From the IMG/VR virus record IMGVR_UViG_2541047777_000012: a DNA stretch of 38,285 nt, one strand, 5' to 3'. This DNA is from a virus (taxonomy: Duplodnaviria; Heunggongvirae; Uroviricota; Caudoviricetes). Below are positions 1 through 38,285 of this stretch, piece by piece; positions within the stretch are counted from its first letter, which is position 1; every line of letters starts with the position of its first letter. The notes under the pieces are model-generated. The model ran no database searches, was not told the DNA's origin, and saw only the letters and a program-made list of their open reading frames with translations. The position numbers were made by a program, and so were the translations under genes.

Positions 1-2109
1 TTACACCATACTGTTAACCTGGCCGGGTAATTCGCTAGCTGGAATACGAAAGGTATACCAGGCATAACGACAGCGTTTCCACAGGCTGGAGAAATGGAGA
101 TGATAAAGGCAATCTGCAATAATTTCGTTATCTGGATATAAAGACTCGGCAAAATGTGTCCAGCGCGCACTGAGTTTCATGTTAAACAGTTTTTCATCTT
201 CTTTGTTACCATACAGGCGCGACAAAGTAATCATTGCTTCGAGCGTACCTTTATTCGCTTCTTCTTGTACCTGTTGGAGGTGCAAATGAGCAAGTGAGAG
301 TTCTTTCACCTCAAAGATATTAAGTAAAAAAAGCCCCCATGCTTTTTCATGTCCAGCTTCATGAGCCAGAAATAAATTGTCAAGGAGATTTTTTTCATAA
401 ATAGCCCGTGTTTCTTTAGAAATTTCTTGTTTATTTAGTGCCTGGTAGCAGATAGCAATGCTAAAATAAATATTTTGTAGATCTTGTTGATGTTCGCTAT
501 AACCATAATTTTTTACCAGTGGATAAGATACCGAGCTATGGAAATTTAGGTCATCTTGAAGTATTTTAAGTGCCCGTCGAAAATACTCCAAAGCTGTAGA
601 TGGTTCATAAGGTAATTTTGTATTGTCTTCCTTATCCAAATATTCAAGAGCAACTAAATTTAATGCGGCAGGAATATTTCTTTGCTTACCAATTGTCGCA
701 AGCGGAATGAAATAATCAGAAAGGTCAAACCAACTCAAATCTTTTATTGCCGACCGCCAATTATGATTGTATTTAATGTCACTAGCTTTTTCCAGCCAAG
801 CATCGCCCTGCCCTTCATCTTTTTCAAAACCCAAAATACCCTCTCGCTGGAAAAACCCCCTATAAATAACAGGTGTAGCATAAGTTGTATTCTGTGAATT
901 TTGGCAGATAAAATTATATATCCAGAATGAATCTGGATAATAACTTAATGCAAATTTTATCGCGTACGCAGTGTAATAATTATTGAGCTTCATGTCTTCC
1001 ATCACCGCTCGCTGTATACAGCACCACAACTTATCGTGATCGTTCTGCTTGTTATAGCAGGCAAGTAACCACTCTAGGGCATTATGGCGACATTCCTGAA
1101 ATTGTGCGTACTGAGCAATATTCTCTGCTAAGTCGATTGCATATTGTTGCTCCTCGGGCGCAATGTCCTCAATGCTGACATCTCGGTAATCATCCCACCA
1201 AAGTAAGAGATCCATATAGTCATGTTCTTCGGTAGATAAGTGCTTACAGGTTACTGAATCCAGCAATTCGGAAATTTCTTTATGCGACCCTCCCCAGCGT
1301 GGCATTCGAAATGGTATATATTCAACAAAAGGATAAAAAGTGTGAGGAAAAATAGTCAGGCAAACAGAAAGCCAATATTTTTGCCCACCATCATCATCAT
1401 ACTCAGGAAGTATATTGGGGCGAGGCAAAACGGGGCATATTGCATGCTCAAACGAAAGTCCGGAATACGCCATCAACGCTTCCACTTCTTGCGGGGAGCG
1501 GCGGTGATAATTTTTCAGTGCGATCATTAATGGTATTCCTGCGACACTATCACCGTTAAGGTGTGCCGCCAGCCAGGCTGGCTGACCAAATACTTTTGAG
1601 TTGGTGCTGGTAAGTAATGCAGCCATCCATTGTCGTGGGTCACAATCAATTGCTTTAAGTGTAGCGATGACCATTTGTTCATTACATGCACCAGCACAAA
1701 GCCACATTGCATGTGTGGTATCATTTGCCCAGCCATAACTGCGATATAACCATGCACGGTGATTCCAGTATTGTGCTTCGGCAAGCCAGGCATGTGTAGA
1801 ATGAGGTCTTGCTTGCTGCCAGGTTTTAATGAGTCTTAAACCTTCTGTTCCGGCATCAACTAGCGTGTTCATATCATAAAAATAGTTGCACATTTGGGTC
1901 CAGGATAAAAAATAGCGCTTTTCAGCCTGACGAGAAGTGAAACTCTCCTGTAATACCTGGTTATAAATTTCATCTAGTTCCTGATAACGTTTTTCTTGTA
2001 ACATATAAGGAATATTTGCGATTTGCCATTTTCTCTCAAGAGTATTAAGTGGCATTTTTTGGTCACACATCTTTTGCATTGCACTGAGTAAACGAGCATC
2101 CTGTTCCAT
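1..2109 (-). CDS. hypothetical large Trp/Tyr-rich protein, distal gene of an AT-rich three-gene operon (702 aa from the ATG at 2109; 715 aa if started at 2148)
   Basis: Uninterrupted minus-strand ORF ending with TAA at 1..3. The ATG at 2109 has AAAAGGA about 6 nt upstream and lies 10 nt after the stop of the preceding gene; the 2148 start overlaps that gene and has a weak RBS. No family recognised. Confidence 0.6.
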   Translation of the reverse strand: MEQDARLLSAMQKMCDQKMPLNTLERKWQIANIPYMLQEKRYQELDEIYNQVLQESFTSRQAEKRYFLSWTQMCNYFYDMNTLVDAGTEGLRLIKTWQQARPHSTHAWLAEAQYWNHRAWLYRSYGWANDTTHAMWLCAGACNEQMVIATLKAIDCDPRQWMAALLTSTNSKVFGQPAWLAAHLNGDSVAGIPLMIALKNYHRRSPQEVEALMAYSGLSFEHAICPVLPRPNILPEYDDDGGQKYWLSVCLTIFPHTFYPFVEYIPFRMPRWGGSHKEISELLDSVTCKHLSTEEHDYMDLLLWWDDYRDVSIEDIAPEEQQYAIDLAENIAQYAQFQECRHNALEWLLACYNKQNDHDKLWCCIQRAVMEDMKLNNYYTAYAIKFALSYYPDSFWIYNFICQNSQNTTYATPVIYRGFFQREGILGFEKDEGQGDAWLEKASDIKYNHNWRSAIKDLSWFDLSDYFIPLATIGKQRNIPAALNLVALEYLDKEDNTKLPYEPSTALEYFRRALKILQDDLNFHSSVSYPLVKNYGYSEHQQDLQNIYFSIAICYQALNKQEISKETRAIYEKNLLDNLFLAHEAGHEKAWGLFLLNIFEVKELSLAHLHLQQVQEEANKGTLEAMITLSRLYGNKEDEKLFNMKLSARWTHFAESLYPDNEIIADCLYHLHFSSLWKRCRYAWYTFRIPASELPGQVNSMV

Positions 2110-2119
2110 AGATATCCTT

Positions 2120-2836
2120 TTAATTAGGTTCAAAAATTTTAAATTCATTCCACGGCAATTTTTTCCAGTTACTGGATGGATCTTTCAACCATGCAGTGAC
2201 TTCCTTTAAATCACGGTTCGCAGTGGCGACGGGGGTATCGTATATCATTAACCATTTTTGTCGGGCGCGAACATAAGCACTGGCATAATCTTCCCATGAA
2301 GCGAAACAATCTTGTGCTCTTTGAGCATTCAGTAATAACACTATCCAGGCCTGGTTTTCATCGCACCAGCCTAAACCGGCGATGCAACGAGTTAAAAAAG
2401 CAGTGCGCATACAGTCAAACGCCAGCCCATCCAGAACCTGGCCTTGTGCTGCCAGTTGTTCGTAAAAATCATGTGGAGAATTACCAAGCCCTGTAGCCCA
2501 GCGCTGTAATATAACGCCAATTTGTTGACGGAAATCTTCGTTGCTTTGGTAAGTTTCTGTTCCTAGCTCTTGTTTAACCTGTAGTGCAAGTTGTTGACGC
2601 TTATCATCAGTCAACTTTAAATCTAACGTGAAGCCATTTACTGACAGTCCATTACGACGAGCAACTATATCACCAATTGCTAATGCCCACTTACGTCTCT
2701 TTGTTGCTCGTCTTTTGTCCTTGATTAGATCCTTTTCTTTTTCTTTAGCAATAAAAGCATCGATTTGTGGTTTGTTTTTTTTGTATCTATAGATAAAAAT
2801 AAATATTGCGACCAGGAGAACAATGATAAGACTCAT
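2120..2836 (-). CDS. hypothetical protein with one N-terminal transmembrane helix (238 aa)
   Basis: ORF with hydrophobic N-terminus (LIIVLLVAIFIFIY) followed by a basic stretch; its start overlaps the stop of the upstream 404-aa gene as ATGA, indicating translational coupling. AT-rich codon usage. Confidence 0.6.
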   Translation of the reverse strand: MSLIIVLLVAIFIFIYRYKKNKPQIDAFIAKEKEKDLIKDKRRATKRRKWALAIGDIVARRNGLSVNGFTLDLKLTDDKRQQLALQVKQELGTETYQSNEDFRQQIGVILQRWATGLGNSPHDFYEQLAAQGQVLDGLAFDCMRTAFLTRCIAGLGWCDENQAWIVLLLNAQRAQDCFASWEDYASAYVRARQKWLMIYDTPVATANRDLKEVTAWLKDPSSNWKKLPWNEFKIFEPN

Positions 2837-4050
2837 TATTTTTCAACCTCTGACAGGGGTAAGTAATGAGATGTCTGTAATGTCAAACTCTCTATCTCAA
2901 AGGAAATGTTGCTGATATTTTGACCTGCAAATTGCGGATGCCACTCAGCGCCAGGGAATAACATTTCCGCAGAAGTAGCAACTATAGGGTCAATAGCATT
3001 AAGATAATGTAACTTATCAGGTGCGCTGTGTAACAGTAACCACTGCAACTCCACTGAAGGATTTGTAAAATGTTCTAATAAATGAAAGTTATTATGTAGT
3101 ACGCTTAGTAAAAAACTGGTTTCGTATACTTCCGTTACATATTTCCACCCCTGATATTCAGGTGTATTTTCATAAACAATACCCATACCTTCACAATCAC
3201 TATGTCGAACTGCTTGTGGTGATAATAGTTGCAAAAGAGACAAAACATCGTCCGCATATTTTTTAACTGGATGACGATTTTGCTTACCTTTTATTTGATC
3301 AATTTCAAGTGAATCACCAACAACATTGAGAGCAATAGTAACATGAGGAATATTATTATTATCACGCAAACTGAATAACCGTAATTTATGTTGCTCAATT
3401 TGATTTGCATAATACTCACCATAACCACCGGTAAGATTTTTTCGATCATCAAACTGGCCTACGCAATGTTGCATATGCCATGATTCATAAGCCATTTCAC
3501 GACGAAGGTTCGAATGACTGGCATCAAACTCAACAATTTTTCCGTCTGGCACATCAAGTATTGACTTTACAGTATTTTGTTCACTCGGCTGCCACCCTTT
3601 CTCGCGTCGTTGAAGCATCTTTTCATGCTCTTCTTCACGCATTCTGAACGCAACGTAGCAGGTTATGCGCTGTAGTTTTGATTCCAGACGGGTACCACAT
3701 TTCCTGGAAAGAAATTCCACCAACTCCCGTTCTTTGGTTAATATTTGTTGATGATCGGTTTCGATATAATAAAGTGTCGCAGTTGATACTGAGGCAGTAT
3801 TAAACTTCGATACCAGCCATTCCGGGATTACATCATCATTTTTATTAAACAGTGAATATTCTGCAAGCGAGTTAATTTGTTGCACCATTGGAAAGTCACT
3901 AATTAGCCATCGATAAAAATGGTTGAGTAACCATTTTTGGATGGTCTCATTATCCTGGCGAAACAGACTTCTTTGCAAAATTGCTGTTTTTACTTCCGGG
4001 GCATTAATTACATCCCTTGCATTATAATTCTGGTGAATATTTCCAGTCAT
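2836..4050 (-). CDS. hypothetical protein (404 aa), first gene of the three-gene operon
   Basis: Long minus-strand ORF, AT-rich, divergent from yegQ. No convincing catalytic motif identified by eye. Confidence 0.6.
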   Translation of the reverse strand: MTGNIHQNYNARDVINAPEVKTAILQRSLFRQDNETIQKWLLNHFYRWLISDFPMVQQINSLAEYSLFNKNDDVIPEWLVSKFNTASVSTATLYYIETDHQQILTKERELVEFLSRKCGTRLESKLQRITCYVAFRMREEEHEKMLQRREKGWQPSEQNTVKSILDVPDGKIVEFDASHSNLRREMAYESWHMQHCVGQFDDRKNLTGGYGEYYANQIEQHKLRLFSLRDNNNIPHVTIALNVVGDSLEIDQIKGKQNRHPVKKYADDVLSLLQLLSPQAVRHSDCEGMGIVYENTPEYQGWKYVTEVYETSFLLSVLHNNFHLLEHFTNPSVELQWLLLHSAPDKLHYLNAIDPIVATSAEMLFPGAEWHPQFAGQNISNISFEIESLTLQTSHYLPLSEVEK

Positions 4051-4476
4051 AACATCCGCCCGTGTTTATTATATCACTCAAAGCAATAATTGTTGACTAT
4101 AGATTTTTTATCTAAATCAGCATGGTTGCAGGTACATACTCAAATGTCTTATATTTGCAGTTTATTTTAGTGAATAATTGAGATAAATGACATTATTTTA
4201 CATCCTCAATAATTCAGGCTGTAAGAGGACGGCAAATACATTCATAATTATCAGGGGATGAACATTCAGGAAAGTAGTCAGTATCGTCAACTTTTTCTTT
4301 TATCACTACATGAAGATTTCGTGTAGATACTCCCATCTCTGCCACTTCTCCCCTCACATTTACACTGGAGCTAAACCCGCCGATTGCGCTACAATGCCCG
4401 CCCTTAAAGTGGGGGCACTCCCCTAACCGCTTCATCAGGTGAAGCGGCTCTGACCTGTCATCAGAACGAGAGAATT

Positions 4477-5838
4477 ATGTTTAAACCGGAACTCCTTTCC
4501 CCGGCGGGAACGCTGAAAAATATGCGTTACGCTTTCGCTTATGGCGCAGATGCTGTTTATGCGGGCCAGCCGCGTTACTCCCTGCGTGTACGCAACAACG
4601 AATTCAACCACGAAAATCTTCAGCTCGGCATCAATGAAGCCCACGCGCTGGGGAAAAAGTTTTATGTCGTGGTCAACATTGCACCGCACAACGCCAAGCT
4701 GAAAACCTTTATCCGTGACCTGAAACCGGTGGTGGAAATGGGGCCGGATGCGCTGATTATGTCCGATCCAGGGCTGATTATGCTGGTGCGTGAACACTTC
4801 CCGGAAATGCCAATCCACCTCTCGGTACAGGCTAACGCCGTAAACTGGGCGACGGTGAAATTCTGGCAGCAAATGGGTCTGACCCGCGTGATCCTCTCTC
4901 GCGAACTGTCACTGGAAGAGATTGAAGAGATCCGCAATCAGGTGCCGGATATGGAGATCGAAATCTTCGTTCACGGCGCGCTGTGCATGGCCTACTCCGG
5001 TCGCTGCCTGCTCTCTGGCTATATCAACAAGCGCGACCCGAACCAGGGCACCTGCACCAACGCCTGCCGCTGGGAGTACAACGTCCAGGAAGGGAAAGAA
5101 GATGACGTCGGCAACATCGTACACAAGTACGAGCCGATTCCGGTGCAAAATGTTGAGCCGACGCTGGGTATCGGCGCGCCAACCGACAAAGTGTTTATGA
5201 TCGAAGAAGCCCAGCGTCCGGGCGAGTATATGACCGCGTTTGAAGATGAGCACGGCACTTACATCATGAACTCGAAAGATCTGCGCGCCATCGCCCATGT
5301 TGAACGCCTGACCAAAATGGGCGTGCATTCGCTGAAAATCGAAGGCCGTACCAAATCTTTCTACTATTGCGCACGCACCGCGCAGGTTTACCGTAAAGCT
5401 ATCGATGACGCCGCTGCGGGCAAACCGTTCGATACCAGCCTGCTGGAAACGCTGGAAGGTCTGGCGCATCGTGGCTATACCGAAGGTTTCCTGCGTCGTC
5501 ATACCCACGACGATTATCAGAACTACGAATACGGTTATTCGGTTTCTGACCGCCAGCAGTTTGTTGGTGAGTTTACCGGTGAGCGCAAGGGGGAGCTCGC
5601 GGCGGTAGCGGTGAAAAATAAATTCTCCGTTGGCGACAGCCTTGAGCTGATGACGCCGCAAGGCAACATTAACTTTACCCTTGAGCATATGGAAAACGCC
5701 AAAGGTGAAGCGATGCCGGTCGCACCAGGCGATGGTTATACTGTGTGGCTCCCGGTGCCGCAGGATCTTGAGCTAAATTACGCGCTGCTGATGCGTAATT
5801 TCTCCGGGGAAACCACGCGTAACCCCCACGGTAAGTGA
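4477..5838 (+). CDS. yegQ: peptidase U32 family protein YegQ (TrhP, tRNA hydroxylation protein)
   Basis: 453-aa translation recognised as E. coli YegQ (MFKPELLSPAGTLKNMRYAFAYGADAVYAG..., ends ...RNPHGK). Host-like GC and codon usage. Confidence 0.9.
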   Translation: MFKPELLSPAGTLKNMRYAFAYGADAVYAGQPRYSLRVRNNEFNHENLQLGINEAHALGKKFYVVVNIAPHNAKLKTFIRDLKPVVEMGPDALIMSDPGLIMLVREHFPEMPIHLSVQANAVNWATVKFWQQMGLTRVILSRELSLEEIEEIRNQVPDMEIEIFVHGALCMAYSGRCLLSGYINKRDPNQGTCTNACRWEYNVQEGKEDDVGNIVHKYEPIPVQNVEPTLGIGAPTDKVFMIEEAQRPGEYMTAFEDEHGTYIMNSKDLRAIAHVERLTKMGVHSLKIEGRTKSFYYCARTAQVYRKAIDDAAAGKPFDTSLLETLEGLAHRGYTEGFLRRHTHDDYQNYEYGYSVSDRQQFVGEFTGERKGELAAVAVKNKFSVGDSLELMTPQGNINFTLEHMENAKGEAMPVAPGDGYTVWLPVPQDLELNYALLMRNFSGETTRNPHGK

Positions 5839-5922
5839 TTAATTTCGATTATTTTTCCCGGATGGAAAATTCTTAGAAACCGATCACATACAGCTGCATT
5901 TATTAAGGTTATCATCCGTTTC

Positions 5923-6009
5923 GCTGAAAAACATAACCCATAAAATGCTAGCTGTACCAGGAACCACCTCCTTAGCCTGTGTAATCTCCCTTACACGGGC
6001 TTATTTTTT
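5923..6009 (+). ncRNA. cyaR: CyaR (RyeE) small regulatory RNA; its terminator stem and U-tract overlap the prophage att core
   Basis: 87-nt sequence gctgaaaaacataacccataaaatgctagctgtaccaggaaccacctccttagcctgtgtaatctcccttacacgggcttatttttt matches CyaR as I remember it. A tatcat -10 element lies at 5910..5915 and the RNA ends in a hairpin plus T-run. Confidence 0.85.
5983..6009. repeat. attL core, 27-bp P2-type attachment core (direct repeat of 37613..37639)
   Basis: aatctcccttacacgggcttatttttt is the reverse complement of the P2 att core AAAAAATAAGCCCGTGTAAGGGAGATT and recurs exactly at 37613..37639. Identity extends to 28 nt (5983..6010 and 37613..37640). Confidence 0.9.
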
Positions 6010-6077
6010 ACGTACAATAAATTGAAATAAAAGGATTTATTTCTGGTCACGTCCACACATTGACCACATCGACAAAA

Positions 6078-6103
6078 AAGCCCCTCGACTGAGGGGCTTC
6101 CTG
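6078..6103 (-). terminator. rho-independent terminator downstream of ogr
   Basis: On the minus strand a GC stem (agcccctc / gaggggct, loop agtc) is followed by TTTTTTG, directly after the ogr stop. Confidence 0.6.
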
Positions 6104-6110
6104 TTTGTAA

Positions 6111-6329
6111 TTACATCCACATAATTTGCTGCCCTGACGGCAACGGGTGCGGTCTTACGGCGTGGACTTCTCCCGGCTTCACGATGTATCGCTGTACCGA
6201 CTCATAAGTGATGAACGTGGCGCTGCAATTCACGTTCTGACACTGGTGATAACGCTCTTTTGTCGTGTCAGTGATATAGCGGCTTGTACGCGCATGTGCG
6301 GCATGCTGGCATAAAGGACAATGAAACAT
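6111..6329 (-). CDS. ogr: late gene transcriptional activator Ogr (zinc finger)
   Basis: 72-aa product MFHCPLCQHAAHARTSRYITDTTKERYHQCQNVNCSATF... with the CxxC...CxxxxC pattern. The internal ATG at 6329 was chosen over the longer 93-aa ORF. Confidence 0.9.
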   Translation of the reverse strand: MFHCPLCQHAAHARTSRYITDTTKERYHQCQNVNCSATFITYESVQRYIVKPGEVHAVRPHPLPSGQQIMWM

Positions 6330-6410
6330 CGCGAGCACCTCTTCCGGTTTTGTTGATGTTGCCATTTTAGTTAATTCATCCTTATAAAACAAACAGATAA
6401 ATAAAACACA

Positions 6411-7574
6411 TCACTCATCATCTTCTGTTTCGTACTCCACATCAGAAAGCCTTACCTCAAGCTCCAAAGACGTCGTGAAGCCGCTATTATTCAGAAAATG
6501 TGTCACCTTAGTGATTGTCCAGTCCTGCTCGTCTATGACGCGCTTAAAGCCTGACACTTTAACCGGTGTTTCCGTGTAAATATCTGCCCGACCGGTAGCC
6601 AGGCTGATGGAGAACTCCGCGACGCCCCGTTGCAGTTTGTCCCACTTAGCCTGAGCGGCGCGCATGGCCTGCGCTTTTGTGGCATATACCGTGGTCAGGG
6701 CAAAAACGTTGTCAGCCTCACCGGCCATGTATTCACCTTCGCGCGCTTCCGGTACTTTTGGCGCTTTCTTCTGCGTGACTGGTTTCGCTTTCGGGTGCTC
6801 CAGTGCGCGCAGGTGTTTCTCTTTCTTTTTGCGCTTCAGTTTTACCTTCTGCTTTTGTGGCTTCGGGTCTTTGGTGTGTAACCACTTTGCCGTTACGCCG
6901 GTATAGGCTCCACGGTCAGCAATCGCAAAATGATGGCGGTCGCCGTCGCTGCGGGTGATGGTAATCTGCGGGATTTTTTTACCGCTGGCCGTCACCCCCT
7001 GCCCCGCTTTGAGAAACAGCAGTTTTCCCATTTTTACCGACACCTCGCCGCCGTTGCGTTCAGCAAGGCGGGTCAGGAATTTTGCATCAGACTCCTGCGA
7101 CTGGTCGATGTGCGGGATTTTAATTCCGGCCAGTGACGGAGCGACACTGGCTTCCAGCCTGTTACGGGAGGCTATCGCCTCAACAATCGCACCGAGCGTG
7201 GTGTCATGCCAGGAGCCTTCCCGGCGGGAATTGAGCGTCCCGCGGAAATCTGCACTCCGGGCGCGGATGGTGACCACATCCGGCGCGCCCCGGTGTTCAA
7301 CCTCATCAACGGTGAATTTCCCTTTGCATACCAGGGCAAAACCTTTCCAGCCGATATACACCGTCAGGACAGCGCCACGAACCGGCAGCCCGACCTGCCC
7401 GTCGGCATCGTTCAGTTCAATATCAAGCTGGTCAGCTTCAAAGCCCCGGTTATCCGTCAGAGTCATGCTCATCAGACGGTCGCTGATATTGCCGGTAATA
7501 TCCCTGCTGTCGAGCATCAGCATGTAATCCGGCGTCAGCGTACTGCCTGCATCAAATGTCAGCGCATCCAGCAT
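6411..7574 (-). CDS. D: tail protein gpD (late control gene D)
   Basis: 387 aa, P2 gpD-like (MLDALTFDAGSTLTPDYMLMLDSRDITG...); position between ogr and U. Confidence 0.9.
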   Translation of the reverse strand: MLDALTFDAGSTLTPDYMLMLDSRDITGNISDRLMSMTLTDNRGFEADQLDIELNDADGQVGLPVRGAVLTVYIGWKGFALVCKGKFTVDEVEHRGAPDVVTIRARSADFRGTLNSRREGSWHDTTLGAIVEAIASRNRLEASVAPSLAGIKIPHIDQSQESDAKFLTRLAERNGGEVSVKMGKLLFLKAGQGVTASGKKIPQITITRSDGDRHHFAIADRGAYTGVTAKWLHTKDPKPQKQKVKLKRKKKEKHLRALEHPKAKPVTQKKAPKVPEAREGEYMAGEADNVFALTTVYATKAQAMRAAQAKWDKLQRGVAEFSISLATGRADIYTETPVKVSGFKRVIDEQDWTITKVTHFLNNSGFTTSLELEVRLSDVEYETEDDE

Positions 7575-8053
7575 TATCCCGCCCCCATCATACCTGTGAA
7601 TCTGGTCGCCAGACTGCCGGCCTTACCGATGAGCGATTCCGCCTGTTTACCAATATCGCCATAAAGCGCGGCCAGTGATTCATCAACGCGGGTGAGCGAC
7701 AGCGTAAAATCAATTTTCCGGGGTGTGCCGTCTGCAAAGAAAATACTCCCTGTTTCACTCACCCTGCTGATGACATACATACCGTAAATCATGCCGGTGC
7801 CATCCAGCAACGGCCACGCCCGGCCTTCCTCTGCCATCAGTCTGAGCGTGGTCATCGTCAGCTTGCCGCCGGTCAGTTCGGGATAAAGCACACCGGCAAG
7901 CGTGATGTTTTCCTCGCCCACACCGAGAAACTGAAAGGCATCCCGTTTACCGATACGGGAATTTGACGGCCAGCGATAATCTGATTCACGCTGCATGGTC
8001 TGGTGTGGCAGCGTCTGGCGCATAAAAACAAACATACCTAACGCGAGCATCAT
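7574..8053 (-). CDS. U: tail protein gpU
   Basis: 159 aa, same length and position as P2 gpU; start overlaps the D stop. Confidence 0.85.
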   Translation of the reverse strand: MMLALGMFVFMRQTLPHQTMQRESDYRWPSNSRIGKRDAFQFLGVGEENITLAGVLYPELTGGKLTMTTLRLMAEEGRAWPLLDGTGMIYGMYVISRVSETGSIFFADGTPRKIDFTLSLTRVDESLAALYGDIGKQAESLIGKAGSLATRFTGMMGAG

Positions 8054-8067
8054 TTTTCGTCACCTCC

Positions 8068-10515
8068 TTAACCGTCATGCATCATGCTGGCACGGGCGCG
8101 CGCACGTTTATCCCGCTCGTATTTTTCGAGCGCATCCTGTAACTGGCGGTCGAGCTGAGTCCCCGGCGCAGTACCGCCCGTCAGACTGATGTGATATTCG
8201 TTTTTACTCTGGTCCACATAAGAGCGGCCAGCCGGTGCCGTAACCGGCTGATAAGCCTGATAGCCTGCATAAGAGCTGGTCGCCGGAATATAACCACCGG
8301 TGCCATACGTGGCGGCATGAGTTCTGGCGGCGGTCTGGTCAAGCGTGCCTGACTCTTTGTTGATAACACCGAGTTTTTCCAGTACCCAGTCAATACCGCT
8401 GCGCAGTTTGTTGAACGCATTAAGCGGCAGCATCAACGCGTCAGCCAGTGCCTGCCCGAACATGACGCCCGTATCACGGCAACGGTTCAGGGTGTCCCGG
8501 GTGGCTTTGACCGGGGCAATCAGGTTTTTAAACCACTGCCACGCGGCCTGTAACTTTTCGCCCAGCCAGTCAAACACCGGCTTAAGTGGCGTGAACAGTT
8601 CCCCCACCGGCGCAAATGCCGCTTTCAGCCCTTCAACCACACCGCCAAAGAATGCGCTGACAGGCTCCCAGTATTTACGGATAAGTAACGCCCCGGCGAC
8701 AATGGCGGCCACCACGGCCACAACCGGCCAGCTAATCGCCCCGATGGCCGTCATAACAGCACTGCCAACCGTCGTGAAGATTGCTCCCATTGCGCCTGCT
8801 GCCGCGATGATGGCATTGATGCCGGTGATAACCGGCCAGGCTACGAGGCCAATGGCACCGATGACACCAATCAGTGCCAGTGCACCACCGACAATGATGC
8901 CGATGGTTGACGCCAGTGATTTGTTTTTCTGTATCCAGCCGTCGAGTTTTAACACATACTTTGTGGCCGTCTGCGTGAGCTTACGCAGTGCGCCTTCCTG
9001 CTGGTCAAACAGGTCAGTCCCCACCGCCTCATAAGCGGACTGAAACTCCTTAAAGTCACCGCCGAGGTTGTCCTGCATGATATTTACCAGCTCGGCGGTC
9101 TTCCCGTCTGAGGCTTTAAACGCAGCGGTCAGTTTGTCCAGCTTTCCAGTTGAGGCGGCAGTCATCAGCACGGCGGCGGCTGAGCTGGCCTCCTCCCCGA
9201 AAATAGTTTTCATGTATTCAGCCTGCTGGGCAGTACCGAGCCGGTTTTTCTCAAAACTGGCCTGCATTTCTTTCAGAATGGTAAATACTGGTCGAGTATT
9301 CCCTTTACTGTCTGAGGTTTTCACGCCAAGCTCTTTCAGTGCATCCCATGCTTTTCCCGTCGGTGCCTGCAGGCGGCTTAACACGGCACGGCTTCCCGTC
9401 CCCGCCATTGAACCGGTAATTTTTGCATCATGCAGCGCCCCGACCATTGCGGCGGTTTCTTCAATGCTGACACCGGCATTTTTTGCCACTGGTGCGGCAT
9501 AGGTCAGCGCATCGCTCATACCGTCAAAATCGGCGGCGGTTTTGTTCATCGTCATGGAGAGAACATCCCCGATATGAGCGACCTTATCGTTTGAAAGCTG
9601 AAAGGCGGATTTCATCCCCATCAGCAGGGCGGCGTTTTCTTCCATCGTGCGACGGTTCGCCAGCGCCATATTCAGCGTGACCGGCGTTGCCGCCTGAATG
9701 GCATCAACATCCCCACCGGCTTTCGCAATAATAATCTGCGCACCGGCTGCATCATCTGCCGAGGCTGCGGTATTGTCGCCGAGCTGGCGCGCCTGCTTGC
9801 GTAGTGCAGCCATTTCGGCGGAGTCTTTTGCCACACCGAGCACGGCCTGCAATTCTGAGTTTTTCTGCGCAAACTCATAACCGGGCATCAGCAACTTAAC
9901 TCCGGCCATCGTTCCCGCAGCAGCAATCCCCACACCGGCAGCGCCCACTGAGGCCATATTTCCGGCCAGTTCCTTTCCGGCCTGATAACGCTGTTTTACT
10001 GCGTTAAGTTTTGCCTGTTGTGCACTGACACGCGCCAGCGCGTCACGCTGACGGTTAAGCTGTGCGGTGGTTTCACTGATACGGTTTTTCAGTCCCTGCT
10101 CATCATGTGCAAGATTGCGGGTATTAATTCCCACAGCGGCCAGTTCCCGCTGCTGGCGTTTAATGGAATCTGTCAGGCGGTTATATTTCGCCTGTAAGTC
10201 CTCCGCCGCACGCTTTGCGGATTCCAGCACTTTCGCCTGAGCACGGGTCGGACGTTCAGTGTTTTTAAACTGTGTGGCAAGGGCTTCGGCTTCCTGCCGT
10301 GCCTTTTCAAGTGCATGACCAGTCACGGCAAGCTGTGCGCTGGTCTTGCGAAATCCCTCAATACGGGATGCGTGACCGTTCAGCTCGCGCAGTGATTTTT
10401 GTGTTTCCCGGATATCCCCCGACAGCGACTTACTCGCTGTGCGGATGGATTTAAACGGGCGGGATGCCTGGTCAACAGCCCTGAGCAATACCTGTAATTT
10501 TACATTGTTACTCAT
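8068..10515 (-). CDS. T: tail tape measure protein gpT
   Basis: 815 aa, Ala/Gly-rich with coiled-coil N-terminal part and hydrophobic central segments, located between E/E' and U. Confidence 0.9.
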   Translation of the reverse strand: MSNNVKLQVLLRAVDQASRPFKSIRTASKSLSGDIRETQKSLRELNGHASRIEGFRKTSAQLAVTGHALEKARQEAEALATQFKNTERPTRAQAKVLESAKRAAEDLQAKYNRLTDSIKRQQRELAAVGINTRNLAHDEQGLKNRISETTAQLNRQRDALARVSAQQAKLNAVKQRYQAGKELAGNMASVGAAGVGIAAAGTMAGVKLLMPGYEFAQKNSELQAVLGVAKDSAEMAALRKQARQLGDNTAASADDAAGAQIIIAKAGGDVDAIQAATPVTLNMALANRRTMEENAALLMGMKSAFQLSNDKVAHIGDVLSMTMNKTAADFDGMSDALTYAAPVAKNAGVSIEETAAMVGALHDAKITGSMAGTGSRAVLSRLQAPTGKAWDALKELGVKTSDSKGNTRPVFTILKEMQASFEKNRLGTAQQAEYMKTIFGEEASSAAAVLMTAASTGKLDKLTAAFKASDGKTAELVNIMQDNLGGDFKEFQSAYEAVGTDLFDQQEGALRKLTQTATKYVLKLDGWIQKNKSLASTIGIIVGGALALIGVIGAIGLVAWPVITGINAIIAAAGAMGAIFTTVGSAVMTAIGAISWPVVAVVAAIVAGALLIRKYWEPVSAFFGGVVEGLKAAFAPVGELFTPLKPVFDWLGEKLQAAWQWFKNLIAPVKATRDTLNRCRDTGVMFGQALADALMLPLNAFNKLRSGIDWVLEKLGVINKESGTLDQTAARTHAATYGTGGYIPATSSYAGYQAYQPVTAPAGRSYVDQSKNEYHISLTGGTAPGTQLDRQLQDALEKYERDKRARARASMMHDG

Positions 10516-10935
10516 TCGTGTTTCCGCTTCGCCGGAGCGCCTTTTCGCGCCATGTGATGAGTTCGGTCAGGCTCATGGGATACAGTTCTGATGGCGGCCA
10601 GTGAAATATCACTGCCACATCCGCCATCAGGTCATCGACCGAGAGATTTTTCGGGAACGTTACTGCACCGAGTTCGGCGACAAAAAACCGACCACCTTAC
10701 CGGCCAGCGCCACAAGGTCAGGCAGTTCCAGCGCGGCGACTTCCTGCTCGGTCAGCATCGGTGCCGTCATGCGCGGCAGCACCTTAATCAGTGCATCGAC
10801 TTCGGAGTTCGCGACCGCAGCCAGACTGACACCGCGCAGCGTCCCGGCATTAGGTTTCATCAGCGTGACCTGTTCGATAACCTGCTCACCACGCTTGACC
10901 GGATTGTCCAGGGTAATCACATTTTCTTTGTTCAT
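10508..10935 (-). CDS. E': gpE+E', predicted -1 programmed frameshift product of the tail chaperone (about 142 aa)
   Basis: From the TTTTTTG slippery site (plus coordinates 10681..10687) the -1 frame stays open to a TAA at 10508..10510, overlapping the T start as in P2. I translated this frame by hand. Confidence 0.7.
10660..10935 (-). CDS. E: tail assembly chaperone gpE
   Basis: 91 aa, same length as P2 gpE; contains the slippery run GGTTTTTTG near its 3' end. Confidence 0.85.
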   Translation of the reverse strand: MNKENVITLDNPVKRGEQVIEQVTLMKPNAGTLRGVSLAAVANSEVDALIKVLPRMTAPMLTEQEVAALELPDLVALAGKVVGFLSPNSVQ

Positions 10936-10991
10936 GGTTTTCTCACTTCTGAATCGGGGTTAACCGGTCAGCCAGGCTGACCGGATGAAAA

Positions 10992-11510
10992 TCACAGGCC
11001 GATATTGCGGCGGTGTTGCTCCAGCCGGTCGACGCCGTTCACCTTCTCAATCATGTTGATGGTGTCGATTTCGACCAGCTCCTTACCGTCCATCGTCAGC
11101 CGGAAATAGGTGCAGACCACGGAGATTTTCGACTCGGTGTCTTCTCCCTGTTTGCCCTCGCCGGTGTCGATTTCTTTCTGACGTCCACGCATGACCACCT
11201 CGACGGCCACCGTTTCGCCGGTATCGTCGCGCTGGTAAGAGCCTGCAAAACGAATCGGTACGGAATCCACACCGGTTGCGGCGTAAAGCTCCCAGATAAC
11301 CGAATCCGGGAAGCCACCGAGCGACCACTCCATTGACAGCGCATCGTCATCAAGGCCGAGGTCTACCGGTGCGCTGCCGTTCATCCCCGCACCGCGATAG
11401 TTTTCGAGCTTACGGGTCAGTTTTGGTAGCGTGACGGACTTCGCGACGCCCTGATAGCTGTAGCCGTTCAGAAAGACGTTCATTAACTTGAGTTTGCGCG
11501 GCATTGCCAT
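10992..11510 (-). CDS. FII: tail tube protein gpFII
   Basis: 172 aa, P2 FII length and position. Confidence 0.9.
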   Translation of the reverse strand: MAMPRKLKLMNVFLNGYSYQGVAKSVTLPKLTRKLENYRGAGMNGSAPVDLGLDDDALSMEWSLGGFPDSVIWELYAATGVDSVPIRFAGSYQRDDTGETVAVEVVMRGRQKEIDTGEGKQGEDTESKISVVCTYFRLTMDGKELVEIDTINMIEKVNGVDRLEQHRRNIGL

Positions 11511-11522
11511 CGGTCAGGCTCC

Positions 11523-12713
11523 TTAATTGCTGTTAACCGAGGTGACCAGATTTGCCAGGTATTTATCGGTAATACGCTGGCGCAGGGTCAGGTTTTCAAG
11601 AGGAGGCACCGGTGTATAGTCGTAGTCGATATACAGTTTTCCGGCCTTGAGGGTTTCCGCATCGTTGGATTCTTCGCTGAACCAGCAGGTCGCATCCACG
11701 ATATAGCCGTTTGTTTTCAGCTCACGGAATTTGGCATTGATGCCGTCAACGATGTCGCGAATCAGCGTTGCGGTGATGGGCTTGTCCACCGCCCACATGT
11801 GCGCCTCAGCCATCGTATCGGCCAGCACCTGCGCGGTGCGGGTGTAGTTTTCAAAGAGGAAAAGCGGGTCATCAGAGCAGGTACGGTTACCCCAGAATCG
11901 GAAACCGTCACGGCGAATCAGCGTAGTGATGCCTGACTCGTTAAGCAGGTCAGCATCGGTGCCGGACTCCTGCAAATCCCAGAATACAGATGCGCTGATG
12001 CCGGTAACACCGTTCACCCCGACATTGGACAGTGTTTTATGCCAGCCCTGCTCCTGGTCGATTCTGGCACGCAGACCCAGCGCACGGGCGGTGGCATACG
12101 CGGTGGCGGTGGTGCTGGTGACCGTATCCCATGCGAGGAAATCCGGCCAGATGACCATCAGCTCACGCTGGCTGAAATTCTGGCGGTAGGCTTTCACCTC
12201 GGAAATGGTCTTACAGCCCCATGCGCTGATATACCCGAAAGCGCGCAGCTTCTGACAGACGGATACCAGTGCAACAGCCACCTCTTTGGTGTCCAGTCCC
12301 GGCACACCGAGAATACGCGGTTTAACACCGGTTACCGACTCCGCCGCCAGCAGGGCTTTCAGTCCGGTGTACTGACCGTTTTCGTCGGTAGTGCCGATGA
12401 TATTGGAAACGGTCTGCGCGAGTTTCGTTTCCTCGTCGTCGCCGGTGCCGTCTTCCACACGCACGACAACGGTGACCGGTTTTGACTGGTCGGCGATGGC
12501 CTGCAACGATGCCGCCAGCGTGCCTTTTTTACCGGCCTTTGCAATTGCGCTCTGCACATTGGTTATCAGCACCGGTTTATTGAGGGGGAAGGTTTCCGCA
12601 TCCGCATCGCTGGCCGTGCAGACCATGCCGACAATGGCCGTGGATACGGTGGAAATGACGCGGGTGCCGTCGTTAATCTCCAGCACCTGCACGCCGTGAT
12701 GATAGTCACTCAT
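11523..12713 (-). CDS. FI: contractile tail sheath protein gpFI
   Basis: 396 aa, P2 FI length and position (MSDYHHGVQVLEINDGTRVISTV...). Confidence 0.9.
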   Translation of the reverse strand: MSDYHHGVQVLEINDGTRVISTVSTAIVGMVCTASDADAETFPLNKPVLITNVQSAIAKAGKKGTLAASLQAIADQSKPVTVVVRVEDGTGDDEETKLAQTVSNIIGTTDENGQYTGLKALLAAESVTGVKPRILGVPGLDTKEVAVALVSVCQKLRAFGYISAWGCKTISEVKAYRQNFSQRELMVIWPDFLAWDTVTSTTATAYATARALGLRARIDQEQGWHKTLSNVGVNGVTGISASVFWDLQESGTDADLLNESGITTLIRRDGFRFWGNRTCSDDPLFLFENYTRTAQVLADTMAEAHMWAVDKPITATLIRDIVDGINAKFRELKTNGYIVDATCWFSEESNDAETLKAGKLYIDYDYTPVPPLENLTLRQRITDKYLANLVTSVNSN

Positions 12714-12817
12714 CCGTTTAACTCCGTGGTTAATGGGTGCAACTATTTTCTGTTGTGCAGAGTATGAGGCGCTATTTGACCTGGCTGGTCAGTGGATGAA
12801 ACAACAGATAAAGAAAA

Positions 12818-12836
12818 GGCGGGCAATTCGCCCGCC
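12818..12836 (-). terminator. GC-rich hairpin with a T-rich tract on the minus strand, between the cargo gene and FI
   Basis: ggcgggc-aatt-gcccgcc stem-loop; on the minus strand it is followed by ttttctttatct. Confidence 0.4.
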
Positions 12837-13113
12837 TGTCCTGATTTGTACTCACTCATTTTCCGCCTGACAATTTACATAGCCCAAATGCTATCAAATC
12901 TGACAGCCTGCTTTGAGCGAGTAACTAAATTTGATTTAAATAAATTATAAGGATTCAAATGTTATTGGCACAAATTCCTGAGATGCAAACAGTCACACTA
13001 AGTGTTCAAACAAGGTTCTGGACTACGGCTAACTCATCAGTTAAGTTTGTTTCCGACCTGTCGTTTCTTCCCTGTCAGGAGTCACTTTTCGTGTTATTTT
13101 TTAAGGATGTTTT

Positions 13114-13893
13114 ATGAGTAATGAAACACAATCATTCCTTAGTCAATTGCTAATATCCATAATCTCTATATCTTTAGGGTCATTTCTTTTTGCTGGAATC
13201 CTAGAGAGCTACAAAAAAGACCCAGATCTTCAGGAGGAGTTTATAAAGGATTACTTTAGGCCAATGATGAAATTACAAAGTTCTTGTTCATCTTCACATA
13301 ATGAACTATTTCTAAAGTATGGAGAGTTATCTGCTTCTTATCAGCTCATGTATAATGAAATAGTACATATGGCAATGAGCCCTGATTCAGAATTAGGACA
13401 ACATTATGAAGTTCTCCCGATGTCTCTTATTAAAACAAATGAAGAGTTAAAAAAAAGAGTTGAAGATCTTGAAATGACGGTAAAAAAATGCAATATCGAT
13501 TTATTCCTTAAGTACGAAGAGCTTGCATTAGTTACTGGTTCATATCCAGAGTTTAAGAGGCTGGCGAAAAAACACACTGACACAATTAACTCCATCTATT
13601 CAGAAAGACAAAAAAAAGCAAAGGGAAATGCAAAAAATATAGACCCTGATCAACTAATTCCATTGATGCGGAAATATATTGCCATGGATCCACACACCAA
13701 TGTAAACAAATCCATGCTTGCCAGTGAAATTGATAACATATCTAAACTAACAACACAGCATAATTTGATAATGGCAGAATATGAGGAGTTAATTTTCAAA
13801 GAAGATAATGATTTATTTATAACTCTTCATGATCTTTATGCAATCAAAATTAGTGAAAAGTATTCAGGTGGATTTATCAGTTGGATATTTTAA
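13114..13893 (+). CDS. hypothetical membrane-anchored protein (259 aa) occupying the P2 Z/fun cargo position; candidate exclusion or abortive-infection factor
   Basis: AAGGA RBS 5 nt upstream of the ATG; a single N-terminal hydrophobic helix (LLISIISISLGSFLFAGIL) followed by a Lys/Glu-rich soluble region. Clearly AT-rich, and convergent with the flanking late genes. Confidence 0.7.
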   Translation: MSNETQSFLSQLLISIISISLGSFLFAGILESYKKDPDLQEEFIKDYFRPMMKLQSSCSSSHNELFLKYGELSASYQLMYNEIVHMAMSPDSELGQHYEVLPMSLIKTNEELKKRVEDLEMTVKKCNIDLFLKYEELALVTGSYPEFKRLAKKHTDTINSIYSERQKKAKGNAKNIDPDQLIPLMRKYIAMDPHTNVNKSMLASEIDNISKLTTQHNLIMAEYEELIFKEDNDLFITLHDLYAIKISEKYSGGFISWIF

Positions 13894-14044
13894 AACATGA
13901 TAACTCATCAGATACAATGCTAACTATGTAGAACGCGTAAATCTGTGAAGGTTACCAATGTGTTAGGTAATGTCCGCTCCTTGCACAGAGCGGACTGTCA
14001 GATTAGGCTTTACTCTGTGCTATAGATATGTCAGCTCATACAAC

Positions 14045-14572
14045 TTATTGCGGCATTTCCGGCCATTCAGGATTTGCAGGATCCACACGGCTGACCAGAA
14101 CACTGTAGCGTTCCCATGCTTCCAGTCGGCTACGCTCCTCATCTGTTGCCATGTTCAGCCTGACAGCGCGCTCCAGTGGCTGAATAACGCTTTCCGCTTC
14201 GGAAAGTAACGCGGCCTTTTGTGATTCTGCCTGTTGTTGCTGTTCGTCTGCCGTATAAATCCGCTTAATCACGGCACCATCCTTAAACATCCATTTACCT
14301 GAGTCATCAGCACGTCGGTTGGCGGTAATATCAGGAACCTCGACAACGTTAAAACCTTCAGGGTTAAGCGTTGAAGCATCTCTGGTGATGCCGACAATTA
14401 TATTATTCTCGTCGTAAACAATCTTTATCGTGTCTTCCTGAAAATTACTTACTTCCTCATACCAGTTTTTTCCCTCTTCGGACCATAACCAGATAACATC
14501 AAAATTTTTTGTCAGTTGATATTGGGCAACAGTTTTTGGATTACCCGCAGTAATATTTTTTAAATGCTGCAT
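14045..14572 (-). CDS. G: tail fibre assembly protein gpG
   Basis: 175 aa, P2 gpG-like (MQHLKNI...[12 protein letters not shown]). Confidence 0.9.
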
Positions 14573-14575
14573 AAA

Positions 14576-16870
14576 TTACACCTGTGCGACGTTATACCAT
14601 GTGCCATTGATGTATTTTTGTATTGGTCTGAATACTGCGGGATCATCACCATCGACTTCACCGACAATACCAAGCCCGGTAATTACGTGCCCTGCTTTCT
14701 CATACATCACCCCTTTCTGCATGGTCTGGACAACTCGAGTCCCAAGCCGGATATCGCGTACATAACGGGAATCAAAATTACTATAGTTAGATGGTGATAC
14801 CTGACCGTTAACAGCAAACGTGATGCTGTTATCTGTATTTCTCTGACTGTAAAAATGCCAGCCTGCATCATCACCTAATTCAGCCACCACCGGACGACTT
14901 GAGTTTCCCCACAAATTGAATGCGGCTTCCTTCGTGGATGTATTACTGCTGCTGACCGTGAATTTTTTCCCGCTACCGGCACGTACTTTGGTACTTGAGG
15001 CAATATCACCAGTAACACTCAGGCCATGCCCCATTGACACTCCGCCATTAGCGTTATTGATAGTCAGCGGCCTTAAACCGTTCCATGTCCCAAATTTATC
15101 GCCAGAGGCCGTCAGCATTAAATATGTGCTGCCGCCATCATTCCTGATAAAGAATCCATAATTGCCATAAGCAATGCGCAGACCATTAGCACTGAGTGAT
15201 GTAATCTCACCTCTTGAACGGAGACCATAAGCGGAGCTGAGTGATAATTCTTCCTGAGCGTCATAGTTTCCTGTCGCCCAGCGAATTACCCCGCCCTGTA
15301 CTGTTTCATGCCAGATAGTGTCTCCTTCTCCACCACGAAACTTTCTGAGATATTTTTTGCCGCCTCTGGTGCCTGAACATAAGGCCGTAGACATATAGGC
15401 ATTCTGGCTTCCGCCATCCTGATTAATCGTTCCGGTCATTGCGTCGCCCTGACGATTCCAGTCACGACGCCAGCCGGGGGAGTAGCCGTCCCCATGATTA
15501 ATGTAAGTGAATTGCGCGCTGGTTGTACCGCCACCACTTGATGTTGTCGGCGTGGTCACTCGAATAGTGATTGCAGATTTAGTTCCCATGACCTCGACGA
15601 CACAACCAGCCAGGTGGATATCACCACATCCGGTATCCGTAATGATTTTGTTATTTGCATATGACCAGGAGCCTTTGCACATCCAGTACGGATGATTAAA
15701 TGCACCACGGGAATCCAGCCATTCAATAAACTGAGCGGTTGTCCAGTTTCCGGCTTCAGTGCTCAAAGCGCCGCTATAAGCACGACAGGCACCGATATTT
15801 TTCGTGAAGGTATCCTTTCCCGGAATATCCGCACCGTTCTGATCTTTCTGAAGACGTTTTTCAGCATTGTCATAGGCAGACTTCACCGCTTTTGATGTTG
15901 CAGCCAGCGTTTCAGAATCGCTGTTGGTGGCGCTACTGAGCTGGACAAGACCTTTTCGCGCTGTGGTGGCATCCTGTGCAGTGTATTTCCCGTTAGCAAG
16001 GTCATACGCTGTCTTAACCGCCTTTGGTGTTGCCGCAAGCGTTTCAGAATCGCTGTTGGTGGCGCTACTGAGCTGAACAAGGCCTTTTCGCGCGGTGGTG
16101 GCGTCCTGTGCAGTGTATTTCCCGTTAGCAAGGTCATATGCTGCCTTTACCGCTTTCGGCGTTGCGGCGAGCGTTTCAGACATGCTGTTGGTCGCACTAC
16201 TGAGCTGGACAAGACCTTTTCGCGCTGTGGTAGCGTCCTGTGCGGTATATTTCCCGTTAGCAAGGTCATATGCGGCCTTAACCGCTTTCGGCGTTGCGGC
16301 CAGTGTTTCAGACGTACTGTTGGTCGCACTGCTTAACTGAGTAAAACCTTTTGCGGTCAGCGAGGCGTCCGGGTGACGTCGTGACTGTTCATGCTCTGCA
16401 ATCTTGTCATCAACGTAATCCTGCGTTGCCATCACCGTTGTGGTGTCAATAGTCAGCTCCACTGAGGCCACACTGCTGACGATGATGACCATGCGGCAGG
16501 TCTGCGAACGCCCTGAGCCTTCGGCAAGGGCAGGCTTATAACTTTCGGCCATGTTCGCCACGGCAATTAACGTTCCCGCATCATCGTACAGGCCAAGCTC
16601 ACGCATCCAGAAACCGCCCACCTCCGGCGGAATAACCAGCTCTGCGATAATATAATTACTGTTTCGTTTGTCCTGGCTGATTTTGTTCAGCGCATGTCGC
16701 CAGACTTCATGGATAAGCCCGGTCTGTCCGGCATCCGGGACAGGCAATTTACCCCCGCCATCCCCGACGGCCATCGTGGTAATGTTGACCTTCCGCCCTC
16801 CCGGTGCGGTTGCCGCTGCCAGCTTTGCTGCACCGGCAGTGGTGATAACGGTTCTGAATTTTGTGCTCAT
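14576..16870 (-). CDS. H: tail fibre protein gpH with expanded internal repeats
   Basis: 764 aa; P2 H-like N-terminus (MSTKFRTVITTAGAAKLAAATAPGG...) and C-terminus (...INGTWYNVAQV), with about 3.7 tandem copies of a 44-aa unit in the shaft. Confidence 0.9.
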   Translation of the reverse strand: MSTKFRTVITTAGAAKLAAATAPGGRKVNITTMAVGDGGGKLPVPDAGQTGLIHEVWRHALNKISQDKRNSNYIIAELVIPPEVGGFWMRELGLYDDAGTLIAVANMAESYKPALAEGSGRSQTCRMVIIVSSVASVELTIDTTTVMATQDYVDDKIAEHEQSRRHPDASLTAKGFTQLSSATNSTSETLAATPKAVKAAYDLANGKYTAQDATTARKGLVQLSSATNSMSETLAATPKAVKAAYDLANGKYTAQDATTARKGLVQLSSATNSDSETLAATPKAVKTAYDLANGKYTAQDATTARKGLVQLSSATNSDSETLAATSKAVKSAYDNAEKRLQKDQNGADIPGKDTFTKNIGACRAYSGALSTEAGNWTTAQFIEWLDSRGAFNHPYWMCKGSWSYANNKIITDTGCGDIHLAGCVVEVMGTKSAITIRVTTPTTSSGGGTTSAQFTYINHGDGYSPGWRRDWNRQGDAMTGTINQDGGSQNAYMSTALCSGTRGGKKYLRKFRGGEGDTIWHETVQGGVIRWATGNYDAQEELSLSSAYGLRSRGEITSLSANGLRIAYGNYGFFIRNDGGSTYLMLTASGDKFGTWNGLRPLTINNANGGVSMGHGLSVTGDIASSTKVRAGSGKKFTVSSSNTSTKEAAFNLWGNSSRPVVAELGDDAGWHFYSQRNTDNSITFAVNGQVSPSNYSNFDSRYVRDIRLGTRVVQTMQKGVMYEKAGHVITGLGIVGEVDGDDPAVFRPIQKYINGTWYNVAQV
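15855..16345. repeat. tandem 132-bp repeats (about 3.7 copies) inside the tail fibre gene H
   Basis: The motif agcgtttcag recurs at 15906, 16038, 16170 and 16302 (agtgtttcag in the last), i.e. an exact 132-bp period, giving the repeated peptide KAVKAAYDLANGKYTAQDATTARKGLVQLSSATNSxSETLAATP. Confidence 0.85.
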
Positions 16871-16880
16871 TATTCCTCAC

Positions 16881-17408
16881 TTATCCGGGGTAAACCGTAA
16901 TTACATCGCCGTCGTAAGCCACACCACCGGCGAACAGATAGCCGGGAATGTCCCGGGTAATGTTCAGGCCAATAAGGTGGCGGCTTGCAGGTTTGGCATC
17001 GGCAATCAGCCGTTCCATTTCCTGATACATTGCCTCTGTGATACCGCTTTCCAGTACACCAATATCAAGCCGGAAGGTGCCGGGCGGGTCACTGTTTTCC
17101 CACCACTCCGTCACGTTGATGAGATAGCCGAGCGGCTCCACCACACGCCGGATTGCACCTATAGTGCCTTTATGACAGTGGATGAAATACGCATCGCGGA
17201 TAACGGCGCGTTTTATCGCTTCCGGCCACTTTTCATCCCACCTGTCGACCGAAAACGCCCACGCCAGCCACGGCAGCAGATTTGCCGGACAGGTGTTCGG
17301 GTTCCACAGTTCACGAATACTGACCGGCGTTTTTTCAATTTCCGCACAGGCTTTTGCGGCAGCAATTTCAAGCGGTGATGAGCCGGTCGGCAGCAGGCGC
17401 TCACTCAT
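16881..17408 (-). CDS. I: baseplate protein gpI
   Basis: 175 aa, position and size as P2 gpI. Confidence 0.85.
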   Translation of the reverse strand: MSERLLPTGSSPLEIAAAKACAEIEKTPVSIRELWNPNTCPANLLPWLAWAFSVDRWDEKWPEAIKRAVIRDAYFIHCHKGTIGAIRRVVEPLGYLINVTEWWENSDPPGTFRLDIGVLESGITEAMYQEMERLIADAKPASRHLIGLNITRDIPGYLFAGGVAYDGDVITVYPG

Positions 17409-18309
17409 CCGAGCCTCCGGTCACGACGCGGTATTCGGTACAGAAAGACGCCTGCGTACTGTTGAGCACAATGTCGGCCAGTGGTGCGGCCAGCTCGACA
17501 CGCTGCACGCCTTCCACATGCAAAGCGGCATAAATGGCAGACAGACGGATGTCGCGCCCAAGCCGGTGCTGTGCCGTGATGTACGCTTCCAGTTTTTTCA
17601 CGGCGGCAGCGCGTATGGGTTCGCTTTCGGGACCAGGGTAAAGGTAAAGCGTGGCGTTTATCTGGTATTCAACGATGGCGGCAGACTGCACGGTCACGCG
17701 GTCGGCCACCGGCCTGACGTCCTCGCCATTAAGGGCGTTACGCACCACCGCCAGCAGGTCTTCGGATGCGACACCGTTATTTTCACGTGACAGCACAGAG
17801 ATGGTGACGCAGGCCGGAGACGGACTGGTGACAGAGATATCCGCGACACGCCCGTCGGCACTGCGACCATGATACTGATAAGCTCCCACCGACCCGGCGA
17901 CGCTTAAGCCTTCAAACGCCTGCTGAATACGCAGCCGGTAATCGGTGTCAGACTCCATCACTGCCGGTGTCGGCGGGATAGTCGAATCATCTGCCGGGGT
18001 GATAATCAGGCGCGTGGTGTTGTAATTGGCACCAATCACATCAAGGTCATTACCGGCAGCACAGGCCAGCATCACCGCCCGTGCGGCCTCATTCACACGC
18101 TGACGCCAGATAAGCTCACGATAAGCATTTTCCTCCAGCAGTTTGACGAGAGGCTCAGATTCCAGCGTCAGGGTAAGGGCGACCGCCTCCTGCTGGTCTT
18201 CCGGGTAAAGGGAAATCAGTGTCGCCTTGCGTTCGGCAAGAATGGTTTCAAAGTCCAGCTCCTCAACCACATCCGGTGCGGGTAGCTGGTTCAGGTCGAT
18301 AATCGGCAT
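17401..18309 (-). CDS. J: baseplate wedge protein gpJ
   Basis: 302 aa, as P2 gpJ. Confidence 0.9.
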   Translation of the reverse strand: MPIIDLNQLPAPDVVEELDFETILAERKATLISLYPEDQQEAVALTLTLESEPLVKLLEENAYRELIWRQRVNEAARAVMLACAAGNDLDVIGANYNTTRLIITPADDSTIPPTPAVMESDTDYRLRIQQAFEGLSVAGSVGAYQYHGRSADGRVADISVTSPSPACVTISVLSRENNGVASEDLLAVVRNALNGEDVRPVADRVTVQSAAIVEYQINATLYLYPGPESEPIRAAAVKKLEAYITAQHRLGRDIRLSAIYAALHVEGVQRVELAAPLADIVLNSTQASFCTEYRVVTGGSDE

Positions 18310-18313
18310 GGTT

Positions 18314-18661
18314 TCAACTCACAGGGATGGTTAACGAAAGTGGCTGGCCGGTGTCGTTGTGCTGGCCGGTTAACGTGACCGTCATTCGCCCGTCAAAGCT
18401 GCGCTCAGTGATGACGGATGACAGGGTGACGCGGGGTTCCCATTTCAGCACCGCCATGTAACAGGCGACCTTAATCTGCAACTCAAGCGCCGGGGTCTGC
18501 GGCTGGTCAATCATTGACGCCAGCAACGAGCCGTAATCTCGACGCATCACCCGTGAGCCGACCGGTGTGCGCAGGATATCGCCGATACTCTGGCTGATAT
18601 GCTCAAGGTCAGTGACAGTCAGGCCATCACTGCGATTCATTCCGAGATAACGCGCAGTCAT
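18314..18661 (-). CDS. W: baseplate protein gpW
   Basis: 115 aa, as P2 gpW. Confidence 0.9.
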   Translation of the reverse strand: MTARYLGMNRSDGLTVTDLEHISQSIGDILRTPVGSRVMRRDYGSLLASMIDQPQTPALELQIKVACYMAVLKWEPRVTLSSVITERSFDGRMTVTLTGQHNDTGQPLSLTIPVS

Positions 18662-19293
18662 AGAGGCCCCCCTGTTGTGCCGCCACTGTCTCCGGGGTGT
18701 TTATGGGTATGCAGTACCTTCCCGTTTGATGAGAGTTCACCGCCGGTGTGTTCAATGTTGCCGCGCATCGTCCCGCCCTTCTGTACTTCCAGCGTGCCGG
18801 TAATCAGCCTGTTGGTGCAGACCACCTCCGGCGTGTCCAGAGTGACACGGGTTGATGCTTTCACCGTGACCACCGGCACCGTGGCAGTAACAGAATCAGA
18901 AGCCGTCACGCTGGCCGTTTTAATTCCGCTTACCGTCAGTGCACTGGTTTCAGGTTCATACTCAATCACCGCCCCGTCAGGGAAACGTATGTGCAGGGCA
19001 TCCGCCGACGCAGACGGCGGAGGGTTATCGCCGGAATAAATCCCCGGCAGAACGAACGCCGTGTCGAGTTCACCGCCCACGGCCAGAATCAGCACCTGTT
19101 CCCCCACGGAAGGTGCCCACCATGTGCGCGAACGTCCGGCGCGATGGGTCAGCCACTGAAGCCAGTCGGTGCACATGCCGCCGGTCTGCACACGGCAGCT
19201 ACCGGCGTAAAGGTCGGTTTCGATGATAATGCCGGTGCGAATCATGTTGCGCAGTGCGCGCGCGAGTTCCTGAATATTTGCGAGAGTGTTCAT
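18658..19293 (-). CDS. V: baseplate spike / central hub protein gpV
   Basis: 211 aa, as P2 gpV (MNTLANIQELARALRNMIRTGII...). Confidence 0.9.
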   Translation of the reverse strand: MNTLANIQELARALRNMIRTGIIIETDLYAGSCRVQTGGMCTDWLQWLTHRAGRSRTWWAPSVGEQVLILAVGGELDTAFVLPGIYSGDNPPPSASADALHIRFPDGAVIEYEPETSALTVSGIKTASVTASDSVTATVPVVTVKASTRVTLDTPEVVCTNRLITGTLEVQKGGTMRGNIEHTGGELSSNGKVLHTHKHPGDSGGTTGGPL

Positions 19294-19393
19294 AACGGGA
19301 AGGATGCCGCTAGTTTACACTAGCGGCAAATTTTGATGCTTTGGTGAGGTATGATACAACAGACTACATTCCCCCCCTCAAATAAATCACAAT

Positions 19394-20746
19394 TTAATCG
19401 TTAATAAAAACTGAAAAACACCTCTCCCTTTCTATTAATTGATCCCCATTCCAAAAAGATACAAACATATAATGCAGTCCTTTGTAATGACAATCTTCCC
19501 AATGCTTAGCAAAATAACGCTCGCCAGTGTACCTTGCTACCTCATATGACTCATGATTACCCTTATTATCAACATTACCTGCATCAGGACCTGTATTTTC
19601 GACACGAAATTTGAACCTGGGATTAGAGTACTGTTCTTGTGAGTAATAGTACCCTTTAAATGAGATACCCATACCCTTTTTTATCATTCGAGAACAACAA
19701 ATATACTCATCATCAGACACATCATTTTCACTCTTCTTAAGCGTTGCTTTTACAATGAGTTTACCCCCCTCATCATTTATAGGCAGCAAATTACAATAAC
19801 GTTCGTTATCAAATACATATTGTCTGTAATTTATTGGTTTGCCTGAAGCATCTTTATAATTTGGGGTTAAATACAATTCCTTGTGTTCTACGCCATTGTT
19901 TCTGTTAATTTTATGTTTTAATTGAACATCATCAAGGCCTAATAACTCTACAAAACTTGCACCTATCATAATTGAGTTTTTAGGAGCTTTTTGCTGAAGT
20001 TTTGCCGCAACATCAACAAAAAAAGATGTCGCAGTCACTTCATGACTTTCCATATAGCCATATTTTGACCACACCACTTCCTCGTGAGGGCCATAGTCAA
20101 GACCAATTCTTATTCCTAAGTTTTCGTCAACTCCCAAATCACTCAATTTAGGTATAACAACCCCCTTGAACATTTCAATCAAAACAACGGCACAGTTTAT
20201 TGCATCAATTGCACTGTCTGCGATCTTATTGTTTTTATATCGGTCATTACTTCGGAAAAATGCCATTACTGCATCACCCATAATTCTATGGACGTGACCA
20301 TCAAATGCATTCACTGTTTCGATCGCACATCTTATAATATCATTTTTGATTCTAAATACTATTTCTGGTGGAAAAACAACCCCAAGTTTAGTTGAGCCGA
20401 TTATATCCATAAACATGGTAATGGAATAACCATTTCTCACCTCACCATCATCCATTTTATTAAAGTCCGGATGACATCCAAAACTTGTCATGAGTGGACC
20501 GTGCTTGCCAAATTTATTTCTAACAATATCTTTCACCTGATAACTTTGAACATCAGTTCCACCTACATCTTTTTTCAATGAAATAGAACTTCTTACGAAA
20601 CCAGAAGATTTACTTAAGCTCTCCGTGGCCAACTGTGTATTATCCACTGATTCAAATATAGCATCATGGACTGATTGCGATTTTGATTTTGAAATTATCT
20701 CTTCCAGCCTTTCATCTAATACTGAATAAATACTCTTTATGGACAT
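19394..20746 (-). CDS. class III nucleotidyl cyclase (adenylyl/guanylyl-cyclase homology domain) protein with N- and C-terminal extensions of unknown function; cargo gene 2 of the S-V cassette
   Basis: Cyclase motifs seen in the translation: SITMFMDIIGSTKLG (metal-binding Asp in FxDIxGxT), HRIMGDAVMAFF (second metal Asp in GDA), IRIGLDYGP and FFVDVAAKLQ. Start set at the ATG at 20746, which has GAAGG 8 nt upstream (450 aa); the ORF-track start at 20782 has no RBS. AT-rich. Confidence 0.75.
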   Translation of the reverse strand: MSIKSIYSVLDERLEEIISKSKSQSVHDAIFESVDNTQLATESLSKSSGFVRSSISLKKDVGGTDVQSYQVKDIVRNKFGKHGPLMTSFGCHPDFNKMDDGEVRNGYSITMFMDIIGSTKLGVVFPPEIVFRIKNDIIRCAIETVNAFDGHVHRIMGDAVMAFFRSNDRYKNNKIADSAIDAINCAVVLIEMFKGVVIPKLSDLGVDENLGIRIGLDYGPHEEVVWSKYGYMESHEVTATSFFVDVAAKLQQKAPKNSIMIGASFVELLGLDDVQLKHKINRNNGVEHKELYLTPNYKDASGKPINYRQYVFDNERYCNLLPINDEGGKLIVKATLKKSENDVSDDEYICCSRMIKKGMGISFKGYYYSQEQYSNPRFKFRVENTGPDAGNVDNKGNHESYEVARYTGERYFAKHWEDCHYKGLHYMFVSFWNGDQLIERERCFSVFIND

Positions 20747-20756
20747 ACAAAAACCT

Positions 20757-21296
20757 TCACCAATTAGATAAAGCAACCACATATATTAAAAAACAAAGCA
20801 CATAAACAGCCATTTTTATAAAGTCAATGGCTATGATTTGCATCTCATATTTGCTAGTTAATGCTCTGGAAAGAGTATAATTCAATGCAATTAACTGCTC
20901 CAACAACTCCAGATCACTCACTGACTTAAAACTACTAGAATAGCAATCAAGACTACTATAATAACTTGATATATCAACAAATGAAAAAGTATTCTCCTTA
21001 TCACTCTTAGAGATATTTGGAGTAACACCTTTTAGAGAAAATAACAAAGAGATCACCAATAACCCAACTATTACAATCAATAAAAGAGAGAGAAAAAGCC
21101 TATCACTATCCACATCTACCAGACTTATAACTTTGTCAAAATTTGCTATAATAGCAACAATTACAGCTGAAGCTAAGCTTAGTAATATCGTTGATTTAGT
21201 ATTGGCTGAATTTAAATAAGAATCCGTCCGCGCGATTGTTTTCAGCACCAGTTCAATTTTCTTTACAACATCATCTTCATTCTTTTTACATGTCAC
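20757..21296 (-). CDS. small integral membrane protein with three predicted transmembrane helices (179 aa); cargo gene 1 of the S-V cassette
   Basis: Hydrophobic segments TILLSLASAVIVAIIANF, LFLSLLLIVIVGLLVISLLFSL and IIAIDFIKMAVYVLCFLIYVVALS. GTG start 15 nt after the S stop with AGGAAGG upstream; the exact start is uncertain. AT-rich. Confidence 0.65.
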   Translation of the reverse strand: MTCKKNEDDVVKKIELVLKTIARTDSYLNSANTKSTILLSLASAVIVAIIANFDKVISLVDVDSDRLFLSLLLIVIVGLLVISLLFSLKGVTPNISKSDKENTFSFVDISSYYSSLDCYSSSFKSVSDLELLEQLIALNYTLSRALTSKYEMQIIAIDFIKMAVYVLCFLIYVVALSNW

Positions 21297-21311
21297 TTGT
21301 ACTTTACCTTC

Positions 21312-21773
21312 CTATTCTCTGGATTTTTCCAGAAGACAATTAATGATCGTTGATTCTATAAAGTCAATATCATTATGTGAAAAACCAAGTAGTTTACGTT
21401 CATCATACTTAATAGGTTTAACGTCGGGATTGGGTCTATCTTTTAAACCATACTGATGCACTCGCGCAATTCGTTGCACTCCGCTGGCAAACTCCACCAC
21501 CGCGGCACTCTCGCTACCGGTTGCTTTCATAAACCGGTTAGTGCGTAATTTCATAAACATTTCCCGCTTTATCCGGCCTTTCTTATTTCGCACTGGTTGT
21601 TTTTTCCTCGGTACATACGGCATACCATCCGGGGCTTTTTGTAATTTAATTCTCTGCTGCTGACGCTGGCGCAGTTTCTTCGCGACATCTACCGCCACTC
21701 GCCGACGCCCTGACGGTGACAGCGACTCAATCAGTCCGGTCAGCCGGTCTTCAAAACGCTTAAACTCATTCAT
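21312..21773 (-). CDS. S: tail completion protein gpS
   Basis: 153 aa, position and size as P2 gpS. Confidence 0.85.
   Translation of the reverse strand: MNEFKRFEDRLTGLIESLSPSGRRRVAVDVAKKLRQRQQQRIKLQKAPDGMPYVPRKKQPVRNKKGRIKREMFMKLRTNRFMKATGSESAAVVEFASGVQRIARVHQYGLKDRPNPDVKPIKYDERKLLGFSHNDIDFIESTIINCLLEKSRE
21339..21367 (-). promoter_or_regulatory. candidate sigma70 promoter inside the 3' end of S, oriented toward the S-V cassette
   Basis: On the minus strand TTGACT, a 17-nt spacer, then ATTAAT, about 40 nt upstream of the membrane-protein start. Sequence match only. Confidence 0.3.
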
Positions 21774-22233
21774 CCCACTTGCTCACCAGTTCGCCATTGA
21801 TATACAGCTCCATCGGGCGGGTGACCGGCTCCGGCGGCGTGGGTTCCGGGATATTCTTCACATGCAGCGCGCCGTCCACCTCACTGACCAGCGTGCGCTC
21901 GGTCAGCATCAGGCTGATGCTGATATCAAAGCTGCTGTCATTGTTGATGTCTGCATAAAACGTGAAGCCCTTTTTCTGGCCTTCGTCAGTGGTCATGATG
22001 TCGGGCTGATTTTCCCGCAGCCACGCCAGCACCGGCACGATGAGCAGGTCAAAATCACCGGTAAAGTCGGTCACAATCACATTGAGCGTGTAACGCTTTT
22101 CGAACGACAGCGACGTCGCCAGCGTGGAGGCAATACTCCCGTTATCCACGAATATCCGAAGCATCTCTGGACTGGTTTTCAGCACCGTGACGGCATCAGT
22201 CAGCGCCCTGCGCAGGCTGTCGGGTTTGAGCAT
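21766..22233 (-). CDS. R: tail completion protein gpR
   Basis: 155 aa, as P2 gpR. Confidence 0.85.
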   Translation of the reverse strand: MLKPDSLRRALTDAVTVLKTSPEMLRIFVDNGSIASTLATSLSFEKRYTLNVIVTDFTGDFDLLIVPVLAWLRENQPDIMTTDEGQKKGFTFYADINNDSSFDISISLMLTERTLVSEVDGALHVKNIPEPTPPEPVTRPMELYINGELVSKWDE

Positions 22234-22486
22234 CGTTTTCGTCCTGACAGTGTTTAATCATTTTTACCTGGCTGGCACAGCGTGCCAGCGCGTTCTCAAG
22301 CTGCCGGATATCGGCACTTAAATCGCCGTTCGTCTCCGGGTCACTGCCCGGCATCGGGCAAAGACTCACTTTCGGGCAGGCGTTGTGGACAATCACTGGC
22401 GTCGGCGCAGGCCGGGCGCTGGTGCAACCGGCGCACAGCATCAGGCAGGTCAGCACCGTACCAGCGGCGAAAATCTTCGTTTTCAT
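22196..22486 (-). CDS. lysC: outer-membrane spanin lipoprotein LysC (Rz1-like), embedded in lysB in another frame
   Basis: ATG with GAGG RBS; lipoprotein signal peptide MKTKIFAAGTVLTCLMLCAGC followed by a Pro-rich region. Nested in the +1 frame of lysB and overlapping the R start. Confidence 0.7.
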   Translation of the reverse strand: MKTKIFAAGTVLTCLMLCAGCTSARPAPTPVIVHNACPKVSLCPMPGSDPETNGDLSADIRQLENALARCASQVKMIKHCQDENDAQTRQPAQGAD

Positions 22487-22766
22487 TCAGTAACCTCGTG
22501 ATGGTTTTCTCGCGCTGTGCTTCACGCTTCGCGGCGTTCTCCAGTTCCTGACGCAGTGCCACCTGCGCCAGCTCGTTTTTGTCTGCCCTGGTGAGGGCAA
22601 CATGAAGCTGATTTTTCAGCATGGTGATGGTCGTCTGCTGTTCACTGGCGACGTTGTTCACCCTGTCCAGCGAGGCGCGCAGGCTGGCGTTTTCATGCTT
22701 CGCCAGAAACAGCCCCACCACCGCCAGCGATAACAACACAACCATCACAATCATCAGCTTTGACAT
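22341..22766 (-). CDS. lysB: inner-membrane spanin LysB (Rz-like)
   Basis: 141 aa with an N-terminal TM helix (MSKLMIVMVVLLSLAVVGLFL) and a coiled-coil periplasmic region. Confidence 0.85.
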   Translation of the reverse strand: MSKLMIVMVVLLSLAVVGLFLAKHENASLRASLDRVNNVASEQQTTITMLKNQLHVALTRADKNELAQVALRQELENAAKREAQREKTITRLLNENEDFRRWYGADLPDAVRRLHQRPACADASDCPQRLPESESLPDAGQ

Positions 22767-23179
22767 GGTTCCCGCCCCTCAAGACGCTGACGGCAGGCCT
22801 TACGTATCAGCCGGAAGAACACCGACGCCACGAGATAAATCAGCGCGGTAAAAATCCACCCGGCAGCGACCAGCGAGATAAACGTCGCCACCACCACTAC
22901 CAGAGCCACTGCCCGTCTGCGCCACGGCACCGGCTGCAAAAACAGCGACGTGACAATCTTCACGGCCAGCGATTCCGGCGGCAGCTCCCGCCCGTAGCGT
23001 TCCAGCACATACTCCGTGGCATACACGCCGACACCACCGGCAACCACACAGATAACCGTCGCCAGAATCGCCCAGGTGGCGACAAAACTGACGGCCACGC
23101 TCTGCGGGTAAATCAGGGACAGTGCCAGCATCAGCGCCAGCGACACGTTCAGCATCAGTGAAAGGGATAATTTCTTCAT
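22754..23179 (-). CDS. lysA: lysis regulatory membrane protein LysA
   Basis: 141 aa polytopic membrane protein at the P2 lysA position. Confidence 0.8.
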   Translation of the reverse strand: MKKLSLSLMLNVSLALMLALSLIYPQSVAVSFVATWAILATVICVVAGGVGVYATEYVLERYGRELPPESLAVKIVTSLFLQPVPWRRRAVALVVVVATFISLVAAGWIFTALIYLVASVFFRLIRKACRQRLEGREPCQS

Positions 23180-23193
23180 GGTGTTTACTCCGT

Positions 23194-23691
23194 TTAAGCC
23201 GGTACGCCGCCGGCGGTACGCCAGGCGGTGACCAGTTTTTCCAGTGAATGCTCACGCTGACCGTAACCGGCACCCGGCAGGGACGCCCAGATATTGCGAC
23301 AGCGTGAAATGGCGCGCTCAATGCGTCCCGCCCGGATGTCATCCAGTGCACCGCGTTCGCGGATCAACTGAATGGCGAGCCTGTCCTGTGACAACGGACT
23401 GAAATCCGGCAGGGCAAGCTGTTTGCGGTAATGCGGCCAGAACAGGTAAAGCTGCTGATAGCGACCGGAGGCCGTGGATTTTTCACCGCGACGGTTAAAC
23501 ACCTTCGCCGGTCGGCCATGCGCGAACGGGTGGTCACTGTAGTCGGTGAAAATTTCCGGCTTCCCGTCCAGTCCGGTGACTATCACGTCATAGCCACGGT
23601 TTTTCGTCAGCGGATGATTCACCGTCCCTTCGGACACTGCCAGCATGTCGAGAAAGGCCGCGATATTCTGATGCGTGTTAATTACCGGCAT
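23194..23691 (-). CDS. K: endolysin gpK (lysozyme-like)
   Basis: 165 aa, as P2 gpK (MPVINTHQNIAAFLDMLAVSEGT...). Confidence 0.9.
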   Translation of the reverse strand: MPVINTHQNIAAFLDMLAVSEGTVNHPLTKNRGYDVIVTGLDGKPEIFTDYSDHPFAHGRPAKVFNRRGEKSTASGRYQQLYLFWPHYRKQLALPDFSPLSQDRLAIQLIRERGALDDIRAGRIERAISRCRNIWASLPGAGYGQREHSLEKLVTAWRTAGGVPA

Positions 23692-23972
23692 TACGGTTTC
23701 CCCCTGCCCTTAAAGCGGCGCTGAATGGCAATCTCAATCACCTGATAACCGGCGATACCCAGCATGGAGCCGATGCCGCACACCGCAGGCAGTGACAGGT
23801 CAGGAAACTGCACCAGAACAACACCGGCAACCATCGAGACAAAACCACCGAGCAACATGCGCCCGATAAACAGACGCGGGGTGATGGGTTCACCACCGGC
23901 AAGCACCTTGCCGACAACAATCAGCACTCCAATCATGAAAAGCGACAGAACGCTTTTTTCTTCTGCTGTCAT
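23691..23972 (-). CDS. Y: holin gpY
   Basis: 93 aa with hydrophobic TM segments, as P2 gpY. Confidence 0.85.
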   Translation of the reverse strand: MTAEEKSVLSLFMIGVLIVVGKVLAGGEPITPRLFIGRMLLGGFVSMVAGVVLVQFPDLSLPAVCGIGSMLGIAGYQVIEIAIQRRFKGRGKP

Positions 23973-23975
23973 GCG

Positions 23976-24179
23976 TTACTCCCACAGATTGACAGTTTCA
24001 GCCACGGGCGCGGTCTGAACGTCGGGCAGTTCGACGGCGGTGCCGTGCGGCAGCACCGCACCCAGTTCAGCCAGTCCCGGATTTGCGGCGAGCACGGCCT
24101 CGACCACGCCCTCAGTGCGCCCGTAATACCGGACACAAATGGCGTCGAGCGTGTCGCCCTGTAGCGCAAAGGTCTTCAT
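23976..24179 (-). CDS. X: tail protein gpX (LysM-like)
   Basis: 67-aa product MKTFALQGDTLDAICVRYYGRTEG... The ATG overlaps the L stop (TGATG). Confidence 0.85.
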   Translation of the reverse strand: MKTFALQGDTLDAICVRYYGRTEGVVEAVLAANPGLAELGAVLPHGTAVELPDVQTAPVAETVNLWE

Positions 24180-24688
24180 CAGATTTGACTCACGATGCAG
24201 CGCGGCTTGTCCTGGATACGCGCCACTGCCCAGCGCATATCCCGCCACAGCTCATCAATGGTGCTGTCAATGCTGTCGGCCTTCTTGTCGCCTTTCGCAC
24301 TGGCATCCACACCGCGATAACGTTCATAAAGCGACGCGGTCGCCATCGCACACACGGCGCGCTCGTAGTAAAAAACTTTGATGCTTTCACCGTCGATGTC
24401 GTCCGCCGGGACGTCCGCCAGACGCGTAAAACCGGCGGCAATTTTCTGTTCGCGGTACTCGTACAGCTCCGCATTCGTCTCCGCCATGCCTGACTTGATG
24501 GCCTCACGCAGACGGGCGGGGGCGACGGTCTGCTCAAGGCGCATACGTTCCCGGACGCGCTTCGGGTCGATATCGGGAAAAAAGAACGTGTTTTTAATCA
24601 CCGGCTCGTCGCCTGACGGTTGCGGGATGACCACCGTACCCTCACCGGACACGGGAGCCTCCTTTCGCGGAATAATCAGCGTCATCAT
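24179..24688 (-). CDS. L: head completion / stabilisation protein gpL
   Basis: 169 aa starting MMTLIIPRKEAPVSGEG..., as P2 gpL; internal start chosen over the longer ORF. Confidence 0.85.
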   Translation of the reverse strand: MMTLIIPRKEAPVSGEGTVVIPQPSGDEPVIKNTFFFPDIDPKRVRERMRLEQTVAPARLREAIKSGMAETNAELYEYREQKIAAGFTRLADVPADDIDGESIKVFYYERAVCAMATASLYERYRGVDASAKGDKKADSIDSTIDELWRDMRWAVARIQDKPRCIVSQI

Positions 24689-24787
24689 GACTACCTCTGA
24701 AAAGTCGGGCGGTGGACGCCGGTGCAGTGTCAGGTGATTCACCCTCACTGACCGGCGTGCCGCCCTGGCGCGGGGCGCATTCGGTTG

Positions 24788-25531
24788 TTAACTGGCTTTC
24801 TTTTTCGGGCGTCCACGTTTTGCCGGTGTCACGCTCCGGGTCTTACGCGGGGCGCGGGTGGCCGCTTTGGGCTGCGGCTCCGGCTTCGGTTTCAGCTCCC
24901 GCTCCAGTCGTTCAATCTCTTTTTTGACACCTGCCTGACAGTCGAGCTGTGTCGCACGTTGCAGGTGAGCCAGCGCACCGGCGGCATCACCACCATCACG
25001 CAGAAGCAGACCGGTGATTTTGTGCAGCTTTGCGCGCACTTCATCAGGCATGTCAGCCGTGGCGGTCAGTTCAAGGGTCTCCGTCAGCAGGCGGGTATCC
25101 ACAGACTCACCGGCAGCGTGGGCGCGCATGGCCGCTAGCGCCACCTCCTCGGTGAACATGTATGGCGGGGTGCGGCGGTGTTTACCCGGCATGGTCAGAC
25201 CGTACTTCAGGGCATAACGGGCAATCTCCAGCGCACCGCTAATATCGCCGGTATCCAGACGCCACAGCATGACCGTCATCAGAATGTCATCCTGTGCACC
25301 TTTGCCCTGCTCCAGCACGCCGTTCACCCACGGCAACCAGAACGGCAGCAGTTCGCGTTTTTTCGCGGCCTTCAGCTCTTTTGAATAAATCGCTTTCAGT
25401 GTGCGCTGGTCTGCGGCGAGCTTAACCAGCATCTGCTCATAGACAGTTGCATGTCGCAGCGGGGCGGCTTCCCGCTGCGCGGTCATCGCTGCCGAGACCC
25501 GCATCATGTGGCGCTGTGCGGGACTCGTCAT
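24788..25531 (-). CDS. M: terminase small subunit gpM
   Basis: 247 aa with basic C-terminus, at the P2 gpM position. Confidence 0.9.
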   Translation of the reverse strand: MTSPAQRHMMRVSAAMTAQREAAPLRHATVYEQMLVKLAADQRTLKAIYSKELKAAKKRELLPFWLPWVNGVLEQGKGAQDDILMTVMLWRLDTGDISGALEIARYALKYGLTMPGKHRRTPPYMFTEEVALAAMRAHAAGESVDTRLLTETLELTATADMPDEVRAKLHKITGLLLRDGGDAAGALAHLQRATQLDCQAGVKKEIERLERELKPKPEPQPKAATRAPRKTRSVTPAKRGRPKKKAS

Positions 25532-25534
25532 CGG

Positions 25535-26608
25535 TTACGCTCCCGGCTCTGCGGTCGCTTTAGCCAGTGTGGAGAAATCACCGACCTTAATTTTTTCCAC
25601 CAGACAACCGGCGGCGTAGTCTTCCACCACGTAATCAATGTTCATTGACTCGTAGTTCTCCACGCGGTCGAGTTTCGGGTTTTCCTCAATCACGCGGCGA
25701 TGGCTGTCATCCATGTAGTAGATGGACAGGTTTTCCAGCTTCGTGATGAGCATCGCATCCGCCGGGAAGTACGGGACGCGTACCGCCGGCAGGTTACCGA
25801 TGCGTTTCTGGCTGATGATGACGTCAGCGGCCAGCATTTCGCTGTTGTCCTGCTCCTTGTTAACGATGGGGAAATACTTGTCCGCCAGTAACTGACGCCC
25901 CACAATCACCACAAGGTCAGGGTCTTCCTGATACCACGGCTCAATCAGGTTGTTGGTCGCATCCATCACCAGTGCATCAAGGCTGGCATAATCACCGCCC
26001 TTACCCACGCGGATGACCTCAGAGGTGGTGTGCCCTTCCTCGTCAGTGACCTTGCTCATCACGCGCGCCGGGGCTTCATTGCGGTATTTCTGCAGCCAGC
26101 CGACCGCCACATCCTGCAGCATCGGATTGCTGCTGCGGTCAGAGGTTTCGGCACGCCTCACGCCGTTAAAACCGGCCATGATTAAATCAAGGGACTGGCG
26201 TTTGATAATGGCGTTACGGACACGGAGCTGGAAATCCTGATAACGCGCCCACAGGTCAAGCGTTTTGTAGCGGATATAAAAATCGAAGTTAATCTGGTCG
26301 CATTCGTACTTGTTGGACGCCAGCTTCGAGAAGTCCTTCGGCTGACGCTCGGTGCCACCGGCGGTGTCGGTGGTGCTGGCGATGGAGCCGGTGACACCGA
26401 TACCAATTTTTTCCCCTTTCATTTCGCTGACCGGCACAATGTTGATGCGGGTCAGAAAGTCAGAGGACTCCTGCATGGTGTTCATCAGGGTCTGGGTGAC
26501 CGACGGTTCAACGGTGAATTTTTTCGACACATCACCGGCGTCGATGCCGTTCAGTTCGGCAACACGGGACAGGTAGGCATTAAATTTAAAGCGGGTTTCC
26601 TGGCGCAT
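25535..26608 (-). CDS. N: major capsid protein gpN
   Basis: 357 aa, as P2 gpN. Confidence 0.9.
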   Translation of the reverse strand: MRQETRFKFNAYLSRVAELNGIDAGDVSKKFTVEPSVTQTLMNTMQESSDFLTRINIVPVSEMKGEKIGIGVTGSIASTTDTAGGTERQPKDFSKLASNKYECDQINFDFYIRYKTLDLWARYQDFQLRVRNAIIKRQSLDLIMAGFNGVRRAETSDRSSNPMLQDVAVGWLQKYRNEAPARVMSKVTDEEGHTTSEVIRVGKGGDYASLDALVMDATNNLIEPWYQEDPDLVVIVGRQLLADKYFPIVNKEQDNSEMLAADVIISQKRIGNLPAVRVPYFPADAMLITKLENLSIYYMDDSHRRVIEENPKLDRVENYESMNIDYVVEDYAAGCLVEKIKVGDFSTLAKATAEPGA

Positions 26609-26666
26609 AGTTTTTCCTGAAATTAATGGTTAATCGTGAAGGTTTTCCCGGACTGACTGACGCCGG

Positions 26667-27521
26667 TCAGCAGTTCGTCATCAGGGCGTCACCGCCACCA
26701 CCGGTGGCCTTGCTGCGGCGCTGCTGGGTCAGACTTTCGGTGTGGTCGAGACTGTTTTTCAGGCGGGTGAATGCCTGGCTGGTTTCATCCGCCCTGTCAG
26801 TCACCTCCTGCTTAAGTGCGGAAAAGGCGGTTTCCATCTCAGCGAGGCGCTGCTCAGTGGCGCTCAGTTTTTCCTGCACATGTTCAGCAACAGCGGCCAC
26901 CGCTTCATGCACGTCATTCAGACGGGCATCATCGCTGGCCTGTTTGCGGCCAAAAATGAACTTCACCTTTTCGGTCAGGGCGGTGAACACGGTTTCAGGC
27001 AGGTCTTCGAATTCCAGCTCAACAGGCGTTGCCACTGAAATCAGGTTTTCAGGGCTTAATTTGAAGCGGTTCAGGGGGTTGTGTTTTGCCGTGCGGCAGA
27101 ATTCCAGGTATTCCGTACCGAGGCTTGCCGGGTCATCGGTGACGGCCAGCCCCACCAGATAACATTTGCCGGTATTGGCAAAGTTCGGCTGAATTTCCAT
27201 TGAGGTGTAGACCTTCTGCGCGGCCTTGTTCATCGCGATAAGGTCATCGGTCGGGGTGATTTTCGCAAACAGCGCCCATTTGCCTTTCAGCGCCGAATCA
27301 TCGTCAATCTTTTCGGCCTTCAGTTCGGCCACATCGCCATAACGTTTAAAAATACCGTCAGGCAGGATGCCGCGCAGATGTTCCAGGTTAATGCGGCAAC
27401 CATAGACACGCGGGTCAAAGGTTTCCGCCATTTCCTGAATATCCTGCGCACTGATGACACGCCCGTCACAGGTGTCACCCTCAACGCCGATACGAAAGAA
27501 TTTTGAGACTTTTTTTGCCAT
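26667..27521 (-). CDS. O: capsid scaffolding protein gpO
   Basis: 284 aa from the internal start MAKKVSKFFRIGVEGDTCDG..., P2 gpO length. Confidence 0.85.
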   Translation of the reverse strand: MAKKVSKFFRIGVEGDTCDGRVISAQDIQEMAETFDPRVYGCRINLEHLRGILPDGIFKRYGDVAELKAEKIDDDSALKGKWALFAKITPTDDLIAMNKAAQKVYTSMEIQPNFANTGKCYLVGLAVTDDPASLGTEYLEFCRTAKHNPLNRFKLSPENLISVATPVELEFEDLPETVFTALTEKVKFIFGRKQASDDARLNDVHEAVAAVAEHVQEKLSATEQRLAEMETAFSALKQEVTDRADETSQAFTRLKNSLDHTESLTQQRRSKATGGGGDALMTNC

Positions 27522-27694
27522 TGTCAGGAGTCCTGAATAGTGATTAGAAGAGTCACATGTCGGCATCAGTTTCCCGACGATGCGCATCCTCCGCCATCAG
27601 TCCCGGATGGCTTATCACTGACACAACAGCACCTTAGCGAATCGCGGGGCGCGACTCAGTAGCCTTGCCGTGTATTCATCACGGCGAGGTATTC

Positions 27695-29467
27695 ATGACC
27701 ATCACCACAGACACCACTCTTTTACACGACCCGCGTCGTCAGGCGGCGCTGCTGTACTGGCAGGGGTTTTCCGTGCCGCAGATTGCCGCCATGTTGCAGA
27801 TGAAACGCCCGACGGTGCAGAGCTGGAAACAGCGCGACGGCTGGGACAGCGTTGCCCCCATCAGCCGTGTCGAAATGAGTCTGGAAGCGCGGCTGACCCA
27901 GCTCATCATCAAACCGCAGAAAACCGGCGGTGACTTCAAGGAAATTGACCTGCTCGGACGCCAGATTGAACGACTGGCACGGGTCAACCGTTACAGTCAG
28001 ACCGGCAACGAGGCAGACCTTAATCCGAACGTTGCTAACCGCAACAAAGGCGGGCGTCGCAAACCGAAAAAGAATTTTTTCAGTGACGAAGCCATCGAAA
28101 AGCTGGAGCAGATTTTCTTTGAGCAGTCTTTCGACTATCAGTTGCACTGGTATCGTGCCGGGCTTGAGCACCGCATCCGCGATATCCTGAAATCCCGCCA
28201 GATTGGCGCGACGTTTTATTTTTCCCGCGAGGCGCTGCTGCGCGCCCTGAAAACCGGCCATAACCAGATTTTTCTGTCGGCCAGTAAAACGCAGGCGTAT
28301 GTGTTCCGCGAATACATCATCGCCTTTGCCCGTCTGGTTGACGTTGACCTGACCGGTGACCCGATTGTCCTGGGCAATAACGGCGCAAAACTGATTTTTC
28401 TCGGCACCAACTCCAACACCGCGCAGAGCCATAACGGCGACCTGTACGTCGACGAGATTTTCTGGATCCCGAATTTTCAGGTACTGCGTAAGGTGGCATC
28501 AGGTATGGCCTCACAGAGTCACCTGCGCTCGACCTATTTCTCCACCCCGTCCACGCTGGCGCACGACGCCTACCCGTTCTGGTCGGGTGAACTGTTTAAC
28601 CGGGGACGCGCCAGCGCCGCCGAACGCGTGGAAATCGACGTCAGTCATAACGCCCTTGCCGGAGGTCTTCTCTGTGCGGACGGCCAGTGGCGGCAGATTG
28701 TCACCATTGAGGACGCCCTGAAAGGTGGTTGCACGCTGTTCGACATTGAGCAGCTCAAACGTGAAAACAGCGCCGACGATTTTAAAAACCTGTTCATGTG
28801 TGAATTTGTTGACGACAAGGCGTCGGTGTTCCCATTCGAGGAGCTGCAACGCTGCATGGTCGACACGCTGGAAGAATGGGAAGACTATGCGCCGTTTGCC
28901 GCAAATCCGTTCGGCTCCCGCCCGGTCTGGATTGGTTACGACCCCTCACACCGTGGCGACAGCGCCGGATGCGTGGTACTGGCACCGCCGGTGGTGGCCG
29001 GTGGCAAATTCAGAATACTTGAGCGCCACCAGTGGAAAGGCATGGACTTTGCCACCCAGGCGGAATCCATCCGCAAACTCACCGAAAAATACAACGTCGA
29101 ATACATCGGTATTGATGCCACCGGCCTTGGTGTCGGCGTGTTCCAGCTCGTGCGCTCGTTCTATCCCGCCGCGCGCGACATCCGCTACACGCCGGAAATG
29201 AAAACCGCAATGGTGCTCAAGGCAAAAGACGTCATCCGCCGTGGCTGTCTGGAATATGACGTCAGCGCCACCGACATCACCAGCTCGTTTATGGCTATCC
29301 GCAAGACCATGACCAGCAGCGGACGCAGTGCCACCTATGAGGCCAGCCGCAGCGAGGAAGCCAGCCACGCCGACCTCGCCTGGGCGACCATGCACGCCCT
29401 GTTAAATGAGCCACTCACCGCCGGTATCAGCACCCCGCTGACATCCACCATTCTGGAGTTTTACTGA
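27695..29467 (+). CDS. P: terminase large subunit (ATPase) gpP
   Basis: 590 aa from MTITTDTTLLHDPRRQAALLYWQG..., divergent from O as in P2. Confidence 0.9.
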   Translation: MTITTDTTLLHDPRRQAALLYWQGFSVPQIAAMLQMKRPTVQSWKQRDGWDSVAPISRVEMSLEARLTQLIIKPQKTGGDFKEIDLLGRQIERLARVNRYSQTGNEADLNPNVANRNKGGRRKPKKNFFSDEAIEKLEQIFFEQSFDYQLHWYRAGLEHRIRDILKSRQIGATFYFSREALLRALKTGHNQIFLSASKTQAYVFREYIIAFARLVDVDLTGDPIVLGNNGAKLIFLGTNSNTAQSHNGDLYVDEIFWIPNFQVLRKVASGMASQSHLRSTYFSTPSTLAHDAYPFWSGELFNRGRASAAERVEIDVSHNALAGGLLCADGQWRQIVTIEDALKGGCTLFDIEQLKRENSADDFKNLFMCEFVDDKASVFPFEELQRCMVDTLEEWEDYAPFAANPFGSRPVWIGYDPSHRGDSAGCVVLAPPVVAGGKFRILERHQWKGMDFATQAESIRKLTEKYNVEYIGIDATGLGVGVFQLVRSFYPAARDIRYTPEMKTAMVLKAKDVIRRGCLEYDVSATDITSSFMAIRKTMTSSGRSATYEASRSEEASHADLAWATMHALLNEPLTAGISTPLTSTILEFY

Positions 29468-30501
29468 TGAGCAAGAAAAAAGGGAAAACACCGCAACCTG
29501 CGGCAAAAACAATCACCGCCAGCGCCCCGAAAATGGAGGCATTCACCTTTGGTGAGCCGGTGCCGGTACTCGACCGCCGTGACATTCTGGATTATGTCGA
29601 GTGCATCAGTAACGGCAGATGGTATGAGCCGCCGGTCAGCTTTACCGGTCTGGCAAAAAGCCTGCGTGCTGCCGTGCATCACAGTTCACCGATTTACGTC
29701 AAACGTAATATTCTGGCTTCAACGTTTATCCCGCACCCGTGGCTGTCCCAGCAGGATTTCAGCCGCTTTGTGCTGGATTTTCTGGTGTTCGGTAATGCGT
29801 TTCTGGAAAAGCGTTACAGCACCACCGGTAAGGTCATCAGACTGGAAACCTCACCAGCAAAATATACCCGTCGTGGCGTGGAAGAGGATGTTTACTGGTG
29901 GGTGCCGTCCTTCAACGAGCCGACAGCCTTCGCGCCCGGCTCCGTGTTTCACCTGCTGGAGCCGGATATTAATCAGGAGCTGTACGGCCTGCCGGAATAT
30001 CTCAGCGCCCTTAACTCTGCCTGGCTGAATGAGTCGGCCACGCTGTTCCGCCGCAAGTATTACGAAAATGGCGCACATGCCGGATACATCATGTACGTCA
30101 CCGATGCCGTGCAGGATCGCAACGATATCGAAATGCTTCGCGAAAACATGGTCAAGTCGAAAGGCCGCAACAACTTTAAAAACCTGTTTCTCTATGCCCC
30201 ACAGGGGAAAGCCGACGGCATTAAAATTATCCCCCTCAGTGAAGTGGCGACGAAGGACGATTTTTTTAATATCAAAAAAGCCAGCGCCGCTGACCTGCTG
30301 GACGCGCACCGCATCCCCTTTCAGTTGATGGGTGGCAAGCCGGAGAACGTCGGGTCGCTGGGTGATATTGAGAAAGTGGCAAAGGTCTTTGTCCGCAATG
30401 AGCTTATCCCGTTACAGGACAGGATCCGCGAGATAAACGGCTGGCTCGGTCAGGAGGTCATCCGCTTTAAAAACTACTCACTGGACACTGACAACGACTG
30501 A
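29467..30501 (+). CDS. Q: portal protein gpQ
   Basis: 344 aa, as P2 gpQ; start overlaps the P stop. Confidence 0.9.
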   Translation: MSKKKGKTPQPAAKTITASAPKMEAFTFGEPVPVLDRRDILDYVECISNGRWYEPPVSFTGLAKSLRAAVHHSSPIYVKRNILASTFIPHPWLSQQDFSRFVLDFLVFGNAFLEKRYSTTGKVIRLETSPAKYTRRGVEEDVYWWVPSFNEPTAFAPGSVFHLLEPDINQELYGLPEYLSALNSAWLNESATLFRRKYYENGAHAGYIMYVTDAVQDRNDIEMLRENMVKSKGRNNFKNLFLYAPQGKADGIKIIPLSEVATKDDFFNIKKASAADLLDAHRIPFQLMGGKPENVGSLGDIEKVAKVFVRNELIPLQDRIREINGWLGQEVIRFKNYSLDTDND

Positions 30502-30504
30502 ACA

Positions 30505-30529
30505 TCGCCGCCTGCGGGCGGCTTTTTTA
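30505..30529 (+). terminator. rho-independent terminator after Q
   Basis: Stem gccgcc-tgcg-ggcggc followed by TTTTTT, directly after the Q stop. Confidence 0.7.
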
Positions 30530-30668
30530 CACCCCGTCATCCCCCCTCACACGCTCACCACCGCACAAAACACCCCGCAGACACACAACGCCTCAACGGG
30601 CAGACTAAGCGCCGTCACGACGCGCTGAGACGCTGAAAAAATACAATCAGCACCACCGTCAGCGCGCA

Positions 30669-30687
30669 GTGCTTTCCCCGCCTCGCC
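30669..30687. other. cos site (19-nt cohesive end sequence)
   Basis: gtgctttccccgcctcgcc is the reverse complement of the P2 cohesive end GGCGAGGCGGGGAAAGCAC as I remember it. Confidence 0.8.
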
Positions 30688-31261
30688 CGCCCGCTTCATG
30701 TGGCGGTTTTAATGCAGTTGCATAGATACTATGGATCCGCACCAGCTCTGACCGCAAGCAGCCGGAACGGGCATCCCCGACGCATGCAAAAACATTCACT
30801 TGTTGCATGCACGGCTTATTTAATGACAAATCAACTTAAGCGTCACCGCAGCTCCCACAAAAAAAAAACGTAACACCATGATTTTAGTGATATTTATGAC
30901 TTTTTTAATTGCTTATTTAAGTCCACCATATTGAAACCGTGCATTTTTTAGCCGCCAATAACTTTAAAAAATTTACATTGCTTTCAATACCTTATCATCC
31001 GTAGTCTCTGCTTTTTACTTTGAGCTATATCAAAAAAAGCTCAAACATCCTTGATGCAAAACCAGGATTACACAACATAAAATGCAACCAGAAACAACGA
31101 CATACTATATGTTGTGTTGTTCAGGCTCTCTGTTCGGTGATATGCCAGATCACTTTGCGTTTAAACAGAGCATTATTTCAGGGCAAGACTTCGCTAAATA
31201 GTAACTCCGCCTTAGAAGCGCATATATCGGCGGAAATTGCCCTCTGCTTACAGGAGGAGAT

Positions 31262-31375
31262 ATGAAGAAGTGCTATTACTGCATTCTCGTTCTGGCCCTC
31301 TTTGGCTATCCATATGGTAGTCCAAGTGGTTTGTCAGTAAACGTCAGTAATATCCATGTAAGTATTATTCTTTAG
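31262..31375 (+). CDS. small hydrophobic peptide (37 aa) in the tin/old cargo position
   Basis: Strong SD (caggaggagatATG); translation MKKCYYCILVLALFGYPYGSPSGLSVNVSNIHVSIIL; followed by a terminator at 31386..31419. Confidence 0.45.
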   Translation: MKKCYYCILVLALFGYPYGSPSGLSVNVSNIHVSIIL

Positions 31376-31385
31376 TATGCTTCAA

Positions 31386-31419
31386 ACAAAAAAACCACCT
31401 GCCAGGGTGGTTTTTTTGC
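31386..31419. terminator. bidirectional rho-independent terminator (A-run, hairpin, T-run)
   Basis: aaaaaaaccacc-tgccagg-gtggttttttt; likely ends both the small-ORF transcript and the early operon after A. Confidence 0.7.
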
Positions 31420-31677
31420 GCCTGTCATCATTCCGATGAAAGACTAGCAAGACTTCGCTCGAGATGAATTATGCTTCGACAAAAGGTCACTCGCAATGGT
31501 TTTATTAGCCGAAATAGATGCTCTTTTATGACTCGAATCAAATAGCTGCTTTAAATTACATGCTAGCGATTCAATACAATTTAGCCTTCTACTTCAGCAT
31601 GCTATTGCTCCTCATCTGCCTTAGAGGCGCTTCGCATAATCCATTCAAAGGCATATAAAATCACGCTGCATTTTTAC

Positions 31678-33954
31678 TCAAATGGGTAACAAAAATCCAG
31701 GCCACTCATCAGCGACCTGATAATTGAAAGATTTCCCGTAATAATTTACGGTCGCGCCACGCGCCAGCGCCTCAAGCTCCCATCGCTGCGGCCTGATACC
31801 GTTCTGAGCAAGGTCAACGCGGATACGGGTAATTTGCATACGCTCCGACCGGGTCAGCCTGGCCGATGGCGCTATTTCATTCGGTTTTAACGGGCTTCCG
31901 TTTCTTTGCTGACGGTTTGGTGTTCTCAGGCCGTGTTTTAATGCGCCCCTGAGCGCCCTCACGACCTCCGGGTCATTCCATTCGATAACACCGTCATCAA
32001 CCAGATTAAGCACGGCTGCGGCGTGCTCAGAAGGTGTGGGAGCCGGTAACGAAGTATCACCACCGGTGAGCTTTCCACAGTTATTGACAGGACTCCGAGG
32101 CGCGGCGATGCCGCTTTTTAAAGTCAAAGGCTCAACGACCGGCTCTTTCGGCACAATGCGCCAGTCCGTGGTTCTGGTGATATGAATATGACGCGCGCCG
32201 AGATGCGGTGCGTAAATGCCGACCACTCTCTCGACTTCTTCCTCGTACTCGTTAACGTCATCCGACGGGCTACGGGCAACCCTGACAGTCTGACAATCGC
32301 GCGGGACATTTGCCCCACCCTGCGCGCTGATATACAACGCAAAATCACCACTGTCTGCGGCGGCGCGTGCAGCCTCGACGCGTTCGTCAAACTCATCAGC
32401 AATGCTGACGCCGCGAGGCAGTTTGCGTAGTTCACGGTAAGCCCCCATTGTCGGCAGGCCAACCGTTTTAAATTGTGGGATACGCCACGTTGACGCCCAT
32501 GCGGTAACAGCCGCAGCAGTGTCTTTCAGCGGTCTGCCGGTATCGTTATCGAGCTGACCATCCAGTGCATAGCCATCGATGTTTTTTGAGATGTATTTCG
32601 CGATATATCCCGCAGCACCGCCCCGGTTAAGGTGTTTTGCCTGAAAACGGTTTCGCGCGGCTCCTCTTTCGTCGCCATCCTCTTTGAGCGCATAACGACG
32701 CATGATTTCAATAATCTGGTTACGCTGGCGTGGATTACAAAAAAGCATCATATGCCAGTGCGGCGTTCCGTCGTGGTGTGGCTCGACGACACGCAAACCG
32801 TAGACCTGTAAATCATTATCCTTGAATGCCGTGCGCATCAGGCTCCAGATGCGGCAGAGATAACGCTGCGCATCCTTTGGATTAAATGCCTCATCGTTCC
32901 AGCCGTGATTAAGCTGAACGGTTTTACTTTCGCCTTTTCTGACCTGACGTGTCGGGTGATACTTTGACGGCGCGGTCAGCGTGATAAACATCCCCACATC
33001 ACCCTCTGCGGCGGCGTAACGCTCAATACCGGCAATGGTGTTCATCAGCTCCATCCGGCGAATTTCAGGATTAGAAATACTGCCCATCACCTTACTGATA
33101 AGGTCGATGCGCTCGCCGGTTTCCCTGTTTTCAAGGTCACACGATTTAAGAAATTCCAGATTTGCCTGGCGGCGCGCACGCACATCACGAATGGCATGTT
33201 TACTGGCATAAGGAGAACGGTCTTTATTGACCTCCCCGACAGCAATCAGTAACGCCTCATGCCAGCGCATACGCTGGCCTTTAAGCTGATGAGTCCACCA
33301 CTCATCGTTAAACAGGCGGGCAATGGCAGAATATGCCTGCCTCGTGGTCATCTGCCCTTTACGGTATTTTTTCCAGTAAAGCGGGGAAATATTGAAAGCA
33401 CGTGCAGCGCCAGCAACATGACCATAGAGGTGAGCCTGCGCCTCATCCGTAAACAGCGATTCTTTTTCGCCATGTGCATCAACCCAGGCATCGCAGAGTT
33501 CCTCATACATCATGAAAAGCTGCGATGAGATACGGGCAGCAAACTTTTTCAGCTCCTTGTCATTCATCCCCGGCAGGCGCGCATACTGGTCGCGCTCTGC
33601 CAGAAACAGCAACGACGCGTCGGTGTTCATTTCATGGCGCTGATTCACATGCTCAATGCGCGGCCATAAACGACGCTGAAAAGTGGATGTGAGGAAATAA
33701 AACCCGTGCACCGGGCTTTTATTGCGCCGGATGTAGTCATAGCGTGAAGTAAACAGCGAGCGCAAAAAGTAAGGCAGACGGTTAATCGTGGATAAAACCC
33801 CTTGCACCTGACGCATCTCGTCACGTGTAAGGGGTCTTTCGCGCCCGACAGCCTCGCGTGGCGCGTTCCATGCATAAGCACCGGTAAACGCCTTACCGGT
33901 GCCTGCGGCAAATGCTGACGGAGGGACAAAACGCCCGGAGGCTTTAACGGCCAT
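31678..33954 (-). CDS. A: replication initiation protein gpA (rolling-circle nickase)
   Basis: About 758 aa from the ATG (MAVKASGRFVPPSAFAAGTGK...); the longer ORF to 33996 begins with TTG. P2 gpA-like throughout. Confidence 0.9.
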   Translation of the reverse strand: MAVKASGRFVPPSAFAAGTGKAFTGAYAWNAPREAVGRERPLTRDEMRQVQGVLSTINRLPYFLRSLFTSRYDYIRRNKSPVHGFYFLTSTFQRRLWPRIEHVNQRHEMNTDASLLFLAERDQYARLPGMNDKELKKFAARISSQLFMMYEELCDAWVDAHGEKESLFTDEAQAHLYGHVAGAARAFNISPLYWKKYRKGQMTTRQAYSAIARLFNDEWWTHQLKGQRMRWHEALLIAVGEVNKDRSPYASKHAIRDVRARRQANLEFLKSCDLENRETGERIDLISKVMGSISNPEIRRMELMNTIAGIERYAAAEGDVGMFITLTAPSKYHPTRQVRKGESKTVQLNHGWNDEAFNPKDAQRYLCRIWSLMRTAFKDNDLQVYGLRVVEPHHDGTPHWHMMLFCNPRQRNQIIEIMRRYALKEDGDERGAARNRFQAKHLNRGGAAGYIAKYISKNIDGYALDGQLDNDTGRPLKDTAAAVTAWASTWRIPQFKTVGLPTMGAYRELRKLPRGVSIADEFDERVEAARAAADSGDFALYISAQGGANVPRDCQTVRVARSPSDDVNEYEEEVERVVGIYAPHLGARHIHITRTTDWRIVPKEPVVEPLTLKSGIAAPRSPVNNCGKLTGGDTSLPAPTPSEHAAAVLNLVDDGVIEWNDPEVVRALRGALKHGLRTPNRQQRNGSPLKPNEIAPSARLTRSERMQITRIRVDLAQNGIRPQRWELEALARGATVNYYGKSFNYQVADEWPGFLLPI

Positions 33955-34219
33955 ATGAGCCAAAAGCCTCTGAACAACGCCTGCTGAGTTGCTCAACCTG
34001 CGCGTTTAAATCAGCAAAAGACTTTGCGCTTCCGGTCAGAATATCGTGATGTATCAGGCCTGAAACGAGCTGGCTTAATTTCGGGTAATAACCAACCACC
34101 GCCAGCCATTCCTGACCGGCGTTTTTACCGCTTTCCGCTCTCTTTTTCTCGTGGAGAATAAACTGAAAGCTGTCACTGGTAACGACATAACGTTCGCCAA
34201 TTTCAATACGAATACTCAT
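33944..34219 (-). CDS. hypothetical protein (P2 orf83 position)
   Basis: 91-aa ORF between the zinc-finger orf and A, as in the P2 early region. Confidence 0.6.
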   Translation of the reverse strand: MSIRIEIGERYVVTSDSFQFILHEKKRAESGKNAGQEWLAVVGYYPKLSQLVSGLIHHDILTGSAKSFADLNAQVEQLSRRCSEAFGSYGR

Positions 34220-34440
34220 GCCGTTCTCCGGTAATGTTTGTTTTTTGCTTCAAAGACTGACTGACAGGAAACACAACGCGTGGCTGACGGGTAAGCCGCA
34301 CGACGGGCAGCAGGTATTGGCGCGTCACACTCTTCGCAAACCAGCGCAGAAGCACCGCAATGTTTTACCCTTGCCGCGTTAATCTGGCGCTCCAGTAATT
34401 CAGCCTGTTGTTCCTGAACAAAATCTACGTTGTCCGGCAT
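34216..34440 (-). CDS. DksA/TraR-type C4 zinc finger protein (P2 orf82-like)
   Basis: 74 aa with CGASALVCEECDAPIP...CVSCQ, a four-Cys zinc finger typical of the TraR/DksA family. Confidence 0.75.
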   Translation of the reverse strand: MPDNVDFVQEQQAELLERQINAARVKHCGASALVCEECDAPIPAARRAAYPSATRCVSCQSVFEAKNKHYRRTA

Positions 34441-34745
34441 TACCAGTTCCTTTTGTCGTTCAGTTTTTTAAATTCATCAGCGCAATAGCTGGCGATTTCT
34501 GTCGTTAATTTCGTCAGTTCATCCACGGAGGAAATTTGCTTGTGAAATACAGCTCGTTTAACAAGTAAATTGACCACATCAGACAGGAGGTTTAATTCAT
34601 TCTGATAAATCGCGATAACAGATTCAGTGATGTCGCGTTTTTCTTTATCAAGACAAAGTTGAATAAGAGACAAATCGCCATTTTTCATAACGGCGATTTT
34701 TAAGGCGTTATTCAGTAATACAACTGAATGAGAACAGGACATCAA
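34440..34745 (-). CDS. hypothetical protein (P2 orf81 position)
   Basis: 101-aa ORF in the early operon, translationally coupled to its neighbours. Confidence 0.6.
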
Positions 34746-34966
34746 AGCACCTCCCCGCGAGACAATCCGATATTGTGAAATTTTTCCGACTCCTGACTGA
34801 GCAGCTCGACTATCTCCACGCGGGATAACTCCGCCTTTGTGATGTGGCGAATCATGGTGTCAAGATGAGAAGAAAAGCGCGTCGCAGCGTCAGCCTGTGC
34901 TTCGGTTCTGGCCTGTTGCAGCAGTAATGCGTATTTACCGCACTGATTTTCAGAAACTGTATGCAT
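34742..34966 (-). CDS. hypothetical protein (P2 orf80 position)
   Basis: 74-aa ORF downstream of B. Confidence 0.6.
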
Positions 34967-35029
34967 GACTTTCTCCAGGCAAAAAGAAGCCCCGCACGAT
35001 TAAGTGCGTTAAAAACTCTGGTTAATTAT

Positions 35030-35530
35030 TTAATGCAGATATTGCTCTGGTTTTACCGACGTCAGAATTGTCGGTGCATACTCAAACAGGCTGAATAATT
35101 CACGTAATGCACGGAATAAAGCATCACGCCAGTAACATGATTCTTCATTAATTCGCCAGTATGGCTGGTTGAATTCTTTTTCAGTCAATCCGGCATGCAT
35201 AAATAAAGTACGACGCTGACTGACTGTTAAAAAACTAATATATGCATACTCACTTGCGCCAACCTGACGGCGTTTTGAGAATGCCCCACGCAATTCATCA
35301 ATTGCACAAACCAGCCGTTCACGTTCGACGTCGTTCATTTCTTCAAAACGCATCGTTGCGTGACGCTGTTTTAACTGCGCATGGAAGCAAACCGTTAACC
35401 GTTCGCGCTCCATCATCTGATTATAATAATCACATGTATCCTGCCAGCGAGGAACGGCAAGATGCTTACCAATTATCCGGCGCATAGCTGCTGGCTGTTT
35501 TTCAACGAGATTGAGCGTCATCACTGTCAT
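35030..35530 (-). CDS. B: replication protein gpB
   Basis: 166 aa, P2 gpB length and position. Confidence 0.85.
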   Translation of the reverse strand: MTVMTLNLVEKQPAAMRRIIGKHLAVPRWQDTCDYYNQMMERERLTVCFHAQLKQRHATMRFEEMNDVERERLVCAIDELRGAFSKRRQVGASEYAYISFLTVSQRRTLFMHAGLTEKEFNQPYWRINEESCYWRDALFRALRELFSLFEYAPTILTSVKPEQYLH

Positions 35531-35697
35531 TTCCAGACCCTCCGGCTTTTCAGAAAGGTCAGAGCCTTTTTTAACGGACTCTGTTTTTTGGTGCGGATAA
35601 TGATTCCCTTACGCCCCTTACCGTGGGTGATGGTGAAGTCAATCGCCCTGGGGCTTTCGTTACGCAATAACTGAGCAATACAACGAGGCTCATTCAT
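35527..35697 (-). CDS. small hypothetical protein (P2 orf78 position)
   Basis: 56 aa from MNEPRCIAQLL...; lies between cox and B. Confidence 0.6.
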   Translation of the reverse strand: MNEPRCIAQLLRNESPRAIDFTITHGKGRKGIIIRTKKQSPLKKALTFLKSRRVWK

Positions 35698-35707
35698 ACG
35701 GTTCTCC

Positions 35708-35983
35708 TTAACGTGGTTCACCGAGACCTAACCACATCAACCAGCCGTCACGAATCTCTTTAGGACGGCTTTCATAAGCCAGTTTTAGTCCGTTATTCCA
35801 TGCCGGAAGGTATACCCAATATTCACCAGCACGCCCCGATACTGACTGAGGGTCAGTAATCTCAATAACTGGTAATTTCCCTTTCTCAATCATGCCCCTT
35901 ACAGCTCTTGGAGTTTTACCAATGAGTTTTGCAAACTCCTGATAAGGCACGGCATCAGTCACGCTTACAAGCTGTCTATTCAT
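35708..35983 (-). CDS. cox: Cox (excision directionality factor and repressor of Pc)
   Basis: 91 aa; C-terminal part ...GRAGEYWVYLPAWNNGLKLAYESRPKEIRDGWLMWLGLGEPR matches P2 Cox as I remember it. Confidence 0.9.
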   Translation of the reverse strand: MNRQLVSVTDAVPYQEFAKLIGKTPRAVRGMIEKGKLPVIEITDPQSVSGRAGEYWVYLPAWNNGLKLAYESRPKEIRDGWLMWLGLGEPR

Positions 35984-36008
35984 CTGCTACGATTCTCCCT
36001 TAGTGCTT

Positions 36009-36027
36009 CTAATGGCTCCTAATGGCT
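36009..36027. promoter_or_regulatory. direct repeats (ctaatggct x2, 10-bp period) in the cox-C switch region; candidate C repressor operator
   Basis: Two exact 9-bp copies at 36009..36017 and 36019..36027 between the divergent cox and C genes. Confidence 0.4.
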
Positions 36028-36104
36028 AATTATTGCCTAAAAGGATAACTCCAGAAGCACAACATTTCACACTATCAGCAAGAAATTACGCAATCGGAGT
36101 AATT

Positions 36105-36404
36105 ATGTCAATAGACGTTTCGGAGAAGTTGAAGCTAATCCGTGAATCTGAAAGGTTAAACCGTAAAGAATTCAGTGAATTAACTGGTGTAGCCTACAGC
36201 TCACTTTCGAGCTATGAGAGCCGGTCAAAAAACGCTGGAGTTGAAGCCATAATGAAGGTCTTACAACATCCCAGATTTACTAAATATACTTTGTGGTTCA
36301 TGACTGATCAGGTAGCTCCAGAAGCCGGGCAAATTGCGCCCGCTCTCGCACACTTTGGGCAAAACGAAACAACGTCGCCCCACTCCGGTCAAAAGACTGG
36401 TTAA
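36105..36404 (+). CDS. C: immunity repressor C
   Basis: 99 aa from MSIDVSEKLKLIRESERLN...; C-terminal ...FTKYTLWFMTDQVAPEAGQIAPALAHFGQNETTSPHSGQKTG is P2 C-like, while the N-terminal DNA-binding half looks divergent. Confidence 0.85.
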   Translation: MSIDVSEKLKLIRESERLNRKEFSELTGVAYSSLSSYESRSKNAGVEAIMKVLQHPRFTKYTLWFMTDQVAPEAGQIAPALAHFGQNETTSPHSGQKTG

Positions 36405-36519
36405 CAATTTATCGTGAATATATTCATCACAAGTGCCTACTATTGGTGGCTAAATTTCAGCCACCACGAAAAAAGCGATTAGTAGTAGCAAAAAAAAGTA
36501 CCACTCGGAGGGTTTTCTG

Positions 36520-37533
36520 ATGGCAATCAAAAAACTCGATGATGGTCGATATGAAGTGGACATCCGCCCTACTGGACGTAACGGAAAACGCATCCGTAGG
36601 AAGTTTGATAAGAAAAGCGAAGCTGTCGCTTTCGAAAAATACACGTTGTACAACCACCACAATAAAGAATGGCTATCAAAACCAACAGACAAACGACGTC
36701 TGTCGGAACTGACACAGATCTGGTGGGATTTAAAGGGTAAACACGAAGAGCATGGGAAATCTAATCTTGGAAAAATTGAAATCTTCACAAAAATAACGAA
36801 TGACCCATGCGCATTTCAAATCACGAAATCCCTTATCAGCCAGTACTGCGCCACCCGAAGAAGTCAGGGTATTAAACCTTCGAGTATCAATCGTGATTTA
36901 ACATGTATTAGCGGCATGTTTACAGCCCTGATTGAAGCGGAGTTATTCTTTGGTGAGCACCCTATCAGAGGGACAAAGAGGCTTAAGGAGGAAAAACCAG
37001 AAACAGGCTATCTCACACAGGAAGAAATTGCCTTACTGCTTGCAGCACTTGACGGCGACAATAAAAAGATTGCGATTCTTTGCCTGAGTACAGGAGCACG
37101 TTGGGGAGAAGCAGCTCGTTTGAAAGCAGAAAATATCATCCATAACCGCGTCACGTTTGTTAAAACGAAAACAAACAAACCACGCACCGTCCCGATCTCA
37201 GAGGCTGTTGCCAAAATGATCGCGGATAACAAACGAGGTTTTTTATTCCCTGATGCTGATTACCCTCGCTTCAGACGAACAATGAAAGCAATAAAACCGG
37301 ATTTGCCAACGGGGCAAGCCACACATGCACTAAGGCACAGCTTTGCCACTCATTTCATGATTAATGGAGGAAGTATTATCACGCTACAACGGATACTAGG
37401 TCACACGCGGATTGAGCAAACTATGGTTTACGCTCATTTTGCGCCAGAGTACCTTCAGGACGCCATTTCTCTTAATCCGCTAAGAGGTGGTACTGAAGCC
37501 GAGAGTGTCCACACAGTGTCCACAGTAGAGTAA
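36520..37533 (+). CDS. int: tyrosine integrase
   Basis: 337 aa, P2 Int length; conserved HxLRHSFATH...Y catalytic region; adjacent to attR. Confidence 0.9.
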   Translation: MAIKKLDDGRYEVDIRPTGRNGKRIRRKFDKKSEAVAFEKYTLYNHHNKEWLSKPTDKRRLSELTQIWWDLKGKHEEHGKSNLGKIEIFTKITNDPCAFQITKSLISQYCATRRSQGIKPSSINRDLTCISGMFTALIEAELFFGEHPIRGTKRLKEEKPETGYLTQEEIALLLAALDGDNKKIAILCLSTGARWGEAARLKAENIIHNRVTFVKTKTNKPRTVPISEAVAKMIADNKRGFLFPDADYPRFRRTMKAIKPDLPTGQATHALRHSFATHFMINGGSIITLQRILGHTRIEQTMVYAHFAPEYLQDAISLNPLRGGTEAESVHTVSTVE

Positions 37534-37612
37534 CGTTTAAGGGCTTTCAGTGGTAATTTATGCCGCTCAAACCCGCATTGTACCGTTGAAAGCCCCTACT
37601 GGTGATACCCTA

Positions 37613-37639
37613 AATCTCCCTTACACGGGCTTATTTTTT
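37613..37639. repeat. attR core, 27-bp direct repeat of attL
   Basis: Exact copy of 5983..6009. Confidence 0.9.
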
Positions 37640-37967
37640 ATGCATAAGCCCTATCCCTGGTCACCGTCTTCCATTGACCACATCGATAGAATCCTCCTTC
37701 ATAGCACGATGCTTTTCACTTATCGACATCGTGCTCGCACAGGTTCCGGTTACGCACAGCCAGAACGCGCATGTTTGACGCTTACCAAAAAATGAACCTA
37801 AAGCATTGGAACATTTTTGACATCATTTTCTGATGGCTGCATAAAATAAAAATTCTGCTTTAGTTTCATCTATCTGTTTGTCATTATTACTCACATTCAA
37901 TAATGGTGTTGAAGAATATCCCATCACAGATAAAATAAATATGTGCATGGTAGTCTTGAATCTATTC

Positions 37968-38285
37968 TCACTCTCCACATTTGAATGTCAGACGAGCGAC
38001 GCCATGTAATCCTGCACCTTCTGTCTTCAGGTCAACTATCTGCATTTTTTTGCCCTGAGTAACACAGAAATGAACTGCATCATTTTTTACTATATTTTCT
38101 GCACCAGATATTCTACCCCTGGCTAAAGAAGCTTCGGCTTCGGTGTAGTATTGGTTATCGAGTTTACGCTGAATATTACTTTTATATGCAAGACCAAATT
38201 TACCGATACTTGTCTCATCATTATGTACAGCACACCCAGACATAAGAAAAACACTAATTAATGATATAGCAGCTATCTTTTTCAT
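37968..38285 (-). CDS. putative lipoprotein (105 aa), host gene flanking attR; possibly the yegR equivalent
   Basis: Signal peptide with lipobox (MKKIAAISLISVFLMSGC). The size matches what I recall for K-12 yegR, but I cannot confirm identity from memory. Confidence 0.6.
   Translation of the reverse strand: MKKIAAISLISVFLMSGCAVHNDETSIGKFGLAYKSNIQRKLDNQYYTEAEASLARGRISGAENIVKNDAVHFCVTQGKKMQIVDLKTEGAGLHGVARLTFKCGE

Follow-up and report, generated by a model that had tools for sequence, protein, structure and literature searches.

A P2-like Escherichia coli prophage carries, between the late genes FI and G, a gene for a protein of 259 aa that we regard as a good candidate for a new phage-defence protein encoded by a single gene. 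We analysed this gene within a window of 38,285 nucleotides, which is the whole stretch of prophage DNA under study. The protein is a member of a small uncharacterised family that is already present in databases. The inferred role in defence gains independent support from the genomic contexts of relatives in unrelated bacteria and from the fusion of one family member to a caspase domain.

The gene had been placed in the Z/fun cargo slot of P2 in a preliminary description of this DNA, and the P2 annotation confirms that position. In Pfam, the product of FI (11523..12713, minus strand) matches tail sheath domains, and that of G (14045..14572, minus strand), a gene for tail-fibre assembly, matches Caudo_TAP. 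By position the gene belongs to the P2 Z/fun cargo class, as it lies between G and FI, replaces fun(Z) and occupies a site bounded by inverted repeats. Its transcription converges with that of G and diverges from that of FI, an orientation that fun(Z) shares in the P2 annotation, and runs against the late operons. The account of the slot as an AT-rich stretch of approximately 1.3 kb that holds a single plus-strand gene (13114..13893) with a good ribosome-binding site also held in every coordinate, and the GC content of 0.30-0.36 across 12850-14049 compares with 0.52-0.59 in FI. Flanking this island, blastn alignments to P2 and P2-EC67 show 84-95% identity up to position 12920/12921 and again from 13968. 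The left flank (12714..12902, minus strand, 87-95% identity to P2/P2-EC67) comprises P2 backbone with the region of the late promoter pF, for which the P2 record annotation maps a minus-strand transcription start at ~12738 and an activator site at ~12782-12810, and the right flank (13996..14044, minus strand) is the P2 backbone downstream of G, where P2 homology runs from 13968 on. Two hairpins had been reported to flank the gene, and both are present, with two corrections: the left one is a terminator of the backbone on the minus strand, and the right one lacks a T-run. A terminator scan describes the left hairpin (12817-12837, minus strand) as a canonical intrinsic terminator with a 9-bp stem, 7 GC pairs and a T-run, and it sits in conserved P2 backbone, immediately upstream of the pF activator site as mapped from P2, and so is no part of the cargo. 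The fun locus is a defence-enriched hotspot of P2-like phages, from which fun and three validated systems have been described (PMC9519451; also PMC13586616). The same prophage also carries Pycsar in its orf30 slot.

We consider the ORF at 13114..13893 (plus strand, 259 aa, stop codon included) to be a real gene because it shows purifying selection, with dN/dS values of 0.06-0.31 across 28 pairwise comparisons, and because full-length homologues of 259 aa occur in several genera. Its ribosome-binding site, AAGGA (13103..13107, plus strand), is positioned 6 nt before the ATG and is invariant in four copies of the surrounding cassette. The earlier account of the product, with one N-terminal transmembrane (TM) helix followed by a Lys/Glu-rich and probably helical soluble region, agrees with our analysis. 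By hydropathy, only aa 7-32 form a hydrophobic segment, and the TM helix itself (aa 9-30; 13138..13203, plus strand) is predicted from hydropathy, from a helix at residues 8-32 in the AF2 model and from conservation. Lys and Glu together account for 20% of the soluble part, and the AF2 model is all-helical, with a long up-down-up-down bundle after the TM helix. Neither a scan nor inspection by eye returned a convincing sigma-70 or sigma-54 promoter upstream of the gene on the plus strand, which counts against a defence reading and leaves expression in the lysogen putative. A 52-aa ORF at 12959..13117, which has an AGGA sequence and an ATGA overlap with the gene, was considered as a second gene and rejected because it is broken in relatives: in Phytobacter and Superficieibacter it ends after 16 codons, and in Citrobacter its ATG is replaced by ATA. 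Support is likewise lacking for the remaining small ORFs of the slot.

Comparison by blastn with fetched loci delimits a mobile cassette of 1,093 bp (12903..13995, plus strand), which consists of a leader of ~210 nt, the coding sequence and a trailer of ~100 nt. The cassette also occurs at chromosomal sites outside P2, with 85% identity in Superficieibacter and Phytobacter and 79% in Citrobacter, and no P2 tail genes were found within 10 kb of those sites. Its left border is marked by an inverted-repeat arm, AATCTGACAGCCTGCTTTGAGCGAG (12897..12921), which falls inside an "inverted repeat" annotated in AJ512685, and its right border by the partner arm found in a border repeat scan (13980..14004). 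The two arms are complementary at 20 of 25 positions, a score that exceeds all 500 of 500 shuffles, and the core of the left arm, TTTGAGCGAG, is common to three different Z/fun cargoes (alignment A4), with near-identical variants in the chromosomal copies. A palindrome search also located GTCCGCTCcttgcacaGAGCGGAC at the right border (13972..13995), which has the form GTCCGCTC-8 nt-GAGCGGAC and a chance expectation of 0.01. Neither strand has a T-run, and this element is a REP-like palindrome of the cassette border, not a classical terminator; at the chromosomal loci, too, the cassette is bracketed by related palindromes. The sequence GTTAGGT in front of the hairpin, noticed by eye, raised the possibility of an integron attC core at the right end, which we set aside because chance alone would produce a 7-mer of that degeneracy and its partner core is missing. 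The leader is kept in the four cassette copies with an identity of 83-84%, compared with 81% at third codon positions, and Rfam returned zero matches for it; a specially conserved 5' leader or riboswitch was accordingly discarded. More distant homologues do not have the leader, and their homology begins ~20 nt before the ATG. In every host, the GC content of the gene is 5-22 points below that of its flanks, which is typical of horizontally acquired cargo.

The gene is rare and its family is small. Yersinia phage L-413C carries it as L-413Cp20 (NP_839869.1; UniRef Q858V2), labelled "hypothetical protein", with 98.8% identity in amino acids and 98.6% in nucleotides across the whole slot, and it is absent from all other sequenced phages. 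Among 5,426 complete E. coli genomes it was found in 13, which corresponds to 13 of the 1,010 genomes with P2-like Z/fun slots and to absence from ~99% of them. The family comprises 90 representatives among 1.84 billion proteins and is very rare across species genomes (13 of 185,579, scanned with alignment A1), with members scattered in chromosomal defence islands of Gamma- and Betaproteobacteria and Nitrospirota. The preliminary description had left open whether the protein is a Fun homolog or something new. Homology to Fun(Z) is ruled out, as the proteins have 528 and 259 aa and the best local BLASTP alignment has an E-value of 0.41 over 14 residues; novelty did not fully stand, as the sequence was already public in L-413C and in PHROG 7729. 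The latter, annotated "unknown function", matches with an E-value of 2.2e-126, its profile positions 1-181 of 181 aligning to residues 79-259. Because it covers only these residues, we conclude that it was built from gene calls starting at Met79, such as the one seen in family member P0066, and the model consequently lacks both the TM helix and the conserved region next to the membrane.

Searches of other resources returned little. The query had no match in Pfam-A at E-values up to 1, and all 66 diverse members returned only singleton sub-threshold noise. PADLOC-DB v2.0.0 yielded 0 families at E-values up to 10, and PDB sequence profiles yielded zero matches. The best NCBIfam match of the query, to a hemerythrin domain, scored 13.7 bits, where the cut-off is 51.75; together with the C58-x3-H62 arrangement it had raised the possibility of a metal site, a candidate that was dropped because H62 and H85 are lost in distant members, so that the family does not show the conserved His/Glu/Asp ligands of a hemerythrin-like di-iron four-helix bundle. 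We found no functional annotation, name or published test of the protein, and WP_001540329, WP_065275707 and NP_839869 are absent from the DefensePredictor and Vassallo 2022 supplements. The UniRef name "Lysogenic conversion protein" and a note in AJ512685 on a different cargo are uninformative labels.

Outside P2, family genes recurrently neighbour defence genes. In Vibrio sagamiensis the family gene directly follows hsdMSR, which encodes a type I restriction-modification (R-M) system; in Phytobacter it lies tail-to-tail with PDC-S06 (E=0); and in Superficieibacter it forms a two-gene islet with a PLDc_2x2/DrmC-like nuclease. AbiEi/AbiEii is ~0.6 kb from the family gene in Thiodiazotropha, and PD-Lambda-1 (1.8e-165) is 2.4 kb away in a Kangiellaceae MAG, while other loci feature VapBC, a NERD-UvrD helicase, an integrase island, or IS110 plus HEPN. 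Overall, defence or candidate defence, R-M or toxin-antitoxin genes occur within ~3 kb in ~10 of ~16 independent contexts, which is a raw count from a small sample. No conserved partner gene or operon was found across 16 contexts, and the family members stand alone. At some loci the neighbours are solely housekeeping, T6SS or small hypothetical genes. One family member, P0121, comprises a Peptidase_C14 domain (E 2.4e-17), one TM segment and then the family domain. The caspase motifs SGHG and DACFSG are both present, so that the domain is catalytically intact by its motifs, and P0121 occurs on two independent contigs, where it adjoins type I R-M plus AAA_13. This fusion is a single protein, with an E-value of 8e-8 to the family profile. 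Caspase domains are typical of conflict systems.

Conservation within the family peaks at the TM helix, the juxtamembrane stretch, the C-terminal tail and a turn with the sequence EELALVTG, and other parts of the bundle vary; the most conserved stretch is the C-terminal half of the TM helix, LGSFLFAGIL, plus E31-x-Y-K. The C-terminal tail was considered as an OMP-like or DegS-activating "WxF" tail, an idea that the alignment led us to drop, as the terminal Phe is lost in distant members. The only conserved cysteines are C58 (codon TGT, 13285..13287, plus strand) and C126 (codon TGC, 13489..13491, plus strand), which occur together in 93 of 101 members. This pair has been lost jointly five times independently, and C58 was never lost alone (Fisher 7e-7). 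Proximity of the two residues is inferred from helix register only, and a metal site is disfavoured because H62 is not conserved in distant members. Some members have long polar N-tails of 43, at least 28 and 24 aa, which are real and without an alternative start. We propose that the helical bundle faces the periplasm, with an N-in/C-out orientation, because the caspase fusion, the long N-tails and the co-varying cysteine pair all suggest it. In contrast, close relatives, including the 259-aa protein, have 0-1 Lys/Arg in the N-tail and 3-4 in the 15 residues after the TM helix, for which the positive-inside rule predicts a cytoplasmic bundle.

Our favoured explanation, which we hold tentatively and at somewhat less than even confidence, is that the protein provides stand-alone, envelope-acting anti-phage defence from the periplasmic face of the inner membrane. 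The bundle of the N-in/C-out protein would project ~7-8 nm into the periplasm, where a Cys58-Cys126 disulfide would stabilise it, and its variable distal tip would recognise a periplasmic cue of genome ejection by a foreign phage, which could be a phage protein (ejection or tape-measure) or a host entry factor that has been perturbed. Upon recognition, the conserved membrane-proximal base and the TM helix, with its small-residue motif GSFLFAG, would self-associate. In the caspase fusion, the proximity created by such clustering would switch on the protease in the cytoplasm, and the stand-alone protein would locally compromise the inner membrane or the entry channel and stop DNA translocation, with killing of the cell at high multiplicity. 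The outcome would be either a non-lethal entry block or a lethal depolarisation. A bolder proposal, which we think rather doubtful, is that the family represents a new one-protein "periplasmic sentinel" class of immunity, in which a disulfide-braced four-helix bundle at the outer face of the inner membrane would sense ejection before phage gene expression and signal through a single conserved TM helix, either to the membrane or, in the fusion, to a cytoplasmic caspase activated by induced proximity. The module would move between hotspots in phages and defence islands in chromosomes as a cassette of 1.1 kb with palindromes at its ends.

The opposite topology leads to a different form of defence, which we regard as unlikely. 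As a classical abortive-infection protein with an N-out/C-in orientation, a membrane-tethered cytoplasmic bundle would sense a phage product in the cytoplasm and the conserved TM helix would oligomerise into a pore that depolarises and kills the infected cell. The Lys/Arg distribution of the close relatives is as expected for this orientation, the N-tail of 8 aa is uncharged or acidic and could be translocated, the TM helix shows high conservation and many Gly/Ser residues, the defence-island contexts fit equally well, and TM proteins often serve defence systems as suicide effectors (PMC9122126). However, with this orientation the caspase of P0121, which has no signal peptide, would lie outside the cell, and other members would have to export polar, charged N-tails of 24-43 aa; furthermore, two cysteines that strictly co-vary, with no further conserved ligands, are unusual for a cytoplasmic domain. 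We likewise think it improbable, to a similar degree, that the gene is mere mobile cargo encoding a non-defence lysogenic-conversion or envelope factor, with a role in envelope stress or signalling, the cell surface, or resistance to colicins or T6SS effectors. P2 hotspots do hold non-defence cargo (PMC9122126; bioRxiv 2024.10.15.618418), several contexts have only housekeeping, T6SS or small hypothetical neighbours, and the fold is like that of periplasmic four-helix-bundle sensor domains. Yet independent lineages repeatedly have the family gene immediately beside R-M, Abi, PD-Lambda-1 or PDC-S06, a caspase fusion exists, and the gene is not downstream of a toxin gene, unlike immunity genes.

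Less probable still is a selfish addiction module, in which the protein would be the toxic half and a leader-encoded RNA would hold it in check in a type I-like manner and thereby stabilise the cassette. In keeping with such a module, all four copies retain the leader, a minus-strand TATAAT that points out of it is invariant and has a -35-like hexamer (12971..12944), and the cassette is often adjacent to toxin-antitoxin loci. Against it, conservation of the leader does not exceed that of third codon positions, Rfam has no match for it and more distant homologues lack it entirely, and type I toxins have <60 aa, compared with a structured domain of 225 aa and a variable surface; at 259 aa, the protein does not fit the small hydrophobic toxin of a type I toxin-antitoxin system. 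A role in serving P2 itself, as an accessory for tail or tail-fibre assembly, lysis or injection, is very improbable. Only the position among tail genes favours it, and the gene is absent from ~99% of P2-like slots and from all sequenced phages but L-413C, its transcription opposes the late operons, and the same cassette resides at non-phage chromosomal sites.

Several defence systems have already come from P2 hotspots, and the cargo described here is missed by every current detector, with no match in PADLOC and no family in Pfam. If active, the gene would, at 780 bp, be a very compact addition to the single-gene systems, and it could belong to the small number of systems with periplasmic sensing of infection, a stage of infection with few known immune sensors. 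The paralogue fused to a caspase provides a natural way to study signalling across the membrane, and the sharp cassette ends, common to the phage slot and to chromosomal sites of other genera, offer a substrate for studying how hotspots swap cargo. Phage L-413C is a plague diagnostic phage, and any exclusion phenotype could, through this phage, affect mixed-phage applications.

Among known systems, the closest by position is the T5-exclusion gene of P2, fun(Z) (NP_046777.1), which is also a single gene in the same slot and orientation within an inverted-repeat-bounded site. Fun(Z) and the 259-aa protein are unrelated in sequence, the T5 phenotype cannot be transferred from one to the other, and Fun(Z) has no membrane-protein annotation, a difference that is taken from the P2 record and not from hydropathy. 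Membrane-anchored superinfection exclusion proteins, such as those of the lactococcal Sie2009 type, P22 SieA, and T4 Sp and Imm, are expressed from the lysogen against heterologous phages, have DNA entry as their proposed point of action and occur mostly in phages of a single host group. The 259-aa protein resembles them as a prophage-encoded, single-gene product with an N-terminal anchor, although this likeness concerns only architecture and proposed site of action, and its family is instead scattered in chromosomal defence islands of Gamma- and Betaproteobacteria and Nitrospirota. The fold resembles the periplasmic four-helix-bundle sensor domains of the chemoreceptors Tar and Tsr and of the histidine kinases NarQ, TorS and QseE, but these structural matches are generic four-helix bundles that carry no functional information. 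Zorya (ZorAB) and Kiwa (KwaAB) are envelope-associated, multi-protein systems with multi-pass membrane subunits, and their PADLOC models gave zero matches to the 259-aa protein; the likeness to them lies in the concept that infection is detected not in the cytoplasm but in the periplasm or at the membrane.

The window is a prophage of the P2 type that sits next to yegQ. Between its tail sheath gene FI (11523..12713, minus strand; sheath Pfam domains) and its tail-fibre assembly gene G (14045..14572, minus strand; Caudo_TAP) lies an interval of 1,331 bp in which GC content drops to 0.30-0.36, versus 0.52-0.59 in FI. A single substantial ORF occupies this interval (13114..13893, plus strand) and encodes a protein of 259 aa, with an AAGGA ribosome-binding site 6 nt before the start. 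Compared pairwise with seven homologues, the ORF has dN/dS values of 0.06-0.31, and full-length 259-aa relatives extend from Enterobacter to Vibrio; both indicate that the ORF is a real gene. Hydropathy detects one hydrophobic segment, at residues 7-32, and an AlphaFold2 model built on a 23-sequence alignment (pTM 0.72, pLDDT 78) places helices 37-88, 100-141, 144-172, 178-190 and 196-247 after this TM helix, in a predicted up-down-up-down bundle about 50 residues long. These results agree with the preliminary description, which had noted an AT-rich slot of about 1.3 kb with one convergent gene, a good ribosome-binding site and a product with an N-terminal TM helix followed by a probably helical soluble region.

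The orf30 slot (19394-21296, minus strand), flanked by the baseplate gene V (18658..19293) and by S (21312..21773), is occupied by the two genes of a Pycsar-type system, a 462-aa cyclase (Guanylate_cyc and AGS_C domains) and a 179-aa PycTM effector. Apart from the Z/fun cargo, the prophage thus has at least one defence system that can be recognised. The cos-proximal old/tin hotspot (30502-31677, about 1.2 kb), between the portal gene Q (29467..30501) and the replication gene A (31678..33996), contains no ORF above 81 aa and looks empty or decayed; empty P4 and P2 hotspots are rare according to a 2026 NAR survey. In translation, the tail fibre H (14576-16870, minus strand) shows four tandem units of about 45 aa (…TAQDATTARKGLVQLSSATNSxSETLAATPKAVKxAYDLANGKY…). 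Left of yegQ, a minus-strand block (1-4050) encodes DUF4034 (715 aa), DUF1266 (238 aa) and PcfJ-like (404 aa) proteins and is shared with strains including S88. GB089 has baeSR/yegP/parDE in its place, so collinearity between the window and GB089 is limited to the tail region, although the two Z/fun slots agree at 99.5% identity.

Whether the cargo was a Fun homologue or something new had been left undecided. It is not Fun(Z), the P2 protein of this slot, and belongs to an uncharacterised family that had already been deposited. Yersinia phage L-413C, the sole carrier among 50,697 phage records, has the same slot content (98.6% nucleotide identity) and annotates the product, L-413Cp20, as 'hypothetical protein'. 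PHROG 7729 (function unknown) matches residues 79-259 only (window 13348-13890), and both its profile (181 positions) and its representative P0066 (182 aa) begin at Met79, which indicates that the underlying phage annotations use Met79 without the TM helix. Some phage annotations of the family thus take a downstream start and lose both the TM helix and the juxtamembrane motif, the most conserved one. All 176 sequences in the 90% cluster of the protein are named hypothetical or uncharacterised, and we found no published functional test. Among 5,426 complete E. coli genomes, 1,010 match the slot flanks and 13 of these carry the cargo. When 1.84 billion representatives were searched exhaustively with a profile, only 90 matched at E<=1e-3, almost all of them 250-300 aa long. 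Scanning a single genome per species (185,579 in all) gave 13 family loci, distributed over Gamma- and Betaproteobacteria and a Nitrospirota MAG; an additional member lies on a conjugative Burkholderia plasmid.

Across 66 diverse members, conservation peaks at the C-terminal half of the TM helix with the juxtamembrane motif LGSFLFAGxLExYK, at C58 and C126, at an EELALVTG turn (residues 135-142) and at the C-terminal tail (246-255), and the model places all four at the predicted membrane-proximal end of the bundle. Residues 85-125 and 150-222 form the variable distal part.

The hairpins reported to flank the gene both exist, and the left one proved not to be cargo. It is a canonical intrinsic terminator on the minus strand (12817-12837) and lies in sequence shared by all P2-like phages, with the pF activator site, as placed by the P2 record, directly downstream, which assigns it to the backbone; the right one (13972-13995) is a GC-rich palindrome that lacks a T-run. 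Homology to P2 and P2-EC67 stops at 12920/12921 and restarts at 13968/13973, and the segment 12903..13995 matches chromosomal sites in Superficieibacter electus and Phytobacter diazotrophicus at 85% identity and one in Citrobacter amalonaticus at 79%. The two overlaps between P2 homology and this homology fall on a 25-nt inverted repeat (12897-12921 / 13980-14004; 20/25 complementary, outscoring 500/500 shuffles) and also lie within what the depositors of AJ512685 marked as 'left/right inverted repeat' at the Z/fun slot. REP-like palindromes of the form GTCCGCTGTGAGCGAnnnGCGGAC flank the chromosomal copies, and 20 kb of Superficieibacter contains three of them; in three genera, palindromes of this form and of the form GTCCGCTCCTGnCACAnnGCGGAC lie at 866-889, 9463-9486 and 10900-10923 of locus L012, 10859-10923 of L011 and 8674-8739 of L013. 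The P2 Z/fun slot ends in sequence of the same type, which suggests that phage and chromosome exchange cargo at REP-like repeats. Given the shared ends, the inverted repeat and the REP-like brackets, we regard the cargo as a 1.1-kb cassette, which comparison suggests is swapped at palindromic repeats between the phage slot and chromosomal islets. The leader also contains a sigma-70-like promoter (12944-12971, minus strand; 10/12 match) whose perfect TATAAT is invariant in all four cassette copies. It faces outward, toward the backbone terminator about 110-130 nt away, and could produce a short divergent transcript, for which we found no Rfam match and detected no extra sequence constraint.

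Outside P2, family genes of independent lineages lie near hsdM-hsdS-hsdR directly upstream and an HNH gene downstream in Vibrio sagamiensis, PDC-S06 tail-to-tail in Phytobacter (E=0), AbiEi/AbiEii about 0.6 kb downstream in Thiodiazotropha, PD-Lambda-1 2.4 kb upstream in Kangiellaceae (1.8e-165) and a DpdF-like helicase at 3 kb in Pseudomonas. In Superficieibacter, the family gene and a PLDc_2x2/DrmC-like nuclease form a two-gene islet between exbB and pfkB; further loci carry VapBC, or a NERD-UvrD helicase with a transposase fragment. The Pectobacterium homologue lies in a small integrase island after uvrC-pgsA, ordered int, 181-aa protein, family gene and 288-aa protein (neither flanking product with a Pfam hit), then two HTH_35 genes and a T6SS hcp-vgrG-Rhs cluster (L025, 5341-9745). 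In Teredinibacter turnerae, the homologue sits in a row of small genes on one strand (ABM, methyltransferase, acetyltransferases, CN hydrolase), accompanied by an IS110 transposase and a HEPN gene (L007, 1-16780), an arrangement reminiscent of a chromosomal cassette array.

One homologue, P0121 (512 aa), carries a Peptidase_C14 caspase domain in which the SGHG and DACFSG motifs are intact, followed by one TM helix and by the family domain, which retains E31, C58 and C126. Its gene occurs on two independent metagenomic contigs (L005, 8001-9539; L006, 3593-5131) and adjoins a type I R-M operon in which an AAA_13 ATPase gene lies between hsdS and hsdM. Having no signal peptide, the caspase domain should be cytoplasmic, and the helical bundle would then lie outside. 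In members with polar N-terminal tails of 24-43 aa, there is no alternative start codon ahead of the TM helix, which likewise argues for an N-in orientation. C58 and C126, the only conserved cysteines, are both present in 93 of 101 members and jointly lost in five whose nearest relatives retain both; C58 is never lost alone (Fisher 7e-7, uncorrected for phylogeny), a co-variation that fits a periplasmic disulfide. However, close relatives including the 259-aa protein have 0-1 K/R ahead of the TM helix and 3-4 within the 15 residues that follow, which by the positive-inside rule argues for C-in, contrary to a periplasmic bundle. On balance we lean, with some reserve, toward the periplasmic arrangement, and a cytoplasm-facing abortive-infection protein seems unlikely.

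The most economical reading is a self-contained sensor-effector, based on the stand-alone gene, the conserved TM helix and base, the variable remainder, the portable cassette, the defence neighbourhoods and the trans-membrane caspase fusion. We propose that the variable part of the bundle would recognise an infection cue, and that the conserved base and TM helix would then self-associate, switching on the fused caspase in P0121 and, in the stand-alone form, perturbing the inner membrane or an entry channel. Were the bundle periplasmic, the ejection machinery of an infecting phage might serve as the cue; genome entry would then be blocked, with a transition into abortive depolarisation. A role as a non-defence envelope or lysogenic-conversion factor seems unlikely; the defence neighbourhoods and the caspase fusion lend partial support to the single-protein defence reading first put forward. 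We found no recurring partner gene across the family loci, which indicates that the family gene stands alone. An addiction-type toxin is quite improbable. A structural or accessory role in P2 would suit a gene lodged between tail genes and is the least probable of all; no P2 tail genes were found within 10 kb of the Superficieibacter, Phytobacter and Citrobacter cassette sites.

We therefore keep the 259-aa protein as a credible candidate for a new single-gene, envelope-acting defence that is cheap to test. It is one among many unknown cargoes of a well-known hotspot, the P2 Z/fun slot having been documented as a defence locus (PMC9519451; PMC13586616; bioRxiv 2024.10.15.618418), as first stated. 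The assignment to this slot is likewise borne out by its FI and G neighbours and by orientation: the family gene is convergent with G and divergent from FI, an arrangement identical to that of fun(Z) in the reference P2 genome.

What the first reader, a model, noticed from the sequence alone, without database searches (positions are those of the whole stretch)
19394..21296. AT-rich two-gene cassette between tail genes S and V: a three-helix membrane protein plus a class III nucleotidyl-cyclase-like protein
Seen in sequence: two minus-strand genes sit exactly where P2 carries its non-essential orf30 moron. The second protein has the hallmark elements of a class III cyclase homology domain: FMDIIGST and RIMGDAVMA (the two metal-binding Asp motifs), IRIGLDYGP, and VDVAAKLQ, spanning about residues 118-285 (roughly 20087..20460). 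It also has a ~115-aa N-terminal and ~175-aa aromatic-rich C-terminal extension with no motif I recognise. The upstream partner is a 179-aa protein with three predicted TM helices. Established knowledge: class III cyclases paired with membrane effectors are the basis of Pycsar immunity, and P2-like prophages concentrate defence genes in cargo slots. Inference: this looks like a cyclic-nucleotide-signalling defence or conflict module, but it is not canonical Pycsar. The order is membrane protein then cyclase, the membrane protein is too small to hold a cyclic-nucleotide-binding domain, and the cyclase carries an extra C-terminal domain that may be the sensor or effector. The cassette is packed 15 bp after S inside the late operon, so expression in a lysogen would need an internal promoter; a candidate lies at 21339..21367.
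Basis: partly seen in the sequence, partly recalled or inferred. Interest (0 to 1): 0.85.

Follow-up and report, generated by a model that had tools for sequence, protein, structure and literature searches.

The report
Pycsar antiphage operon in P2-like prophage
The two AT-rich genes between the prophage tail genes S and V are an ordinary Pycsar anti-phage system: a cyclase that makes a cyclic pyrimidine alarm signal and a small membrane protein that responds to it. Standard annotation pipelines already recognise the pair.

Summary
Two minus-strand genes, 20757..21296 (179 aa) and 19394..20746 (450 aa), form a block of 32-35% GC between P2-type S and V, which are 51-59% GC. All four cyclase motifs are present.

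- The small protein matches Pfam PycTM above its cut-off and PADLOC PycTM at 7.6e-29. RefSeq names it "Pycsar system effector family protein".
- The large protein matches PADLOC PycC model PDLC00764 end to end at 1.3e-128.
- Its "unknown" C-terminal domain is AGS-C, a known feature of Pycsar cyclases.
- The order PycTM then PycC is kept in seven of the eight other loci examined, which come from seven genera. In the eighth, PycTM is missing.

The system is not the tested E. coli E831 one. It is about 34% identical to an EcPycC-like sequence, and the AGS-C domains are 19% identical. Both share the same best PADLOC model and the same active-site residues (F-x-D, H-R-x-M-G-D).

The product, probably cCMP, and the defence phenotype are inferred, not shown.

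Interest is low.

The parts
20757..21296 (-). pycTM: the Pycsar transmembrane effector, 179 aa, GTG start. It has three hydrophobic segments (residues 35-53, 67-85, 159-177) and no cNMP-binding domain.
   Evidence: Pfam PycTM PF18967 scores 28.1 bits against a cut-off of 27.2. PADLOC PycTM PDLC02364 gives 7.6e-29 and PDLC02365 gives 3.1e-28. RefSeq names it 'Pycsar system effector family protein'. Hydropathy scan. The AF2 model is all-helical with pLDDT 87. No PDB fold match is better than E 0.14.
19394..20746 (-). pycC: the Pycsar cyclase, 450 aa. The 462-aa ORF that starts at 20782 overlaps pycTM and is not the start used by homologues.
   Evidence: PADLOC PycC PDLC00764 gives 1.3e-128 over profile positions 6-448 of 449. 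RefSeq CDS is 450 aa. Full-length homologues of 440-460 aa carry PF00211 plus PF18134. The AF2 model has pLDDT 84.
19928..20416 (-). Class III cyclase homology domain (residues 111-273). The metal-binding Asp residues are D114 and D158. Residues F112, R154 and M156 sit at the positions that set CTP specificity in EaPycC.
19403..19759 (-). AGS-C (Ig-like) C-terminal domain, residues about 330-448.
21339..21367 (-). Conserved promoter-like block TTGACT-N17-ATTAAT (TTGAC-N14-GATCATTAAT), inside the 3' end of S and 43-71 nt upstream of the pycTM start codon. It is a candidate cassette promoter.
   Evidence: The block is identical in E. coli, Klebsiella, Enterobacter, Yersinia and Pantoea loci, while the surrounding sequence diverges. 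There is one match in the window against 0.02 expected. In Yersinia it lies after the stop codon of a truncated S remnant. The generic promoter scan did not list it, and that scan was not enriched over shuffles.
21312..21450 (-). AT-rich 3' end of gene S (GC 0.317). It belongs compositionally to the cassette and encodes a divergent S C-terminus.
21312..21773 (-). P2-type gene S (virion morphogenesis / tail completion), the upstream flank.
18658..19293 (-). P2-type gene V (baseplate assembly), the downstream flank.
19305..19361 (-). Region upstream of V that is retained downstream of the cassette. It holds a block that aligns to the annotated pV activator-binding site of P2 (19334..19361) and a GC-rich hairpin (19305..19328).

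Best explanation

The first gene encodes a PycTM-family membrane effector. The second encodes a PycC cyclase of the clade-E type. It has an N-terminal helical extension, a class III cyclase domain, and a C-terminal Ig-like AGS-C domain.

The proposed mechanism is taken from characterised Pycsar systems. Infection by another phage activates PycC. PycC converts a pyrimidine NTP, most likely CTP, into a 3',5'-cyclic mononucleotide (cCMP). That signal activates PycTM, which impairs the inner membrane. The result is growth arrest or death before the invader completes its cycle.

The pair probably has its own promoter in the AT-rich 3' end of S. pycC is probably translationally coupled to pycTM, because the gap is 10 nt and a GGTGAAGG Shine-Dalgarno-like sequence spans the pycTM stop codon.

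Shown here: family membership of both proteins, the fold, the catalytic residues, the conserved synteny, and the location.

Inferred: the identity of the nucleotide, the trigger, the membrane-damage step, the defence phenotype, and promoter activity.
For: Family matches:
- Pfam Guanylate_cyc, AGS_C and PycTM all score above their curated cut-offs.
- PADLOC gives PycC 1.3e-128 over the full length and PycTM 7.6e-29.
- RefSeq PGAP names the partner 'Pycsar system effector family protein' in six complete genomes that are at least 99.7% identical.

Structure and residues:
- Both metal-binding Asp residues and two of the three EaPycC CTP-specificity residues are kept. The third is Met.
- An EcPycC-like sequence has the same F-x-D and H-R-x-M-G-D residues. 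Its AGS-C is 96% identical to 9ARD, and its best PADLOC model is also PDLC00764.

Conserved gene pair:
- The PycTM-PycC pair in that order recurs at 42-67% cyclase identity in Klebsiella, Enterobacter, Yersinia, Pantoea, Vibrio and Pseudomonas. It sits in P2 slots and in integrase-bearing islands.

Literature:
- E. coli E831 Pycsar makes cCMP and defends against T5 and P1 through PycTM.
- Only clade E is known to make cCMP.
- AGS-C is known to be fused to PycC enzymes.
Against: - No experiment on this particular orthologue was found.
- It is only about 34% identical to the EcPycC-like sequence, and that sequence was stitched together across two frameshifts in a Logan contig.
- EaPycC Q144, which is needed for its cCMP synthesis, is Met here.
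- A 2026 preprint reports 'Pucsar', an offshoot of the Pycsar family that makes cGMP and has TIR or TM effectors. I could not read it, so I could not test whether this clade belongs there.
- No solved structure resembles PycTM, so the effector mechanism rests on phenotypes reported for homologues.
- The generic promoter scan is not enriched over shuffles.
Confidence: 0.85

Rival explanations
1. The architecture is the same, but the second messenger is cUMP rather than cCMP.
For: Most PycC clades make cUMP. The third CTP-specificity residue of EaPycC (Q144) is replaced by Met.
Against: The nearest characterised relatives are both cytidylate cyclases: EaPycC, and the protein behind 9ARD (EcPycC). 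The EcPycC-like sequence has the same F/R/M residues and the same best PADLOC model. The cUMP cyclases 7R65 and 8JSZ are much more distant, at profile E-values of 1.4e-3 and 6.9e-6 against 2.2e-47.
Confidence: 0.12
2. It belongs to the recently reported purine-making offshoot ('Pucsar'). Under this reading, PucC makes 3',5'-cGMP and activates a TM effector.
For: The abstract of bioRxiv 10.64898/2026.08.12.744502 says Pucsar cyclases are related to Pycsar and pair with TIR and TM effectors. The search tallies show that its full text mentions EcPycC and AGS-C.
Against: The effector matches the Pfam and PADLOC PycTM models. The cyclase shares its subfamily model and active-site residues with an EcPycC-like sequence, and EcPycC is a reported cCMP producer. 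The nearest structure is a cytidylate cyclase. The preprint could not be read, so this rival was not properly tested.
Confidence: 0.05
3. This is the first reader's reading: a new, non-canonical cyclic-nucleotide conflict module in which the C-terminal domain is a novel sensor or effector and the small membrane protein is not a nucleotide receptor.
For: No cNMP-binding domain is detectable in the 179-aa protein. How PycTM senses its ligand is not known from any solved structure.
Against: Both proteins match existing Pycsar models over their full length. The C-terminal domain is AGS-C. The gene order is the clade norm.
Confidence: 0.02
4. The cassette mainly serves the prophage's own life cycle rather than defence of the lysogen. 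Examples would be lysis timing or exclusion of P4-type satellites, since it would be co-transcribed with the late O operon.
For: The cassette runs in the same direction as S and starts 15 nt after it. No terminator-like site lies between them, whereas P2 has an O-operon terminator at that point.
Against: The same pair occurs outside any late operon. In Yersinia it is next to gpA, and in Vibrio and Pseudomonas it is in integrase islands. It carries a conserved promoter-like block of its own. The homologous E831 system defends when cloned alone.
Confidence: 0.03

Closest known systems
E. coli E831 Pycsar (EcPycC + EcPycTM; Tal et al. 2021, Cell), the founding cCMP-producing system
   Same: Both are two-gene systems made of a TM effector and a cyclase. 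The cyclase has a class III domain plus a C-terminal AGS-C domain. An EcPycC-like sequence shares the best PADLOC model (PDLC00764) and the F-x-D and H-R-x-M-G-D active-site residues. The host species is the same.
   Different: It is not the same protein. It is about 34% identical over 364 aa to the EcPycC-like sequence. The AGS-C domains are 19% identical and cannot be detected by phmmer. EcPycC-like DNA is absent from 5,426 complete E. coli genomes, whereas this cassette is in six. I could not obtain the full EcPycC or EcPycTM sequences, so the effectors were not compared.
EaPycC, the clade-E cytidylate cyclase of Elizabethkingia anophelis (PDB 8JSF; PMC11224242)
   Same: It is the best match by both sequence and fold. 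It shares the two metal-binding Asp residues and the Phe and Arg that set specificity.
   Different: EaPycC has no AGS-C domain (its chain is 342 aa). Its Q144 corresponds to Met here. Identity is about 25-27%.
Type I CBASS CD-NTases fused to AGS-C
   Same: The C-terminal Ig-like AGS-C domain is shared. It is thought to tune which phages are sensed.
   Different: The signal-making enzyme here is a class III cyclase, not a CD-NTase. The PADLOC CBASS cyclase models match only residues ~340-454.
P2 orf30 slot, and the P2 old/tin (A-Q) defence hotspot of Rousset et al. 2022
   Same: It is accessory cargo in a P2-like prophage, in a slot whose content varies between phages. The slot is empty in fiAA91-ss, holds a 246-aa hypothetical protein in R18C, and holds orf30 in P2.
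   Different: The hotspot analysed by Rousset et al. is the cos-proximal A-Q locus, not S-V. In this window that locus has no ORF of 90 aa or more. P2 orf30 is on the opposite strand.

Membership tests
Pycsar | A PycC cyclase with a class III nucleotidyl-cyclase fold and two metal-binding Asp residues | tested here: met
Pycsar | An adjacent effector gene of the PycTM or PycTIR type | tested here: met
   Pfam PycTM PF18967 scores 28.1 bits against a cut-off of 27.2. Four PADLOC PycTM models match at up to 7.6e-29. The gap to pycC is 10 nt.
Pycsar | The cyclase-effector pair is conserved as an operon across taxa | tested here: met
   PycTM lies directly upstream of PycC in Klebsiella, Enterobacter, Yersinia, Pantoea, Vibrio and Pseudomonas loci. 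The one exception is Erwinia pyrifoliae, where a transposase gene takes the place of PycTM.
Pycsar | The product is a cyclic pyrimidine mononucleotide (cCMP or cUMP) | not testable with these tools
   There is only indirect support. F112 and R154 match EaPycC F100 and R142, while Q144 is Met. The same F/R/M residues occur in the EcPycC-like sequence.
Pycsar | Confers phage resistance by abortive infection when expressed | not testable with these tools
   This is reported for E831 Pycsar and other homologues. Nothing was found for this orthologue.
Pycsar clade E (cytidylate cyclases) | Groups with EcPycC and EaPycC rather than with the cUMP-making clades A-D | tested here: inconclusive
   No tree with the published clade labels was built. 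Profile E-values are 2.2e-47 for 8JSF (clade E), 6.9e-6 for 8JSZ (clade D) and 1.4e-3 for 7R65 (clade B). The subfamily model is shared with the EcPycC-like sequence. The protein has a single cyclase domain, so it is not clade A.
E. coli E831 Pycsar (identity with the tested system) | Same or nearly the same protein sequences as EcPycC | tested here: not met
   Identity to the EcPycC-like reconstruction is 34%. Identity to 9ARD in the AGS-C domain is 19%.
AGS-C domain (PF18134) | A C-terminal Ig-like beta-sandwich fused to a signalling nucleotidyltransferase or cyclase | tested here: met
CBASS | A CD-NTase (SMODS) signal synthase | tested here: not met
   The PADLOC CBASS cyclase models match only the AGS-C region. 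There is no CD-NTase or SMODS Pfam hit.
Canonical cNMP receptor (CAP/CRP-type CNBD, as in PycTIR) | A cNMP_binding beta-roll domain in the effector | tested here: not met
   No such Pfam hit appears at E of 1 or less. The model is entirely helical. This is expected for PycTM and is not evidence against Pycsar membership.

The most novel reading that the evidence does not exclude
The mobile unit is not just the two genes. It is a module made of the 3' end of S, a promoter, pycTM and pycC. The module carries its own conserved promoter-like block with an invariant GATC next to the -10 hexamer. It enters P2-family prophages by recombination within S. This would make the S-V slot a recurrent home for this Pycsar lineage in at least four enterobacterial genera. 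Its strongly diverged AGS-C domain (19% identical to that of EcPycC) would then give it a different phage-sensing range from the tested E831 system.
Probability: 0.4. Interest if true: 0.3.

Novelty: already known. Interest (0 to 1): 0.15.

Why it matters
It matters little for discovery. The pair is a recognisable Pycsar system that PADLOC-type tools and NCBI's pipeline already label.

Its modest value lies in four points.
- It documents Pycsar as cargo of the P2 S-V (orf30) slot in several genera. That slot is different from the A-Q hotspot studied so far.
- It provides a second, diverged E. coli PycC/PycTM pair. Its AGS-C domain differs strongly from that of EcPycC, which could help test whether AGS-C sets phage specificity.
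- It points to a testable promoter embedded in the end of a structural gene.
- PycTM still has no structural homologue in the PDB, so how it senses cCMP remains open for the whole family.

Tried and rejected
- The Tal et al. 2021 paper could not be read, nor could the Pucsar preprint.
- No supplementary sequences were available.
- The AFDB Foldseek library was unavailable, so I could not look for the Swiss-Prot EcPycC entry.
- A search with the 9ARD fragment returned only truncated proteins. I rebuilt an EcPycC-like cyclase from three reading frames of a 4.5-kb Logan contig. It lacks the N-terminus and the upstream gene, so EcPycTM and its gene order were not seen.
- EcPycC-like DNA is absent from the E. 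coli complete-genome and plasmid collections.
- Megablast of the cassette against 50,697 phage records found nothing. tblastn found it only in Klebsiella phage Kp4852-2, at 62% identity.
- Foldseek of the PycTM model against the PDB gave no significant match.
- NCBIfam has no model that hits either protein.
- The generic promoter and terminator scan was uninformative, with 12 sites against 9.2 expected.
- The 23-base motif scan of GTDB representative genomes gave a single locus. This is consistent with the collection holding one genome per species.
Full report
**1. What is in the sequence**

The window is E. coli chromosome carrying a P2-like prophage. On the minus strand, gene S (21312..21773) is followed after 15 nt by a 179-aa ORF with a GTG start (20757..21296). 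After a further 10 nt comes a 450-aa ORF (19394..20746). After 100 nt more comes gene V (18658..19293).

The ORF list gives 462 aa for the larger gene, from an upstream ATG. RefSeq and all full-length homologues use the second Met.

GC content is 0.317 for the small gene and 0.353 for the cyclase gene, against 0.594 for V. The AT-rich block also takes in the last ~46 codons of S (0.317).

The small protein has three hydrophobic segments.

**2. What the two proteins are**

Evidence on the large protein:
- It matches Pfam Guanylate_cyc (25.4 bits, cut-off 21.9) and AGS_C (27.1 bits, cut-off 26.7).
- It matches PADLOC PycC model PDLC00764 over positions 6-448 of 449, at E 1.3e-128.
- The structure model is good, with mean pLDDT 84. 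Only a linker at residues 27-66 is disordered.

Evidence on the small protein:
- It matches Pfam PycTM, the 'Pycsar effector protein', at 28.1 bits against a cut-off of 27.2.
- It matches four PADLOC PycTM models, the best at 7.6e-29.

The exact proteins occur on 445 and 213 public contigs. NCBI already names the small one 'Pycsar system effector family protein'.

**3.

(a) Gene order. I fetched loci for homologues with 42-67% cyclase identity. In seven of them PycTM lies directly upstream of PycC. These are two Klebsiella loci and one each from Enterobacter, Yersinia, Pantoea, Vibrio parahaemolyticus and Pseudomonas aeruginosa. The one exception is Erwinia pyrifoliae, where a transposase gene sits in place of PycTM. 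The order is the norm for this lineage.

(b) Effector size. PycTM-family effectors are small and have no CRP-type nucleotide-binding domain. That is how the family is defined. Only PycTIR carries such a domain. The model of this PycTM is all-helical with pLDDT 87. It has no PDB neighbour better than E 0.14. How PycTM senses its ligand is therefore unresolved for the whole family, not just for this locus.

**4. Relation to the tested E. coli system**

I expected identity with the E831 system of Tal et al. 2021. That system makes cCMP and defends against T5 and P1. The expectation was wrong.
- The AGS-C domain of 9ARD is only 19% identical to the one here.
- phmmer cannot detect the similarity, although the family profile finds 9ARD at 1.2e-8.

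Using the 9ARD sequence I found a Logan contig whose AGS-C is 96% identical to it. From that contig I rebuilt 382 aa of an EcPycC-like cyclase across two frameshifts.
- This sequence is 34% identical to the window protein over 364 aa.
- Its best PADLOC model is also PDLC00764, at 4.6e-154.
- It has the same TMF-x-D and H-R-x-M-G-D active-site strings.

In EaPycC the residues F100, R142 and Q144 are needed for cCMP synthesis. Here they correspond to F112, R154 and M156. The EcPycC-like sequence also has F, R and M at these positions. Together this makes cCMP the most likely product, but it is an inference.

A 2026 preprint describes 'Pucsar', a cGMP-making offshoot of the family with TIR or TM effectors. 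I could not read it, so a purine product cannot be strictly excluded.

**5. Genomic setting**

In the P2 reference, S is followed by the O-operon terminator. Then comes orf30, which is non-essential and on the opposite strand. Next is the pV activator-binding site, and then V, whose transcript starts at its first base.

In the window the cassette replaces the terminator and orf30. A block that aligns to the pV activator site is kept at 19334..19361. The cassette therefore lies at the boundary between two late operons, co-directional with S, and no terminator-like site is predicted between S and pycTM.

The slot is variable. It is empty in fiAA91-ss and holds a 246-aa hypothetical protein in R18C.

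The cassette is rare. A P2-type V gene occurs in 1,574 of 5,426 complete E. coli genomes, but the cassette occurs in only six.

Related pairs sit in the same S-V slot in Klebsiella, Pantoea and a decayed Enterobacter prophage. The 62%-identical cyclase also occurs in Klebsiella phage Kp4852-2, an unannotated record whose slot and PycTM gene were not checked.

In Yersinia enterocolitica the pair lies next to the replication gene A. Even there it is preceded by a truncated remnant of S.

**6. Expression**

The generic promoter scan is not informative, with 12 sites against 9.2 expected. Comparison between species does support that site.
- The 29-nt block TTGAC-N14-GATCATTAAT (window 21339..21367, read as TTGACT-17-ATTAAT) is identical in the E. 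coli, Klebsiella, Enterobacter, Yersinia and Pantoea loci, while the surrounding S codons diverge.
- It occurs once in the window, against 0.02 expected by chance.
- In Yersinia it lies 18 nt beyond the stop codon of the S remnant, so it is non-coding there.

This fits a promoter or other regulatory site that travels with the cassette. It does not prove promoter activity.

**7. Verdict**

This is a known kind of system. It is already labelled as such in public annotation, and it has the standard architecture for its clade. It is a diverged relative of the tested E. coli E831 system, not a copy of it, and I found no experiment on this orthologue. Interest is low.

Noticed in passing
window 13114..13893 (+): A second AT-rich island (GC 0.34) lies between tail sheath gene FI and tail-fibre assembly gene G, which from memory is the P2 Z/fun slot. 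It holds a 259-aa ORF with no Pfam or PADLOC hit. The only match is phrog_7729, of unknown function. This is uncharacterised prophage cargo.
   Followed up: partly
window 19305..19328 (-): A GC-rich hairpin (TGCCGCTAGTGTAAACTAGCGGCA) ends 11 nt upstream of the V start codon. Its stem shows compensatory changes in fiAA91-ss and R18C. P2 itself has different sequence at this point. In P2 the V transcript is annotated as starting at the first base of V, so the hairpin would lie within the pV core promoter. It might also end read-through transcripts from upstream.
   Followed up: partly
window 21312..21450 (-): The last ~46 codons of S are as AT-rich as the cassette (GC 0.317). The S C-termini differ between P2-like phages that carry different slot contents. 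This suggests that slot exchange happens by recombination inside S.
   Followed up: partly
L011 2192..2444 (Yersinia enterocolitica): A 66%-identical PycTM-PycC pair sits next to the P2 replication gene A instead of in the S-V slot. It still has a truncated S remnant (aligning to S residues 79-116) and the conserved promoter-like block upstream.
   Followed up: yes
window 21344..21348 (-): The conserved promoter-like block contains an invariant GATC (a Dam methylation site) directly abutting the putative -10 hexamer. I did not test whether expression depends on methylation state.
   Followed up: no
L008/L009 3450..5317 (Pseudomonas aeruginosa): P. aeruginosa genomes carry a PycTM gene plus an AGS-C-bearing PycC that is 43% identical to the one here. 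That exact protein is indexed in 36 blocks of the assembly collection. A 2025 paper states that no cytidylyl cyclase or PycTM has been detected in that species.
   Followed up: no
L012 1836..4353 (Erwinia pyrifoliae): A 63%-identical PycC has no PycTM gene. A DDE transposase gene lies directly upstream instead, so this is probably an inactivated system.
   Followed up: no
window 30502..31677: The cos-proximal A-Q locus is the P2 defence hotspot of Rousset et al. and the home of old and tin in P2. In this prophage it is only ~1.2 kb long and has no ORF of 90 aa or more.
   Followed up: partly
NZ_CP007392.1 (E. coli ST2747): This genome has two matches to the cassette. The protein clusters include a 353-aa cyclase and a 99-aa PycTM from a contig whose length equals that of this record. 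This points to a second, truncated copy.
   Followed up: no
OR846597.1 48286..48936 (Enterococcus phage Efs 1-1-1): A deposited Enterococcus phage genome encodes a homologue of the cyclase domain alone (37% identity over residues 90-318).
   Followed up: no
window 1..4050 (-): The chromosomal flank is also AT-rich (GC 0.37-0.44). It encodes DUF4034, DUF1266 and PcfJ-like proteins in a row.
   Followed up: no
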